Assembly (NCBI GenBank): GCA_031431875.1
Contig: JANPEF010000067.1
Coordinates: 1 to 55,018, forward strand
DNA from: Candidatus Eiseniibacteriota bacterium
GTDB taxonomy: Bacteria; Eisenbacteria; RBG-16-71-46; DASYSL01
DNA: 55,018 bases
Direction: 5' to 3'
In this document: positions 1 to 55,018 of the stretch, piece by piece
How the letters are laid out: the number at the start of each line of letters is the position of its first letter
Numbering within the stretch: position 1 is the stretch's first letter
Position numbers and translations under genes: made by a program
Notes under the pieces: generated by a model
Database searches by the model: none
Told to the model about the DNA's origin: nothing
Seen by the model: only the letters and a program-made list of their open reading frames with translations

Positions 1-145
1 TCGCGAGATGGTGATGCCGGGCGACAACGTGCAGATGGAGATCGAGCTGATCACGCCGATCGCGATGGAGAAGGAACTGCGCTTCGCCATCCGCGAAGGC
101 GGTCGCACCGTCGGCGCCGGCGTCGTCGCCGAGATCGTCGCTTAA
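1..145 (+). CDS. tuf: Elongation factor Tu, 3' end only (partial at window edge)
   Basis: Frame from nt 2 reads [10 protein letters not shown]...[17 protein letters not shown], the EF-Tu C-terminus; TAA at 143-145. Confidence 0.97.
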
Positions 146-160
146 GGAGCCGGGGAAACC

Positions 161-466
<306 letters not shown>

Positions 467-637
467 GTACCGCGGCGCGAAGCGCCGCGGAACGACTCAA
501 GGAGCCGCGACGAGCGCGGCTCCAGAACCGGGGCCGAGGACGATGTCCGAAGCCCCCGCGGGTAGGCCCGAAACGGCCACCCCCGGTCCGACGGCCCGCG
601 TTCGACGCGGCGTACGGGACCGAGAGAGGACGCAACC

Positions 638-1267
638 ATGTTGGGAATCATCGGCCGCAAGGTCGGCATGACCCAGGTCTTCGACGAGAAGGGCGAGATC
701 ATCCCGGCGACGCTGATCGAAGCCGGGCCCTGCCCCATCGTCCAGGTGAAGACCAAGGGCAAGGACGGTTACGCCGCCGTGCAGCTCGGCTTCGGCGACC
801 GTCGCGAGAAGAACCTGACGAAGCCCGTCATCGGGCACTACAAGAAGGCGAATCTCCCCGTGCGCTCCATGCTCAAGGAGTTCCGGGTCGAGGATCCCTC
901 CGAGTACGCCACCGGCCAGCAGATCACGGTCGAGCAGTTCGTGATCGGCAAGCGCGTCGACGTGATCGCGACGTCGATCGGCCGCGGCTTCCAGGGCACG
1001 ACCAAGCGCCACGGCTTCACCGGCGGCAAGGCCTCACACGGCGTCACGACGCACCGCCAGCCCGGTTCGATCGGCTGCTCGGCGTATCCGTCGCGCGTCA
1101 TCAAGGGCAAGCGCCTGCCGGGTCGCATGGGCGGCAAGCAGGTGACCATGAAGAACCTGAAGGTCGTCGCCATCGACGCCGAGCAGTCGCTGCTCGTCAT
1201 TCGCGGCTCCATCCCCGGCCCGGTGCGAGGCTTCGTCCTCGTCATGCCGGCGAAGCAGGGAGGCTAG
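638..1267 (+). CDS. rplC: 50S ribosomal protein L3
   Basis: GRKVGMTQVF, GRGFQG, HRQPGSIG motifs; synteny. Confidence 0.98.
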   Translation: MLGIIGRKVGMTQVFDEKGEIIPATLIEAGPCPIVQVKTKGKDGYAAVQLGFGDRREKNLTKPVIGHYKKANLPVRSMLKEFRVEDPSEYATGQQITVEQFVIGKRVDVIATSIGRGFQGTTKRHGFTGGKASHGVTTHRQPGSIGCSAYPSRVIKGKRLPGRMGGKQVTMKNLKVVAIDAEQSLLVIRGSIPGPVRGFVLVMPAKQGG

Positions 1268-1271
1268 GACC

Positions 1272-1901
1272 GTGGCGAATGCGAAGGCCTATTCGGCCCT
1301 GGGTGAAGAGCAGGGCAGCGTCGAGCTTCCGGCCGCGCTGTTCGACCAGCAGGTCAACGAGCACCTACTCTACCTCGCCGTGCGCACGTTCCTGACCAAC
1401 CAGCGTCAGGGCACGCGCAAGGTGAAGAGCCGCGTCGAGGTTTCGGGCGGCGGACGCAAGCCGTGGAAGCAGAAGGGCACCGGGCGTGCGCGCTCGGGCT
1501 CGAACACGTCGCCGATCTGGGTCGGCGGTGGTCGCGCGCACGGCCCCGAGCCGCATGCCCCGCGCATCGAGCTGCCCAAGAAGCAGCGTCGTCAGGCGCT
1601 GGCCTCGGCGCTGTCGCTCAAGGCGCGCGAGTCGCGTGTGGCCGTCCTCGACGACCTGGCGATGACGACCCCGCGGACGAAGGACGTCGCCGCGGTGCTG
1701 AAGAAGATGGGTCTCGACGGAGCCAAGGCCCTGCTGGTCACGGGCGGGTACGACGAGAACGTCTGGAAGTCGTGTCGGAACCTGGCGCGCCTCGCCGCGA
1801 CGCCGGCGCACCAGGTGCACACCTATGCGCTGCTCGACTGCGAGACGGTCGTGTTCACGAAGTCGGGCCTCGAGCGCCTGACGGAGGTGTTCGCCCGATG
1901 A
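1272..1901 (+). CDS. rplD: 50S ribosomal protein L4
   Basis: VSGGGRKPWKQKGTGRARSGS motif; GTG start. Confidence 0.98.
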   Translation: MANAKAYSALGEEQGSVELPAALFDQQVNEHLLYLAVRTFLTNQRQGTRKVKSRVEVSGGGRKPWKQKGTGRARSGSNTSPIWVGGGRAHGPEPHAPRIELPKKQRRQALASALSLKARESRVAVLDDLAMTTPRTKDVAAVLKKMGLDGAKALLVTGGYDENVWKSCRNLARLAATPAHQVHTYALLDCETVVFTKSGLERLTEVFAR

Positions 1902-2188
1902 AGGACGCGCGTGTGATCGTCAAGCGTGCGCTGATCACCGAGAAGGGGTCGATCCTGCGCGAGCAGGCCCGGCAGTACACCTTCGAGGTCGATGCCTACG
2001 CCAACAAGATCGAGATCAAGCGGGCGGTGGAGACCATCTTCAAGGTCAAGGTCACCGTGGTCCGCACCCAGATGATGCACGGCAAGGTCAAGCGCCTCGG
2101 CCGCTCGGTGGGTCGTCGTCCGGACTGGAAGCGTGCCATCGTCACGCTGGCCGCGGACCAGACCATCGAACTGTTCGACCAGGTCTAG
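1898..2188 (+). CDS. rplW: 50S ribosomal protein L23
   Basis: ATG at 1898 overlaps rplD stop; ITEKG...[11 protein letters not shown]...WKRAIVTL. Confidence 0.97.
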
Positions 2189-2207
2189 GGCGAAGGGGGA
2201 AGGTTCC

Positions 2208-3035
2208 ATGCCGCTGAAGAGTTTCCGGCCGATCACGCCGACCCTGCGTTACAAGACCGTCTCCGATTTCGCGGACGTGTCGCAGGGCAACGATCCGGTC
2301 CGCAAGCTGACGACGAAGCTGCACCGTCCGGGCGGGCGCAATCACAAGGGCCACGCCACGTCGCGCTACAAGGGCGGCGGACATCGTCGTCGCTACCGGA
2401 TCATCGACTTCCGCCGCGACAAGACCGGTATCCCGGCCAAGGTCGCGAGCCTCGAATACGATCCCAACCGTTCGGCGCGCATCGCGCTGCTGAACTACGT
2501 GGACGGGGAGAAGCGCTACATCGTCGCGCCGCTCGGCCTCAAGCCGGGCGACACGGTCGTGTCCGGCGCCGATGCCGACATCGTGACGGGCAACGCACTG
2601 CCGATCCGCAACATTCCGCTCGGCACGTCGGTGCATTCGCTCGAGCTGCAGCCGGGCCGCGGCGCGCGTGTCGCGCGTTCGGCCGGCACGATGTGCCAGG
2701 TGCTGGCGAAGGAAGGCGACTACGCCCAGATGCGCATGCCTTCGGGCGAGGTGCGTCGCTTCCATCTCGACTGCCGCTGCGTCATCGGGCAGGTCGGGAA
2801 TCTCGATCACGAGAACATCGTGATCGGCAAGGCCGGCCGCAGCCGCTGGCTGGGCATCCGCCCGCACGTGCGCGGCGTGGCCAAGAATCCGGTCGACCAT
2901 CCGATGGGTGGCGGCGAAGGCAAGTCGTCGGGCGGCCGTCATCCGTGCTCGCCCTGGGGCCAGCCGGCGAAGGGCTACAAGACGCGTCGCAACAAGGCGA
3001 CCAGCAAGTGGATCGTCCGGCGGAGGAAGAAGTAA
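2208..3035 (+). CDS. rplB: 50S ribosomal protein L2
   Basis: [24 protein letters not shown] motifs; ATG at 2208. Confidence 0.98.
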
Positions 3036-3323
3036 ATGGCTCGCTCCATCAAGAAGGGCCCGTACGTCGTCGACTCCCTCGTCAAGAAGATCGAGGGCAT
3101 GAACCGGTCGGGTGAGAAGCGCGTGCTGAAGACCTGGGCACGGCGCTGCACCATCCTCCCGGAGTTCGTCGGCCACACGCTTGCGGTGCACAACGGCAAC
3201 AAGTTCATCCCGATCTACGTGTCGGAAAACATGGTCGGCCACAAGCTCGGCGAGTTCGTTCCCACCCGCGTGTTCCGCGGTCACGGGTCGCACGTCGAGA
3301 AGGCCGCAGTGCCCGGCAAGTGA
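3036..3323 (+). CDS. rpsS: 30S ribosomal protein S19
   Basis: MARSIKKGP...MVGHKLGEF. Confidence 0.98.
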
Positions 3324-3343
3324 GCCGGACGGAGACAGGAACG

Positions 3344-3697
3344 ATGGAAGCGAGAGCCACGCTCCGGTACGTCCGGATCACGCCGCGCAAGGCCAACCAG
3401 ATCCTCGCGCTCATCCGGGGCAAGGATGTCGAAGCGGCGCAGACGCTGCTTCACTTCATGCCCAAGAATGGCGCGAAGATCGCCGAGAAGCTGCTCAAGT
3501 CCGCGGTCGCCAATGCGGTCAACAACACGGACGCGAGCGAAAAGGTCAAGGTCACCGACCTGGTCGTCATCAAGGCGGTCGTCGGCGCGGGTCCCACGAT
3601 GAAGCGCTTCCTGCCGCGCGCGCAGGGACGGGCCACCCCGTTGCTCAAGCGCACGAGCCACATCACGATCGCGGTCGGCACGCGCGGCCGCGGCTGA
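3344..3697 (+). CDS. rplV: 50S ribosomal protein L22
   Basis: RITPRKA...LKSAVANA...PRAQGRA...[11 protein letters not shown] at 3344 after AGGA. Confidence 0.97.
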
Positions 3698-3710
3698 GTC
3701 GAGGAGAAAG

Positions 3711-4379
3711 ATGGGACAGAAAACACATCCGATCGGGCTCCGGCTCGGCATCGTCAAGACTTGGGACTCGCGCTGGTTCGCGAGCCGGTCGCGCGTCTTC
3801 GCGGAACTGCTCAAGGAAGACATCTTCCTCAAGCGCTACCTGAAGCACCGCCTGTTCCAAGCCGGGATCAGCAAGATCATCGTCGAGCGCAAGGCCTCGA
3901 AGGTGACGATCACGATCCGCACGGCGCGTCCGGGCCTCGTGATCGGGCGCAAGGGCGAGCAGGTCGACAAGCTTTCGGCCGAACTTCGCGCGCTGACCAA
4001 GAAGGACGTGCAGCTCAACATCGAGGAAGTGAAGCGCGCCGACCTCGACGCCCAGCTGGTCGCGGAGCACATCGCGAAGCAGCTCGAGCAGCGGGTGTCG
4101 TTCCGTCGCGCCATGAAGAAGGCGCTCGCCTCGGCGATGCGCTCGGGTGCCCAGGGCGTTCGCGTGGCCTGCTCGGGCCGCCTCGGCGGCTCGGAGATGT
4201 CGCGTTACGAGACCTATCGCGATGGTCGCGTCCCCCTGCACACGCTGCGGGCGGACATCGACTTCGCGCGCGCCACCGCGCACACGGCCTACGGGACGTG
4301 CGGCGTGAAGGTGTGGATCTTCAACGGCGAAGTGCTCGAAGCCCCGAAGCTGGTGGCTGCGGGCGCGGCCACGAACTGA
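3711..4379 (+). CDS. rpsC: 30S ribosomal protein S3
   Basis: [13 protein letters not shown]...[14 protein letters not shown]. Confidence 0.98.
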
Positions 4380-4395
4380 GCGGGGCCCGACCAAC

Positions 4396-4818
4396 ATGTT
4401 GATGCCGAAGCGGGTCAAATACCGCAAGCACCACCGAGGAAACATGCGCGGCAAGGCGTACCGCGGAGGCACGGTCGCCTTCGGCGAGTACGGACTGCAG
4501 GCGCTCGCGCCGGCGTGGATCACGAGCCGCCAGATCGAGGCGGCCCGTGTCGCGATCACGCGCTCGATCAAGCGTGGCGGCAAGATGTGGATTCGAATCT
4601 TCCCGGACAAGCCGGTCACCAAGAAGCCGGCCGAGACGCGAATGGGCAAGGGCAAGGGTCCTCCGGAGTTCTGGGTCGCCTCCATCCGCCCGGGCCGGAT
4701 CATGTTCGAGCTGGAGGGGATCCCGAAGGACGCGGCGAAGCAGGCCATGCGCCTGGGCGCCTCGAAGCTGCCGATCCGCACGCGTTTCGTCGAACGCGTC
4801 ACACTGGGAGGGGAGTGA
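4396..4818 (+). CDS. rplP: 50S ribosomal protein L16
   Basis: [11 protein letters not shown]...RMGKGKG. Confidence 0.98.
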
Positions 4819-4819
4819 G

Positions 4820-5035
4820 ATGGCCGCCAAGAGCTTCCGTGCGCTGAGTGATCTGTCGCCCCCCGAACTCGAGCTGCGTCTCAAGGATTTGCGTGAGGAG
4901 CTGTTCACCCTGCGCTTCCGGAACTCGATGCGCCAGCTGGACAACGCGCTCAAGATCCGCGGCACGCGCCGGGACATCGCCCGGGTGCTGATGCTGCAGG
5001 GCAAGGGCGGCGCCATGAAGGGAGGCCAGGCATGA
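4820..5035 (+). CDS. rpmC: 50S ribosomal protein L29
   Basis: ATG at 4820; [10 protein letters not shown]...RRDIARV; synteny between rplP and rpsQ. Confidence 0.95.
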
Positions 5036-5316
5036 TGGCCGAGCAGACGACGGAAACCACCGAGGTACGCGGACGCCGCAAGCTGCGCGTCGGCAAGGTG
5101 GTCTCCGACAAGATGACGAAGACCGTCGTCGTGATGATCGAGCGACTGGTGAAGCATCCGCAGTACAAGCGCTACGTGCGCCAGCGGAGCCGGTTCAAGG
5201 TTCACGACGAGAAGAACGAGTGCAAGGAAGGGGACGTCATCCGCTTCATGGAGACGCGGCCCATGTCCAAGGAGAAGCGCTGGCGGTTCGTGGAGTTCGT
5301 CGAGCGGGCCAAGTAA
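5032..5316 (+). CDS. rpsQ: 30S ribosomal protein S17
   Basis: [14 protein letters not shown]...[11 protein letters not shown]. Confidence 0.98.
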
Positions 5317-5360
5317 GCCCGTCGCGTGTCGGCCGCCCGTCGCGGCCCGTGGAGTGAACG

Positions 5361-5729
5361 ATGATCCAGCTTCGCACGATGCTCACCGTGGCCGACAACT
5401 CCGGCGCTCGGCGTGCCCAGTGCATCAAGGTCCTCGGCGGAACCCGTCGGCGTTACGGCCGGGTGGGCGACATCGTGGTCGTGGCCGTGAAGGACGCGAT
5501 CCCGGGAGCCGCGGTGAAGAAGGGCGACGTCGCCAAGGCGGTGGTCGTGCGGGCGGTCAAGGAGCGTCGTCGCAAGGACGGCTCGTACATCCGCTTCGAC
5601 GACAATGCCGTGGTGTTGATCGACGACAAGAGGGAGCCGCGGGGAACCCGCATCTTCGGACCCGTCGCGCGAGAACTGCGCGAAAAGGAGTTCATGAAGA
5701 TCATCTCCCTCGCTCCCGAAGTGATCTAG
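5361..5729 (+). CDS. rplN: 50S ribosomal protein L14
   Basis: VADNSGA...[13 protein letters not shown]...IISLAPEV. Confidence 0.98.
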
Positions 5730-5739
5730 GAGGTCGCGC

Positions 5740-6114
5740 GTGGGTAAGAAGAAGAAACAGCCGGCGCCCGCGACCCGGGCCTTCAGCATCCGCAAGGGCG
5801 ACACGGTCGTGGTCCTCTCGGGCGACGCCAAGGGCGAACCGGGCAATCCGCGGCTGGGCAGGGTCCTCGCCGTCGATCGCAACAAGTGGACGGTCACGGT
5901 CGAGAAGGTGAACATGATCAAGCGCCACAAGCGCGCGACCGGGGCGGGCAAGGAGAGCGGCATCATCGAGAAGGAAGCACCGCTTCATATCTCGAAGGTC
6001 GCCCTGTGGGATGCGAAGGCGAAGAAGGGCGTGCGCGTCGGCGTGCGTCGGAGCAAGGACGGAAAGAGCCGCGAGCGCGTTTCGCGCGCAACCGGGGACG
6101 TCGTCGGCGCCTGA
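5740..6114 (+). CDS. rplX: 50S ribosomal protein L24
   Basis: [12 protein letters not shown]...[17 protein letters not shown] start after AGGAGG. Confidence 0.96.
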
Positions 6115-6130
6115 GCGCCGGGAGATCGTG

Positions 6131-6892
6131 ATGGCCGAGAAGGACAAGGACTCGAAGGGCGCGAAGGCTCCGAAGGCTCCGAAGGGCGAAGCAAAGGCCC
6201 CGAAGGCCGCCAAGGAGCCGAAGGCCGCGAAGGCAGCCGACGGGGATGCCACGACCGAAGCCGCGCCGCGCGCGGCCAGGTCGACGGCGCCCGTGACTCC
6301 GCCGCGCCTCAAGAAGTTGTACGAGGAGAAGATCGTCGCCGAGCTGATCAAGAAGTTCGGTTACACGAATCCGATGCAGGCCCCGCGCCTGGTCAAGATC
6401 GTGGTCAACATGGGCGTCGGCGAGGCCATCAGCAACGCGAAGCTGCTCGACGCGGCGGCGGCGGACCTCGGCATCATCACCGGCCAGAAGCCGGCGGTGC
6501 GGAAGGCCAAGAAATCGATCGCGAACTTCAAGCTGCGCCAGGGGCAGGCCATCGGTTGCATGGTCACGCTGCGTCACGCGCGCATGTGGGAGTTCTACGA
6601 TCGCCTCGTCAACATCGCGATCCCGCGCATCCGTGACTTCCGCGGCGTGCCGGCGCGCTCGTTCGACGGGCGTGGGAACTACACGCTCGGGCTGACCGAA
6701 CAGATCATCTTCCCCGAGATCAACTACGACAAGGTCGAGAAGGTCCGCGGCATGGACGTGACCTTCGTGACCTCGGCGAAGACGGACGAGGAGGGGCGCG
6801 AGCTGCTCCGACTGCTCCAGATGCCGTTCCGCCAGGCGTCGGGCGCGCGCGAAGGCGCCGCGGCCGAGGTCGGTGCAGCGGTCGGAGCGTAG
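6131..6892 (+). CDS. rplE: 50S ribosomal protein L5 with Lys/Ala/Pro-rich N-terminal extension
   Basis: PRLKKLY...[11 protein letters not shown]...[10 protein letters not shown]...IFPEI; ATG at 6131 after GGAG. Confidence 0.96.
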
Positions 6893-6934
6893 CGGGGCGC
6901 CGTCCGGCGACCCGTCGGGACCTGGAGGACCATC

Positions 6935-7120
6935 GTGGCCAAGAAGTCGCTGATCGAGAAGTGGAAGCGGAAGCCGAAGTTCGCGGTCCGCGCGTACAAC
7001 CGCTGCGGTCGCTGCGGCCGTCCGCGCGCGTTCCTGCGCCACTTCGGACTGTGCCGTATCTGCTTCCGCGAGCTCTCGCTGGCGGGGCAGATCCCGGGCG
7101 TCGTCAAGTCCAGCTGGTAG
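6935..7120 (+). CDS. rpsZ: 30S ribosomal protein S14, Zn-binding (type Z) form
   Basis: 61 aa with CGRC...CRIC zinc motif. Confidence 0.96.
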
Positions 7121-7199
7121 CGACCAGCCGGAAACGGACGACGGTGTGCGCGACCCGCGGCTCGGGCGCGTGCGTGACGAACATGAACGAGGAGGCAGC

Positions 7200-7598
7200 G
7201 TGTCGGTTTCTGATCCCATCGCCGATTTCCTGACCTGCGTGCGCAACGCAGTCCGTGCCCGCCACCGCAAGGTGGACGTGCCGGCTTCGCGCATGAAGAC
7301 GGAATTGGCGAAGCTTCTCCTGCGGGAGAAGTACATCGGCAACTACAAGGTGATCGAGGACTCGAAGCAGGGGATCCTCCGCATCTACCTCAAGTACACG
7401 GCCCAGGATCAGTGCGTGATCTCGGGGCTGAAGCGCGTCAGTTCGCCCGGCCGTCGGGTCTACGTCCGCAAGACGGACATCCCGCGGGTGCTCGGCGGGC
7501 TCGGAACGACGGTCCTGTCCACTCCGCAGGGGATCATGTCCGACAAGGAGGCCCGTGCGGCCGGCCTTGGCGGCGAGCTCCTCGCGCAGATCTGGTAG
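7200..7598 (+). CDS. rpsH: 30S ribosomal protein S8
   Basis: GTG at 7200 after GGAGG; SDPIADFLT...VSSPGRRVY...GGELL. Confidence 0.97.
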   Translation: MSVSDPIADFLTCVRNAVRARHRKVDVPASRMKTELAKLLLREKYIGNYKVIEDSKQGILRIYLKYTAQDQCVISGLKRVSSPGRRVYVRKTDIPRVLGGLGTTVLSTPQGIMSDKEARAAGLGGELLAQIW

Positions 7599-7606
7599 GG
7601 GGCGAC

Positions 7607-8152
7607 ATGTCGCGCGTCGGCAAGAAAATGATCGAGATTCCGGCGGGTGTGACCGTCGAGCAGTCGGGAAGCAAGCTCACGGTCAAGGGCCCGAAGGGCG
7701 AGCTGGCCATGGACCTGTACCCGGGGATCGGCCTGACCCGCGAGGGCGAGCAGATCACGCTCGTCATCGCGGACGCCACGAACGAGCGCACGCACGGCGC
7801 GATCCACGGCACCATGCGGGCGAACCTGGCGAACCTGATCCAGGGCGTTCACGCGGGTTACCGCAAGGCGCTCGAGATCACCGGCACGGGTTACCGCGCC
7901 AACATGGACGGCAAGAAGCTGGTCCTGCAGCTGGGCTACTCGCATCCGGTCGAGTTCCCGTCGCCCGAAGGCATCACGCTGGCGACCGAGGGCCCGACCA
8001 AGGTCATCATCACCGGGGTCGACAAGGTGCTGGTCGGCCAGGTGGCCGCGAACATCCGCAAGAAGCGCCCGCCCGAGCCGTACAAGGGCAAGGGCATCAA
8101 GTACGAGGGCGAGCGCATCCGCCGCAAGGCCGGAAAGTCGGCCGGCTCGTAA
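7607..8152 (+). CDS. rplF: 50S ribosomal protein L6
   Basis: MSRVGK...VKGPKGEL...[11 protein letters not shown]. Confidence 0.98.
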
Positions 8153-8180
8153 GCCCGGCGCGGACGGAGGAAGGACGAAT

Positions 8181-8552
8181 ATGGCCCGCTACAAGACGAA
8201 TGCAGAGAAGCGCCAGGTGCGCCGCTACCGGATCCGCAAGAAGATCGCGGGTCGGGCCGAGCGTCCGCGGATCTCGGTGTTTCGCAGCCTGAATCGGATC
8301 TACGCGCAGCTCATCGACGACGTGGCCGGGGTGACCCTGGCCTGCGCCGACGACAAGCTGCCCGAAGTCGCAGCGAAGCTCGGCGACGGCAAGGGCAAGG
8401 TCGGTCGCGCCAAGGCGGTCGGCATGGTGCTCGCCGAGCGCGCGAAGGCGATCGGCATCAAGCAAGCCTGCTTCGATCGCGGCGGCTACCTGTATCACGG
8501 GCGCGTCAAGGCGCTCGCCGAGGGCGCCCGCGAGGGCGGCCTCGAATTCTAG
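8181..8552 (+). CDS. rplR: 50S ribosomal protein L18
   Basis: RPRISVFRS...[16 protein letters not shown]. Confidence 0.98.
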
Positions 8553-8567
8553 AGCGAGGAGCGAACC

Positions 8568-9092
8568 GTGCGTCCTGTTGAATCCGCACCGAAGTCCGAG
8601 TTCGTCGAGCGCGTGATCCACGTGAACCGCGTCGCCAAGGTGGTCAAGGGCGGCCGGCGGTTCTCGTTCAACGCGATCGTCGCCATGGGCGACCAGAACG
8701 GTCGCGTGGGCGTGGGCTTGGGCAAGGCGAATGAAGTGGCCGACGCCATCCGCAAGGCGGGCGAGACGGCGAAGAAGAACATGTTCCTGATTCCGCTGAT
8801 CAAGGGAACGATCCCGCACGTCGTGCTGGGTCATTTCGGTGCGGGTCGCGTGCTGCTCAAGCCCGCTTCGAGCGGCACCGGCGTCATCGCCGGGGGCGCC
8901 GTGCGCGCCATCCTCGAGGCGGCGGGCGTGCACGACGTGCTCACCAAGTCACTGGGCTCGTCGAACTCGCACAACATCACGAAGGCCACCGTCGACGGAC
9001 TGCGCCAGCTGCGCAAGGCATCGGACGTGGCGCAGGCCCGCGGCTTCACCGTCGCCGAGCTGCTGGGACGGAGGACGACCGATGCCGCTTAG
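8568..9092 (+). CDS. rpsE: 30S ribosomal protein S5
   Basis: [15 protein letters not shown]...GTGVIAGG. Confidence 0.98.
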
Positions 9093-9270
9093 CCTGAAGA
9101 TCACGCTGGTGCGCAGCGTTGCCAAGACCACGGCCGATGTCCGGGGAACCGTGGCCGCGCTCGGCATCCGCAAGCTGAATCACTCCGTGGTCAAGGTGGA
9201 CACGCCGCAGATCCGCGGCATGATCGCCAAGATCGTCCACCTGCTGAAGGTGGAAGAGGTGAAGGCATGA
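9082..9270 (+). CDS. rpmD: 50S ribosomal protein L30
   Basis: ATG at 9082; LKITLVRS...[10 protein letters not shown]...IRGMI. Confidence 0.95.
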
Positions 9271-9752
9271 CGCCGCGCAAGATCGAGGGTGAAGTCGCCA
9301 AGAAGCTCGGAGACCTGCATCACGCCGAAGGTGCGGTGCACCGGAACAAGCGCCGCGGAAAGGGCGCCGCGACGGGCCTGGGTGGCACGGCCGGACGTGG
9401 TCACAAGGGCCAGAAGGCCCGCTCGGGCGGCCGCATCCATCGCTGGTTCGAAGGCGGCCAGATGCCGCTGCAGCGCCGCTTGCCGAAGCGCGGGTTCACC
9501 AACCATCACCGCGTGTCGTTCCAGGTGGTCGCCATCGAGCGACTGGCCGGGCTCGCGGCGGGGACGGTGGTGACCAAGGAATTGCTGATCGAGATGAACC
9601 TGATCAAGAACGCGAAGCGTCCGATCAAGCTGCTCGCTGACGGCGACCTGAAGGTCGCTCTCACGGTGCGCCTGGACGCGGCGAGCGAGTCGGCGGTCGC
9701 CAAGGTGACCGAGGCCGGCGGCAAGTTCGAACTGCCCGGAGTGGGCGCCTAG
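9267..9752 (+). CDS. rplO: 50S ribosomal protein L15
   Basis: GRGHKGQKARSG...FEGGQMPLQRRLPKRGF. Confidence 0.98.
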   Translation: MTPRKIEGEVAKKLGDLHHAEGAVHRNKRRGKGAATGLGGTAGRGHKGQKARSGGRIHRWFEGGQMPLQRRLPKRGFTNHHRVSFQVVAIERLAGLAAGTVVTKELLIEMNLIKNAKRPIKLLADGDLKVALTVRLDAASESAVAKVTEAGGKFELPGVGA

Positions 9753-9778
9753 CCTCGCGGCGGGCGCGGAGAGGACGG

Positions 9779-11101
9779 ATGGCACTCGTCGATTCGATCC
9801 AGAACATGTTCCGCATCCCGGAGCTGAAGAAGCGTCTGCTCTTCACGCTCGGGATGTTCGCCATCTACCGGCTCGGGGAGCACGTCCCGGCGCCGGGGGT
9901 GAATGCGCAGGCGCTTGCGGCGGTCTTCGCCGGCCAGGCGGGGACCCTGTTCGGGCTGTACGACGTCTTCGTGGGCGGCTCGTTCTCGCGGGCGACGATC
10001 TTCGCCCTGGGCATCATGCCGTACATCAGCGCCTCGATCATCCTGCAGCTCCTCGGAGTCGTGGTCCCGTACTTCGAGAAGCTGCGCAAGGAAGGCGAGG
10101 AAGGGCAGAAGAAGATCACCCAGTTCACGCGCTACGGCACGGTGCTGATCGCCCTCATCCAGTCGTACGCCTACGCCCTGTTCCTGCAGGGCTCCGGGGC
10201 GGTGGGCGGCATGCCGATCGTCACCGAACCGGGCATGGGCTTCATCCTGACGATGATGGTCACCCAGACCGCGGGCTGCATCCTGGTCATGTGGCTGGGC
10301 GAACAGATCACCGAGCGCGGCATCGGCAACGGCATCTCGCTCATCATCTTCATCAACATCATCGGGTCGCTGCCGACGCAGGTGCAGCTCCTGTTCCAGG
10401 CGTTCCGGGCCGGCACGCTCGACCTGTTCAAGGTGGTCGTGACGGCCGCCATGATGGTCGGCGTGATCGCCTTCGTGGTCGCGCTGACGCAGGCGACGCG
10501 CAAGATTCCGGTGCAGTACGCGAAGAAGATGGTGGGCCGGCGCATGTACGGCGGCGCCTCGACGCACATCCCGCTCAAGGTCAACACGGCGGGCGTGATC
10601 CCGATCATCTTCGCCTCGTCGCTCATGATCCTGCCGCTGACCGTGGCGAGCTTCTTTCCGGCCGGCAGCTTCGGGCAGGACTTCATCGCCCAGTGGCTGG
10701 CGCCCGGACGCGTGGTCTACGAGGTGCTCTACTTCGCGATCATCGTGTTCTTCGCCTATTTCTACACGGCCGTCGTCCTCAATCCTCAGGACGTGGCCGA
10801 GAACATGCGCAAGTACGGCGGCTTCGTGCCGGGCATCCGCCCGGGCAAGAAGACGGCCGAGTACATCGACCGCGTGCTGACGCGGATCACGCTGCCGGGC
10901 GCGGTCGCCCTGGCGCTGGTCGCAGTGGTGCCGGACGTGCTGTTGCGGACGTTCAACCTGCCGTTCGCATTCGGCGGGACGAGCATCCTGATCGTGGTCG
11001 GCGTCGCTCTCGACACGCTGCAGCAGATCGAGTCGCACCTGCTGATGCGGCACTACGAGGGCTTCGTCAAGAAGGGCCGGATCCGGGGTCGCCGGGCCTA
11101 G
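9779..11101 (+). CDS. secY: Preprotein translocase subunit SecY
   Basis: IFALGIMPYISASII, GIGNGISLIIF, PGIRPG, FGGTSILIVVGV; multiple TM segments. Confidence 0.98.
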   Translation: MALVDSIQNMFRIPELKKRLLFTLGMFAIYRLGEHVPAPGVNAQALAAVFAGQAGTLFGLYDVFVGGSFSRATIFALGIMPYISASIILQLLGVVVPYFEKLRKEGEEGQKKITQFTRYGTVLIALIQSYAYALFLQGSGAVGGMPIVTEPGMGFILTMMVTQTAGCILVMWLGEQITERGIGNGISLIIFINIIGSLPTQVQLLFQAFRAGTLDLFKVVVTAAMMVGVIAFVVALTQATRKIPVQYAKKMVGRRMYGGASTHIPLKVNTAGVIPIIFASSLMILPLTVASFFPAGSFGQDFIAQWLAPGRVVYEVLYFAIIVFFAYFYTAVVLNPQDVAENMRKYGGFVPGIRPGKKTAEYIDRVLTRITLPGAVALALVAVVPDVLLRTFNLPFAFGGTSILIVVGVALDTLQQIESHLLMRHYEGFVKKGRIRGRRA

Positions 11102-11126
11102 GCCCGGGGCAACGGAGGAACACGCA

Positions 11127-11798
11127 TTGCGTCTGGTGCTGCTCGGGGTTCCGGGAGCGGGGAAGGGCACGCAGGGCCGTCGGCTCGTCGCGCGCTTCGC
11201 CATCCCGCAGATCGCCACCGGCGAGATCCTGCGCGAGGCCGTGAAGAACGGCACGCCGCTGGGCAAGGCCGCGAAGGAGCGGATGGACGCCGGGCTGCTC
11301 GTGCCCGACGCGGTCGTGATCGGGATCGTCGAGGAACGGCTGGGCGCGGCCGATTGCGCGCGCGGGTTCATCCTCGACGGGTTTCCGCGGACGACCGCGC
11401 AGGCCGAGGCGCTCGACGCCATGCTCGCCCGCGCGGGCACGCCGCTCGATCGCGTGGTGAACCTGGTGGCGCCGACCGGGCAGGTGGTGGCGCGGTTGTC
11501 GACGCGACTCGAGTGCCCGGTGTGCCACCGGACGTACAACCCGGCGGGCGCGGTGCCGCGCGACGGGGTGCATTGCGACGAGCACCCGGAGGCGACGCTG
11601 ATCCATCGCGTCGACGACGACGTGGAGAAGATCCGCAAGCGGATCGAAGTGTTCCACGCCGAGACGGCCCCGCTGGCGGATTACTACCGCCGCGACGGCC
11701 GGCTGCGCGAGGTCGAGGGGCTGGGTGACCTGGACGACGTGACGGCGCGGGTGATGGACGCGCTTGCGGGCGCGACGAAGGAAGGGGCGGGCGCGTGA
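11127..11798 (+). CDS. adk: Adenylate kinase
   Basis: GVPGAGKGTQ P-loop, LDGFPRT, LID with CPVC...CDEH; TTG start. Confidence 0.97.
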   Translation: MRLVLLGVPGAGKGTQGRRLVARFAIPQIATGEILREAVKNGTPLGKAAKERMDAGLLVPDAVVIGIVEERLGAADCARGFILDGFPRTTAQAEALDAMLARAGTPLDRVVNLVAPTGQVVARLSTRLECPVCHRTYNPAGAVPRDGVHCDEHPEATLIHRVDDDVEKIRKRIEVFHAETAPLADYYRRDGRLREVEGLGDLDDVTARVMDALAGATKEGAGA

Positions 11799-12556
11799 TC
11801 CACCTGCGCAGCCCCGAGGAAGTCGGGAAGATCCGGGAGGCCGCGCGCATGGTGGCCGACTGTCTGGATCATCTCGAGACGCTGGTCGCGGCGGGCGTTT
11901 CGACGCTCGATCTCGACCGCGCGGCCGAGGAGTTCGTGCGCGCCCGTGGCGCGCTGCCGGCGTTCAAGGGGTACCGCGGTTACACCGCGACCCTGTGCGT
12001 GTCGGTGAACGACGTGGTCGTCCATGGCATTCCCGACAAGGGGACGCTCCTGGCCGACGGCGACATCATCGGCTGCGACATGGGCGTGATCCTCGACGGT
12101 TGGTATGGCGACTCGGCGCGGACCTTCCCGGTGGGAAAGATCGACGCCGAGGCGCAGCGCCTCCTCGACGTGACGCGCGAGTCCCTGCTGGCCGGGATCG
12201 CGCAGGCCGTCGAGGGCAACCGGATCGGCGACATCGGCAACGCCGTGCAGAGTCACGTCGAGGCCGCCGGGTTCACGGTCGTTCGCGACCTGGTGGGACA
12301 CGGCATCGGTCGCCAGCTGCACGAGGACCCGCAGGTGCCCAACTACGGGCGGGCGGGAAAGGGTCTCAAGTTGTCCGTCGGCCAGGTACTCGCCATCGAG
12401 CCCATGGTCAACGCAGGTCGCCCCGAGGTCTTCACGAAGGGCGATGGATGGACGGTGGTGACACGCGACGGGCGCCGCAGCGCGCACTTCGAGCACACCA
12501 TCGCGGTGGGGCGGGAGACTCCCGAGATCCTCTCGACGAGTCCGCGCTCCGTGTAG
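11795..12556 (+). CDS. map: Methionine aminopeptidase type I
   Basis: [36 protein letters not shown]. Confidence 0.97.
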
Positions 12557-12575
12557 TCCGGGAGATTCATCGCGC

Positions 12576-12794
12576 GTGGCGAAAGAAGAAGGTGTCCAGG
12601 TCGAGGGAACGGTGGTCGAACCCCTGCCCAACGCGATGTTCCGCGTGAAGCTGGAGAACGGTCATCAGGTGCTCGCCCATATCTCCGGAAAGATGCGCAT
12701 GCACTTCATCCGCATCCTCCCCGGGGACAAGGTGACCATCGAGCTGTCTCCGTACGACCTGACCCGCGGCCGCATCATCTACCGCTACAAGTAG
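12576..12794 (+). CDS. infA: Translation initiation factor IF-1
   Basis: LPNAMFRV...SGKMR...[10 protein letters not shown]. Confidence 0.98.
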
Positions 12795-12867
12795 CGGATC
12801 GTCGCGAGCGGTACCCCGGGGCGGGGCTGCGCCCGAGTGTGCGAAGAGTGCGAGGAGTGGAAACGCC

Positions 12868-12984
12868 ATGAAGGTTCGTTCGTCGGTGAAGAAGATCTGT
12901 GAGAACTGCAAGGTGGTCCGACGCAAGGGCGTCATCCGGGTCATCTGCAGCCGCAACCCGCGCCACAAGCAGCGGCAGAAGTAA
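12868..12984 (+). CDS. rpmJ: 50S ribosomal protein L36 (not in ORF track)
   Basis: Manual translation [47 protein letters not shown]. Confidence 0.97.
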
Positions 12985-12996
12985 AGGAGAGGGAAG

Positions 12997-13386
12997 TTGG
13001 CTCGTATCGCCGGTGTCGACCTGCCCGCCGAGAAGCGGGTGGTAGTGGCGTTGACCTACATCTTCGGAATCGGACCGACTTCGGCGCGGAAGATCCTCGC
13101 CATGACGGGCGTGAACGCGGACGTGCGGGTCAAGAACCTGTCCGAGGAGGACAGCGCCAAGCTCCGTAACGTCATCGAGCGCGAGTTCAAGGTTGAAGGC
13201 GCGCTCCGGACCGAAGTCGCGATGAACATCAAGCGACTCATGGACATCGGCGCGTACCGGGGCCTGCGGCATCGCCGCGGATTGCCCGTCCGGGGACAGC
13301 GCACCAAGACGAACGCGCGGACCCGCAAGGGCCCGAAGAAGACGACTGCCGCCGCCAAGAAGGTCGCTCGCGGCGGGAAGAAGTAA
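12997..13386 (+). CDS. rpsM: 30S ribosomal protein S13
   Basis: ARIAGVDLP...[26 protein letters not shown] start. Confidence 0.98.
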
Positions 13387-13401
13387 TGACAGGAGGCATC
13401 C

Positions 13402-13788
13402 GTGGCTGAAGTCAAGAAGGCTCGAAAGAAGGACCGGCGGGTGCCGAGCACGGGCGTGGCCCATGTGCGCGCCTCCTTCAACAACACCATCGTGACCATC
13501 ACCGACACCGACGGGAACGTCATCTCGTGGGCTTCGTCCGGCAAGGCCGGGTTCAAGGGATCCCGCAAGAGCACCCCGTTCGCGGCGCAGGTCGCTGCCG
13601 AGGCGGCGGCGCGCGAGGCGAAGGATCTCGGGCTCAAGCGCGTCGAGGTGTGGGTGAAGGGTCCGGGTGCCGGCCGGGAAGCGGCGATTCGCTCGCTCCA
13701 GGCCGCGGGCCTCGAGATCGCGGCCATCAAGGACGTGACTCCCATTCCGCACAACGGTTGCCGGCCGCCGAAGCGCCGGCGCGTCTAG
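13402..13788 (+). CDS. rpsK: 30S ribosomal protein S11
   Basis: [11 protein letters not shown]...KSTPFAA...[18 protein letters not shown]. Confidence 0.98.
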
Positions 13789-13797
13789 GAGGATTTC

Positions 13798-14427
13798 ATG
13801 GCTGTTTATCACGACGCGCGGTGCCGGTTGTGCCGTCGGGAAGGCGTGAAGCTCATGCTCAAGGGCGAGCGTTGCCTGACCGACAAGTGCGCCGTCGAGC
13901 GCCGCGGATACGCTCCGGGCGAGCACGGCAAGGGCCGTCGCACGAAGGAGACGAACTACGGACTGCAGTTGCGCGAGAAGCAGAAGGCGCGTCGCATCTA
14001 CGGCGTGCTCGAGCGGCAGTTCCGCAACTACTTCCACAAGGCCGAGAAGAGCAAGGGCGTGACGGGCGAGACCCTCCTGCAGATGCTCGAGATGCGCGTC
14101 GACAACATCCTGTACCGCCTGGGGCTCGCCCCGTCGCGGTCGGCGTCGCGCCAGATCGTGCGCCACGGTCACGTCACCGTGAACGGCAAGAAGGTTTCGA
14201 TCCCGTCGTACGTGACCCGCCCCGGCGACGTGGTCGCGATCCGCGCGAAGTCGCGCGACCTGACCGTCATCGCCGGAACTCTGGAGAAGCGCAAGGGACA
14301 GAGCGTCCCCGAATGGCTGGAGCTCGACAGCCAGGCCCGTCAGGGTCGCGTGCTCATGGCGCCGTCGCGCCAGTCGATCCCGGTGCCCGTCACCGAACAG
14401 CTCATCGTCGAGCTCTACTCGAAGTAG
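13798..14427 (+). CDS. rpsD: 30S ribosomal protein S4
   Basis: CRLCRREG...PGEHG...QLREKQK...LIVELYSK. Confidence 0.98.
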
Positions 14428-14467
14428 TCGTCCGAGGGCGGACGCTTCTCAAGGAGGCGGAATCGTC

Positions 14468-15523
14468 ATGAAGTGGAAGAGCCTGCAGATGCCGAAGAAG
14501 GCCGTCATCGACGAAGCGGTTTCGAACGACCGCTATGGTCGCTTCACGATCGAGCCCCTGGAACGCGGCTTCGGCCTCACCCTGGGGAACGCCCTGCGTC
14601 GCGTACTACTGTCGTCGCTCCAGGGCGCCGCGGTGACCGCGGTGCGGATCGAGGGAGCGTTGCACGAATTCTCGAGCCTGTCCGGCGTCATCGAGGACAC
14701 GACCGAGGTCATCCTCAACCTGAAGCAGATGCGCTTCCGGCTGATGGGCGACGGACCCAAGAAGGGCGAGTTCACGCTCACGGGCAAGGGTGCGGTGAAG
14801 GCGGGGGACCTCAAGATCGACGCCGACGTCGAGATCCTGAACCCCGACCTGGTGATCGCCAACGTGAACAAGGACGGCGACCTGCGCATGGAAGTCGAGA
14901 TCGACGGCGGTCGCGGCTACGTGGCGGCCGACCAGCACACGACGCAGGACCGCCCGATCGGCACCATCCCGATCGACGCGCTGTTCTCACCGGTACTCAA
15001 GGTCAACTACAACGTCGAGAACACCCGCATCGGTCAGCGCATCGACTACGACAAGCTGACGCTCGAGGTGTGGACCGATGGCTCGATCCATCCCAATGAC
15101 GCGCTGTCGGTGTCGGCAAAGATCCTCGCGACCCACTTCGCCCTCTTCGTCGACTTCCAGGAGGAGATCGAGGAGGAGCAGGAGGATGTCGTCGACGAGG
15201 TGAAGATGAAGATGCGCGAGAAGCTCGATCGCTCCGTCGAGGAGCTCGAACTGTCCGTGCGCTCATCGAACTGCCTGCGTCAGGCCGACATCAAGTCGAT
15301 CGGCGATCTCGTGCAGAAGTCCGAGCCCGAGATGCTCAAGTACCGCAACTTCGGTCGCAAGTCCCTGAAGGAGATCCAGGACGTCCTCACGGACATGGGC
15401 CTGGGCCTCGGCATGGACGTCGGCACCTACTACTCGGGGCGCAGCGCTCGGCCCGCCGCAGAGGCGCCGGCCGAGCCTCAGACCACGTCGTACTCGCCGG
15501 ATTCCGGCGAGGACACGTTCTAA
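14468..15523 (+). CDS. rpoA: DNA-directed RNA polymerase subunit alpha
   Basis: [22 protein letters not shown]...[11 protein letters not shown]...RNFGRKSL. Confidence 0.98.
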
Positions 15524-15532
15524 GGAACAGCC

Positions 15533-16180
15533 ATGCGTCATCGCGTATCCTTCCGAAAACTGTCGCGCACCCACGAGCATCGTCGCGCCCTCCTGCGCAA
15601 CCTGGTCACTTCGCTCTTTCTGCACGAGCGGATCGAGACCACGGTCGCGAAGGCGAAGGAAGCGCGGCGCGTGGCCGAGCGCATGATCACGTTCGCCAAG
15701 CGCGGTGACCTGTCCGCGCGTCGTCACGTCGATTCGTACCTGTTCGACGAGGATGCGACGAAGAAGCTCTTCGACACCATCGCTCCCTGGTACAAGGAGC
15801 GCGCTGGCGGTTACACGCGCATCATCCGCAAGGGCCGTCGCCTCGGCGACGCCGGCGAGATCGCCGTGTTCGAGCTGGTGAAGTCCGAGGCGCAGAAGGC
15901 CGACGACCGCAAGCGGCGCATCGACGCCGCCGAGGCGAAGGACGTGGCGAAGGCGGAAGGCGGCAAGAAAGCGAAGGCCGCTGCCGACGCCGAGGAAGCC
16001 GCCGAGGGCGCCGAGGGTGACGACAAGCCGAAGGCGAAGGGCAAGGGCAAGGCCGCTCCGAAGAAGGCTGCCGCGGGCGCTGGTCCGGCGAAGCCGGGCC
16101 GTGGCGGCAACAAGGCGGGTCCGGGCGGCGCCGGCAAGGGCGGCCAGAAGCTGACGCGGACGAAGAAGGGCGGGGAATAA
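15533..16180 (+). CDS. rplQ: 50S ribosomal protein L17 with long Lys/Ala/Gly-rich C-terminal tail
   Basis: MRHR...[13 protein letters not shown]...GGYTRI...RLGDAG. Confidence 0.97.
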
Positions 16181-16273
16181 CCCTTCCGTGTGGGCCTGCG
16201 AGGGCCCGTCGACCGGCAGGCTCGGTCTCGCGGCTGTAACTTGAACTGGCGCAGGCGATAATGCCTGCGTTGA

Positions 16274-16317
16274 AATTGGTCGCCCCGGGGGCTCACGCTC
16301 CCGGGGCGTTGCCAATT
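16274..16317 (+). terminator. GC-rich hairpin after the ribosomal superoperon (possible terminator)
   Basis: CGCCCCGGGGGC-TCAC-GCTCCCGGGGCG stem (16281-16308) flanked by AATTGG/CCAATT; poor U-tract. Confidence 0.4.
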
Positions 16318-16633
16318 GGGGGAGGTGAGTGTGGGAAAGAGAGAGGACGAGGGGATGTTGCTCGAGGCGCTGGCTGCCGTGGAGGCGGCGCTCGCGCGGG
16401 GTGCGGAGGATCCGGCGAGCGTTGTGGCGCTTCCGCGCGTGCTGCCGTCGTCCGTCGCGCGTCAGCTCGAGGATGCGTTGCGTGCGCGGGGATTCGTCGG
16501 CGCGCGCTACAGCGACGAGCCGCGTTCGTGGGACCTGTGGGATCGACTGGAGACGGTGCTGGGGCTCGATCGCGATGAGCCGCGGGTGGAGTGGGAGCGC
16601 AATCGGGATGAGAACTCGGGAGGAAAGCACTGA
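16316..16633 (+). CDS. Hypothetical protein (start may be ATG 16355)
   Basis: ORF whose stop overlaps the next ATG (TGATG); no recognised motif. Confidence 0.5.
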   Translation: MGEVSVGKREDEGMLLEALAAVEAALARGAEDPASVVALPRVLPSSVARQLEDALRARGFVGARYSDEPRSWDLWDRLETVLGLDRDEPRVEWERNRDENSGGKH

Positions 16634-17859
16634 TGCTCGTGCAACTGCTGACCCTGGAAGCGTTCGACGTCGTCCTGGACCGGAGTGGACTCGTCGTGAT
16701 CGTGGACAAGTCGACTGGCATCAGGTTGCACGCCCTCCCTTGCAGCTGGGTGACCCGGGACTTCTTCAAAGTGAAGGTGGTCGACAACCACGGGAAGAAC
16801 GGCTCGTACTTCGGCGTGGAGTCGCGCGCCGATGCCGGCGGGCGGTTCGGCGATGCGGTGAAGGATTGCACGCGGTGCGGATCGCGGATCGATAGCGCTC
16901 GAGTCCCGGCAGGCCGACGTTCATCCACCGACGGTCCGGAGTCGACGACGCTGGTGCTGGACGGAGACGAGGGGATCGGCACCGGGGCTGGCATCAGGGG
17001 CCCGGTGCGATTCGGGAGCAGCAGCGCGCTTCCGTTCGAACCCAGGGGTGAGATGCACGATCTCCGCACCAGGATCCGCCGAGGGGTTGCCCCGCTTGCG
17101 GCCGGAGCAGGCGAGGTCCTATGGGGGACGATTCACGCCGAGCAGTCCGCGCTCCCGGCCGGCGCGGACGTCGAGAACATCCTCTTCTACAACGTTGGCC
17201 CTGGCTCTTTCGCGAAGGTGTCCCACGCCGGGCTCGCCTGGGAGTCGGCGCCCGCGTTCATCGCCACTGCCGGCGAGGCGACGTGGCCCGTCGTGGTCGA
17301 GTACGCGGTCCATCCCGACTCCCGCGAGTTCGCTCACTGGTCGGTGGGGGACGTCGCGGTCGCGTTCGAGGACGTCGCGCTCCCGCGGCTCGCCACGGGC
17401 ACGAAGCCGGGAGCCGTCTGGCGGGCCGTACACGACGCGCAATGCGTCGAGCGGCGAATCGGGAACGAGCTGCATGGCGACTTTGCGCTCGACCTCGAGT
17501 TGCGCGTGCCCGCAGCCTGGGGCCCGGCCGTGATCTCGATCGTCAAGCCGCTCGTCGACGGGCTGATCTCGGCCCTCCACACGCACGACGGGAGCGACGA
17601 GGCGCTCGTCGTGGAACGGCTGGCAGGGCAACTCGAGGAGCGCGGAGCGGTCGTCCGGGCGCGCCTTGCCGACCGCGGGCGGGCTGTCCTGGGCGTCCGC
17701 AGGTTGCTCTGGCCGTGGCGGGACGGGGTGCAATGGAACCCTGCGGACGATCGGTGTCGCGCGGCCAGAATCCGGGTCGCCCGCGGGACGGGGGATGGGT
17801 TCCGGCTCTCCGGAGCCCTCGTGGTGATCGCGCCGCGGGGGACGGTGCCGGCGCGCTGA
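16633..17859 (+). CDS. Hypothetical protein; N-terminal H-x3-C...CxxC, C-terminal part uncharacterised
   Basis: 408-aa ORF with protein-like composition; GGAGG upstream; translationally coupled to previous ORF. Confidence 0.6.
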   Translation: MLVQLLTLEAFDVVLDRSGLVVIVDKSTGIRLHALPCSWVTRDFFKVKVVDNHGKNGSYFGVESRADAGGRFGDAVKDCTRCGSRIDSARVPAGRRSSTDGPESTTLVLDGDEGIGTGAGIRGPVRFGSSSALPFEPRGEMHDLRTRIRRGVAPLAAGAGEVLWGTIHAEQSALPAGADVENILFYNVGPGSFAKVSHAGLAWESAPAFIATAGEATWPVVVEYAVHPDSREFAHWSVGDVAVAFEDVALPRLATGTKPGAVWRAVHDAQCVERRIGNELHGDFALDLELRVPAAWGPAVISIVKPLVDGLISALHTHDGSDEALVVERLAGQLEERGAVVRARLADRGRAVLGVRRLLWPWRDGVQWNPADDRCRAARIRVARGTGDGFRLSGALVVIAPRGTVPAR

Positions 17860-18293
17860 AGTATCCATCGAAGGCCGGTCGCGCGAGCGCCTGATCGGCG
17901 AGTTGGACGCGATCACGAAGGGTCGTGACGGGAACATGGGGCAGTACATCGGCGATCTGCGGCGCGCGAGAGACCCTGCGCTCGCCTGGCGCGACGATCG
18001 ATCGAGCATCGAGAACGAGGCCGACGATTTCATGTTCTCGCATTCGATTCTGCTTGACGGAATTCGGCCTGTGTACGCGCTTGCGACGGGAGTGCGCCGT
18101 AGGAGCGCCTCTCTTCGCGTCGAGGATCGCTGCAGGGCCCGCCCGCGACGTGGGTCCCGCGTCGCGCTCGTCCCTGCGCCCTTTGCGCACGGCACGGGAG
18201 TGTGCGGCCGCGTCTCCGCCTCGCGATAGAATGACCGCGTCGAGTGCAGCTCCGCTGCAACGCCGGAACCTCGCCCCCGAAGCGAGACCGACC

Positions 18294-19544
18294 ATGTCCA
18301 CCTATCGCCTGACGCATCTCGATGATGCGACGCTGCTCCGCGAACTCGCTTCCATCGTCCGCCAGGACCGCGCCACCACGGCCGTGCTGCTGGCCCACAT
18401 CGCCGAGGTCGACGCCCGCCGTCTCTACCTGCCGGCCGCGTACTCGTCCATGTTCGCTTACGCCGTCGGCGAGCTCCGGCTGTCCGAGGACGCGGCCTAC
18501 AAGCGCATCCAGGCCGCCCGTGCTGGGCGCGAGTTCCCTCGCCTGTTCGAGGACCTCGCGGCCGGTCGGCTGCACCTTGCCGCGGTCTGCCTGCTTGCGC
18601 CGCACCTCACTTCGGGGAACGTGGACGAGTTGGTCGCCGCGGCGATTCATCGCCGCAAGGCCGAGGTGGAGGCCTGGCTCGCTGAGCGCTTTCCGCCGGC
18701 CGCGGGACCCGCCATGTCCCCGCCGGCTCGCGTGATTCCCGTGGGCCCTCCCGCGGGGACGCAGGTATTTGCCCCGGGGCAGGTCACTGCGCCCATGTTC
18801 GCGCCGGACGTGGCACACCAACTTGCCCCGGGGCAAGTCGCTGCGACACTCGAAGCGCGTTACCTCGTCCAGCTCCCGATCGGGGATGCGACCCACGCCA
18901 AGTTGCGCCGGGCGCAGGAACTGCTCGCCCATGCCGTCCCGAGCGGGGATCTATCCGAGGTCGTCGACCGCGCGCTCGACGCGCTCATCGCAATGCTCGA
19001 GAAGCGCAAGTTCGCGGCGACGCAGAAGCCCCGCCCGCGTGCCGTGGCTCGCGCGCGCACCCTCCCGGCCGCGGTGCGCCGCGACGTCTGGGCGCGCGAT
19101 GGCGGTCAGTGCACGTTCACGAGCGCGGTGGGAAGGCGCTGCGGCTCGCGCCGGCTGCTCGAGTTCGATCACGTCGTGCCGTTCGCGCGTGGCGGCGAGG
19201 CCACGGTCGAAGGCATCCGCCTGCGCTGTCGTGCGCACAACCAGTTCGAGGCCGAGCGTGCGTTCGGGGCTGAGTTCATGCGCGGGAAGCGCGAGACGGC
19301 GCGGCAGGGACGAGGGCCGGGGGATCCCGACGTCGAGTCCGCGCTGCGCGGCCTTGGGTGCCGCGCAGAGGAAGCGCGCCGCGGAGCGGAGCACGCGGCG
19401 GTTGCTGCGGGCCCGGCGGCGATCGAGGACCGCCTGCGCTCCGCGCTCCAGTTTCTGGCCGCGCGGAAGGGGCTCGCGCGCTCGGTCGTTCCGCATGCCG
19501 TCGTGGGACGCTCGCCGGCCGCCGCTTCGGGGGCGGCCCCATGA
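18294..19544 (+). CDS. DUF222-like/HNH endonuclease domain protein
   Basis: N-terminal LLAHIAEVDARRLY...SSMFAY...AYKRI block; C-terminal RRDVWARDGGQC...C...LEFDHVVPFARGG...LRCRAHN HNH motif. Confidence 0.85.
   Translation: MSTYRLTHLDDATLLRELASIVRQDRATTAVLLAHIAEVDARRLYLPAAYSSMFAYAVGELRLSEDAAYKRIQAARAGREFPRLFEDLAAGRLHLAAVCLLAPHLTSGNVDELVAAAIHRRKAEVEAWLAERFPPAAGPAMSPPARVIPVGPPAGTQVFAPGQVTAPMFAPDVAHQLAPGQVAATLEARYLVQLPIGDATHAKLRRAQELLAHAVPSGDLSEVVDRALDALIAMLEKRKFAATQKPRPRAVARARTLPAAVRRDVWARDGGQCTFTSAVGRRCGSRRLLEFDHVVPFARGGEATVEGIRLRCRAHNQFEAERAFGAEFMRGKRETARQGRGPGDPDVESALRGLGCRAEEARRGAEHAAVAAGPAAIEDRLRSALQFLAARKGLARSVVPHAVVGRSPAAASGAAP
18767..18838. repeat. Two palindromic units inside the HNH gene encoding (F/L)APGQV
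   Basis: ACTTGCCCCGGGGCAAGT (18821-18838) is a perfect 18-bp palindrome; ATTTGCCCCGGGGCAGGT (18767-18784) is an imperfect copy. Confidence 0.8.
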
Positions 19545-19614
19545 CGCGTCGCGTGTGCGACACGACCGACCTGCGTCCTTGCCCCCGGCCCGGCTTTGGT
19601 GTTTCCTCACCCCG

Positions 19615-19875
19615 ATGATCGTCTGCGTCTGCACGGCCATGAGCGCGTGCACGGTTCGCCAGCGCATCGAATCCGGCGCGCGCACGCTCGGGGAGCTGGC
19701 GCGCGAGACCGTCGTGATGACGGACTGCGGCACGTGCAGGGCCACCATCCTCGAGATGCTGCACGACGAGGAGCGGCACGCCAACTACCAGGAGTCGCAG
19801 CTCACGTTGATCGCGCAGATGGGCGTCGAGAACTACCTGGCGCTGCAGGTGGGCGAGGCGGAAGAGGCGAAGTAG
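19615..19875 (+). CDS. Bfd-like [2Fe-2S] ferredoxin fused in frame to the C-terminal helices of bacterioferritin (probable deletion chimera)
   Basis: MIVCVC...CGTC Bfd cysteine pattern, then DEERH...QLTLIAQMGVENYL, matching the Bfr helix D/E pattern. Confidence 0.75.
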   Translation: MIVCVCTAMSACTVRQRIESGARTLGELARETVVMTDCGTCRATILEMLHDEERHANYQESQLTLIAQMGVENYLALQVGEAEEAK

Positions 19876-19881
19876 CGAAAC

Positions 19882-20874
19882 CTAGTTCGCGGCACGGCCC
19901 GTCAGGAGGCGCGTGAGCTTCGCACCTGGGGCGACGATGAGCGATTCGGCGGGCGCGTTCCACCACGTCTTGATGCCGGGCTTGGGCGTGGCGCGCACGC
20001 CGTAGCGCCCGGGCGGGACCGACGTCAACGTGTGCAGCGAATCGTCTGCGCCGAAATCGAAGCCGGCGAAGTAGCGCCAGCCGTCGGGGTGGATCGTCGA
20101 CAGCTCGAAGCGCCCGCCCTCGGCGGCGCCGCCCTTGTCGAGGCGCACTCCCAGACGCACGGTGGCGAGTTGCGTCGTGTCGATGGCGGGCAGGACCCAC
20201 GTCGCTTCGACCGTGTCGGCGGTCGCCAGCCTGAAATCCTTCCACAGCTGCACGTCGCCGCCGCCGAGCGGACGATAGACCTTGACCCACAGGTACGTGT
20301 CGACGGGGACGCGGCCCACCTCGAAGCGGCCGTCGGGGCCTGGGTTGCGCGTGTCGAGCATGGGGCACCCCGAGGGCAGCGCGTCGGTCGTCTGGGTCTC
20401 GACGGTGACGCGGCTCGTGGGCGCGCGGTCGCCCTCGAGCACCCTGCCGCGGATGCGTCCGCCGGGGCGCAGCGTGAGCGTCGAGTGCGTGACCATCCCC
20501 GCGATCACCTCGGCCTTGGTCGAGATCGTTCCGGCGATGCGGTCGACTGGAAGTCTTCCACAGTGGGCAAGCACGTGATAGCGGCCGGGCGGGAGTGCGC
20601 GGAAGTGCGCGATGCCCTTCGTGTCGGTCGTGTCGATCGCGGCGGTGGAGTCGTCCATCCAGACGTCGAGACCGGGCTCGCCGGTGTTGCGCGCCTGGAT
20701 CGGGACGCCGGGCACCGGAGCGCCGAGCAGGATCACGCGGGCTTCGATCGTGCCGGTCTTCGCCGGGGGCGGAGAGGCCGCGCCGGACGCGCGCGGACCC
20801 AGCGCGGCAAAGAGGGCCGCGACGGCGAGCGGGACGAGGAATCGAGCGGAACGGGGAACCGGGACCAAGCGCAT
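19882..20874 (-). CDS. Secreted protein with carboxypeptidase-regulatory-like/prealbumin-like beta-sandwich repeats
   Basis: Signal peptide (FLVPLAVAALFAAL...ASGA); repeated LPPGRY/VPPGRY and GRIRGRV motifs. Confidence 0.65.
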   Translation of the reverse strand: MRLVPVPRSARFLVPLAVAALFAALGPRASGAASPPPAKTGTIEARVILLGAPVPGVPIQARNTGEPGLDVWMDDSTAAIDTTDTKGIAHFRALPPGRYHVLAHCGRLPVDRIAGTISTKAEVIAGMVTHSTLTLRPGGRIRGRVLEGDRAPTSRVTVETQTTDALPSGCPMLDTRNPGPDGRFEVGRVPVDTYLWVKVYRPLGGGDVQLWKDFRLATADTVEATWVLPAIDTTQLATVRLGVRLDKGGAAEGGRFELSTIHPDGWRYFAGFDFGADDSLHTLTSVPPGRYGVRATPKPGIKTWWNAPAESLIVAPGAKLTRLLTGRAAN

Positions 20875-21029
20875 GGGTGCATCAAGCCTACGCGGTTCGC
20901 TCTTCCGGAGCAACGGTCGCAACGGCGAAGACTCGGTCCGGCGTTCGGTCGGAGCAAACTCCCCCACCGGGGGTGGCTCCAGGGCGGGGCGGGCTTGCGC
21001 GCGGACCACGCGCGAGACATGTTAGCGAG

Positions 21030-22358
21030 GTGAAGACTTCGCACAAGACCGTCGCGGGTGGAGGATCGCCGGCCGACGCCTCCGGACCGCGCCTCCGCAT
21101 TGCCGTGATCGGCGGCGGCGTGGCGGGCCTGACCGCCGCCTGGCTCCTCGCGCCGCGACACGATGTCGTCCTGTACGAGAAGGACACCCGGCCCGGCGGC
21201 CACACGCGCACCGTGATCGTGCCCGCCGGGCCGGATGCCGGGACGCCGATCGACACGGGATTCATCGTCTTCAATCCGCAGAACTACCCGATGTTCGGTC
21301 GGCTGCTCGAACGCCTCGAAGTGTCGAGCCAGGCGAGTGACATGTCCTTCAGCTACCACCGGGTGCGTGACGGGTTTCACTGGGCGGGAAACGGCCTCGA
21401 CGGGTTGTTCGCCCGCAGGCGCTCGTTGGTGTCACTCGCTCATCTTCGCATGATCGGCGACCTGTTGCGTTTCAACCAGCGGGCGCGGAGCGATCTGCGG
21501 GCCGGACGACTCGCTGGCGTCTCGATCGACGACTACGTTCGCGAGCTCAGGCTGTCCGCTGGATTTCGCGATTGCTACCTCGCGCCGATGGCCGCAGCGA
21601 TCTGGTCGACGCGTCCGGCCGAAGTCCTGGCGTTCCCGGCGGCGGCATTCCTGCGCTTCTTCGAGAACCATGGCCTGCTGCAACTGGTGGGGGCGCCCGC
21701 GTGGCGCACGATCACGGGCGGCTCGGCCGTCTACGTCGAGGCGCTGCTTGCCCGCTTCGGCGCGGATGGGGGAGTCCTGCGACTGGGCGAAGCGGTCCAT
21801 TCCGTGCGCCGCGACGCCCAGGGCGTCCTCGTCACCGCCGGTGAATCCGAGCGCTTCGATCGTGTCGTGATCGCCGCCCATGCCGACGAGGCACTGGGGA
21901 TGCTCGAGAGTCCCACATCGGACGAGCGGCGGCTGCTCGGTGCGTGGCGGTACACGACGAACCATTCCGTGCTTCACGCGGACACCACGGTTCTGCCGCC
22001 GCATCGTCGTGCGTGGGCCTCGTGGAACTACGAGGAGGAGGAGACCCGGTCGGGGCCTGCCCCTGCCCCCGTCTGCGTGACCTATTGGATGAACCGCCTG
22101 CAGCGTCTGCGGACCCGGAACGACTGGTGTGTGACCCTCAATCGGCGCACACCCGTCGATGAGCGCACCGTGGTGGACCGGGCCAGATGGATGCATCCTT
22201 GCTTCGACGCGCGCTCCCTGGCGACACAAGCGGAGTTGCCCCAGCTGAACGGCGTGCTGAACACGTATTACTGCGGGAGCTACTTCCGCTATGGCTTCCA
22301 CGAGGATGCCGTGGTGTCGGCCGCAGCCGTCGGGGCCGCTTTCGGGGGTGCGCTGTGA
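21030..22358 (+). CDS. FAD-dependent oxidoreductase (COG2907 type; UfaD-like)
   Basis: IAVIGGGVAGL dinucleotide motif, GGHTRT, DTGFIVFN, SDMSFS, AWASWNY, YGFHED; GTG start. Confidence 0.9.
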   Translation: MKTSHKTVAGGGSPADASGPRLRIAVIGGGVAGLTAAWLLAPRHDVVLYEKDTRPGGHTRTVIVPAGPDAGTPIDTGFIVFNPQNYPMFGRLLERLEVSSQASDMSFSYHRVRDGFHWAGNGLDGLFARRRSLVSLAHLRMIGDLLRFNQRARSDLRAGRLAGVSIDDYVRELRLSAGFRDCYLAPMAAAIWSTRPAEVLAFPAAAFLRFFENHGLLQLVGAPAWRTITGGSAVYVEALLARFGADGGVLRLGEAVHSVRRDAQGVLVTAGESERFDRVVIAAHADEALGMLESPTSDERRLLGAWRYTTNHSVLHADTTVLPPHRRAWASWNYEEEETRSGPAPAPVCVTYWMNRLQRLRTRNDWCVTLNRRTPVDERTVVDRARWMHPCFDARSLATQAELPQLNGVLNTYYCGSYFRYGFHEDAVVSAAAVGAAFGGAL

Positions 22359-24364
22359 AGTCCCGGATCTATGTCGGCAAGGTCGACCACGCGCGTCGCG
22401 GGCCCATCGAGCACCGCTTCGAGTATCCCGTGTACGTCTTCGCCCTGGACCTGGACGAACTTCCGGCCCTCGACGCGCGGCACCCCTGGTTCGGCGTGAA
22501 CCGCGCCCGCCCGGTCTCCCTGTGGGATCGCGATTACCTCGACGGGGCCGCGATTCCGCTGGCGGCGCGGCTTCGCTCGATCCTGGCCGAACGGGGCGTG
22601 ATGGACTTTGCGAGCCTGATGTCGGTGACCATGCCGCGCCTGCTGGGCCTTGCCTTCAATCCCGTCAGTTTTCACCACGCGTTGCGGGCCGACGGTTCCC
22701 TCAGGGCGGTCATCGCCGAGGTGAACAACACGATGGGCGAGCGTTGCATCTACGTGCTCGACGACCTCGTGTCCGATTCGCACGGGTGGTCGACGCCAAT
22801 GCCCGTGAAGAAGACCCTGTACGTCTCGCCGTTCTACGACGTCACCGGCGCGTACTCGTTCCGCTTCGGCACGCTCGGCGATCGGCTCGATGTGCGGGTG
22901 ACGCTCGAGCGGGACGGGAGGCCGGCGTTGATCGCGCGGATCTCGGGGCAGGCACGCCCCCTGAACGGCGTCTCGTACCTCCGCACGTTGATGCGGATGC
23001 CGCTCGAGGGTGTTCTGACGGTGCCGCGGATCGCCGTCCAGGGGGCACGCCTGGCCTGGCAACGCCGGTTGCCGGTCGTGCCGAAGCCCGAAGCCGGCGG
23101 CCCCGGAACCTGGGTCACGTCGCGGCCCGGACTTCTCGATCGCCTCGCCCAGGGCTTCGTGCTCGGAGCGCTCGAGGCCCTGCCCGCGGGCTCGCTCACG
23201 ATCGCCTTCCCTGCCGGCGACGAGCGGAGCTTCGCTCCGTCGACGGACGTGCGCTGCGGGCAGGGCGCCTCTGCACGGATCAACGTCCTCCGCCCCCGCC
23301 TGTTTCGCCGCCTCGCGGCCGACGGGGACGTCGGGCTCGGCGAGGCGTACGTCGACGGGGACTGGTCGACGCCGGACCTCGTGCGCGTTCTCACGACGCT
23401 GTTGCGCGGACGCGACGCATTCGAGCGACCGCGCGGGGTGCGCGGCGTCGTTGCGGCGCTCGCGGGCATGGCGGCCTCCCGACGTCGGGCCCCGCGGGAC
23501 CAGGCGACCAATACGCCCGTCGGGAGCCGCGAAAACATCCGGCGGCACTACGACCTGGGGAACGAGTTCTTCCGGCTGTTTCTCGATCCGACGATGACGT
23601 ACTCCAGCGCGCGCTTTCCCACGACCGAAACCGGGCTCGAGCGGGCGCAGGAGCACAAGATGGAACTGACGCTCGCGCAGACCGGCCTATCGCAGCGGCC
23701 GGGGTCGCACCTGCTCGAGCTTGGTTCCGGTTGGGGCGGGCTCGCGATCGCGGCCGCCCGGTCGTTCGATTGCCGGGTGACGAGCCTCACCCTCTCGCGT
23801 GAGCAGCTTGCCTTCGCCCGTGCGCGAGCTGCCGAGGCGGGCCTGGCCGATCGCGTCTCGTTCGAGTATGCCGACTATCGCGAGGCGCGGGGCACGTACG
23901 ACGCGATCGTCTCCGTGGAGATGCTCGAGGCTGTCGGGCACCGGTTCTACGAGGCATTTTTCGCCACGCTCGAACGCCGGCTCAAGCCGGGGGGCCGTGC
24001 CGTCGTGCAGACGATCCTGCTGGCGGATGCGCGCTACGCCACGTACCTGGAGCGCGCCGACTGGATCCAGAAGCATGTCTTCCCCGGCGGGATGGTGCCG
24101 GCACTATCGGCGCTGACCCGGGCGATGGAACGCTCGTCCTCGCTTGCCCTCGAGCGAATCGACACCTTTGGCGAAGACTATGCGCGAACGCTGGCCCTGT
24201 GGCGCGAGCGGTTCATGGAGCGGCGGGACGAAGCCCGGGCCCTCGGATATGACGAGAAGTTCCTGCGTCTCTGGGAGTACTACCTCGCCTACTGCGAGAC
24301 GGGATTTCGGGAGCGGGAGCTGACGGTCGGGCAGCTGGTGTTCACGAAACCGGGCGGGGCCTGA
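22355..24364 (+). CDS. DUF1365 domain fused to cyclopropane-fatty-acyl-phospholipid synthase-like SAM methyltransferase
   Basis: N-terminal HARRGP..HRFEY, FNPVSF, AEVNNT, YVSPF (DUF1365); C-terminal HYDLGNEFF...MTYS, LELGSGWG, VEMLEAVG, WEYYLAYCE (CFA family). Confidence 0.9.
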   Translation: MKSRIYVGKVDHARRGPIEHRFEYPVYVFALDLDELPALDARHPWFGVNRARPVSLWDRDYLDGAAIPLAARLRSILAERGVMDFASLMSVTMPRLLGLAFNPVSFHHALRADGSLRAVIAEVNNTMGERCIYVLDDLVSDSHGWSTPMPVKKTLYVSPFYDVTGAYSFRFGTLGDRLDVRVTLERDGRPALIARISGQARPLNGVSYLRTLMRMPLEGVLTVPRIAVQGARLAWQRRLPVVPKPEAGGPGTWVTSRPGLLDRLAQGFVLGALEALPAGSLTIAFPAGDERSFAPSTDVRCGQGASARINVLRPRLFRRLAADGDVGLGEAYVDGDWSTPDLVRVLTTLLRGRDAFERPRGVRGVVAALAGMAASRRRAPRDQATNTPVGSRENIRRHYDLGNEFFRLFLDPTMTYSSARFPTTETGLERAQEHKMELTLAQTGLSQRPGSHLLELGSGWGGLAIAAARSFDCRVTSLTLSREQLAFARARAAEAGLADRVSFEYADYREARGTYDAIVSVEMLEAVGHRFYEAFFATLERRLKPGGRAVVQTILLADARYATYLERADWIQKHVFPGGMVPALSALTRAMERSSSLALERIDTFGEDYARTLALWRERFMERRDEARALGYDEKFLRLWEYYLAYCETGFRERELTVGQLVFTKPGGA

Positions 24365-25376
24365 GCGCCGCGTGGATGACGTGCCACGTGCGTCCTTCGT
24401 CGTAGGCGAACAGTTCGGCGCAGGCGAGCAGGAAGATTCTCCAGCGCTGAAGAGCGCGGGGGTCGTCCGGGAGCGCCGACGATGCGCTGTCCCGCGCGCC
24501 ATCGAGTCGCCTGAGCCAGGCCTCGAGAGTGCGCGCGTATTCCCGGCCGTCCACGATCCAGCGGGACTCCTCGACCATGTGCTCGGCGAACCCGGCCAGC
24601 AGGTCGTCGGACGGCATCATCCCTCCGGTGAAGAAGTGCCGCGCCATCCATGACTCACCGTCGTCCGTCTCGTAGGTGTAGGCGTAGTCACGACAGGCGA
24701 AGACGTGGGCGAACAGGAGTCCGTCCTCGTGGAGCCAGCTGCGTACGCGGCGGAGCAGCTCCCGCCAATTCCGCAGGTGCTCGAACATTTCCACGGAGAC
24801 CACACGATCGAAACGCGTGTCGATCGTGAAGTCGCGCATGTCGGCGTGGAGAACGCGCGGCGGCCGGAGTCCGCGCGCCTGGGCCCGCTCGCGTACGAAC
24901 GCAGCTTGCGCGGACGAGTTCGTCACCGCGGTGACTTGCGCCTGGGGATAGCGTTCGGCGAGCCACAGCGTGAGCGATCCCCAACCACAGCCCAGCTCGA
25001 GTATCGATTGTCCGTCGACGATGCCTGCCCGGGCGCAGGTGAGTTCGAGCATGGCGTCCTCTGCCGCGGCGAGGTCCGCAGCGCCCGACGACCACAGGCC
25101 GGAGCTGTACTTCATCCGCGGGCCGAGCCAGGCCGCGTAGAACGCGGGGGGCAGCTCGTAGTGCTGGCGATTCGCCGCGTCGGTGTGAACGGCAAGGGGC
25201 GCTGCCGCGAGCGAGGCGCGGAAGGCCAGCCGGCTGGCGGGGGTCGTTGCGCCGCTGCGCCGAGCCCGCGCGAGCTGGGCCGCGAGGAAGCGGCGGATGC
25301 CGACCCGGATCGCAGCGTCGGGAACGAGCCCGCGCTCCGCCAACTCGATGGCGATCGACTCGAGTCGCGCGCTCAC
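24342..25376 (-). CDS. Second CFA/coclaurine-NMT-like SAM-dependent methyltransferase
   Basis: ANRQHYELP, MKYSS, LELGCGWGSL, VSVEMFEH, HFFTGGMMPS; GTG start overlaps DUF1295 stop. Confidence 0.9.
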   Translation of the reverse strand: MSARLESIAIELAERGLVPDAAIRVGIRRFLAAQLARARRSGATTPASRLAFRASLAAAPLAVHTDAANRQHYELPPAFYAAWLGPRMKYSSGLWSSGAADLAAAEDAMLELTCARAGIVDGQSILELGCGWGSLTLWLAERYPQAQVTAVTNSSAQAAFVRERAQARGLRPPRVLHADMRDFTIDTRFDRVVSVEMFEHLRNWRELLRRVRSWLHEDGLLFAHVFACRDYAYTYETDDGESWMARHFFTGGMMPSDDLLAGFAEHMVEESRWIVDGREYARTLEAWLRRLDGARDSASSALPDDPRALQRWRIFLLACAELFAYDEGRTWHVIHAALRPRPVS

Positions 25377-26188
25377 CGGGGATCGGGTGCGGGGACGCGG
25401 CGTGGCGGCCGGGGGATGAACATCGACACCTCGCGCTGGTAGCGGCGGTAGTCGTCGCCGCGGGTGACCAGCGCGCGTGCCTCGGTGGCGGGAATCCCGC
25501 TGACCTTGAAGAGGAAGAAGAGCATCAGCGCCGGCGCGAACAGCGTCAGTCCGGCCCACGGCGCGCCGATGGCCAGCAGCGGGTACGTCCACCAGTGCAG
25601 CCACTCGAAGAAGTAGTTGGGGTGCCGCGACCACGCCCACAGGCCCGTGCGGCAGGTGCGTCCGCGGTTGGCGGGTTTCGCCCGCCAGGCGGCGAGCTGG
25701 CGATCGGCGATCGACTCCCCGACGACGGCGACGAGCCACATGGCGAGGGCGAGCCCGTCCCACCCCGTGAATGGCCCGGTCGTCTTGGTGAGGATGATCA
25801 GGAACGGAATCGACAGGACTGCGTCGATCAGCCCCTGGGCCTGGAAGAAGAGGAAGAACAGTGGCTGTGCCCGCCGGCCCCAGGCCCGGCGCAGTTCCTG
25901 GTAGCGGCCGTCCTCCTCCGTCGCCTGCAGCACCCGATCGCGCAGCAGGTAGAACGCGAGGCGGAAGGCCCAGATGCCCACGACCGCGGCGAGCAGGATC
26001 CGGCGAGGGAGCCAGCCATCGTCCGCCCAGGCGTAGAGCAACGCGAGAAGGCCAAGGCCGGCTGCCCAGCCGACGTCGACGACGCCGGCGTCGCGCCGGG
26101 CTCGCTGGATCAACCACAGCGATGCCTGCATCAGCGCCATCAGGGCCCAACCGATGAGAAACAGCGCGAGCGGAGAGAGCCCGGTCAT
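25373..26188 (-). CDS. DUF1295 family membrane protein (steroid 5-alpha-reductase-like)
   Basis: VDVGW, EDGRY, ADRQL, GLWAWSRHPNYFFEW, SGIP motifs; TM segments. Confidence 0.9.
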   Translation of the reverse strand: MTGLSPLALFLIGWALMALMQASLWLIQRARRDAGVVDVGWAAGLGLLALLYAWADDGWLPRRILLAAVVGIWAFRLAFYLLRDRVLQATEEDGRYQELRRAWGRRAQPLFFLFFQAQGLIDAVLSIPFLIILTKTTGPFTGWDGLALAMWLVAVVGESIADRQLAAWRAKPANRGRTCRTGLWAWSRHPNYFFEWLHWWTYPLLAIGAPWAGLTLFAPALMLFFLFKVSGIPATEARALVTRGDDYRRYQREVSMFIPRPPRRVPAPDPR

Positions 26189-27435
26189 CCCTCGAACCGG
26201 CGGAAGACGAGCACGGCGTTGTGCCCGCCGAACCCGAACGAGTTCGACATCACCGCCCCGACGCGCGCCTCACGGGCGACCAGCGGAACGTAGTCGAGGT
26301 CGCAGGCGGGATCGGCGTCGTGCAGGTTGATCGTGGGGTGGATCGCCCCGCGCGCGATCGTCAGCACCGCCGCGGCGGCTTCGAGCGCGGGGGCCGCGCC
26401 GAGCGCATGCCCGGTCATCGACTTGGTCGAGTGCACGGCGAGCCGGCGCGCATGGTCGCCGAAGACGGTCTTGATCGCGCCGGTCTCGACGACATCGTTG
26501 AGCGGCGTCGAGGTCCCGTGCGCGTTGACCAGGTCGATCGCATCGGGTACGAGGTGCGCGTCGGCCAGCGCGGCGCGCATGGCGCGCACGGCGCCCTTCG
26601 CTTCGGGCTCGGGGGCGGTCAGGTGGTACGCGTCGGCCGAGGCGCCGTAACCGGCCAGCTCGACCAGGATCGTCGCACCCCGACGGCGCGCGTGCTCCAG
26701 TTCCTCGAGGACGAGGATGCCCGCGCCCTCGGCGATGACGAACCCGTCGCGGTCGCGGCTGAACGGGCGCGAGGCGCCGGCGGGATCGTCGTTGCGCGTC
26801 GACAGCGCGCGCAGCTGGCAATAACCGTCGATGGCGAACGGCGAGATGGTCGACTCGGCGGCTCCGGCAAGGGCGACGTCGGCGCGGCCGGAGCGCACCA
26901 GGTCGAGCGCGGTGCCGATCGAGTTGGCGCCGCTGGCACAGGCGCTGGTGACGCAGAAGTTGGGGCCGTGGCTGCCGAGCTCCATCGCGATGATTCCGGC
27001 GGCGGCGTTGGGGATGACCAGCGGCACGGTGAGCGGATGGAACCTGCCGGGGCCCTTCTCGAGGAAGGGAATGTGCTCGCGCTCGAAGAAGTCGAAGGCG
27101 CCGATCCCCGAGCCGACGATGATCGCGATGCGATCGCGCACGTCAGCCGCGTCGTCGCCCGCGAGCCCGGCCGCATCGACGGCCTCGAGCGCGGCCACGA
27201 GTGCGAGTTGGGAGAAACGGGCGGTGCGCTTGGCGGTCTTCGCGCCGAGGCGGGCTTCGGCGTCGAAATCGGCGACTTCACCGGCGATGCGACTGCGCAG
27301 GGGGGACGCGTCGAACGCGGCGATCGGGCGCACGCCGGAGCGGCCCGCGAGGAGGGCGCTCCAGTAGGCCTCGACCCCCGTGCCGTTCGGCGCGCAGACG
27401 CCGAGTCCGGTCACGACGATGCGACGCTGGGTCAT
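26185..27435 (-). CDS. fabF: Beta-ketoacyl-ACP synthase II
   Basis: RIVVTGLG, SACASG (catalytic Cys), NAHGTST, KSMTGHALGA, NSFGFGGHN. Confidence 0.93.
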   Translation of the reverse strand: MTQRRIVVTGLGVCAPNGTGVEAYWSALLAGRSGVRPIAAFDASPLRSRIAGEVADFDAEARLGAKTAKRTARFSQLALVAALEAVDAAGLAGDDAADVRDRIAIIVGSGIGAFDFFEREHIPFLEKGPGRFHPLTVPLVIPNAAAGIIAMELGSHGPNFCVTSACASGANSIGTALDLVRSGRADVALAGAAESTISPFAIDGYCQLRALSTRNDDPAGASRPFSRDRDGFVIAEGAGILVLEELEHARRRGATILVELAGYGASADAYHLTAPEPEAKGAVRAMRAALADAHLVPDAIDLVNAHGTSTPLNDVVETGAIKTVFGDHARRLAVHSTKSMTGHALGAAPALEAAAAVLTIARGAIHPTINLHDADPACDLDYVPLVAREARVGAVMSNSFGFGGHNAVLVFRRFEG

Positions 27436-28406
27436 CCGGCCGTGAAGGAGCGACCGTCCAGCAGCTCGAAACGGAAGCTCCGCGGCCGCGTGCGCGACTC
27501 GAGCTTTTCGGCGATGCGCGCGAGGCGCTCGGGGTACGTGAGGATCATTTCCAGCGCCTTGTCGCCCAGCGGTCCGAGGCCGGTGAGCTTCCTCAGCTCC
27601 CAGTACTCGATCAGTTCCTCGACGATGCGCAGGAAGTGTCGCGGACCGTACAGGTCGGAGCGGCGGATCACGTCGGTCATCTCGGCGAAGGCCGGGATGT
27701 TCGAGCCCGGCATGACGAAGAGACGAAGCGCGCGGGCCAGCGAGGCGAGCGCCCGGTCGGTGTCGCGCTTGAGCACCTCGGCGAACACTTGACGATAGAA
27801 GTGGAAGTGCCGCGCCTCCTCGGTGCCGACGCGTTCGAGGCTGCGGGCGATCACCGGGTCATACTCGCCGGCGCGCTTGCCGTTGTTCTGGTGGCAGACC
27901 TGCGTCGCCCGCTCCTGCATGGAGGTGTAGGCGAAGAGCTGGTACGGGTCGTTCTGCCAGTCGGGGTTGTAGCCGAGCAGGACGTACTGATACTGCATCT
28001 CGTCGAGGACACGGGGGTGGACCAGCCGGGCCTCCCAGAGGTAGTCATGGAGCACCGTGCCGTGCCGGTCCTCTTCCGCCGTCCACATGTTCGTCCAGCG
28101 CGACCACGCCGAGGTATCCGGGGTGTGCGCGGAGATGACGCGGTGGAAATGCGGCAGGCCCTCCTCGGTGAGCAAGCCCATGACCAGGGAGATGCGTACC
28201 GGATCGGGAATGCCACGCGCCCGATCCCTGAGCTGCGCGAAGTGACGATCGGGATCTTCGCCCTCCGGCGGGCCGACCAGGTCGCTGGGCCACCACAGCC
28301 GCTGCTTCGCCTCGTGCGCTTCGATGAGCTCGACAACGACGGGCTCCACATCGGCGAGAACTTCGAGCTGGTGCGGCAGTGGGTAGGCGAGTTCGGCTAC
28401 AGTCAT
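27432..28406 (-). CDS. Soluble acyl-ACP desaturase (ferritin-like di-iron, DesA1/plant FAB2 type)
   Basis: LTEEGLP, WTAEEDRHG, YTSMQERAT, EEARH, MPG motifs. Confidence 0.9.
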   Translation of the reverse strand: MTVAELAYPLPHQLEVLADVEPVVVELIEAHEAKQRLWWPSDLVGPPEGEDPDRHFAQLRDRARGIPDPVRISLVMGLLTEEGLPHFHRVISAHTPDTSAWSRWTNMWTAEEDRHGTVLHDYLWEARLVHPRVLDEMQYQYVLLGYNPDWQNDPYQLFAYTSMQERATQVCHQNNGKRAGEYDPVIARSLERVGTEEARHFHFYRQVFAEVLKRDTDRALASLARALRLFVMPGSNIPAFAEMTDVIRRSDLYGPRHFLRIVEELIEYWELRKLTGLGPLGDKALEMILTYPERLARIAEKLESRTRPRSFRFELLDGRSFTAG

Positions 28407-28525
28407 GGACTGGGTCTCGAGGGTGGGAAGGGATCGACGAGCACATTTTTTTCCATTCTAGTCGCTGGGTGGGCCCGGGGCGAGCCCAATGTCAACCCCC
28501 CGATTCCCGTCAGAAAGGACTGAAA

Positions 28526-29044
28526 GTGAAGGACTTGTCGACTTTTGCACCGGCCAGCGCCGACCTCGCGGAGGACCTCGTACGGGCACAGTCGGGCGAC
28601 GCCTGGCATGGACCCGCCGTCGGCGAGCTGGTCTACGGGGTCACGGCCGTCGAGGCGGCGGCCCACCCGGTGCCCGGCGCCCACTCGATCTGGGAGGTCG
28701 TGCTCCATGTCACCGGCTGGCGGAACGAGGTTGCACGGCGGCTCGCCACGGGCACGCTCGCCGAGCCCGCGGCGGGCGACTGGCCGGCCGTCCCGGCCGT
28801 GAATGAGGCGAACTGGGCCGCCGCCGTCGCCGGCCTGGCGGCGTCGACCGACGCGGTGATCGGGGCGCTGGCCACGTTTCCGGTCGAGCGCCTCGGTGCG
28901 CAGGCGGGGGACACGCGCGATCCGACGCTGGGATCCGGCGTGACGTGGGCGGCAATGCTGCGCGGGCTCGCCCAGCACGATGCGTATCACGGCGGTCAGA
29001 TCGGGGTCTTGAAGAAGGCGCTCGCCGTGCGGCAGGCATCGTGA
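28526..29044 (+). CDS. DinB/YfiT family protein
   Basis: AWHGP, HSIWEVVLH, QHDAYHGGQI metal-binding His pattern. Confidence 0.85.
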   Translation: MKDLSTFAPASADLAEDLVRAQSGDAWHGPAVGELVYGVTAVEAAAHPVPGAHSIWEVVLHVTGWRNEVARRLATGTLAEPAAGDWPAVPAVNEANWAAAVAGLAASTDAVIGALATFPVERLGAQAGDTRDPTLGSGVTWAAMLRGLAQHDAYHGGQIGVLKKALAVRQAS

Positions 29045-29637
29045 GCCCGTCCGGCGACCGCGAGCGCGTGCGCTGCGGCTGGGCGACCGGGTTCGACCTC
29101 TACCTCGAGTACCACGACACGGAGTGGGGCGTGCCGGTGCACGACGACCGGCGCTTCTTCGAGATGCTGATCCTCGAGGGCGCGCAGGCCGGGCTGTCGT
29201 GGGCGACGATTCTCAAGAAGCGCGCCGCGTACCGCAAGGCGTTCGATCGCTTCGACGTGCGGAAGGTCGCGCGCTACGACGCGGCGAAGGTTCGCGCGTT
29301 GCTCGCCGACGCGGGAATCGTGCGCAACCGCCTGAAGATCGCGGCGGCAGTGAGGAACGCTCGGGCGTTCCTGGCGGTGCAGGACGAGTTCGGGAGCTTC
29401 GATGCGTACGCCTGGCGCTTCGTCGACGGCGCGCCGATCGTGGGCCGCCCGCGTGCGCTGGCCGACATCCGGCCCACCACCGCCGAATCCGACGCGCTGA
29501 GCAATGACCTGAAGCAGCGCGGCATGACCTTCGTCGGCTCGACCATCATGTACGCCTTCATGCAGGCGACGGGGCTGGTCGACGATCACGTCGTCGGCTG
29601 CTTCCGGGCGACGAGGGCGCGGAGCGGGCGAAGCTAG
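29041..29637 (+). CDS. tag: DNA-3-methyladenine glycosylase I
   Basis: RCGW, YHDTEWG, LEGAQAGLSW, IVRNRLKI, FVGSTI..AFMQATG..DDH..C. Confidence 0.95.
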   Translation: MSPSGDRERVRCGWATGFDLYLEYHDTEWGVPVHDDRRFFEMLILEGAQAGLSWATILKKRAAYRKAFDRFDVRKVARYDAAKVRALLADAGIVRNRLKIAAAVRNARAFLAVQDEFGSFDAYAWRFVDGAPIVGRPRALADIRPTTAESDALSNDLKQRGMTFVGSTIMYAFMQATGLVDDHVVGCFRATRARSGRS

Positions 29638-32171
29638 CGCGGCGCGGAGCTGTCGGCGGGGGTGGCCGCGGGCGCGGGCGTGCGCGGGCGCGCGAACGGC
29701 GGCGCACCGGGCATGCGCAGGCTGGTCGTGCCGATCGAGTCCTCGATGCCCGCCAGGCTGTCGGTGCTGACGCGCGCGAACAGGATCGCATCCCAGTCGG
29801 CGCGATGGTTCGACGTGCAGGTGTCGGGCACCGTGCCCTCGACGAACACGGCCGGGATCTTCCACGGGCACGCGGGCCGCGCGAGGCTGTCGGTGCGCGC
29901 GTCGATGTACACGCGCACCAGGCCCGGGGCGTCGGCGAACTCCACGACGGGAAAGTCCGCGAGCAGGCTCTTCATCGTGCGCGCCCACACCGGCATCGCC
30001 ACGCCGGCGGCCGCGCGGCCGAGTCCCCGCGGCCGGTCGTAGCCGCACCAGACGCCGGCGGCCAGCTCGGGCGTGATGCCGCAGAACCACGTGTCCTTGT
30101 TCTCGTTCGTCGTGCCGGTCTTGCCGCCCACCGGACGCTCGAAGCCGTAGGCCCACCGCAACGGTCGTGCGATTCCGTGGGCGACGACGTTCTCGAGCAT
30201 CATGCGCGCGAGCGTGGCCACGCCCGGAGGGATCACCTGCACGGGCGGAGGAGCCACCGCGACGAGATCGCGCCCCTCGGCGTCGACGGCGGCACGCACG
30301 GCGTGCGGCCGGTAGCGCAGCCCGCCGAAATCGATCGTCGCGTAGGCGTTGGTCAGGTCGACCAGCGTCGCTTCGTTGGAGCCAAGCCCGATCGACAGAA
30401 CGGGCTTGAGCTTCCCCAGCCCGAACTTCTCGCAGGCGCGCGCCACCTGCGCCGGCCCCATGGCCTCGACCAGGTTCGCCGTCGCGACGTTCGCCGATCG
30501 CGCCAGGGCCTCGGGCAGCGAGAGCGAGGCCTGGTACGAGTGATCCGCGTTCGCCGGCGTCCAGACGACGCCGCGTTCGCGAAACGTCTTCGGCAGGTTG
30601 GCCACGCGCGAGCGCATGGTGAAGAAGGGCGGCCCGCGCGTGGGATCGAGTGCGGCCGCGTAGACCAGCGGCTTGATCGCCGAGCCGGTCTGCCGTTTCG
30701 CCTGCATGGCGCGGTTGAAGTCGCCCGGCCGTGGCGCGCGCCCGCCGACGATGGCGCGCATGGCACCGGTCGCGGGATCCAGCGCGACGAACGAGCCCTG
30801 GAGCGGGGCGCGCTTGCCGCGGAGCCCGCCGGGATCGAGCTCCTCGAGGCCGTCACGCACGGCACGCTCGGCTTCGGCCTGCCAGACCAGGTCGATCGTG
30901 GTCAGGATCTCGAGGCCCCACCGCCGCGGCGCGCCCCCCGGCAGGGCGCGATCGAGATCGAGATCCGCCGCACTCATCACGTCGGGGAAGCGATCGACGC
31001 GTGTCGTCCCCCGGCGCAGCCACAGAGGCCGCGCCCGCGCGCGCGCGGCGGTGCGCGAATCGATCAGCCCCACCTGGGCCATGTCGGCGAGCACCTGGTT
31101 GCGCCGCGCCAGCGCGAACGCGGGCTTCCGGAACGGCGAGTACGCGACCGGCGCGGGGATCAAGCCGGCCAGCAGCGCGGCTTCGCTCAGTTGCAGCGAC
31201 TCGGCGGGGGCCGAGAAGTACCAGCGTGCCGCCTCCTCGATTCCGGCGACGGCGCGCGTGTCGCCCTGTCCCCAGTAGATCGAGTTGAGGTACATCTCGA
31301 GGATCTGGTCCTTCGACAGGAACGCCTCGAGCAGCAACGCGTAGCCCGCCTCCTTGAACTTGCGCGCGAACGTGCGCTCGCGGCCGAGGAACAGCCCGCG
31401 CGCGAGCTGCTGGGTGATCGTCGAGGCGCCCTGCTTCACCTCGCCGGCACGCGCGTTGACCAGCATCGCGCGGGCGTTGCCCTGCAGATCGAGGCCGAAG
31501 TGCGAGCGGAAGCGCCGATCCTCGGCCGCGATCACCGCGTTGCGCACGACCGGCGGAATGCTCGACAGCGGCACCCACGTACGGCGCGCGCCGTTGGGCT
31601 CGGCGAGCATGGCGATCGACCACGGCTCGAGTCGCGGCGGATGCAGGAGGTCGGGCTCGGGCGTGCCGGGAGGAAGCGAACCGCGCGGCGAGGTCAGGCG
31701 CGCGACACCGGCGACGCGGTCCTCCTCGAGCACGAGACGAACGCGCTCGGGACCGCCGCGTCCCTCGGGATCCTGGACCTCGAGGAATCCGCGGAGGAAG
31801 ATCTCGACCCCGTCGTCACGCCACGCGTAGGTGCCCGGGTGCGGGGTGGTGCCGACGACGTGGCGATAGCCGCGCGCGGCCAGGTGCTTCGCCAGGTAGG
31901 TGCGCGGCATCGCGCGCCCGCGCGTGAAGGCGAGCCCGTCGGCGTAGACGCGCGACGGAAACGCCCAGGCCGGGCCGGTCATGTGGCGCTGGCGCAGGGC
32001 ATCGAGCCGCACCCCGAAGCGGAACAGCCCGATACCCGCCACCACGGCGAGCAGGCCCGCTGCGGCAAGCGCGGCGTGGCGGCGGCCACCCGGCCCCGTG
32101 AAGTACGACTGGAGAGCACCGCGGAGGCTGCCGATGCCCGCCTTGCGTGGATCTTGACCGTGCCCGGACAT
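29634..32171 (-). CDS. Class A penicillin-binding protein (PBP1b-like transglycosylase/transpeptidase)
   Basis: N-terminal TM; EDRRF, GASTITQQL, ILEMYLN glycosyltransferase motifs; SAIK, SAN, KTGT transpeptidase motifs. Confidence 0.92.
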   Translation of the reverse strand: MSGHGQDPRKAGIGSLRGALQSYFTGPGGRRHAALAAAGLLAVVAGIGLFRFGVRLDALRQRHMTGPAWAFPSRVYADGLAFTRGRAMPRTYLAKHLAARGYRHVVGTTPHPGTYAWRDDGVEIFLRGFLEVQDPEGRGGPERVRLVLEEDRVAGVARLTSPRGSLPPGTPEPDLLHPPRLEPWSIAMLAEPNGARRTWVPLSSIPPVVRNAVIAAEDRRFRSHFGLDLQGNARAMLVNARAGEVKQGASTITQQLARGLFLGRERTFARKFKEAGYALLLEAFLSKDQILEMYLNSIYWGQGDTRAVAGIEEAARWYFSAPAESLQLSEAALLAGLIPAPVAYSPFRKPAFALARRNQVLADMAQVGLIDSRTAARARARPLWLRRGTTRVDRFPDVMSAADLDLDRALPGGAPRRWGLEILTTIDLVWQAEAERAVRDGLEELDPGGLRGKRAPLQGSFVALDPATGAMRAIVGGRAPRPGDFNRAMQAKRQTGSAIKPLVYAAALDPTRGPPFFTMRSRVANLPKTFRERGVVWTPANADHSYQASLSLPEALARSANVATANLVEAMGPAQVARACEKFGLGKLKPVLSIGLGSNEATLVDLTNAYATIDFGGLRYRPHAVRAAVDAEGRDLVAVAPPPVQVIPPGVATLARMMLENVVAHGIARPLRWAYGFERPVGGKTGTTNENKDTWFCGITPELAAGVWCGYDRPRGLGRAAAGVAMPVWARTMKSLLADFPVVEFADAPGLVRVYIDARTDSLARPACPWKIPAVFVEGTVPDTCTSNHRADWDAILFARVSTDSLAGIEDSIGTTSLRMPGAPPFARPRTPAPAATPADSSAPR

Positions 32172-32184
32172 GCCCGCTAGAATA
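32154..32184. promoter_or_regulatory. Putative bidirectional sigma70 promoter (tRNA-Asn on +, leaderless PBP on -)
   Basis: + strand TTGACC(32154)-N18-TAGAAT(32178); - strand TATTCT on the same bases, 7 nt before the PBP ATG at 32171. Confidence 0.5.
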
Positions 32185-32278
32185 CCGGTCTGCCGCGGCG
32201 AAGTCTTGGAAGTCTCCGTCGCCTATGGATTTGGCCGGATTCGGGCCGTTTCGCAACAGGCCCCCGGCACCCCGCAGT

Positions 32279-32353
32279 TCCTGAGTAGCTCAATGGCAGA
32301 GCAGCCGGCTGTTAACCGGCAGGTTGTAGGTTCGAGTCCTACCTCAGGAGCCA
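32279..32353 (+). tRNA. tRNA-Asn (GTT)
   Basis: Acceptor TCCTGAG/CTCAGGA, D-arm AGCTCAATGGCAGAGC, anticodon stem GCCGG-CTGTTAA-CCGGC, T-loop GGTTCGAGTCC, encoded CCA. Confidence 0.97.
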
Positions 32354-32359
32354 ATATCC

Positions 32360-32400
32360 ATGACCCCCGCGACCCTCTGAGCCGCGGGGGTTCGTCGTTT
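32360..32400 (+). terminator. Terminator-like hairpin after tRNA-Asn (repeat copy 1)
   Basis: CCCCCGCG-loop-CGCGGGGG followed by TTCGTCGTTT. Confidence 0.65.
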
Positions 32401-32480
32401 CGGCGGTCGCCGGCTCCCCGACAACTGCTCGCCGCCCCGTATGCTACCGTCGGGCGCCGCTCATTCCCGGAGGTTCAGCC

Positions 32481-32558
32481 CTGACGACGCCGCTCGAACG
32501 CCTGCGCGTTGTCCTCGCCGACCGCTACCGCATCGAGCGGGAAATGGGCAGCGGTGGG
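32481..32558 (+). pseudogene. Ser/Thr kinase N-terminal relic (copy 1)
   Basis: GGAGGT RBS, then LTTPLERLRVVLADRYRIEREMGSGG; homologous to 40426-40569. Confidence 0.6.
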
Positions 32559-32797
32559 GACGGTCTCCACTCAACCGCGCCGGGAGAAGGTTGACCCGAG
32601 TTTGGCGGGTGGGAGCAACCATGCCCGAACTGAGGCCTGTGGTCACCCCAGTCGCATCGGAGTACTCTTGTGCGCGCTAGGCTCAGCCCCCCGAACTCGC
32701 TCCAGAGATGACCAAGCCATGACTCCCTGATCCAATCGATGGCTCCGTGCCGGCCGACAAGTGGACCCCTGCCTGGGTGCGCCGAAGCGAGGTAAGA

Positions 32798-34822
32798 ATG
32801 CCGGGACTCTCCGCTCACCTGTCGCGCGTCCCGTGGTGCATTTCCGCGATGCTCGTGCTCTCTGCCGTCTCCAGTTGGGCGCAGGGCTTTCCGGCAATCC
32901 CACCCGCCTGCTCCGAGTCTCCCGAGTTCCGGGCACGGCTCGATGCTGCGGCCACGAACTCGACGCTCGAACCGTGGCAGCGGGAGTTCATGCGGGGGTT
33001 GGTGGGGGCAGGCGCGGCGCGCGGGACGATGGACGCGGCACCCAGCGGAAACGGGGCGGTGGATCCGAGTGGCGAGTGGGATCAGCTTCCCCCGCCGAGC
33101 GCGCGCGTCGCCCACAGTGCGATTTACGACCCGGTGCGCGACCGCATGATCGTCTTCGGAGGGTCGGACGATTCCGGCTACCGCAACGATGTCTGGGCGC
33201 TCAACCTCTCGGGCACTCCGGCGTGGAGCGCGCTCAGCCCAACGGGCACCCTGCCGACCGCGCGCCAGGGCCACACCGCGATCTACGACCCGGTGCGCGA
33301 CCGCATGGTCGTCTTCGGGGGGTCCGACGGAAGGCTCGGCACTTTCAGCCTCAACGAAGTCTGGGCGCTCAGCCTCTCGGGCACGCCGGGTTGGAGCGCG
33401 CTCAGCCCATCGGGCACCCTGCCGAACGGGCGCTACTCCCACACCGCGATCTACGACCCGATGCGCGACCGCATGGTCGTCTTCGGAGGGGCCGACGATT
33501 CCGGCTCGATCAACAACGTCTGCTGGGCGCTCAGCCTCTCGGGCACGCCGGCGTGGAGCGCGCTCAGCCCCACGGGCACCCTGCCGAGCGCGCATTACGG
33601 CCACACTGCCCTCTATGACCCGACGCGCGACCGCATGGTCGTCTTCGGAGGGTACGACGGTTCCGGCTTCCGCAACGACGTCTGGGCGCTCGGCCTCTCG
33701 GGCACGCCGGCGTGGAGCGCGCTCAGCCCCACGGGCACCCTGCCAGCCGGGCGCGACGGCCACACCGCGATCTACGACCCGGTGCGCGACCGCGTGGTCG
33801 TCTTCGGAGGGTTCGACGGAGGGCCCGAGCCCGTCATCTTCGGCCTCAACGACGTCTGGGCGCTCAGCCTCTCGGGCACTCCGGGGTGGGGCGCGCTCAG
33901 CCCCACGGCCACCATGCCGACCAGGCGCGATGGCCACACCGCGATCTACGACCCGGTGCGCGACTGCATGATCGTCTTCGGAGGGTCCGAATATTCTGCC
34001 CGCCGCAATGACGTCTGGGCGCTCAGCCTCTCTGGCACGCCGGCGTGGAGCGCGCTCAGCCCCACGGGCACCCTGCCGAGCGGGCGCTACTCCCACACCG
34101 CGATCTACGACCCGGTGCGCGACCGCATGGTCGTCTTCGCAGGGGGCAACTTTTCCGGCCTCGACGACGTCTGGGCGCTCAGCCTCTCCGGCGCGCCGGA
34201 GTGGATCGCGCTCAGCCCCACGGGTCCCCCGCCAAGCGCGCGCTCGGGCCACACCGCGATCTACGACCCGGTGCGTGACCGCATGGTCGCCTTTGGAGGG
34301 TATGACGGCTCCGACTACCGCAACGACGTCTGGGCGCTCAGTCTCTCGGGTACGCCGGCGTGGAGCGCGCTCGGCCCCACGGGCACCCTGCCGAGCGCGC
34401 GCGTCGCCCACAGTGCGATCTATGACCTGGTGAGCGACCGCATGGTCGGATTCGGGGGATACGGCGGCACCATCTTCAACGACGTCTGGCGGCTGACTTT
34501 CTCATCGCTCGTCGCCGTCGATCCGGAAGTCCCGCCAGTCCCGTCCAGGTTCGAGTTCGCGCCACCGCGTCCCAATCCAGCCCACCACAGCGTGAGCTTT
34601 GATCTGTTCGTTCCGCACGCATCTCGCGTGTCGCTCACGGTGTACGACAGCGCCGGGCGGATCGTTCACCGAGTCGCTGATGCTCTGTTCGCCCCGGGAC
34701 GTCACACGCTCGTGTGGAATCGCAGGAACGAAAACGATCGTGCGGTTCCGAATGGGATCTATTTCGTCCGCTTGCATGCGCCCGGCGTGCTCCTCACCAG
34801 GAAAGGCATATTGATTCAGTGA
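32798..34822 (+). CDS. Secreted Kelch-repeat beta-propeller protein with C-terminal FlgD-Ig-like domain
   Basis: Signal peptide; nine HTAIYDPVRDRMVVFGG...DVWAL repeats; tail PRPNP...VYDSAGR.V...WN...NGIYFVRL. Confidence 0.85.
   Translation: MPGLSAHLSRVPWCISAMLVLSAVSSWAQGFPAIPPACSESPEFRARLDAAATNSTLEPWQREFMRGLVGAGAARGTMDAAPSGNGAVDPSGEWDQLPPPSARVAHSAIYDPVRDRMIVFGGSDDSGYRNDVWALNLSGTPAWSALSPTGTLPTARQGHTAIYDPVRDRMVVFGGSDGRLGTFSLNEVWALSLSGTPGWSALSPSGTLPNGRYSHTAIYDPMRDRMVVFGGADDSGSINNVCWALSLSGTPAWSALSPTGTLPSAHYGHTALYDPTRDRMVVFGGYDGSGFRNDVWALGLSGTPAWSALSPTGTLPAGRDGHTAIYDPVRDRVVVFGGFDGGPEPVIFGLNDVWALSLSGTPGWGALSPTATMPTRRDGHTAIYDPVRDCMIVFGGSEYSARRNDVWALSLSGTPAWSALSPTGTLPSGRYSHTAIYDPVRDRMVVFAGGNFSGLDDVWALSLSGAPEWIALSPTGPPPSARSGHTAIYDPVRDRMVAFGGYDGSDYRNDVWALSLSGTPAWSALGPTGTLPSARVAHSAIYDLVSDRMVGFGGYGGTIFNDVWRLTFSSLVAVDPEVPPVPSRFEFAPPRPNPAHHSVSFDLFVPHASRVSLTVYDSAGRIVHRVADALFAPGRHTLVWNRRNENDRAVPNGIYFVRLHAPGVLLTRKGILIQ
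33090..34495 (+). repeat. Nine coding tandem repeats (about 160-180 nt each) with high nucleotide identity
   Basis: Recurrent CACACCGCGATCTACGACCCGGTGCGCGACCGCATGGTCGTCTTCGG and GTCTGGGCGCTCAGCCTCTCGGGCAC blocks. Confidence 0.9.
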
Positions 34823-34945
34823 GACCGACCGGTGCGGGACCGGTTCAGCGATGACAACACTCGACGTTGGGGCAGGTCATCCGGGCAGCATTCGAGAAGG
34901 CGCGGGCAACTCAGGCAGCGTAAGCCAACCGTCTACGGAATGAGA

Positions 34946-34977
34946 CGGCGATCGCTCCCATGAGGGGGCGATCGCCG
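34946..34977. terminator. Hairpin between convergent genes
   Basis: CGGCGATCGCTCCC-ATGA-GGGGGCGATCGCCG. Confidence 0.55.
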
Positions 34978-35009
34978 GGAACAACACTCTTGACGTCAGT
35001 CATGCCATA

Positions 35010-35837
35010 TCAGCGATATGTCGCCTTGACGGATCCCCAGCTCGTGCTCTGTGCCGGAACTGCGCACTCGTCCGTTGAAACGCTCGAATTGTCGAACGCG
35101 ATGTACGGGAGAGCCGAGTAGCCCGAGCCTGAAGCCGGGCTGCAGAACCAGGCGTAGCGATGTCCGCCCACTGCGGAGCTCGGGATGGGGGTCGTTCCGC
35201 TGCCCGGATTGTAAAGTGTGGGGACATCGAAGTAGGCGACCACCACCGCGCTGGAATTCTTGATTTCAACATCCACGTCCAGGAATCCAGCTTCGTTCGT
35301 GAAGATGTACTTCATCGTGTACCAGCCCGTGCCCGTCGTGATCGCCTGCGGAGTGCGACCCGGGTCGGAGGGCCAGCCCGGACAGTTCTGACTTGCGCTG
35401 GCAATCCATTGCCCGGGAATGCCTGGACGGGTCCCAAGCGCAACCACGAAATCGCTCAGGTGCGTGCAATCGGTGCTGTTGTTGATGGCCACGGTGTAAT
35501 TGAAGCGCCGATCGGCACCGTCGGCCAGGGAGAAGTCCAGGTAGACGTCAACGGAAATCGTGAAGCCCGTTGGCGGGAAGCAGCAGACGTAGCCGCCAAG
35601 GTTACCCGCCGCCGACGTAGCATTCGTGAGGTTGGACTCGGCGTGGAATGATCCCGAAGCCGAGGGAACACCATTGGTCCCCGATGCCACGCGTACTGCT
35701 TGGCGGTTGGTGAGGGTCCATCCGGAGTTATCAGTTTCGAAACCCTGACTGAACCCTGGCGCTGCGACACTCGTTCCTGCGACCGCGAGGCTCGCGACGG
35801 CCACCAGGATCGGAACAATAAATCGAGAACATCTCAT
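35010..35837 (-). CDS. Secreted hypothetical protein ending in VPAQSTSWGSVKATYR
   Basis: Signal peptide MRCSRFIVPILVAVASLAVAGTSVA; beta-rich body; GGAG RBS. Confidence 0.75.
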   Translation of the reverse strand: MRCSRFIVPILVAVASLAVAGTSVAAPGFSQGFETDNSGWTLTNRQAVRVASGTNGVPSASGSFHAESNLTNATSAAGNLGGYVCCFPPTGFTISVDVYLDFSLADGADRRFNYTVAINNSTDCTHLSDFVVALGTRPGIPGQWIASASQNCPGWPSDPGRTPQAITTGTGWYTMKYIFTNEAGFLDVDVEIKNSSAVVVAYFDVPTLYNPGSGTTPIPSSAVGGHRYAWFCSPASGSGYSALPYIAFDNSSVSTDECAVPAQSTSWGSVKATYR

Positions 35838-35942
35838 GGGAGGAATCTCCAGAGGACAAGCGGGGCCGGCCCCACGGTCGACGACAGGGCCAACTGCCCC
35901 AGGAGAGTGACGGGTCCGGGGGGGGTGGTTGGGACGCAATGA

Positions 35943-35970
35943 AGTATGAGCCGGGTGCAGACGCTGTCAA
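35943..35970 (-). promoter_or_regulatory. Putative sigma70 promoter for the 35837 gene
   Basis: Minus strand TTGACA-N16-CATACT. Confidence 0.45.
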
Positions 35971-36171
35971 GCACAGAGGTTCGGCTCGTCGAACCTCAGA
36001 TGAGAGGCTCCTGTATCACACCCGGTTCCTTGGACACCAGGCAGCGCAAGCATCCCGTCCACGAAATCGGGGCATGCTCAGTTGCGATGTCCCATTGCGT
36101 GCAGAAATCGGTCTCGCGTCGATCCCCTCGGGGATCGGGAGGCCGGCTCAAGTCCCCCGGGACGTCTACTT

Positions 36172-36354
36172 CTAGAGGTTGGGTCCGGAGCCGAACCTGC
36201 GGAATACCATGAGCAGGATCCACACGGCCAACGCGCCGACGACGAAGATGTTGAGGAGGTTCTTCGCCCCGGCCTGCATCGGGACGTATCGGTTCACGAC
36301 CCACAGCGCAACGCCTGCGACGATGATGACCAGCGCGATCTCGACAATAGGCAT
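36172..36354 (-). CDS. Small two-TM membrane protein (Thivi_2564-like)
   Basis: IIVAGVALWVVNRYVPM...KNLLNIFVV...VWIL pattern; AGGAAG RBS. Confidence 0.7.
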   Translation of the reverse strand: MPIVEIALVIIVAGVALWVVNRYVPMQAGAKNLLNIFVVGALAVWILLMVFRRFGSGPNL

Positions 36355-36393
36355 GACGGCTTCCTTTCTTCAGGGTTGTCCTGGCGTGAGCCC

Positions 36394-37866
36394 TCAGTCG
36401 TGGCTCAGGCTCTCGTCGGTTCGGAACGAGCGGGCCATGCGGTCGAAGGTCGGCTCGAGCGACCGGTAATCCGTTTCCGGCGCGACGAAGAGCATGTAGA
36501 CGATGTGCTCGTCGGGCAACTGGCGGGCAAGCACCGTCACCCGTTCAGCCGAGTTGGTCGCGGTTGCGCGGCCGGTGAGCTGGACGGTGAAGGTCGGATG
36601 ACCCGACAGCACCTGCGATCGCTCGGAGCCGCTCACGCGCCGCAGGCTGGGATTGGCCTCCAGGATGTGACGCACGAGGTCACTCGTCGCTTCATCGAGC
36701 GGAGTGTCGCCGAACATGGATCCGTCCGGATCCACGTACGCGGCACCGATCGCGCCATCGAATGGCACGTAGTGATTCACGATGACACCATGCGTGATGC
36801 TCGAGCGGTTGCTCGAGGTCGCCCGAGATTCACCACGCGGAACAAACGTCACGCCGTAGCTGCCGTTGGCCGCATAGGCATCCCAGTTGTCCGGTTGTTC
36901 GATCTGGTAGAGGGCGTCCGCCTGCCGGAAGACACGGAACTGCGATGAGGGGCGTTCGATCGAGGGCCCACCCGCGCCGGCGCTGACCGACTGGCTGGAC
37001 GTCGCGGCCTGTCCCTGCGCCAGCTGTGCCGTGGTCCGTGCCGCGGGGAGCCTGCGGAGTCGGGTCTGGGTCGTCCGCAGGTTTCCCGTGACTGCCAGCA
37101 GGTGCACCGGGGCCAGCAAGGCCGCTTCCCGGCGAACGCGCGCCTCGCGGTCCGTCGGCGCGGGATGATCGCTCAGGAACTGCGCGAGCTTCCCCGGATC
37201 GCCGCCCGCCTGTTGGCCCAGGTACGTGAAGAAGGTCGCCATCTCGACGGGGTCATAGCCGGCTTTCGCCATGATCTGCGAGCCCACGACATCCGCCTGG
37301 GTCTCGGCCGACCGCGAGAACTTGAGGAACACGGCGTTCAACCCGAAACCGCCAACCGCTCCGATGATCTCTCCCGTCGAGGTCTGGGACTTGCTGCCCA
37401 GCAGTCCGCCGAGGATGCCAAGGCCGGCCTGGGCCAGGTACGCCTTCGAGGCCTGGTTGGTCGGGTGCCGCAACGCCACGTGGGCGATCTCGTGGGCCAT
37501 CACGCCGGCGAGCTCGCCTTCGCTCCGCACCTTGTCCAGCAATCCCCGGTTGACGTAGATGAAACCGCCGGGGAGCGCGAAGGCATTGATGTCGGAGACG
37601 TTCACGATCTTGAAGCGGTAGTCGTAGTCCGCCCCTGGGGCGTGGGCCGCCAGCCTCGCGCCCAAGCTGCTCACGTAGCGCGATGCGGCCGCGTCGGAGA
37701 GAATGGGGAGTTGTTTCTCGGCCTGCAGGGATGACTGTTTCCCGATCTCCACGTCCTGGGCGACCGAGAAGATGTTGAATCCGGGTTTGACGACGGTTTG
37801 CCCGCTCGCGGTGCCGGCCAGCAGTGTCATGGCCACAACGAGAGTGATGCCATAATGTCGCTTCAC
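36394..37866 (-). CDS. M48 family metallopeptidase, secreted
   Basis: Signal peptide; INAFALPGG, ELAGVMAHEIAHV (HExxH), FSRSAETQAD, FLSDHP. Confidence 0.9.
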   Translation of the reverse strand: MKRHYGITLVVAMTLLAGTASGQTVVKPGFNIFSVAQDVEIGKQSSLQAEKQLPILSDAAASRYVSSLGARLAAHAPGADYDYRFKIVNVSDINAFALPGGFIYVNRGLLDKVRSEGELAGVMAHEIAHVALRHPTNQASKAYLAQAGLGILGGLLGSKSQTSTGEIIGAVGGFGLNAVFLKFSRSAETQADVVGSQIMAKAGYDPVEMATFFTYLGQQAGGDPGKLAQFLSDHPAPTDREARVRREAALLAPVHLLAVTGNLRTTQTRLRRLPAARTTAQLAQGQAATSSQSVSAGAGGPSIERPSSQFRVFRQADALYQIEQPDNWDAYAANGSYGVTFVPRGESRATSSNRSSITHGVIVNHYVPFDGAIGAAYVDPDGSMFGDTPLDEATSDLVRHILEANPSLRRVSGSERSQVLSGHPTFTVQLTGRATATNSAERVTVLARQLPDEHIVYMLFVAPETDYRSLEPTFDRMARSFRTDESLSHD

Positions 37867-38082
37867 AATTCACCTCCGGAGCAGACTGGATCCTCGCCGC
37901 GCGTGGGGGCGGTCGGGTCCGTCACCCGGAGCCAAGAGCCATTATCATGCCAAGGGACACACCGCTCCTGGACGCCGACTCGGGCTCGATCTGCTGTCCT
38001 GAGGCAGGGTTTGGGGGGCCAGATGGGACGGTTCGGCCCTGATGGAGTGGAAGCTTTTTCAAACCCGGGCAGGACTTGCAGT

Positions 38083-38100
38083 CTGGGCAACCCGGGGAGC
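38083..38100 (+). repeat. att-like core repeat, partial copy
   Basis: CTGGGCAACCCGGGGAGC, identical to 38371-38388. Confidence 0.75.
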
Positions 38101-38325
38101 TACTTCAATGCCGTGCCCGCACACGGCTTCACTTCACCGCGTCGAGTCTCGCCCCGTGGATGTGCCATTGAAGTTGTGCGGGAGTGGCGCCGGGGACGTC
38201 GTTGCTGCCCTCGGCCTGGATCAGGATCTGTGTGCTGGGACGCCGCTCGCGCAGGGTGCTCAGTTGCGCGGGCGACGTCTCGAACGGGCCTCCTCCCGTT
38301 GGGAGTCATGTCGGAGGGGGTGGAG

Positions 38326-38438
38326 GATGCGGAATGTCGCGATCTCCGGCCTCCCGCGCCGGTTCGTAGACTGGGCAACCCGGGGAGCCAACATCCATGA
38401 CCCCCGCGACTCTCTGAGCCGCGGGGGTTCGTCGTTTC
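38326..38438 (+). repeat. att-like junction copy 2: arm + tRNA 3' core GGAGCCA + terminator hairpin
   Basis: GATGCGGAAT...CCGGTTCGTAGACTGGGCAACCCGG-GGAGCCA-ACATCCATGACCCCCGCGACTCTCTGAGCCGCGGGGGTTCGTCGTTTCG; the part after the core is nearly identical to 32347-32402. Confidence 0.85.
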
Positions 38439-38526
38439 GATGGTCCCGTGGGGCATGTTTCCGAGGCAACGTCGCGGCTGCTGGCGGGTCCTCGTGGCTC
38501 ACGGCCCCGAAGCCACCCGGTGGGAG

Positions 38527-39172
38527 ATGCCCGAAACACGCAGCCTTCAGCGCCGTCCTCATGGCGGTACTGGTGTGGGCGAGCTTCGTTGGGATTACAG
38601 GAGTCAAGGATCGGTTCGTTCCGGATGAGCCGTTTCGGACCGCTTTCAGCTTCGTGGATGAGGCGATCCTGTGGATCAACACGAACTCGTCCCATACGGT
38701 CACGAGCGGCATCCCGGGCGACGCGGACGCGGGATCGCTCTTCGACATGTCGCTCGGCGTCGGGGTCCAGCGATCGTTCACCTATACGAACACGGGTCGC
38801 TTCCCGTTCTTCTGCATCCCACACTCCCCGATGCGGGGCGTCGTCAACGTCAAGAGCCTGGTGGGCGTGATCCCGGTGTCGGGAGAAGAGGGTGCGATCG
38901 GCTTCGTCTCGTGGCCCTCGCCGAATCCGTCGACGAACGGCGTTACGTTCCGCTTCGCGTTGCGCGAGGCAGGGCGGGCGCGGCTCGAGGTCCTTGACGT
39001 GCGCGGGCGGGTCGTGGCGCGTCCGGTGGAGGGGGACTATGGCGTGGGGACCTATGCCGCGCGCTGGGACCGCGCGAGCGCAAGATGGGCGCGCGCGCCG
39101 GCCGGCGTCTATTTCCTGCGCCTGACCGTGCCGGGGGCGCAGCAGAGTGAGCGTGTGGTCATCGCCGGCTGA
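38527..39172 (+). CDS. Cupredoxin (plastocyanin/azurin-like) plus FlgD-Ig-like tail; 5' end probably frameshifted (in-frame ATG at 38561)
   Basis: HTVTSG...FFCIPHSPM type-1 Cu ligands; PSPNP...LDVRGRVV...WD...GVYFLRL tail. Confidence 0.65.
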
Positions 39173-39236
39173 TTGAGATCAGCATCAGGGGTGAGTGTCC
39201 CCGTTCCCTCTCGGCGGGGGCCGCGCCAGAATGGCT

Positions 39237-39968
39237 TCAGGCCGCGCGGGTTCGTTGCTCGGGATCCGCATCATCGCGCCGCGGTCCGTACCAGACATCC
39301 AGACCTTCGCGGCTTCTCACTGCGCCCATTCCCCGTGTGGCGACGAGGGCAGCGAAACCGAGGATGTCGCCCGATGAATGCGAGCGCAACTTGCGCCCGG
39401 ACGTGAGAACACCCTCGCGCAGGATGACAAAGCGCCCCTGTCGCTGCAGCGCGCGGCTGAGGACGACTTCCTCACCGGCATAGATCGATTCATCGAACCC
39501 GCCCGCGTCTTCGAATGCGTCGCGTGTGCAGAAGAGGAAACAACCGGCCGCCAGCCGTGCCGACCGCTGGAGGGCATGCAGAACGAGTTCGGCGACGCGA
39601 GCCCAGGCGGGCAGTCGACCGTCGAAGCGAACGTGGCACCCACCTCCGACGGCCCCGGCGCGCAGGGCATTCAGGGCGGCGCCAACGACTGCAGCATCGA
39701 CCAACGTGTCGGCATCGACGAAGACGATGAACCGTCCGCGTGCCTCGCGCGCGCCGGAATTGCGCGTGGCCGAGATCTGGCGGTTCACGACGCGGACGAG
39801 TCGTGCCCCATGCTCCGCGGCGATCGCCGCCGTCCGATCCGTCGAGCAGTCATCGACAACGATGATCTCGAACGGCTCGCCGCACGCTCCGGCGGCGGCG
39901 TGGAGCGACGCGAGCGTGCGAGCGAGAAGGCGCTCCTCGTTGTGAGCCGGGATGACGAAGGAGATCAT
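39237..39968 (-). CDS. Glycosyltransferase family 2
   Basis: MISFVIPAHNEE, IIVVDDCSTD, RNSGA, FVDADT, GGFDE. Confidence 0.9.
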   Translation of the reverse strand: MISFVIPAHNEERLLARTLASLHAAAGACGEPFEIIVVDDCSTDRTAAIAAEHGARLVRVVNRQISATRNSGAREARGRFIVFVDADTLVDAAVVGAALNALRAGAVGGGCHVRFDGRLPAWARVAELVLHALQRSARLAAGCFLFCTRDAFEDAGGFDESIYAGEEVVLSRALQRQGRFVILREGVLTSGRKLRSHSSGDILGFAALVATRGMGAVRSREGLDVWYGPRRDDADPEQRTRAA

Positions 39969-40224
39969 TCCATGGTTTTCGGCGCGCGGACCGGAGGCCT
40001 CCACTCGATTCGGCACCGCGGATCCGCGGATTGCCCCAGGCCGGGCGACGCGCGCTCACCAACGCGATGGTTCCCTTCTCGACTCGTAACGTATCGCCAC
40101 TGCACCCGAGCAGAGTTCCAGCCGGCCCACGCGCTTCGAGAGCTCCGCCAACGAACCGCGTCGGGCTTGCTGTCTGTCAACTCGGCGCGCGGAGAACTCG
40201 GGAGGTCACGGGTCCGCCCGCAAA

Positions 40225-40337
40225 GATGCGGAATTCGGCACGTTCCCCGGGAAAACTCCGGTTCGTACTCTGGGCAGCCCGGGGAGCCAAGATTCGTGAC
40301 CCCCCGCGACTCTCCAAGCCGCGGGGGTCATCGTTTT
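40225..40337 (+). repeat. att-like junction copy 3: arm + tRNA 3' core GGAGCCA + terminator hairpin
   Basis: GATGCGGAAT...CCGGTTCGTACTCTGGGCAGCCCGG-GGAGCCA-AGATTCGTGACCCCCCGCGACTCTCCAAGCCGCGGGGGTCATCGTTTT; same 45-nt arm spacing as copy 2. Confidence 0.85.
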
Positions 40338-40425
40338 GACGGTCGCAGTTGGCCCGGCTGCCGGGGAACGGTGGTTCGACGCTCCGTGTGGTACCGTCGG
40401 GGTCGCTCTCCCCAAAGGTTCAGCC

Positions 40426-40569
40426 CTGTCCATGGTCCTCGAACGCCTGCGCGATGTCCCCGGCGACCGGTACCGCATCGAGCGCGAGCTGGGGCGCTGC
40501 GGGATGGTCACCGTCTACCTGGCGGAGGATCTGAGACACCGCCGCCTGATCGCGCATAAGGTCATCCAC
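40426..40569 (+). pseudogene. Ser/Thr kinase N-terminal relic (copy 2)
   Basis: LERLRDVPGDRYRIERELGRCGMVTVYLAEDLRHRRLIAHKVIH, degenerate subdomains I-II, truncated. Confidence 0.75.
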
Positions 40570-40613
40570 GCGGAGAGCGCACCTCGCTGGCGCCCCGAAG
40601 ACGGAGACTGCCC

Positions 40614-43600
40614 ATGATCGGCCGCACCCTGGCCCACTATTCGATCACCGCCAAGATCGGCGAGGGCGGGATGGGGGAGGTGTACCGGGCGACGGACACG
40701 CGCCTCAAGCGCGACGTCGCCCTCAAGGTGCTTCCCTCCGCCGTGGCCGCGGACCGCGATCTCCTGGTCCGCTTCCAGCGCGAAGCCGAGTCTGTCGCCG
40801 CCTTGAACCACGCCAACATCGTGACGATCTTCTCCGTGGAAGAGGCGGAGGGCATGCATCTGCTCACCATGGAGCTGGTGGACGGCCAGAGCCTGGATCG
40901 CTCGCTGCCACCCGAGGGATTGTCGCTGGAAGATCTCTTCCGGATCGGGATCCCGCTCGCCGATGCGCTCCAGGCCGCGCACGAGGCGGGGATCGTGCAC
41001 CGGGACTTGAAGCCCGCCAACGTGATGGTCACGAAGCAGGGGCGGGTGAAGGTGTTGGACTTCGGTCTGGCCAAGAGCGCGTTGGCGCCGCCTGCCGACA
41101 CCGATGCGACGCTGGGCATGGCCGCCGCTCCGCTCACCGGAGCAGGCACGGTGTTGGGGACGGTGCCCTACATGGCGCCGGAGCAGTTGCGGGGCGGGCC
41201 GGTGGACGCGCGCACGGACCTGTTCGCGCTGGGCGTCCTGCTCTACGAGCTGTCCACGGGGACGCGCCCGTTCACCGGCGTGAGCTTTCCTGAGATCATG
41301 GCCTCGATCCTGAAGGAGGAGCCACTCCCGGTGACTGAGCGGCGGTCCGATCTTCCCCAGGAGTTCGGGCGGATCGTGCGGCGGTGCTTGGCCAAGGAGC
41401 CGGATCGCCGCTATCGGACAGCGCGCGACGTGCGGAACGATCTCGAAGACCTGCAGCAGATGTTGGAATGGGGGCGGCGGTCGGGCAGCGCGGGGCACGC
41501 TTCGGCGAAACCTGCGACGTCCGAGGCGCAGACCATCATCGTTCCCGGGACTTCCGGCGCGGCAGCGCGGGGAGCCGGTGCCGGTTCGGGCGCCGCGCTG
41601 ACCGCCTATCGCGAGAGCCGCATCCACGAGTGGAGCCAGCCGCGCTACAAGCTGGACCGGGAGTTCGTGGCGCTGACGCTGCTGGTGGACCAGGGCGAGG
41701 AGACGGCGTCGGGCCGGTGGAGCGCCCAGCCCAAGACGTATCAGGACCTCGGGGAGCTGCTGAACCAGGTGGAGGACCCGGCGGTCGTGGTGTTGGGGTC
41801 GCCGGGCTGCGGGAAGAGCACGCTGCTCCGGCGTCTGGAGCTGGAGCTGGCGCAGAAGGGGCTCACCGATCCCGAGCAGCCGGTGACGTTCTTCATCCAG
41901 CTCAACCACTACAAGGGACGGGGACAGGAGCCACCTCCCGATCCCGAGACCTGGCTCGCCGAGCGCTGGTCCGCGCGCCACCCGGACCTGCCGCCTTTCT
42001 CCGATCTCTTGAAGACAGGTCGGATGATCCTGCTTCTGGACGCCTTGAACGAGATGCCGACGCCAAACACGGCGGCGCTTCATGACGCCGTGCTCGGCTG
42101 GAAGGGCTTCCTCGAACTGGTGGTGAGCGATCATCCGGGGACACGCGTGGTCTTCACCTGCCGGGCCCTCGATTACAGCGCCTCGCTCTCCTCCCCGGCC
42201 CTCCGGGTCCCGCAGGTCGTGGTGGAGCCCTTGACCGACGAGCAGGTGGCGCAGTTCCTCGGGAAGCAGAGCCCGGACCAGGGCGCAAGGATCTGGGGCC
42301 AGATCAAGGGAACCCCGCAGCTCGAGCTGTTGCGCTCGCCATACTTCCTGTCGCTCCTCACCGACCAGGTGGAGGCGACGGGGGAGATTCCGCAGGGCCG
42401 CGCAGGTCTGTTCACCGGGTTCGTGCGCCAGGCGCTGCGCCGGGAGGTGGAACGCGGCAACCCACTGTTTTTCCCGAACGGTCTGCTGACCGAACGGGAC
42501 ATCCGCCGGATCACGCAATGGTCGTGGAAGACGGGATGGGACCTGCCCGAGCGCGGGGTGCTGGTGCCGAAGCTTGCGGCGCTGGCGTTCGCGATGCAGT
42601 CGGAGGGGGGCGGTGGGGGCCAGGTGCGGGTGGAGTATGACGAGGCACTGGAACTTCTGAGTCATGAGCAGGACAAGGCGATCCTGAAGGCAGGTCTGGC
42701 GCTGTCGGTGCTGGACGAGGATCCCGGCAAGGACGAGGTGCTCTACGTGCACCAGCTGGTGCAGGAGTACTTCGCGGGCCGGCAGCTGGCGAAAGCGCCG
42801 GATCCGGCGCGGGTCGAGGTGCCCTGGCAAAACCGACAGATCACGCCGCCGCTGAGCACGATCATCAAGACGCTGCCGCCTGGTGAACGCCTGCCACCGC
42901 TGGCGACGACCGGCTGGGAGGAGACCGCGATCCTGGGGGCCGCGATGACGGAGTCCCCGGACGCTTACGTCAGGGATCTCATGGGGACCAACCCGGTGGT
43001 GGCGGGCCGGGCGGCGGGTCAGGTCGAGGTTCGCGAGCGACTGACCGCAGCCACGCTCGACGATCTCCGTCACGCGCTGGTGCGCCGGAGCATCAACCGC
43101 GAGGCCGACTTGAGATCACGGATCGAGGCGGGGCTGGCGCTTGGAGTGCTGGGGGACCCGAGGTTCGAGGCGCGTGAGGGGCCGCACGGCAGATACCTGC
43201 TCCCGCCGATCGTGGTGCTCTCCGCCGGGAGCTACCCCATGGGCGAAGACGAGGTGTACGAGTACCTGGGCCATCGGGTCGAGAACCACATGCCCCGGCA
43301 CGAGGTGGATCTCCAGGGGTTCGGGATCGGTCGGTATCCGGTGACGAATGCCGAGTGGCGATGCTTCATGGACGCCGGCGGATACGAGGAGGAGCGGTGG
43401 TGGGACACGGCGGGCGCCAAGCGGTGGTGGAACGGGGACGGGACGGCGGAAGGGACGCATGCGAACGTGCGGTACTGGCACGGGCAGTTCCGGCAGGACC
43501 GCGAGAAGCTGGAGGAGGCCTGGAGGAAGGGCGAGCTGCGGCAGGACGGCTACGAGCGCTGGAAGAGTCGGCTTGAGATGAGTGGGGATGAGCTCGACGC

Positions 43601-44201
43601 CCATCTGCGGGAACTCTATCCGGGGGGGAAACTGCGGTCGCCGGCCTTCTGGCACGATGGGCGGTTCAACAACCCGTCGCAGCCGGCGGTGGGGGTGAGC
43701 TGGTATGAGGCGCGGGCGTACTGCAACTGGTTGTCGGCGCAGACGGGGGAGGGCTACCGGCTGCCGACGGAGGCGCAGTGGGAGGCGGCGGCGCGGGGGA
43801 AGGAAGGGCGGCAGTACGCGTGGGGCAACCCGTTCGGGGCGCTGTGGGGGAACACGGCCGCGACGAAGGTGGACGGGACGACCCCGGTGGGGGTGTTCGT
43901 GGAGGGGGAGACGCCCGAGGGGGTGAGCGATCTGACGGGGAACGTGGACGAATGGACAGGGAGCCTGTTCGGAGCGGGGCTCGATTTCGAAACGGCGCCG
44001 TTCGCCTATCCGTACGACCCGGCCGATGGACGGGAAGACCAGGAGGCAGGACCGGAGATCCGCCGTGTGTTGCGGGGCGGCGCGTGGAACCTCGATGAAG
44101 TCCATGCGCGCGCGTCCTACCGCTACACGTTTCTCCCGGGCAATCGGAACTACGGCAACGGGTGTCGGGTGGTGGCGCGTTCGTCCCCCATGTCAACCTG
44201 A
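40614..44201 (+). CDS. Ser/Thr kinase - NACHT NTPase - FGE-sulfatase (CLec-fold) multidomain protein
   Basis: GEGGMG, HRDLKPAN, DFG, APE; Walker A GSPGCGKST, Walker B ILLLDALNE, HQLVQEYFA; YPVTN, P..GVSWYEA, RLPTEAQWE, DLTGNVDEW, RGGAW. Confidence 0.92.
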   Translation: MIGRTLAHYSITAKIGEGGMGEVYRATDTRLKRDVALKVLPSAVAADRDLLVRFQREAESVAALNHANIVTIFSVEEAEGMHLLTMELVDGQSLDRSLPPEGLSLEDLFRIGIPLADALQAAHEAGIVHRDLKPANVMVTKQGRVKVLDFGLAKSALAPPADTDATLGMAAAPLTGAGTVLGTVPYMAPEQLRGGPVDARTDLFALGVLLYELSTGTRPFTGVSFPEIMASILKEEPLPVTERRSDLPQEFGRIVRRCLAKEPDRRYRTARDVRNDLEDLQQMLEWGRRSGSAGHASAKPATSEAQTIIVPGTSGAAARGAGAGSGAALTAYRESRIHEWSQPRYKLDREFVALTLLVDQGEETASGRWSAQPKTYQDLGELLNQVEDPAVVVLGSPGCGKSTLLRRLELELAQKGLTDPEQPVTFFIQLNHYKGRGQEPPPDPETWLAERWSARHPDLPPFSDLLKTGRMILLLDALNEMPTPNTAALHDAVLGWKGFLELVVSDHPGTRVVFTCRALDYSASLSSPALRVPQVVVEPLTDEQVAQFLGKQSPDQGARIWGQIKGTPQLELLRSPYFLSLLTDQVEATGEIPQGRAGLFTGFVRQALRREVERGNPLFFPNGLLTERDIRRITQWSWKTGWDLPERGVLVPKLAALAFAMQSEGGGGGQVRVEYDEALELLSHEQDKAILKAGLALSVLDEDPGKDEVLYVHQLVQEYFAGRQLAKAPDPARVEVPWQNRQITPPLSTIIKTLPPGERLPPLATTGWEETAILGAAMTESPDAYVRDLMGTNPVVAGRAAGQVEVRERLTAATLDDLRHALVRRSINREADLRSRIEAGLALGVLGDPRFEAREGPHGRYLLPPIVVLSAGSYPMGEDEVYEYLGHRVENHMPRHEVDLQGFGIGRYPVTNAEWRCFMDAGGYEEERWWDTAGAKRWWNGDGTAEGTHANVRYWHGQFRQDREKLEEAWRKGELRQDGYERWKSRLEMSGDELDAHLRELYPGGKLRSPAFWHDGRFNNPSQPAVGVSWYEARAYCNWLSAQTGEGYRLPTEAQWEAAARGKEGRQYAWGNPFGALWGNTAATKVDGTTPVGVFVEGETPEGVSDLTGNVDEWTGSLFGAGLDFETAPFAYPYDPADGREDQEAGPEIRRVLRGGAWNLDEVHARASYRYTFLPGNRNYGNGCRVVARSSPMST

Positions 44202-44301
44202 GCCGCTGAACGCGACCCCCGGGTCAGCGGCGAAGGAGGCGGCGCGTACGCGCTGCCGACGGGTTGAGCCGCCCGATCTCCCACGTCAACGTCTTCCCTC
44301 C

Positions 44302-44706
44302 CATCGATCCGGCCTTCTCGGGATCCCGGGCGTCAGCAGCGACATGCGGCGACTGCATGTAGCGGCCGCGACGAACGCCGATGCGCGGCTTGCCATCGAG
44401 ATGTTCTGCTACGCCTTCCGCAAGGAGGTGGCCGGCATGATTGCCGCGCTCGATGGCGTCGATCAGATGATCGTCTTCACCGGCGGCATCGGAGAAAACG
44501 ACGCGGTGGCACGTGGCGCGATTTGCGAGGGCTTGTCGTGGATCGGCGTCATCATCGACGAATCCCGGAACCGGTCGGCCAACAATCCCATCAACCATGC
44601 CAGCTCGCGCTGCGCGGTTCACGTGCTTGCCTCGCAGGAAGACGAGCAGATCGTCCGCCACACGTGGGCCCTGGTCTCACGGAAGGCGCCCAGCCAGCCG
44701 TCGTAA
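44302..44706 (+). pseudogene. ackA: Acetate kinase C-terminal fragment
   Basis: SGLLGIPGVSSDMR...ARLAIEMFCY...VFTGGIGEN...EDEQIVR; N-terminal two-thirds absent. Confidence 0.8.
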
Positions 44707-44729
44707 AGCAATTGTCGGCCACTTCTCAA

Positions 44730-46010
44730 TCACCGGGTTCGGCGACTGATCCAGAACACCGCCATGCCGAACACCACGGCCCCGCCAGTCACGGCATAAA
44801 CGACCGGCTCGAACTGGGTCATGAGCGCCAGGCTGATGGCGATTCCCAGCGGCGGCAGCAACGGCAGGCGGCCGACATGCAGGGGCGTGCGGAATAGACG
44901 CTCGCGACCGGGCGCTTTGAAGCGCAGCGCAATCACTGCCGTATGCACGCCGACGAACACCCCCAGGATGGCCAAGGCCGAGACGCTGGCGAGGATCCTC
45001 ACCTCGCCCAGCGGCAGCAGGACGCAGGCTCCGGCATAGAGGGCTAGCGCGGCGACCCAGGGCGTCTTGCGCCGGCTCATCGTCTTGGCCAGGGCTCGCG
45101 GCATGTCGCCATCGCGCGCCATGCCGAACAGAAGGCGACTGATACTCACCAGCGAAATCAGTGCGGTGCTGGCGGTAGCGAACATCGCCGTGACCGCCAG
45201 GGTCTGCCCCAGCCAGGGCGCGACGGCGCGGCCCGCCGTAGTCAAAGGCGAATCGCTTTGCGCCAGCTGGCCGGGGTCCATCACGGCGAAAACGGCCCAG
45301 ACCACCAGCAGATACACGAGCGAGGTGACCGCCACACTCCACAGCAGCGCCCGGGGTACGTCGCGGCGGGGATTCTTCGCTTCTTCCGACAGGTTGGCCA
45401 CGCCCTCGAAACCGATGTAGACGAAAAACACCAGGGCCGTAGCAGCAAAGATGCCGGGTGCGTCGCCGAATGTGGGCAGCGTGATCGCCGCGCCTGCGTC
45501 GCCCCTGAACAACCCCATCACGATCAGCAACAGCAGGCCGCCGACTTCGATGACGATCATGCCAATGCTCACCCAGGTCGACTGCCGCAAACCCACGATG
45601 TTGAGCGCCGTGCACAGGCTGAGCAGTGCAAGGGCTGTCAGGGGCGCAGGGAGTTCCAGGAACACCTTGAGGTAACCGGCGAAGGCCAACGACACCGTGG
45701 CCGAGGTGGCGGCGGCGTTGAGCGCGATGAGAAAGCCCGCCAGGAAAGAAACCAGGGGAGCCTTGGGGAACGCTGCCTTCAGGAACTGGTACTCGGCTCC
45801 CGCCTTGGGCAGCATGGAGACGAGTTCCGCGTAGGACAAAGCGGTGAGGAACGCTGCCGCGCCGGCACAAAGCATGCTCACCCCCAGCGCGGTGCCGGCC
45901 AAGCCAGCGGCCGAGCCGATGATCGTGTAGATCCCGGCTCCCACAATCGTGCCTACGCCATAGAAGATCAGCTGCGTGAGGGAAAGCGCGCGCGCGAGTG
46001 ACTGGGTCAT
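44730..46010 (-). CDS. APC family amino acid permease
   Basis: GTIVGAGI, SYAEL, FFVYIGFE, EEAKNP, SRLLFGMARDG; about 12 TM segments. Confidence 0.9.
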   Translation of the reverse strand: MTQSLARALSLTQLIFYGVGTIVGAGIYTIIGSAAGLAGTALGVSMLCAGAAAFLTALSYAELVSMLPKAGAEYQFLKAAFPKAPLVSFLAGFLIALNAAATSATVSLAFAGYLKVFLELPAPLTALALLSLCTALNIVGLRQSTWVSIGMIVIEVGGLLLLIVMGLFRGDAGAAITLPTFGDAPGIFAATALVFFVYIGFEGVANLSEEAKNPRRDVPRALLWSVAVTSLVYLLVVWAVFAVMDPGQLAQSDSPLTTAGRAVAPWLGQTLAVTAMFATASTALISLVSISRLLFGMARDGDMPRALAKTMSRRKTPWVAALALYAGACVLLPLGEVRILASVSALAILGVFVGVHTAVIALRFKAPGRERLFRTPLHVGRLPLLPPLGIAISLALMTQFEPVVYAVTGGAVVFGMAVFWISRRTR

Positions 46011-46055
46011 GGCTTGGCAGCCAGCAGGTGTTTCATGGATCCCCTCAGCCGCCGT

Positions 46056-49000
46056 TCAGACCGAACCTGCAGGGGCATCTCGGCGGCTCCATGCGCGACT
46101 CACCAGCTTGCGCAGCTCGCTGTACCACAGCACCCCGCTGGCCATCCCGAGGCACAGCAGCCACTGCTCGAGAGTCAGCGGCGCGGTGCCGAAGGCGAGG
46201 TTGAGGAAGCTGAGGTTGACGACGGCCACCTGCAGCAGTGCCGCCAGCGCGACCGCACCCCACAACCACGGGTTGACGAACAAGTGCGTGAACGCGCTCG
46301 TCGTGTCCGAGCGCGCGCTGAAGCATGTGAAGAGGCTGGTGAAGGCGAGCACGGTGAAGCCCGCGGTGCGCGCAGTGGCGAGGTCGTAGCTGCCCTCGAC
46401 CAGCCCGCCCGGCAGGTAGATGTCGATCGTCAGCAGCGTCAGCACGGCGATCACCAGGCCGATCTGCACCACCCCGGCCCACATGCGGGCGTCGATCACT
46501 CGCTCGCCCATGTGCCGGGGCTTGCGGGCCATCAGGTCGTCGACCGCCGGGTCGACCCCCATCGCCAGCGCCGGCCCCGAATCGGTGATGAGGTTGATCC
46601 ACAGGAGTTGCGTGGCGAGCATCGGCAGCACCACGACGTCGCCAGCGCCCTTTAGACCGATCACGCCGGCGCCGACGACGCCGAAGAAGACGGTCAGCAC
46701 CTCGCCCATGTTCGACGACAGCAGGTAGCGCAGGAACTTGCGGATGTTGTCGAGGATGCCGCGCCCCTCGCGCACGGCCTCGACGATGGTCGCGAAGTTG
46801 TCGTCGGCGAGGATCATCTTGGCCGCTTCCTTGGTCACCTCGGTACCGGTCACCCCCATCGCGAGGCCGATGTCGGCCGCCTTCAGCGCCGGCGCATCGT
46901 TGACGCCGTCGCCGGTCATCGCGACGACATTGCCGTCGGCCTGCAGCGCGTCGACGATGCGCAACTTGTGCGCCGGCGAGACGCGCGCATAGACCGACGT
47001 CTTGCGAACGGCGTCGGCGAACGCTGCATCGTCAAGTGCTTCGAGCTCGGAGCCGGTGAGCGCCGGGGCGCCGGCCTCGACGATGCCGAGATCCGCGGCG
47101 ATCCGTGCCGCCGTTCGCGGGTGGTCGCCGGTGATCATGATCACCCGGATCCCGGCCCGGTGCGCCTCGCGGATGGCGACCGCGGCCTCCTCGCGCGGCG
47201 GGTCGATGATGCCCACGGTGCCGACGAAGACCAAGTCGTGCTCGAGCGACTCCTTCGCTTCCCGGTCCTCGCCCGGCGCGAGGGCGCGGTAGGCCACCGC
47301 GAGCGTGCGCAGCGCCGCGTCGGCAAGCGTGTCGACGTCGGCCAGCATCCGTGCCCGCAGCGCGTTGTCGAGCGCGACGGTCTCCATCCCCACGCGCGCC
47401 CGGGTGCAGCGGTCGAGCACCACGCCCGGAGCGCCCTTGGTGATCACAACGACCTCGTCGTCGTGTTCGTGGTCGAGCTCGACCGTCGACATCATCTTGC
47501 GTTCGGACGTGAACGGGATTTCGCCGATGCGCTCGAAGCGCCGCTCGCGCCGCTCGGTGGCACCGAGCTTGCGCTCGGCCACCAGAAAGGCCGCTTCGGT
47601 CGGATCGCCATGGATCTCCCATTCGCCGCCCGCCCCCTGACGCAGGTCGGCGTTGCCGGCCAGGCTGCCGCCACTGAGTACCACCACGTTCTCGTCGCGC
47701 AGCGGCCCGGCCGGCAACTCCGCGCCCTTGCTTTCGACCCGCCCCTCGGGCACGTACCCCACCCCGGTGAGACGGGTCTCGCCCGAGGCCGTCATCACCC
47801 GCTCGATCGTCATCTCCGCACGCGTCAGGGTGCCCGTCTTGTCGGAAGCGATGACCGAGGCGGAGCCCAGCGTTTCCACCGAAGACAGCTTCTTGACGAT
47901 CGCGTGGTGCTTCGCCATGCGTCGCACGCCGAGGGCCAGCACCACCGACAGGATCGCGGGCAACCCCTCGGGCACGGCCGCGACCGCGAGGGACACGCCG
48001 AGCAGCAGGACGTGGGTGACATCGGCGGCGCTGCGGATGTTCGACATCAGCAGAACGGTCGTCACCACCACGATGGCAATGATGACGACGGCGATGCCCA
48101 GCATGCGTCCGATGCGCCCGACTTCCTTCTCCAGGGGTGTCGGCTCCTCGATCGTGGCGTCGAGCATCTCTGCGACGCGTCCCATCTCGGTAGCCATGCC
48201 GGTGGCCGTGACCACGGCGCGACCGGTGCCCTGCGCGACAGCCGTTCCCTTGAACACCATGTCGAGCCGGTCGCCGAGGGCCGCCGTGGCCGCCAGCGTG
48301 GCGGCATCCTTCAGCACGGCCTCGCTCTCGCCCGTCAGCGAGGCTTCCTGGACGCGCAGCGACGCGCTCTGCACCAGGCGCGCGTCTGCGCCGACGGCGT
48401 CACCCTCCCCGAGCACGAGCAAGTCGCCACGCACCAGCTCGGCGCTGGGCAGCCGCCGCACCTGTCCGTCACGCAGAACCGCCGAGGTCGCCGTGGTCAT
48501 CCGGGCCAGGGCGGCGACGGCGTCTTCCGCCTTGGCTTGCTGCACGAAACCCAGAACGCCGTTGAGCAGGACGACGGTCGCGATGACGACCGCATCGACC
48601 GGCCAGCCGACCCGGCCTTCGATCACCCAGGCGACGAGCGCGATGGCGATCGCCGCAACCAGGAGATAGATCAGCGGATCATGAAAGTGCGCCAGAACGC
48701 GGCGCCATGCGGGCCACCGCGGCGCAGAGCGAAGTTCGTTGGGGCCGTCTGCCAAAAGTCGGCGCGACGCATCCTCTGAAGTGAGCCCGTTGACGGTATC
48801 TGCGCCGAGAGTCCTTGCCACTTCGTCAGCATCCTTGACGGAAGGATCATCAAGGCTGCCTGCCTTCGCCATGGCAGGTGGATGGGGTAGAGGCGGCGCA
48901 TCCGACGCTGAGTGACCCGTGTGGTCGTCGAGTGCGGAAGCGGCCGTGGAAGCTTTCGGCACAGATGGCACGGGCGTTGAAGCCTGCGCACCTGGCGCTG

Positions 49001-49361
49001 CCTGGCCCTCTTGGCCGTCGACTCCGGGAGCGACTGGCGCAGGCACGGCGAGTACGGCGGGCGCCGAATCGGAGGCCGGAGCCGATCCCGGCGTTGGTGC
49101 TGCAGCCTGCTCTTGTGCGGGCTCGTGTGCGCTCACGTGCTTGGGGAGGGGTTCGTCTGCGGACTGACGCCCGCGTTGGTGCACGATCACCTTGATATCG
49201 CCAACTTCGAGTCGGGTTTCGTCGTAGCGCACCGTGGCGTTTCTCGCAGCGTAATTCACCGTGGCGCTCGCCACCCCCGGCACATCGGCAATCCGCTTTT
49301 CTACTTCGTCCACGGTCAATACCGACAGCATGTCGCGCACTTCAATGACGCTCGTTTTCAT
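46056..49361 (-). CDS. Cation-transporting P-type ATPase (P2A-like) with N-terminal Cys-less HMA-like domain
   Basis: LTGES, VAAVPEGL, DKTGT, KGAP, TGDH, GDGVNDAPAL motifs. Confidence 0.92.
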   Translation of the reverse strand: MKTSVIEVRDMLSVLTVDEVEKRIADVPGVASATVNYAARNATVRYDETRLEVGDIKVIVHQRGRQSADEPLPKHVSAHEPAQEQAAAPTPGSAPASDSAPAVLAVPAPVAPGVDGQEGQAAPGAQASTPVPSVPKASTAASALDDHTGHSASDAPPLPHPPAMAKAGSLDDPSVKDADEVARTLGADTVNGLTSEDASRRLLADGPNELRSAPRWPAWRRVLAHFHDPLIYLLVAAIAIALVAWVIEGRVGWPVDAVVIATVVLLNGVLGFVQQAKAEDAVAALARMTTATSAVLRDGQVRRLPSAELVRGDLLVLGEGDAVGADARLVQSASLRVQEASLTGESEAVLKDAATLAATAALGDRLDMVFKGTAVAQGTGRAVVTATGMATEMGRVAEMLDATIEEPTPLEKEVGRIGRMLGIAVVIIAIVVVTTVLLMSNIRSAADVTHVLLLGVSLAVAAVPEGLPAILSVVLALGVRRMAKHHAIVKKLSSVETLGSASVIASDKTGTLTRAEMTIERVMTASGETRLTGVGYVPEGRVESKGAELPAGPLRDENVVVLSGGSLAGNADLRQGAGGEWEIHGDPTEAAFLVAERKLGATERRERRFERIGEIPFTSERKMMSTVELDHEHDDEVVVITKGAPGVVLDRCTRARVGMETVALDNALRARMLADVDTLADAALRTLAVAYRALAPGEDREAKESLEHDLVFVGTVGIIDPPREEAAVAIREAHRAGIRVIMITGDHPRTAARIAADLGIVEAGAPALTGSELEALDDAAFADAVRKTSVYARVSPAHKLRIVDALQADGNVVAMTGDGVNDAPALKAADIGLAMGVTGTEVTKEAAKMILADDNFATIVEAVREGRGILDNIRKFLRYLLSSNMGEVLTVFFGVVGAGVIGLKGAGDVVVLPMLATQLLWINLITDSGPALAMGVDPAVDDLMARKPRHMGERVIDARMWAGVVQIGLVIAVLTLLTIDIYLPGGLVEGSYDLATARTAGFTVLAFTSLFTCFSARSDTTSAFTHLFVNPWLWGAVALAALLQVAVVNLSFLNLAFGTAPLTLEQWLLCLGMASGVLWYSELRKLVSRAWSRRDAPAGSV

Positions 49362-50342
49362 CGCACTTTCTTAGAGGGAGTCATTCAGCGTCATTGCATT
49401 AAAGAGCATTCGGATCCATGACGTCATCATCACCGCAGTCTCTTGCTCCAGAATTCCCAGGCGATTCCATGGAGTGCGCCAAACACAAAACCACCGACGG
49501 TGAACAGCGCGAATCCAGTCAGGTAAGCGAGGGGACTAGCGGAGATTGGCAACGGACTGGCCGCCGCCAGGGCAGCCAGCAGGAAGGGCGGAAACAGAGC
49601 GTCGACAATGGCGCATAAGGCATATGCCACACTCATAGTCACCGCCATCGAGAGCGCATGTACCTTCCAGGAGTCAGGTTTTGGCTCTGCGGCTGTGGGC
49701 GTCGGAGATTTCGCGTCGGGAGCGGCTTTTGGCGCAGCAGCTACGGGCGTCGAGGGCTTCGCGGCCGGCGCGACCGGAGACGGCTTCGGCGGAGCAGCTA
49801 GCGTTGCTGATGGGGGCGCGCTCGGCGTCGCTTTACCCTGTTGTCCGTCCCCTGCACGAACAATCGGGGCGGCCATGGCGGCCGGGGCAGCTTTCGGGGC
49901 CGCAGGTTCCGGCGTTGAAGGCTGCGCGCTCGGTGCCGTCTTGTCCTGTTGTCCGTCTCCTCCGGGAACAGTCATCGCGGGCACGGTGGCGGCCGCAACA
50001 GTAGAAGCTTTTGGCAGAGCGGCTTCGGGCGTTGAAGCAGAGGCCGGCGCAACTTTCGGCGTTGGCACTTCAGCAGACTTGCGTGCGGGCTCGTGTTCGC
50101 TCACACGGATGGGTAGGGATTCGCCCGCGGGTTGATCCCCGCGTTGGTGCACGATCACCTTGATATCGGCGACTTCGAGTCGGGTTTCGTCGTAGCGCAC
50201 TGTGGCGTTTCCCGCCGCGAAGTTCACTGTTGCGCTTTCGACACCCGCTATCCCGCCAATCCTCTTTTCCACGTCGTCCACGGTCAATACCGACAGCATG
50301 TCGTGCACTTCAATAACGCTCGTTTTCATTGCACTTCCTTAG
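49115..50342 (-). repeat. About 260-bp direct duplication (49115-49374 and 50083-50342) covering the HMA-like domain and RBS
   Basis: Shared blocks such as CGCGTTGGTGCACGATCACCTTGATATCG and CGTCCACGGTCAATACCGACAGCATGTCG. Confidence 0.9.
49430..50329 (-). CDS. HMA-like domain (no CxxC) + Pro/Ala linker + C-terminal membrane hairpin protein
   Basis: N-terminal about 80 aa paralogous to the ATPase N-terminus; two hydrophobic segments at the C-terminus. Confidence 0.75.
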   Translation of the reverse strand: MKTSVIEVHDMLSVLTVDDVEKRIGGIAGVESATVNFAAGNATVRYDETRLEVADIKVIVHQRGDQPAGESLPIRVSEHEPARKSAEVPTPKVAPASASTPEAALPKASTVAAATVPAMTVPGGDGQQDKTAPSAQPSTPEPAAPKAAPAAMAAPIVRAGDGQQGKATPSAPPSATLAAPPKPSPVAPAAKPSTPVAAAPKAAPDAKSPTPTAAEPKPDSWKVHALSMAVTMSVAYALCAIVDALFPPFLLAALAAASPLPISASPLAYLTGFALFTVGGFVFGALHGIAWEFWSKRLR

Positions 50343-50359
50343 TGGCTGCATATCCGGGC

Positions 50360-50709
50360 CGGCCAGGTCGAAGAACGAGTGTTCCCGCGTGCAGGGTCCC
50401 CCGCCGCCGGGCGGGAACAGGAGGGCGATGCAGAACTTGTCGTCGATGCCGTTGCTCAGCAGCTGGCTGACGGTGATGAAGTCGCTGTCCGAGGCCGCGT
50501 CCGCCGTCAGGATCACGCCGACGCTCGTCGAGTCGAGGTAGACGCCCTCGAACTTTGCCTCGGTATGCTCTCCGAACCGGCTGGAAGCGGTGCTCGTAGA
50601 TCTCCGGAAAGTCGATCCCGGGCGTGATCGTGCCCGTTCCCAGAACCTCGGCGCGGCACGGCGCAGCCACAAGAATCAGGAGCGCGACGGCGAGGAAAGC
50701 AGGTTTCAT
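50360..50709 (-). pseudogene. Frameshifted, truncated secreted protein
   Basis: Signal peptide MKPAFLAVALLILVAAPCRA; protein-like reading continues in another frame after about 50585 and breaks near 50360. Confidence 0.45.
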
Positions 50710-50772
50710 GTGCATGATCCCCGGCGGAATGGCAACCTTGAGGATACGCTGCTGCGCGCAGGCGGGCAAGCC

Positions 50773-50809
50773 GCGAGGCTCTTCGTGAGGCTCTTCGCGA
50801 GGCTCTTCG
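50773..50809. repeat. 12-bp tandem repeat x3
   Basis: GCGAGGCTCTTC GTGAGGCTCTTC GCGAGGCTCTTC. Confidence 0.85.
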
Positions 50810-50934
50810 GTAAATGGACGGCGTTCAGCCAAGGGTGTAGTTCCCCAAAGCGGGCTTGACCCGATCTCGTAGGCGGTTCGCAAACGCCGCTGGAGTCGCC
50901 CGAGCTCGCCGCTCGATCGGGCGCACATCCGTCC

Positions 50935-51090
50935 CCCTTCACGACAAGTTCGAAGAGGTCTTCGCCTCGGGCACCAACCCCCAACGAAAACACCTCCTCC
51001 ACCACGTGGTGAAGGAGGTGCGTGTTCACGGCCGTCTGTCGGTCGAGGTGCCTACCTCGTGCCGCAGCCGGGCCCGCGGGACCCGGTCAC
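50935..51090 (+). pseudogene. Possible C-terminal remnant of a large serine recombinase
   Basis: HDKFEEVFASGTNPQRKHLLHHVVKEVRVHGRLSVEV(fs)YLVP resembles the K-x-LL-x2-LV-x2-V-x-V...IEV-x-Y tail of LSRs; recognised by eye only. Confidence 0.45.
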
Positions 51091-51092
51091 TA

Positions 51093-52014
51093 GGCTGTGT
51101 CTGAAAACGCTGGAACGTAGTAGGCTCCCCGCGAAGTGCCCCCGCAGGGCGACTTTGTGCAGGAGTCGTGTCGATGCGCCGCTACGAGCTGTCGGACGAA
51201 GAGTGGGCCGTGATCGAGCCGCTGTTTCCCGATGTGGCGTGGACGGGTCGTCCTCGACGGTCGCCGCGCGAGATGGCCAACGCGCTGTTCTGGGTGTTGC
51301 GCAGCGGGTCCCCGTGGAGGGACCTGCCGGAGCGCTTCGGTCCCTGGCAGACGTGCTATCACCACTTCAACTCCTGGCGCCGCGCCGGCGTGTTCGATCG
51401 CATCCTCGAGGCCCTGCAGATCCGGCCCGATGCGGAGGGGCACATCGACTGGGATCTCTGGTGCGTGGACGGCACCTCGGTACGGGCTTCGAAGTCGGCC
51501 GCAGGGGACGGAAAGAGGGGGCCCGCTCGAGCCCCAAGACCACGCACTGGGCCGCTCGCGCGGCGGATTCGGGAGCAAGCTCCACCTGGTCGCTGACGGT
51601 CACGGCCTTCCCCTCGCGGTCCACGTCACGGCCGGGCAAGTCCACGAGTCGACGCAGTTCGAAGCGGTCTTGAACCGGGTTCGCATCCGGCAGCCACGCG
51701 GACGGCCGCGCACCCGGCCCGCTGCGGTGGCCGGCGACAAAGGGTACAGCTATCCGCGCATCCGCCTCTGGTTGCGCCGCCATACGATTCGAGCGGTGAT
51801 TCCGCGGCGCTCAAATCAGGAGCCCGACGATGGTCGTGTCCGCTTCGACAAGCAGGCCTATCGCATGCGCTGCACCGTCGAACAGTGCATCGGCTGGCTC
51901 AAGGAGTGCCGTCGCGTGGCCACTCGCTTCGAGAAGTACGCCGTGAACTTCCTCGCCATGATTCAGGCGGCGATCATTCAACGGTACCTCCGTGTCCTGT
52001 TTTCAGACACAGCC
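51093..52014 (+). mobile_element. IS5-family (IS427-like) insertion sequence, 922 bp
   Basis: Perfect 16-bp TIRs GGCTGTGTCTGAAAAC / GTTTTCAGACACAGCC; TA duplication (51091-92, 52015-16) in a CTAG context. Confidence 0.93.
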
Positions 52015-52017
52015 TAG
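51174..52017 (+). CDS. IS5-family transposase in two overlapping frames (frame change near 51510-51521)
   Basis: orfA ELSDEEW...WRDLPERFGPW...VDGT; orfB LGRSRGGFGSKLH...GDKGY...VEQCIGWLKECRRVATRFEK. Confidence 0.88.
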
Positions 52018-52190
52018 CGAAATCCTTCACGCCGGCGACCGAGAACCACACCGGGCCGGCATTGGACCCGCAGGTTTGTACTTCCTCCAGGCGCGCGACA
52101 AGCCGAGCCCGGGCCTCTCCGACGACCCGACTCCGCATCGCACCCTCCTGTAGTGCCGGGGTGGCGCTGAAGGTTTTGGCGCACGTGACG

Positions 52191-52209
52191 ATACCAGTGT
52201 GGGTATAAT
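52191..52209 (+). promoter_or_regulatory. TA promoter -10 box overlapping an inverted-repeat operator
   Basis: ATACC-N6-GGTAT (52191-52206) overlapping TATAAT (52204-52209). Confidence 0.55.
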
Positions 52210-52214
52210 GGGGC

Positions 52215-52658
52215 ATGCGCCGCGCATGGACTCCCGGCTCTTCCAGGATCATCGAGGGGCGGCGCGAGCGGCCTGTCGTGTTCGTGGGTTCGGCTCGCCG
52301 CGACTTGCAAGCGATGCCGGAGTCCGTCAAGGAACTCATGGGAACCGCGATCCGATGGGCCCAGACGGGCGGAGTGGGGCCGGATGGTAGGCGCAACCTC
52401 GGGCTGCACCCAGAGGCGAGGAAGATGAAGGACGACCTCTCTGACGTTGTCGAAGTCCGAGACGATCATGATGGCGAGACGTTTCGAGCCATGTACACCG
52501 CGAAGGTCGAGGAGAGAATCTACGTCCTGCATGCATTCCAGAAGAAATCGAAGAGCGGCATCGCGAATCCGAAGGGCGAGTTGGACCTCGTCCGGCAGAG
52601 GCTCAAGGAAGCGCGGACGATCGAGCAGAGGCTTGCGGAGAGGACGGCGAAGCTATGA
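52215..52658 (+). CDS. RelE/ParE-superfamily toxin (HigB/Gp49-like)
   Basis: VFVGSARRDL...VVEVRDD..GETFRAMY...IYVLHAFQKKSKSG; toxin-first order. Confidence 0.88.
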   Translation: MRRAWTPGSSRIIEGRRERPVVFVGSARRDLQAMPESVKELMGTAIRWAQTGGVGPDGRRNLGLHPEARKMKDDLSDVVEVRDDHDGETFRAMYTAKVEERIYVLHAFQKKSKSGIANPKGELDLVRQRLKEARTIEQRLAERTAKL

Positions 52659-53122
52659 CTGGGAAGAAGAAGACGATTCACTTCGAGGCTAGCTCCGGAA
52701 ATGTCTTTGAGGACCTTGGCGTCCCTGAACCCGACCAGGCGCTGGTGAAGGCGGATCTCGTCAAGGAGATCTGTGGCCATCTCGCTGGACGAGACCTTCG
52801 TCAGTCCGAAATTGCGCAGCACCTTGGTATTCCGCAGCCAAAAGTGTCGCTCCTCCTGCGAGGGCGTATCGATGGCTTCTCGACTGACTATCTCATGCGC
52901 CTTCTCAATCGACTTGGACGATCAATCAGCATCGTCGTTCAGCCTCCTGCACGAGGGCGTATCGTTGGGTCCACCCACGTGGTTCACGGGGTTGCATCAA
53001 TGACGGCCACACCACCTTCAACCTATGGTGCCCGCAAGACTGCCAGTGCAGGGCGCGTGCTACCCCCCATTCGGGCAGCAGCGAGGAAGGCTGTTCGCGT
53101 GAAGGTCTCAAAAAAGAAGTGA
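52655..53122 (+). CDS. XRE-family HTH antitoxin (HigA-like)
   Basis: SSGNVFEDLG...LRQSEIAQHLGIPQPKVSLLLRG..GFS; ATGA overlap with toxin. Confidence 0.88.
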   Translation: MTGKKKTIHFEASSGNVFEDLGVPEPDQALVKADLVKEICGHLAGRDLRQSEIAQHLGIPQPKVSLLLRGRIDGFSTDYLMRLLNRLGRSISIVVQPPARGRIVGSTHVVHGVASMTATPPSTYGARKTASAGRVLPPIRAAARKAVRVKVSKKK

Positions 53123-53182
53123 GGCCCGTCGTCGAGAGAATGCACCTAGCTCGAACCGCGTCCTGACCGTCTTCGCCCGGTT

Positions 53183-53716
53183 CTAGCGGCCCCCCGACAA
53201 CGGTCTCGCGTCGGCGAGGAATGTCTTCCGGATCAATCCCTCCACCGCGGACATTGCCGTTTCCAACTCGGCGCGTTTCCGGTTCACTTCCGGATCTGCA
53301 TCCGAATCCTTGGCGAGTGCCTCGGCGCAGCTTTCCCCGAGGGGCAGTCGTCCGTCGTGCTGACCCAACTGCGCCAGCAGGTCTTTCACGCGCCCAATTC
53401 GCTTCAGCGCCTCCGCGATCTGCTCCTTGGCCCGTTCCACGGGCACCGCGCCGCGCCGCACGTCCTGAAGCAAGCGGCACTCGAACGTCTGGCAGCACTC
53501 CGGACGATGCTCGTAGATGGTGCATCGTCTTCCCTGCAACGCCGCACACGGCTGCAACAGTTGCGCTCCGCCCCTGTCATCTTCCTCGATCTCCAGCCCC
53601 ATGGACTCCAACCGCGTGGCTTCCCGGCGGCCGGCCAGCTCGACGTCGGCGAACAACGACCCGTCGCAGCACAGGCCGCATCGCGTGCATAGCGTGTCCG
53701 TCAGGCTCGGTTTCAT
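53183..53716 (-). CDS. YkgJ-family cysteine cluster (CxxCxxCC) protein
   Basis: CTRCGLCCDG...QPCAAL...CTIYEHRPECCQTFEC. Confidence 0.85.
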   Translation of the reverse strand: MKPSLTDTLCTRCGLCCDGSLFADVELAGRREATRLESMGLEIEEDDRGGAQLLQPCAALQGRRCTIYEHRPECCQTFECRLLQDVRRGAVPVERAKEQIAEALKRIGRVKDLLAQLGQHDGRLPLGESCAEALAKDSDADPEVNRKRAELETAMSAVEGLIRKTFLADARPLSGGR

Positions 53717-53831
53717 GCAGGGATCATGGGGGTCCGGGCGGCCCGATGAAAGGGATCTCCGTTTCCGGCTGACGAGCGCAGGCCGCGGGCATCGTCTCAC
53801 GGGCAGACCACCACCCCGGGAGCCCGCCATG

Positions 53832-54009
53832 TGAACCGCTCCGGGATTCCCGGAGGCTCCATTCCTTGAGAGGATGGGGTCATGGCCAGACCGAGCAGGT
53901 TCTCCCCGGAAGTTCGGGACCGTTCCGTCCGGATGGTGCTCGAACACCTGAACCAGTACGACTCGCAGTGGGCGGCGATCACGTCGATCGCGAAGAAGAT
54001 CGGGTGCAG
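53832..54009 (+). mobile_element. IS3-family left-end remnant with truncated orfA
   Basis: TGAACCGCTCCGGGATTCCCGGAGG left end; ATG 53882 gives [19 protein letters not shown]...[15 protein letters not shown], then breaks off. Confidence 0.85.
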
Positions 54010-54261
54010 ATCCGTTCGTACGCGGACCACCAGGTGCGTTCCACGATCCCGCTGACCGTTCACGGAAGCGACTTCAGTTTCCGAGTTCCGCATGGCGCCA
54101 TCGCCCCCCTCGGCAGGGACTACCGTTGGCAGGTCATCACGTACACGAGGCTCGATCCCGCCGGCGCTTCGAGCGCGCGACTCTACTCCGGTTACGTCTT
54201 GTCGACGACGAATCATCCAAAGGGGGTGGGCCAGTTCGAGTCGCCCAACGACCTTCGCTAG
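54010..54261 (+). pseudogene. 3' fragment of an unknown gene truncated at the IS3 remnant
   Basis: Open frame [18 protein letters not shown]...FESPNDLR* with no own start. Confidence 0.35.
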
Positions 54262-54291
54262 CGGGGCCGTTCGGGGTGAGCCGGCCCGGAC

Positions 54292-54792
54292 TCACTTCAC
54301 AGCTTCCAGGCTCGCCCCGTGGATGTGCCACTGCAGTTGCTCGGGCGTGGCGCCGGGGACGTCGCTGACGCGACGGAGCTCGTAGACGCCCTCGAACCGT
54401 GTGTCTTCACCGGCCGTGGTCGTTGCGCGCACGCGGACGGGGACGGTCGCGAAGATCGAGCCCGCAGCTCCTTCGAACGTGACCGGGCCGGCGAACTCGA
54501 CTCGCGTGCGGGTCGTCGCTGCGAAGCCTTCCGCGAACGACTCGTACGACTGCCCGCTCGCCTCGCCGTCCCGTGACCAGACTGCGTAGGCGGATGCGAA
54601 GTCCCGGGAGTCGATCGCCGCGTAGTACCGGCGGATCACCTCGCGCACCGCGGTCGAGTCGGCGGTCGGCCCCGGAGTGGGTGCGCGCTCGCGCGCCTGG
54701 CAGCCGGCGAGCAGAAGTGCAAGCGCGAGTACGGCGAGCCCCCGGGCGACGCGCTCGAGACGCGGCGCTCGACGCGTGGTGCGCCGTTTCAC
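54292..54792 (-). CDS. Putative lipoprotein
   Basis: Lipobox LLLAGC after a basic N-terminus and hydrophobic core; VIRRYYAAI...FASAYAVW. Confidence 0.75.
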   Translation of the reverse strand: MKRRTTRRAPRLERVARGLAVLALALLLAGCQARERAPTPGPTADSTAVREVIRRYYAAIDSRDFASAYAVWSRDGEASGQSYESFAEGFAATTRTRVEFAGPVTFEGAAGSIFATVPVRVRATTTAGEDTRFEGVYELRRVSDVPGATPEQLQWHIHGASLEAVK

Positions 54793-54800
54793 TCGCGCGA

Positions 54801-55001
54801 TCAGGGCTTGATCGTGATCGAGTCGGGCAGATCGACCTTCACTTCGATGTCCGACTTGTTCTCGGTGGGCGCGGGTGCGGGCGTCGCGGCCGAGCGGGGC
54901 TTCTGGCCCATGAAGAACCAGGCCGCGCCGGCGACCAGGATGAGAATGGCGATGATCGCCACCATGTTGACCGAGCTTCCGCCGCCGCCTTGTTCTGCCA
55001 T
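54801..55001 (-). CDS. Small single-TM membrane protein
   Basis: GGAGG RBS; MVAIIAILILVAGAAWFF hydrophobic segment. Confidence 0.7.
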   Translation of the reverse strand: MAEQGGGGSSVNMVAIIAILILVAGAAWFFMGQKPRSAATPAPAPTENKSDIEVKVDLPDSITIKP

Positions 55002-55018
55002 GTCCTGCCTCCTTGTCT

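What the first reader, a model, noticed from the sequence alone, without database searches (positions are those of the whole stretch)
32279..40340. tRNA-Asn-anchored tandem array of integrase-less cassettes delimited by repeated att-like junctions
Seen: the tRNA 3' core GGAGCCA plus the hairpin ATGACCCCCGCGA..CT..AGCCGCGGGGGT..TCGTTT occurs three times (32347, 38384, 40283). Copies 2 and 3 replace the tRNA body with a shared arm, GATGCGGAAT-N-CCGGTTCGTA..CTGGGCA(A/G)CCCGG, at identical 45-nt spacing; its GGTTCG mimics the T-arm. The units between junctions (about 6.0 kb and 1.9 kb, then an open-ended third) carry unrelated cargo, mostly secreted or envelope proteins, and no recombinase. Known: islands integrate at tRNA 3' ends and can stack in tandem. 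Inference: these are non-autonomous cassettes with common ends, added sequentially at the tRNA by a recombinase acting in trans, i.e. an integron-like gene-capture array using a tRNA as the attI equivalent. The alternative is decayed tandem islands.
Basis: partly seen in the sequence, partly recalled or inferred. Interest (0 to 1): 0.85.

Follow-up and report, generated by a model that had tools for sequence, protein, structure and literature searches.

The report
Serine-recombinase cassette array at tRNA-Asn
Three repeated junctions after a tRNA-Asn gene look like docking sites of a large serine recombinase, and they bound small gene units that carry no recombinase of their own; this enzyme class is not known for using tRNA genes or building such stacks.

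Summary
GGAGCCA plus the GC hairpin occurs at 32347, 38384 and 40283 (3 matches, 0 expected). Copies 2 and 3 share a 58-nt arm.

The arm does not copy the tRNA. It is the left half-site, plus end sequence, of the attP of a large serine recombinase (LSR) element family. Arm·core·GTGGCTGTGTACGAACCGG is a 54-bp dyad centred in GG|AGCCA. It abuts the 3' end of an LSR gene on contig C39 and several LSR remnants. GTTCG sits 5 bp further out in arms than in the tRNA, as published for LSR attP versus attB.

So 32347 is attB-type and the other two are attR-type hybrids. The hairpin is the tRNA's own terminator, conserved across the order.

The units between cores hold no recombinase. Similar core-bounded units occur on other contigs, in a relative and in metagenome contigs. 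One kinase unit is present or absent exactly core to core.

Best reading: recombinase-less cassettes or relics stacked at tRNA-Asn by an LSR acting in trans. The result resembles an integron, but this is not an integron. No circles or empty sites were seen.

The parts
32279..32353 (+). tRNA-Asn (GTT). Its T-arm GGTTCGAGTCC is the B-type left half-site.
   Evidence: GTTCG outer base at half-site position 19
32347..32353 (+). Core GGAGCCA of junction 1 (tRNA·hairpin = attB-type).
32360..32402 (+). Hairpin H1, the native tRNA-Asn terminator (right, B' side).
   Evidence: the same kind of hairpin follows tRNA-Asn in order-level relatives
32466..32558 (+). Remnant of the 5' end of Ser/Thr kinase gene K (..LERLRVVLADRYRIEREMGSGG, then decays).
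   Evidence: D7
32747..34822 (+). Unit 1 cargo: Kelch-repeat protein with FlgD_ig tail.
35010..35837 (-). Unit 1 cargo: secreted protein of no known family (signal-peptide-like start MRCSRFIVPILVAVASLAVA).
36394..37866 (-). Unit 1 cargo: M48 peptidase.
38072..38102 (+). Decayed extra junction: inner 21 nt of an arm plus core-like GGAGCTA, followed by a decayed P'-like start (CTTCAATG..).
   Evidence: D16
38326..38383 (+). Arm of junction 2 (P-type half-site CCGGTTCGTAG plus about 45 nt of element end).
38384..38390 (+). Core of junction 2 (arm·hairpin = attR-type).
38397..38439 (+). Hairpin H2 (96% alike to H1 over 56 nt, core included).
38561..39172 (+). Unit 2 cargo: small cupredoxin-like secreted protein with a weak Por_Secre_tail match.
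39237..40016 (-). Unit 2 cargo: family 2 glycosyltransferase (93% alike to G001:C348, where it has other neighbours).
40225..40282 (+). Arm of junction 3.
40283..40289 (+). Core of junction 3 (arm·hairpin = attR-type).
40297..40342 (+). Hairpin H3 (diverged, 1-nt indel).
40411..40534 (+). Second remnant of kinase K's 5' end (MVLERLRDVPGDRYRIERELGRCGMVTVYLAEDL.., ORF stops at 40534).
40614..44201 (+). Gene after the array: kinase-NACHT-FGE-sulfatase fusion protein.
50931..51131 (+). Decayed 3' end of an LSR gene (40 aa, 90% alike to C39 LSR residues 391-430) with a decayed core and P' beyond it. It lies in inverse orientation to the array and outside the finding.

Best explanation
The junctions are attachment sites of a family of mobile elements moved by a large serine recombinase (LSR) that uses the 3' end of tRNA-Asn. 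GGAGCCA is the shared core. The crossover is probably the GA at core bases 2-3, the centre of the attP dyad. The five bases to the right of it (AGCCA) come from the element, so the tRNA end is restored. The arm is the element's P half-site (CCGGTTCGTAC, half-site positions 17-27) plus about 45 nt of element end. The hairpin is the tRNA's own terminator, the B' side of the chromosomal site. So 32347 is attB-type (tRNA·hairpin), and 38384 and 40283 are attR-type hybrids (arm·hairpin). The stretches between cores are recombinase-less units of the form [hairpin-cargo-arm]. They were joined exactly at the core and stacked behind the tRNA. The joining agent was either the LSR supplied in trans or homologous recombination through the 56-130 nt of shared ends. 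The array holds no attP and no attL, so it is now inert, except that junction 1 is an open landing site.

Shown: the repeats, the site anatomy, the LSR link, core-to-core unit boundaries, and the differing content in relatives.

Inferred: the crossover position, action in trans, and the order of events.
For: (1) LSR link. C39 encodes a protein with Resolvase, Recombinase and Zn_ribbon_recom domains. Its 3' end reads through GTACGAACCGG..GGAGCCA joined to a tRNA 3' fragment. The same LSR tail follows arm·core on C79, C108 and C5, and follows an unrelated left flank with core GGAGCTA at C106:71331.
(2) Arm·core·P' is a dyad: 19 of 30 positions pair, 11 of them consecutive, centred between core bases 2 and 3. 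The other three combinations score 12-14 of 30.
(3) GTTCG's outer base is at half-site position 24 in all 12 arms with an intact outer motif and in both L3 lefts (the two decayed G001 arms lack it). It is at 19 in all 9 tRNA or tRNA-fragment lefts. CGAAC is at 24 in 11 of the 13 right sides that keep the motif. A 5-bp inward shift of the outer motif in attB is what Rutherford et al. 2013 report (PMC3783163, passages).
(4) All four combinations exist: tRNA·H; tRNA·P' (C39, C108:3934, C29:6889); arm·P'; arm·H.
(5) In relatives, tRNA-Asn is followed directly by P' plus an LSR 3' end in G009 and G007 (G007 is unpublished), and by P' plus a terminator in G003, G004 and G005. It is followed by the hairpin in G002 and in order-level relatives.
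(6) A canonical decayed element: C106:71331 (x·P' with LSR remnants) to C106:81629 (arm·B' with CGAAC at position 19), 10.3 kb apart, followed by host PFK-GAPDH-PGK.
(7) Units bounded by cores. C79 and C39 share fumC (88% over 589 nt) and differ by [H-kinase-arm-core]. The kinase units of C79 and C29 are alike from 2 nt before the left core to the last base of the right core, with different flanks. G001:C55 has arm'·H-kinase-arm'·P'.
(8) Other arrays exist: C29 has 5 junctions and C108 has 2. Two metagenome contigs carry two arm·P' junctions 5.2 and 1.65 kb apart, the latter around one FlgD_ig gene.
(9) The arm is lineage-restricted: 3 of 41 genomes, controls 0.
Against: Canonical serine integrases recombine only attP with attB, and attL with attR when a directionality factor is present. 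No canonical reaction series turns an attB site into attB...attR...attR, so a non-canonical step is needed: a relaxed LSR, homologous recombination or deletion.

No core-to-core joint (circle or empty site) is among the joints listed for four runs. Those data are contigs, which drop rare forms, and 27 joints were not shown.

The only long LSR gene is cut by a contig end before its catalytic serine (Resolvase profile positions 42-145 of 145). All other copies are fragments of 30-82 aa, so current activity is doubtful.

The right half of the tRNA site shows no clear mirror motif: 12 of 30 positions, and GACCCC lies at varying distance from the core in different copies.

None of 12 arms in metagenome contigs is joined to the hairpin, so arm·H units are so far peculiar to this genome and G001.

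C39, C79, C29, C108 and C5 are short contigs of a MAG. The 88% fumC pair suggests that some belong to a second, related population.
Confidence: 0.6

Rival explanations
1. Pure decay. Each unit is what is left of a once-complete LSR element that integrated at tRNA-Asn. Accretion, internal deletions and homologous recombination or gene conversion among the shared ends produced the present order. No unit ever moved without its own recombinase.
For: LSR fragments of 30-82 aa are scattered over six contigs, with one in the window. A 215-nt mini-element (P'-deletion-arm) lies in G001:C55. Kinase remnants follow junctions 1 and 3. IS transposases sit beside junctions. Tandem accretion followed by decay is the published route for arrays of integrase-less elements (PMC5704250, passages).
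Against: Random deletion does not explain why units start exactly at a core with the hairpin and end exactly at a core. It also does not explain the core-to-core presence or absence of the kinase unit between C79 and C39.
Confidence: 0.25
2. Segmental duplication. The tRNA-Asn 3' flank (core, hairpin, kinase 5' end) was copied by unequal crossing-over. The arm is simply the neighbouring sequence at the duplication borders.
For: In G000 the hairpin is followed by the kinase or its remnant at 4 of 5 X·H junctions, and also in G001:C55. Copies are 76-96% alike.
Against: The left partner changes exactly at the core, among tRNA, tRNA fragment, arm and L3. The arm also occurs with the LSR end and without any hairpin.
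Confidence: 0.07
3. The arm-core is a dispersed regulatory element (promoter or 5'UTR ending in a GGGGAG ribosome-binding site) or a REP-like repeat. Its match to the tRNA end is chance.
For: Several arms are followed within 4-9 nt by ATG or GTG. One precedes the PFK-GAPDH-PGK operon.
Against: It was not found in 38 of 40 relatives searched. In junctions 2 and 3 it is followed by a terminator hairpin. It forms a dyad with the LSR-side sequence. The downstream ATGs mostly do not open the real genes.
Confidence: 0.03
4. Assembly or binning artefact: repeats collapsed or contigs mis-joined at the shared 56-nt repeat.
For: The genome is a MAG of 166 contigs. tRNA-Asn loci of several relatives end at contig borders.
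Against: Contigs of two public runs bridge 34390-41100 and 34390-40502, and 32286-33123. They may come from the same data as the MAG.
Confidence: 0.02

Closest known systems
Serine integrases / large serine recombinases with attP and attB (phiC31, Bxb1, A118/LI family)
   Same: Resolvase-Recombinase-zinc-ribbon architecture. The site next to the gene is short and dyad-symmetric (54 bp). The outer motif is shifted 5 bp between the element-type and host-type half-sites (PMC3783163 passages). Hybrid sites flank integrated DNA (C106).
   Different: The target is the 3' end of a tRNA gene, restored by 5 element-borne bases. Passages of Islander 2014 (PMC4383910) say serine integrases are not known to target tRNA genes. 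Many attP-type junctions lie inside chromosomal arrays. Units without a recombinase are stacked.
Tandem accretion and cis-mobilizable elements (CIMEs) of ICESt1/ICESt3-type and other ICE/IME sites
   Same: Integrase-less units keep att sites, sit in tandem at one target, and can be moved by a related element's recombinase (PMC5704250, passages).
   Different: Those use tyrosine recombinases, whose sites share long identical repeats. Here the recombinase is a serine one, the units are 0.3-6 kb and often hold one gene, and their left end can be the host-type half (hairpin).
Integrons (IntI, attI, attC cassettes)
   Same: The outcome is alike: an array of small, mostly recombinase-less gene units separated by a conserved junction, with the recombinase encoded elsewhere.
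   Different: There is no IntI-type tyrosine recombinase in the window and no attI. The junctions are double-strand LSR half-sites rather than folded attC. Unit genes face both ways.
tRNA-gene genomic islands of tyrosine integrases (Islander signature)
   Same: The target is the 3' end of a tRNA gene, the gene is restored after insertion, and tandem arrays occur (PMC4383910, passages).
   Different: Only 7 nt of the tRNA are repeated, not 20-70. No integrase lies inside the units, and the recombinase class differs.
Tn4451/Tn5397-type transposons of TnpX/TndX serine recombinases
   Same: These large serine recombinases both insert and excise without a directionality factor (PMC5704250 passage). 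From recall, not from any call, they cut at a GA dinucleotide. Such relaxed behaviour would explain all the junction combinations seen here.
   Different: Relatedness to this LSR was not tested. Those elements carry their own recombinase and do not build arrays at tRNA genes.

Membership tests
Large serine recombinase (protein on C39) | Resolvase catalytic domain followed by Recombinase and zinc-ribbon domains | tested here: met
   PF00239 1.1e-27, PF07508 5.4e-16, PF13408 6.2e-14
Large serine recombinase (protein on C39) | Catalytic serine near the N-terminus present | tested here: inconclusive
   The contig ends at Resolvase profile position 42; the N-terminus was not found elsewhere
LSR attP site (arm·core·P') | Short dyad-symmetric site beside the recombinase gene | tested here: met
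   19 of 30 positions pair, centre between core bases 2 and 3; the LSR 3' end abuts it
LSR attB versus attP half-sites | Outer recognition motif 5 bp nearer the centre in attB than in attP | tested here: met
   Left halves: position 19 in 9 of 9 tRNA-type, position 24 in all 14 arm or L3 lefts that keep the motif. The right half of the tRNA site shows no clear motif.
LSR recombination | Crossover at a central 2-bp overlap | not testable with these tools
   Sequence swaps occur somewhere within GGAGCCA; the exact position is inferred from the dyad centre
Integron | IntI-type tyrosine recombinase gene with adjacent attI at the head of the array | tested here: not met
   PF00589 hits only on C121 (2) and C74, none on the window's contig
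Integron | attC sites (imperfect inverted repeats recombined as folded single strands) ending each cassette | not tested
   The junction holds a hairpin, but it is the tRNA terminator conserved in relatives without arms. No attC model was run.
tRNA genomic island (Islander signature) | tRNA gene plus a displaced tRNA fragment with an integrase gene between them | tested here: not met
   Only the 7-nt core is repeated at 38384 and 40283; no integrase lies between
CIME-like integrase-less element | Flanked by att sites of a known recombinase family and lacking integration and transfer genes | tested here: met
   Units 32354-38383 and 38391-40282 lie between cores and hold no recombinase
CIME-like integrase-less element | Mobilised by the recombinase of a related element | not testable with these tools
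   No circle or empty-site joint was listed in contigs of 4 runs

The most novel reading that the evidence does not exclude
A cassette system run by a large serine recombinase. Small units, often a single gene for a secreted FlgD_ig/T9SS-tailed protein or a Ser/Thr kinase, each end in LSR half-sites. One recombinase acting in trans would excise, reinsert and shuffle them among arrays anchored at tRNA-Asn and its pseudo-sites. This would be a functional analogue of the integron built on a different enzyme class and on double-strand sites.
Probability: 0.3. Interest if true: 0.8.

Novelty: new variant of a known kind. Interest (0 to 1): 0.62.

Why it matters
Serine integrases are described as inserting into protein-coding genes or intergenic sites. 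The passages read from Islander 2014 say they are not known to target tRNA genes. Here the site anatomy indicates one that does, and that restores the tRNA with only five element-borne bases.

The family also leaves arrays of small, recombinase-less units bounded exactly by its sites, in several places of one genome, in a congener and in environmental contigs. If the units move in trans, this is a second, independent route to integron-like gene shuffling, here of secreted proteins and kinases in an uncultured sediment lineage. The one named genome hit is a MAG titled Candidatus Eisenbacteria.

The attP/attB pair is short and well defined, so it is directly testable and could serve as an integration tool.

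Tried and rejected
1. My first reading was that the arm is a promoter or 5'UTR ending in a ribosome-binding site, because ATG or GTG follows several copies. I dropped it because the arm was not found in 38 of 40 relatives, forms a dyad with the LSR-side sequence, and most downstream ATGs do not open the real genes.

2. Sigma-54 or ECF promoter readings of the arm, checked by eye, did not fit the spacing. No tool test was run.

3. Rfam at E<=1 over 30000-46000 gave only the tRNA.

4. Laying contigs of four public runs on 29000-46000 listed no joint between cores and no circle. The listed joints have 20-32 nt sides and fall elsewhere, and 27 were not shown. Contigs cannot show rare forms. Runs X5 and X6 hold the same sequence at low depth and add no variant.

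5. The genome-contig scan for the arm gave 1 hit.

6. Earlier scan notes gave nothing relevant: one search returned one unrelated note and one search returned none.

7. The 57%-identical LSRs of G003 and G005 showed no arm or P' at their 3' ends in the DNA held, so they were not used.

8. Three literature searches for a serine integrase targeting tRNA genes (a further search found no paper) turned up no such case in the listings and passages read. This is not proof that none is published.

9. I could not derive the present order attB...attR...attR from canonical LSR reactions alone. Several paths were considered: insertion of an attR circle at attL followed by loss of the element between two arms, homologous insertion through the hairpin, and a relaxed TnpX-like recombinase. 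The data do not decide among them.
Full report
OBSERVATION

The window holds one tRNA, tRNA-Asn(GTT), at 32279-32353 (+). Its last seven bases, GGAGCCA, followed by a GC-rich hairpin, recur at 38384 and 40283. A 22-nt pattern covering core and hairpin start gives 3 matches against 0.00 expected in 100 shuffles. Copies 1 and 2 are 96% alike over 56 nt. Copy 3 is more diverged and has a 1-nt indel. Each hairpin folds at -22.6 to -25.8 kcal/mol.

Copies 2 and 3 carry a shared 58-nt arm in place of the tRNA body, in identical register. Two things had been missed:
- The DNA after junction 1 (32466-32558) is about 80% alike to that after junction 3 (40411-40503). Both are short remnants of the 5' end of a Ser/Thr kinase gene, here called K.
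- A fourth, decayed junction lies at 38096.

GENES

The gene order is:
- PBP1A (-)
- tRNA-Asn
- Unit 1: Kelch/FlgD_ig protein (+), a secreted protein of no known family (-), M48 peptidase (-)
- Unit 2: a small cupredoxin-like secreted protein (+), a GT2 glycosyltransferase (-)
- A kinase-NACHT-FGE fusion gene (+)

No recombinase lies in 32.3-40.3 kb, by Pfam on the ORFs, whole-genome family searches or tblastn with the LSR.

THE ARM IS DISPERSED, BUT NOT RANDOMLY

The window is contig C67 of a 166-contig MAG with a single tRNA-Asn. The arm occurs 9 times in this genome, 2 and 1 times in two congeners, and in none of 38 other relatives searched. The reversed-pattern control gave 0. Such a narrow spread argues against a conserved regulatory element and for mobile DNA.

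A catalogue of all sites built around the core shows two kinds of left partner:
- tRNA or a tRNA 3' fragment
- the arm, or a second P-like sequence called L3

It shows two kinds of right partner:
- the hairpin H, usually followed by kinase K
- GTGGCTGTGTACGAACCGG, here called P'

All four combinations exist.

THE RECOMBINASE

P' is the end of a gene. On C39 an open frame of at least 467 aa with Resolvase, Recombinase and zinc-ribbon domains, a large serine recombinase (LSR), reads through P' and the core. Fragments of the same C-terminus follow arm·core on C79, C108 and C5. One also follows an unrelated left flank at C106:71331. Further fragments lie on C29 and at 50931-51050 of the window.

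In family-level relatives, tRNA-Asn is followed directly by P' and an LSR 3' end in G009 and in G007. G007 is unpublished, and this one example rests on it. In congeners G003, G004 and G005, tRNA-Asn is followed by P' and a terminator.

In G002 and in order-level relatives whose match runs past the tRNA (at least G016, G026, G035, G030, G022, G028, G018), tRNA-Asn is followed by a hairpin of the same kind. The hairpin is therefore the tRNA's native terminator, not element DNA.

SITE ANATOMY

Arm·core·P' is a 54-bp dyad: 19 of 30 positions pair, including 11 in a row (CCGGTTCGTAC / GTACGAACCGG), centred between core bases 2 and 3. The other three combinations score 12-14 of 30.

GTTCG's outer base lies at half-site position 24 in all 12 arms that keep the motif and in both L3 lefts. 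The two decayed G001 arms lack it. It lies at position 19 in all 9 tRNA-type left halves. The mirror CGAAC lies at position 24 in 11 of the 13 right sides that keep the motif.

Passages of Rutherford et al. 2013 (PMC3783163) state that the outer zinc-ribbon-domain motif of serine-integrase sites is shifted 5 bp toward the centre in attB relative to attP. On that basis:
- arm·P' is attP
- tRNA·H is attB
- tRNA·P' is attL
- arm·H is attR

Junction 1 is therefore attB-type, and junctions 2 and 3 are attR-type.

A canonical decayed insertion supports the assignment. C106:71331 (x·P' with LSR remnants) and C106:81629 (arm·B', with CGAAC at position 19) lie 10.3 kb apart. Host PFK-GAPDH-PGK follows.

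UNITS BOUNDED BY CORES

C79 and C39 share fumC (88% over 589 nt). They differ by exactly [H-kinase K-arm-core]. C79 reads tRNA fragment·H-K-arm·P'-LSR, and C39 reads tRNA fragment·P'-LSR.

The kinase units of C79 and C29 are alike from 2 nt before the left core to the last base of the right core (89.6%, 87.5% and 76.4% in three blocks). Both outer flanks are unrelated. G001:C55 reads P'-about 200 nt-arm'·H-K-arm'·P'-LSR remnant.

C29 carries five junctions with one gene between each pair: kinase-PD40, kinase-TPR, a DUF5122 protein and an FG-GAP/FlgD_ig protein.

Among 12 arms on 10 metagenome contigs, by my reading of the sequences printed:
- 10 are joined to P'-type sequence.
- 1 is joined to a B'-type site followed by host aro genes.
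- 1 starts as P' and then diverges near a contig end.
- None is joined to the hairpin.

Two contigs hold two arm·P' junctions in direct order, 5.2 kb and 1.65 kb apart. The shorter pair encloses a single FlgD_ig gene. Six of the 12 arms lie about 60-430 nt after a gene with a FlgD_ig or Por_Secre_tail end.

RELATIVES AT THE tRNA

Synteny upstream (PBP1A-tRNA-Asn) holds in G002 (92%), G004 and G005. It breaks at the tRNA's 3' end.

The cargo has no close counterpart in 12 relatives, apart from the GT2 gene (93% in G001:C348, with other neighbours). Several relatives' tRNA-Asn contigs end within a few hundred bases of the gene. This fits a repeat-rich, variable spot.

WHAT REMAINS OPEN

Canonical serine integrases recombine attP with attB, and attL with attR when a directionality factor is present (abstracts listed). 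No canonical series yields attB...attR...attR.

Three routes fit the data, and I cannot tell them apart:
- The LSR excises circles of the form [H-cargo-arm] from attB...attP pairs, as in C79 versus C39. These reinsert by homologous recombination through the hairpin or arm.
- The same circles insert at an attL with a directionality factor, and the resident element is then lost between two arms.
- The recombinase has relaxed partner choice, like the one encoded by Tn4451, which inserts and excises without a factor (PMC5704250 passage).

Contigs of four public runs confirm collinearity across the junctions but list no core-to-core joint. Contigs cannot exclude rare forms. The only long LSR copy lacks its N-terminus because the contig ends there. 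Some short contigs may belong to a second, related population.

COMPARISON AND VERDICT

The parts are known kinds: LSR att sites, and tandem accretion of integrase-less elements (CIMEs, PMC5704250 passages).

Three features are unusual:
- A serine recombinase uses a tRNA gene. Passages of Islander 2014 say this is not known (PMC4383910). Three further searches found no case, and a fourth found no paper.
- Only five bases are needed to restore the tRNA end.
- Small, often single-gene units are bounded exactly by the sites and stacked in several arrays.

This is not an integron: there is no IntI-type recombinase on the contig. The outcome does resemble one.

I rate it a new variant of a known kind, interest 0.62. 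My confidence is 0.6 in the LSR-site and cassette-or-relic reading, and about 0.3 that the units are actively shuffled in trans.

Noticed in passing
window 50931-51131 and 51232-52017: A decayed LSR 3' end (40 aa, 90% alike to the C39 LSR) with a decayed core and P', in inverse orientation to the array. An IS5-like DDE transposase gene (PF01609) sits beside it, and an HMA-domain protein and a P-type ATPase lie just upstream.
   Followed up: partly
window 34858-34941 (weaker copy 36038-36067): An approximately 85-nt motif (..GGGCAACTCAGGCAGCGTAAGCCAACCGTCTACGGAAT..) that is single in this genome but found on many contigs of relatives (G005 on at least 7, plus G002, G003, G004, G013). It lies directly after tRNA-Asn·P' in G003, G004 and G005. 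It has no Rfam match and its function is unknown.
   Followed up: partly
G000 contigs C39 and C79: Two copies of the fumC 3' end only 88% alike. The MAG may hold short contigs of a second, related population, or two paralogous loci.
   Followed up: partly
G000:C106:81629: An arm joined to an inverted T-arm-like sequence (GTAGGACTCGAACC) with CGAAC at the attB-type distance, just before the PFK-GAPDH-PGK operon. This looks like a non-tRNA secondary site for the same recombinase.
   Followed up: partly
window 40614-44201: A single 1195-aa ORF combining a protein kinase, a NACHT NTPase and an FGE-sulfatase domain.
   Followed up: no
window 33025-34503: Nine to ten tandem 156-174-nt repeats inside the Kelch gene (D1-D6). 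These are the Kelch blades and are ordinary.
   Followed up: no
window 32360-32380 and 38397-38417: A six-codon ORF (MTPATL) starts 6 nt after the core and overlaps the 5' side of the hairpin in junctions 1 and 2. It is probably meaningless and is not kept in junction 3.
   Followed up: no
L064, L066, L067, L072 (metagenome contigs): IS transposase genes (Mutator, rve, ISL3 families) lie beside arm junctions. The junction regions seem to collect insertion sequences.
   Followed up: no
Relatives' tRNA-Asn loci (G002:C18, G007:C182, G008:C98, G009:C223, G014:C138, G025:C123, G026:C48): The contig ends within a few hundred bases downstream of tRNA-Asn. This suggests repeats or strain variation there in many genomes of the group.
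   Followed up: no

Follow-up and report, generated by a model that had tools for sequence, protein, structure and literature searches.

A NACHT protein of Candidatus Eiseniibacteriota with a C-lectin tip that is probably the leftover of a diversity-generating retroelement once encoded downstream

Among cellular diversity-generating retroelements (DGRs) those of clade 5D diversify NACHT-CLec targets, which are described as "putative antigen sensors" and whose domains are stated to be uncharacterised so far (Doré 2024, PMC10907252). In Thiohalocapsa PB-PSB1 the targets of DGR 3 and DGR 6 are STAND/NACHT proteins with a C-terminal FGE-type CLec domain that holds the variable repeat (VR) and varies at codon positions 1-2, and each class keeps one complete locus (PMC10907252). 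A tripartite effector-STAND-sensor group is formed by defence-associated STAND proteins with FGE-sulfatase sensors, which are treated as a structural class, with no mention of DGRs in the passages that deal with them (PMC13581612).

Leftover targets have also been described. Treponema denticola isolates without RT or template repeat (TR) keep DGR targets, which was read as loss of the DGR core; these are mostly surface lipoproteins, and their VRs differ from the TR of another strain mostly at adenines (PMC4891356). Remote DGR targets are known, and the order TR-(avd)-RT is described as architecture B3 (Wu 2018, PMC5758913). In Bordetella phage BPP-1 the VR is followed by a GC-rich IMH and then, just past the stop codon, by inverted repeats that form a hairpin with a 4-base GRNA loop (Guo 2011, PMC3240598).

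The window, i.e., the whole analysed stretch of 55,018 nucleotides (contig JANPEF010000067.1 of assembly GCA_031431875.1), carries an orphaned DGR target, which is an already known kind of locus: the gene works like a DGR target and descends from one, but by the three marks looked for, TR, DGR-type RT, and Avd, none of which was found in the assembly, it does not belong to an active DGR. Very probably the tip of the encoded protein is the frozen product of a DGR that once lay directly downstream and was likely deleted. The comparison relies on L210, one of 94 stretches obtained in a degenerate-pattern scan of metagenome contigs; in it the gene for a close orthologue (protein P0128/P0003) is present with its 3' end, and a repeat rich in adenines comes after it. 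The features of the window are the following:

38384-38445 and 40283-40346 (the latter on the + strand): degenerate copies of a tRNA-Asn 3' end with terminator, upstream of the target gene; putative att role
40614..44201, + strand: target gene of 1195 aa, kinase-NACHT-FGE/C-lectin (ORF call, domain matches, and motifs)
44061..44187, + strand: VR, by gap-free alignment to the L210 TR
44088-44159, + strand: variable core of the VR, 16 codons facing template adenines in the same alignment
44160..44198, + strand: GC-rich VR end, putative IMH by comparison with Wu 2018 (PMC5758913); likeness to the TR fades by 44194
44202..44231, + strand: hairpin 1 in the predicted fold, 8-bp stem GCCGCTGA/TCAGCGGC and 14-base loop
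44238..44257, + strand: hairpin 2, conserved in L210; its 8-bp stem includes one G-T pair, and its loop has 4 bases
44260..44301, no strand: breakpoint; from 44260 on the sequence is no longer like L210, whose TR starts 125 bases further along
44302..44706, + strand: C-terminal acetate kinase fragment without a start, in the place where the TR module would be expected

The reading frame, codons, and coordinates of the 3' end had been given correctly in a first-pass annotation made from the letters alone: the frame closes with the stop codon 44199-44201, and codons 1150-1195 read RRVLRGGAWNLDEVHARASYRYTFLPGNRNYGNGCRVVARSSPMST. According to domain search the protein consists of a Ser/Thr kinase (residues 9-268), a NACHT NTPase (391-551), and an FGE-type C-lectin, FGE-sulfatase-like domain (865-1187), the last being a PF03781 match; the kinase motifs VALK, HRDLKP, and DFG as well as the NACHT Walker motifs are all intact. 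The structure predicted for the last 339 residues (pLDDT 86.5) matched FGE-fold structures, and the target sequence matches the Treponema DGR target TvpA (2y3c) with E=1.4e-6. An effector-NACHT-sensor layout with intact Walker motifs, the mark of a bacterial NLR-like STAND sensor, is therefore present, and it is the same tripartite layout as in the defence-associated STAND proteins mentioned above. The best 25 of 36 PADLOC matches to the target were confined to its kinase domain. By what is known of this protein family, a ligand bound at the C-lectin tip would cause NACHT oligomerisation and bring the N-terminal kinase into the active state, so that the protein may act as an NLR-like sensor, now with one fixed specificity.

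In comparison with PB-PSB1 the likeness lies in the target, i.e., STAND/NACHT with a C-terminal FGE-type CLec domain and codon 1-2 variation, while the window target's effector at the N-terminus, a Ser/Thr kinase, differs from the clade 5D targets there, and the window assembly is without DGR machinery where PB-PSB1 keeps a complete locus for each class. The likeness to clade 5D concerns the target layout. Of 8000 candidates scored in the protein search 1390 were relatives; the best 120 of the 1390 all combine NACHT with FGE and have kinase, nucleotide-cyclase, TIR, or other N-termini. In the whole genome about 50 Ser/Thr kinase-domain matches lie on more than 30 contigs. A short frame at 40336-40617 that encodes a degenerate kinase N-terminus overlaps the start of the target gene, and similar DNA occurs elsewhere in the genome and in genus mates.

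The key evidence for the origin of the tip comes from L210, where the TR begins about 185 bases past the stop codon of the orthologue, in cis, and the spacer past it is homologous to the spacers of loci that have avd and RT. The VR/TR pair of L210 itself differs at 16 of 27 adenines versus 1 of 100 other bases. Against this TR the window VR has mismatches at 12 of 27 adenines versus 10 of 100 other bases (p=1.4e-4), and within the variable core alone at 12 of 27 versus 7 of 45 (p=0.008); 11 of its 12 adenine mismatches fall on codon positions 1-2. With 10 non-adenine differences the L210 TR is not the exact cognate template of the window VR, and these differences equal the 10% divergence just upstream of the VR, where the window and L210 differ at 28 of 270 bases (about 90% nucleotide identity). 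Eleven unrelated FGE domains from the same scan differ from the L210 TR at 15-21 of 27 adenines and at 37-43 of 100 non-adenines, so the adenine excess is partly generic, but the 90% match at non-adenines is not. Among nine close proteins, that of L210 included, at least four residues occur at all 16 codons facing template adenines, at none of 26 scaffold codons, and at 23 of 289 other positions of the domain.

The bias of the mismatches to adenines indicates that a DGR wrote the tip of the window protein, which belongs to its FGE-type C-lectin domain. This agrees with the first-pass annotation, which took the 3' end for a DGR variable region on such a domain; both the mainly adenine mismatch to a TR (a non-cognate one, as with the TR of another strain for the Treponema leftovers) and the codon 1-2 variation in a C-terminal CLec/FGE fold are found here. 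The second of the origins it had offered, diversification in the donor genome, widened to a donor or ancestor, is borne out by the TR in cis in L210. Its argument from codon endings is weak when taken alone: C or T does stand at the third base of 14 of the 16 variable codons, but 11.9 would be expected from the amino acids alone, which largely account for this bias, and it was set aside as DGR evidence.

Past the VR the order of elements follows that of BPP-1, i.e., VR, GC-rich end (the putative IMH), and inverted repeats just past the stop codon; in contrast to the 4-base loop of the phage hairpin, hairpin 1 of the window has a 14-base loop, and the hairpins are two in tandem, either of which might serve homing. 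The GC-rich end and the hairpin immediately after the stop codon were already recognised in the earlier reading, to which hairpin 2 is an addition. The region past the stop folds at z = -3.1 versus shuffles. In L210 the DNA past the stop consists of tight tandem hairpins, and the 3' arm of the window's hairpin 1 pairs there instead in a tight hairpin with a 4-base loop; in the window the 5' arm of this tight first hairpin is altered, and the second hairpin survives. The altered first hairpin would fit a mild decay, though GCCGCTGA is common to other relatives as well.

The likeness to L210 ends shortly after hairpin 2 and is replaced by the acetate kinase fragment, which represents the C-terminal third of the protein and whose best other match in the genome, on contig C82, is 42% identical. 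Contigs of two sequencing runs that share their study with the likely source of the window, X2 (44006-44853) and X4 (44085-44626), cross the junction with 0 differences, and therefore it is not an assembly error. From this comparison the template is taken to have been lost in cis, from the window's own locus. The ancestral locus would have had the order target-hairpins-TR-(avd)-RT, as in the relatives L129 and L021; its DGR would have rewritten the tip through mutagenic retrohoming directed at adenines, the template module would then have been taken away by a deletion immediately beyond hairpin 2, and the allele would have stayed fixed since. Complete loci with a similar TR or target, including L129:1449-2858 and L021:11099-12512, have architecture B3, with an avd opposite in strand to the RT, while the window is without a cassette and its layout is deduced from these relatives. 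In about 16 distinct related DGR loci avd and RT lie on opposite strands, mostly head to head, and related loci carry two convergent targets around TR, avd, and RT. Neither avd nor RT was seen in L210, whose contig ends 193 bases past the locus compared here; the tail of this locus gave no Avd match.

The target gene lies in an island-like region, as its earlier placement in a mobile setting had it. The tRNA-Asn 3' end with terminator (32279-32420) is repeated twice downstream, at 94% and 83%, and each copy is preceded by an element of about 30 bases that occurs about ten times in the genome; the copies look like att-like scars of serial island insertion. Three relatives sit upstream of tRNA-Cys, which together with the tRNA-Asn copies before the gene points to island traffic.

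The search for DGR machinery covered the whole genome of the window (3.75 Mb in 166 contigs, 98.45% complete). The window itself contains neither TR nor RT, as had been noted before, and in BLAST of the assembly with the VR, the check recommended at that time for an adenine-biased repeat near RT/avd, as well as with the L210 TR module, only the VR itself was returned. In an adenine-blind ungapped scan the best non-self match was 45% mismatched at non-adenines. No Avd was matched in the genome by a single protein or by a 14-sequence profile, and no DGR-type RT was detected. The only RT found in the genome (G000:C90:1642-2256) reaches 399.6 bits with TIGR04416 against a curated cut-off of 300; its identity to a DGR RT is 27%, compared with 39-46% for the DGR-type RTs of the phylum. 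As a group II intron maturase it was rejected as a trans-acting enzyme. A further FGE gene, on contig C18, was considered as a sister target and dismissed as distant and without shared DNA. With no TR, Avd, or DGR RT in the assembly, the tip is likely a frozen leftover and not an actively mutating sensor.

The strongest competing explanation is an active remote target, whose VR would be rewritten in trans by a DGR of the same cell that sits on a plasmid, a prophage, or a contig missed by the assembly. Remote targets have precedents (PMC5758913), the VR end and the hairpins are largely kept, about ten of the 206 genomes examined from the phylum have DGR-type RTs (39-46% identity, long matches), and an assembly in 166 pieces could lack a small contig with a DGR. 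This explanation is nevertheless improbable, as the assembly is nearly complete, the template was lost from the window's own locus, the window has an altered form of the tight L210 hairpin, the tip does not vary from sample to sample, and the two other genomes that bear the gene, G199 and G207, are also without a TR. For a DGR elsewhere in the same genome, the trans action favoured at first reading, the lack of TR, Avd, and DGR-type RT in this genome and the lost template speak against it. Viral contigs gave 0 matches to the VR/TR pattern.

The relation between the tip and its nearest alleles bears on the same question. The VR is unchanged in the contigs of X2 and X4, and in X5, from another study, a contig over 43899-44189 spans the VR with 4 differences anywhere in 291 bases; by comparison, VRs that were diversified separately show differences in 12-22 of the 27 adenine columns. 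The protein P0001 has 4 residue differences from the window, none of them in the VR. In contrast P0122, which is 92% identical upstream (141 residues with 11 differences), has other residues than the window at 8 of the 16 variable codons; this agrees with the remote-target reading in showing recent rewriting, and it suggests that the last rewriting in the lineage was fairly recent and not ancient. No excess variation at adenine-facing positions was seen in contigs of other samples, and since contigs drop rare variants, present rewriting of the window tip is graded as unlikely on these sequences. The present hypermutability that had been proposed for the tip is thus at odds with alleles from other samples, which carry the same or nearly the same tip. 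Over 41649-44157 the sample X2 also contains a second relative, about 85% identical, which departs from the window between 44088 and 44157, i.e., in the variable core.

The loss of the template is not particular to the window. The whole gene was found in 0 of the 40 relatives first searched and at high identity in two other genomes of 206, of which G207 is a Candidatus Eisenbacteria genome of the same class as the window's. In neither G199 nor G207 was a TR found anywhere; both RTs of G207 are group II, and a weak Avd match in G199 (E=4.8e-4), lying inside a 502-aa frame, was not accepted. Among eight close loci with DNA a TR stands at the expected place in L210 only, and in L019, L138, L179, L196, L161, L141, and L213 no TR was found in about 0.7 to 10.8 kb of downstream DNA. 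The likeness of the TR-less relatives to L210 ends at differing points, and five different orphan tips together with different breakpoints suggest several separate losses; the protein tree gives no order for them, as the window and the TR-bearing P0128 fall in an unresolved fork of a 10-member clade. With this mapped breakpoint and several apparently separate losses, and with a cytoplasmic NLR-like protein in place of mostly surface lipoproteins, the window family differs from the Treponema leftovers (PMC4891356).

The template-less alleles appear to be frozen: L019, L138, and L179 differ at 0 of 27 adenine columns with 1.6-3.5% divergence upstream, and L141 and L213 differ at 1 of 27 columns but at 9 of 100 other bases. 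Cluster 4 has 32 members, of which 15 were listed and 14 compared; the VR was covered in 13 of the 14, in which the core is uniform but for one V/I change in three of them and one scaffold change.

It is less likely still that the tip, though frozen in the cell, is refreshed from outside, either swapped by recombination with community relatives or rewritten during the passage of a DGR-bearing island. Such exchange would agree with the departure of the X2 relative across the variable core and with the VR scaffold of the window, which has 5 non-adenine differences from L196 and 7 from L019 but 11 from L210, its upstream DNA being nonetheless nearer to L210; but a direct recombinant was not found, differing ancestral templates can give the same scaffold pattern, and L141 and L213 held one tip through 9 non-adenine changes. 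Least probable of all is that no DGR was involved and that ordinary diversifying selection acted on FGE ligand-binding loops, with C/T endings coming from amino-acid choice, for although these endings are mostly due to amino acids and in unrelated FGE domains, too, mismatches to the TR are more frequent at adenines, this reading is largely refuted by the near-perfect TR/VR pair of the close orthologue and has against it the match of the window to the non-coding L210 template at 90 of 100 non-adenines and the homology of the spacer after it to those of avd + RT loci.

Under the preferred explanation, a frozen product of a deleted DGR, the gene is otherwise unremarkable and adds another orphan DGR target to an NLR-like protein class that is already published; of further interest is only that the template was lost repeatedly while the allele was kept. 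A tentative and rather doubtful extension is that in this lineage the DGR serves as a transient specificity generator, whose module would be lost just past the hairpins after a useful tip has arisen, and that the fixed allele, kept by purifying selection, would then spread with tRNA-linked islands and act as an inherited memory of what is recognised. The idea is consistent with at least five lineages that differ in tip and in breakpoint, and if it were true the fixed tips could be used directly to probe for the ligands of bacterial NLR sensors made by DGRs.

The family comprises several intact proteins with 75-85% identity, whose differences lie mainly in 16 known codons that are fixed across strains. 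This makes it a natural set of variants with which to study the ligands of C-lectin sensors written by DGRs and a possible role of these sensors in phage defence, both of which were left untested by Doré et al. (PMC10907252). Because the template persists in one of nine close loci with DNA, scans that require an RT miss most of its members. In the literature no paper joining "diversity-generating retroelement" and "Eisenbacteria" was found, the search having covered papers without their supplements, which may list relatives.

Two further loci of the phylum were observed. A complete-looking DGR with two long targets, avd, RT, and TR is present in the same class (L220:5643-15461, G091:C12); it is a different element, at 75% to the L210 TR. 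In the same-genus genome G004 a collapsed remnant (L218, on G004:C209, near 44459-44700) fuses a kinase start, a piece of the FGE domain containing a stop, and the spacer found ahead of the TR in L210.
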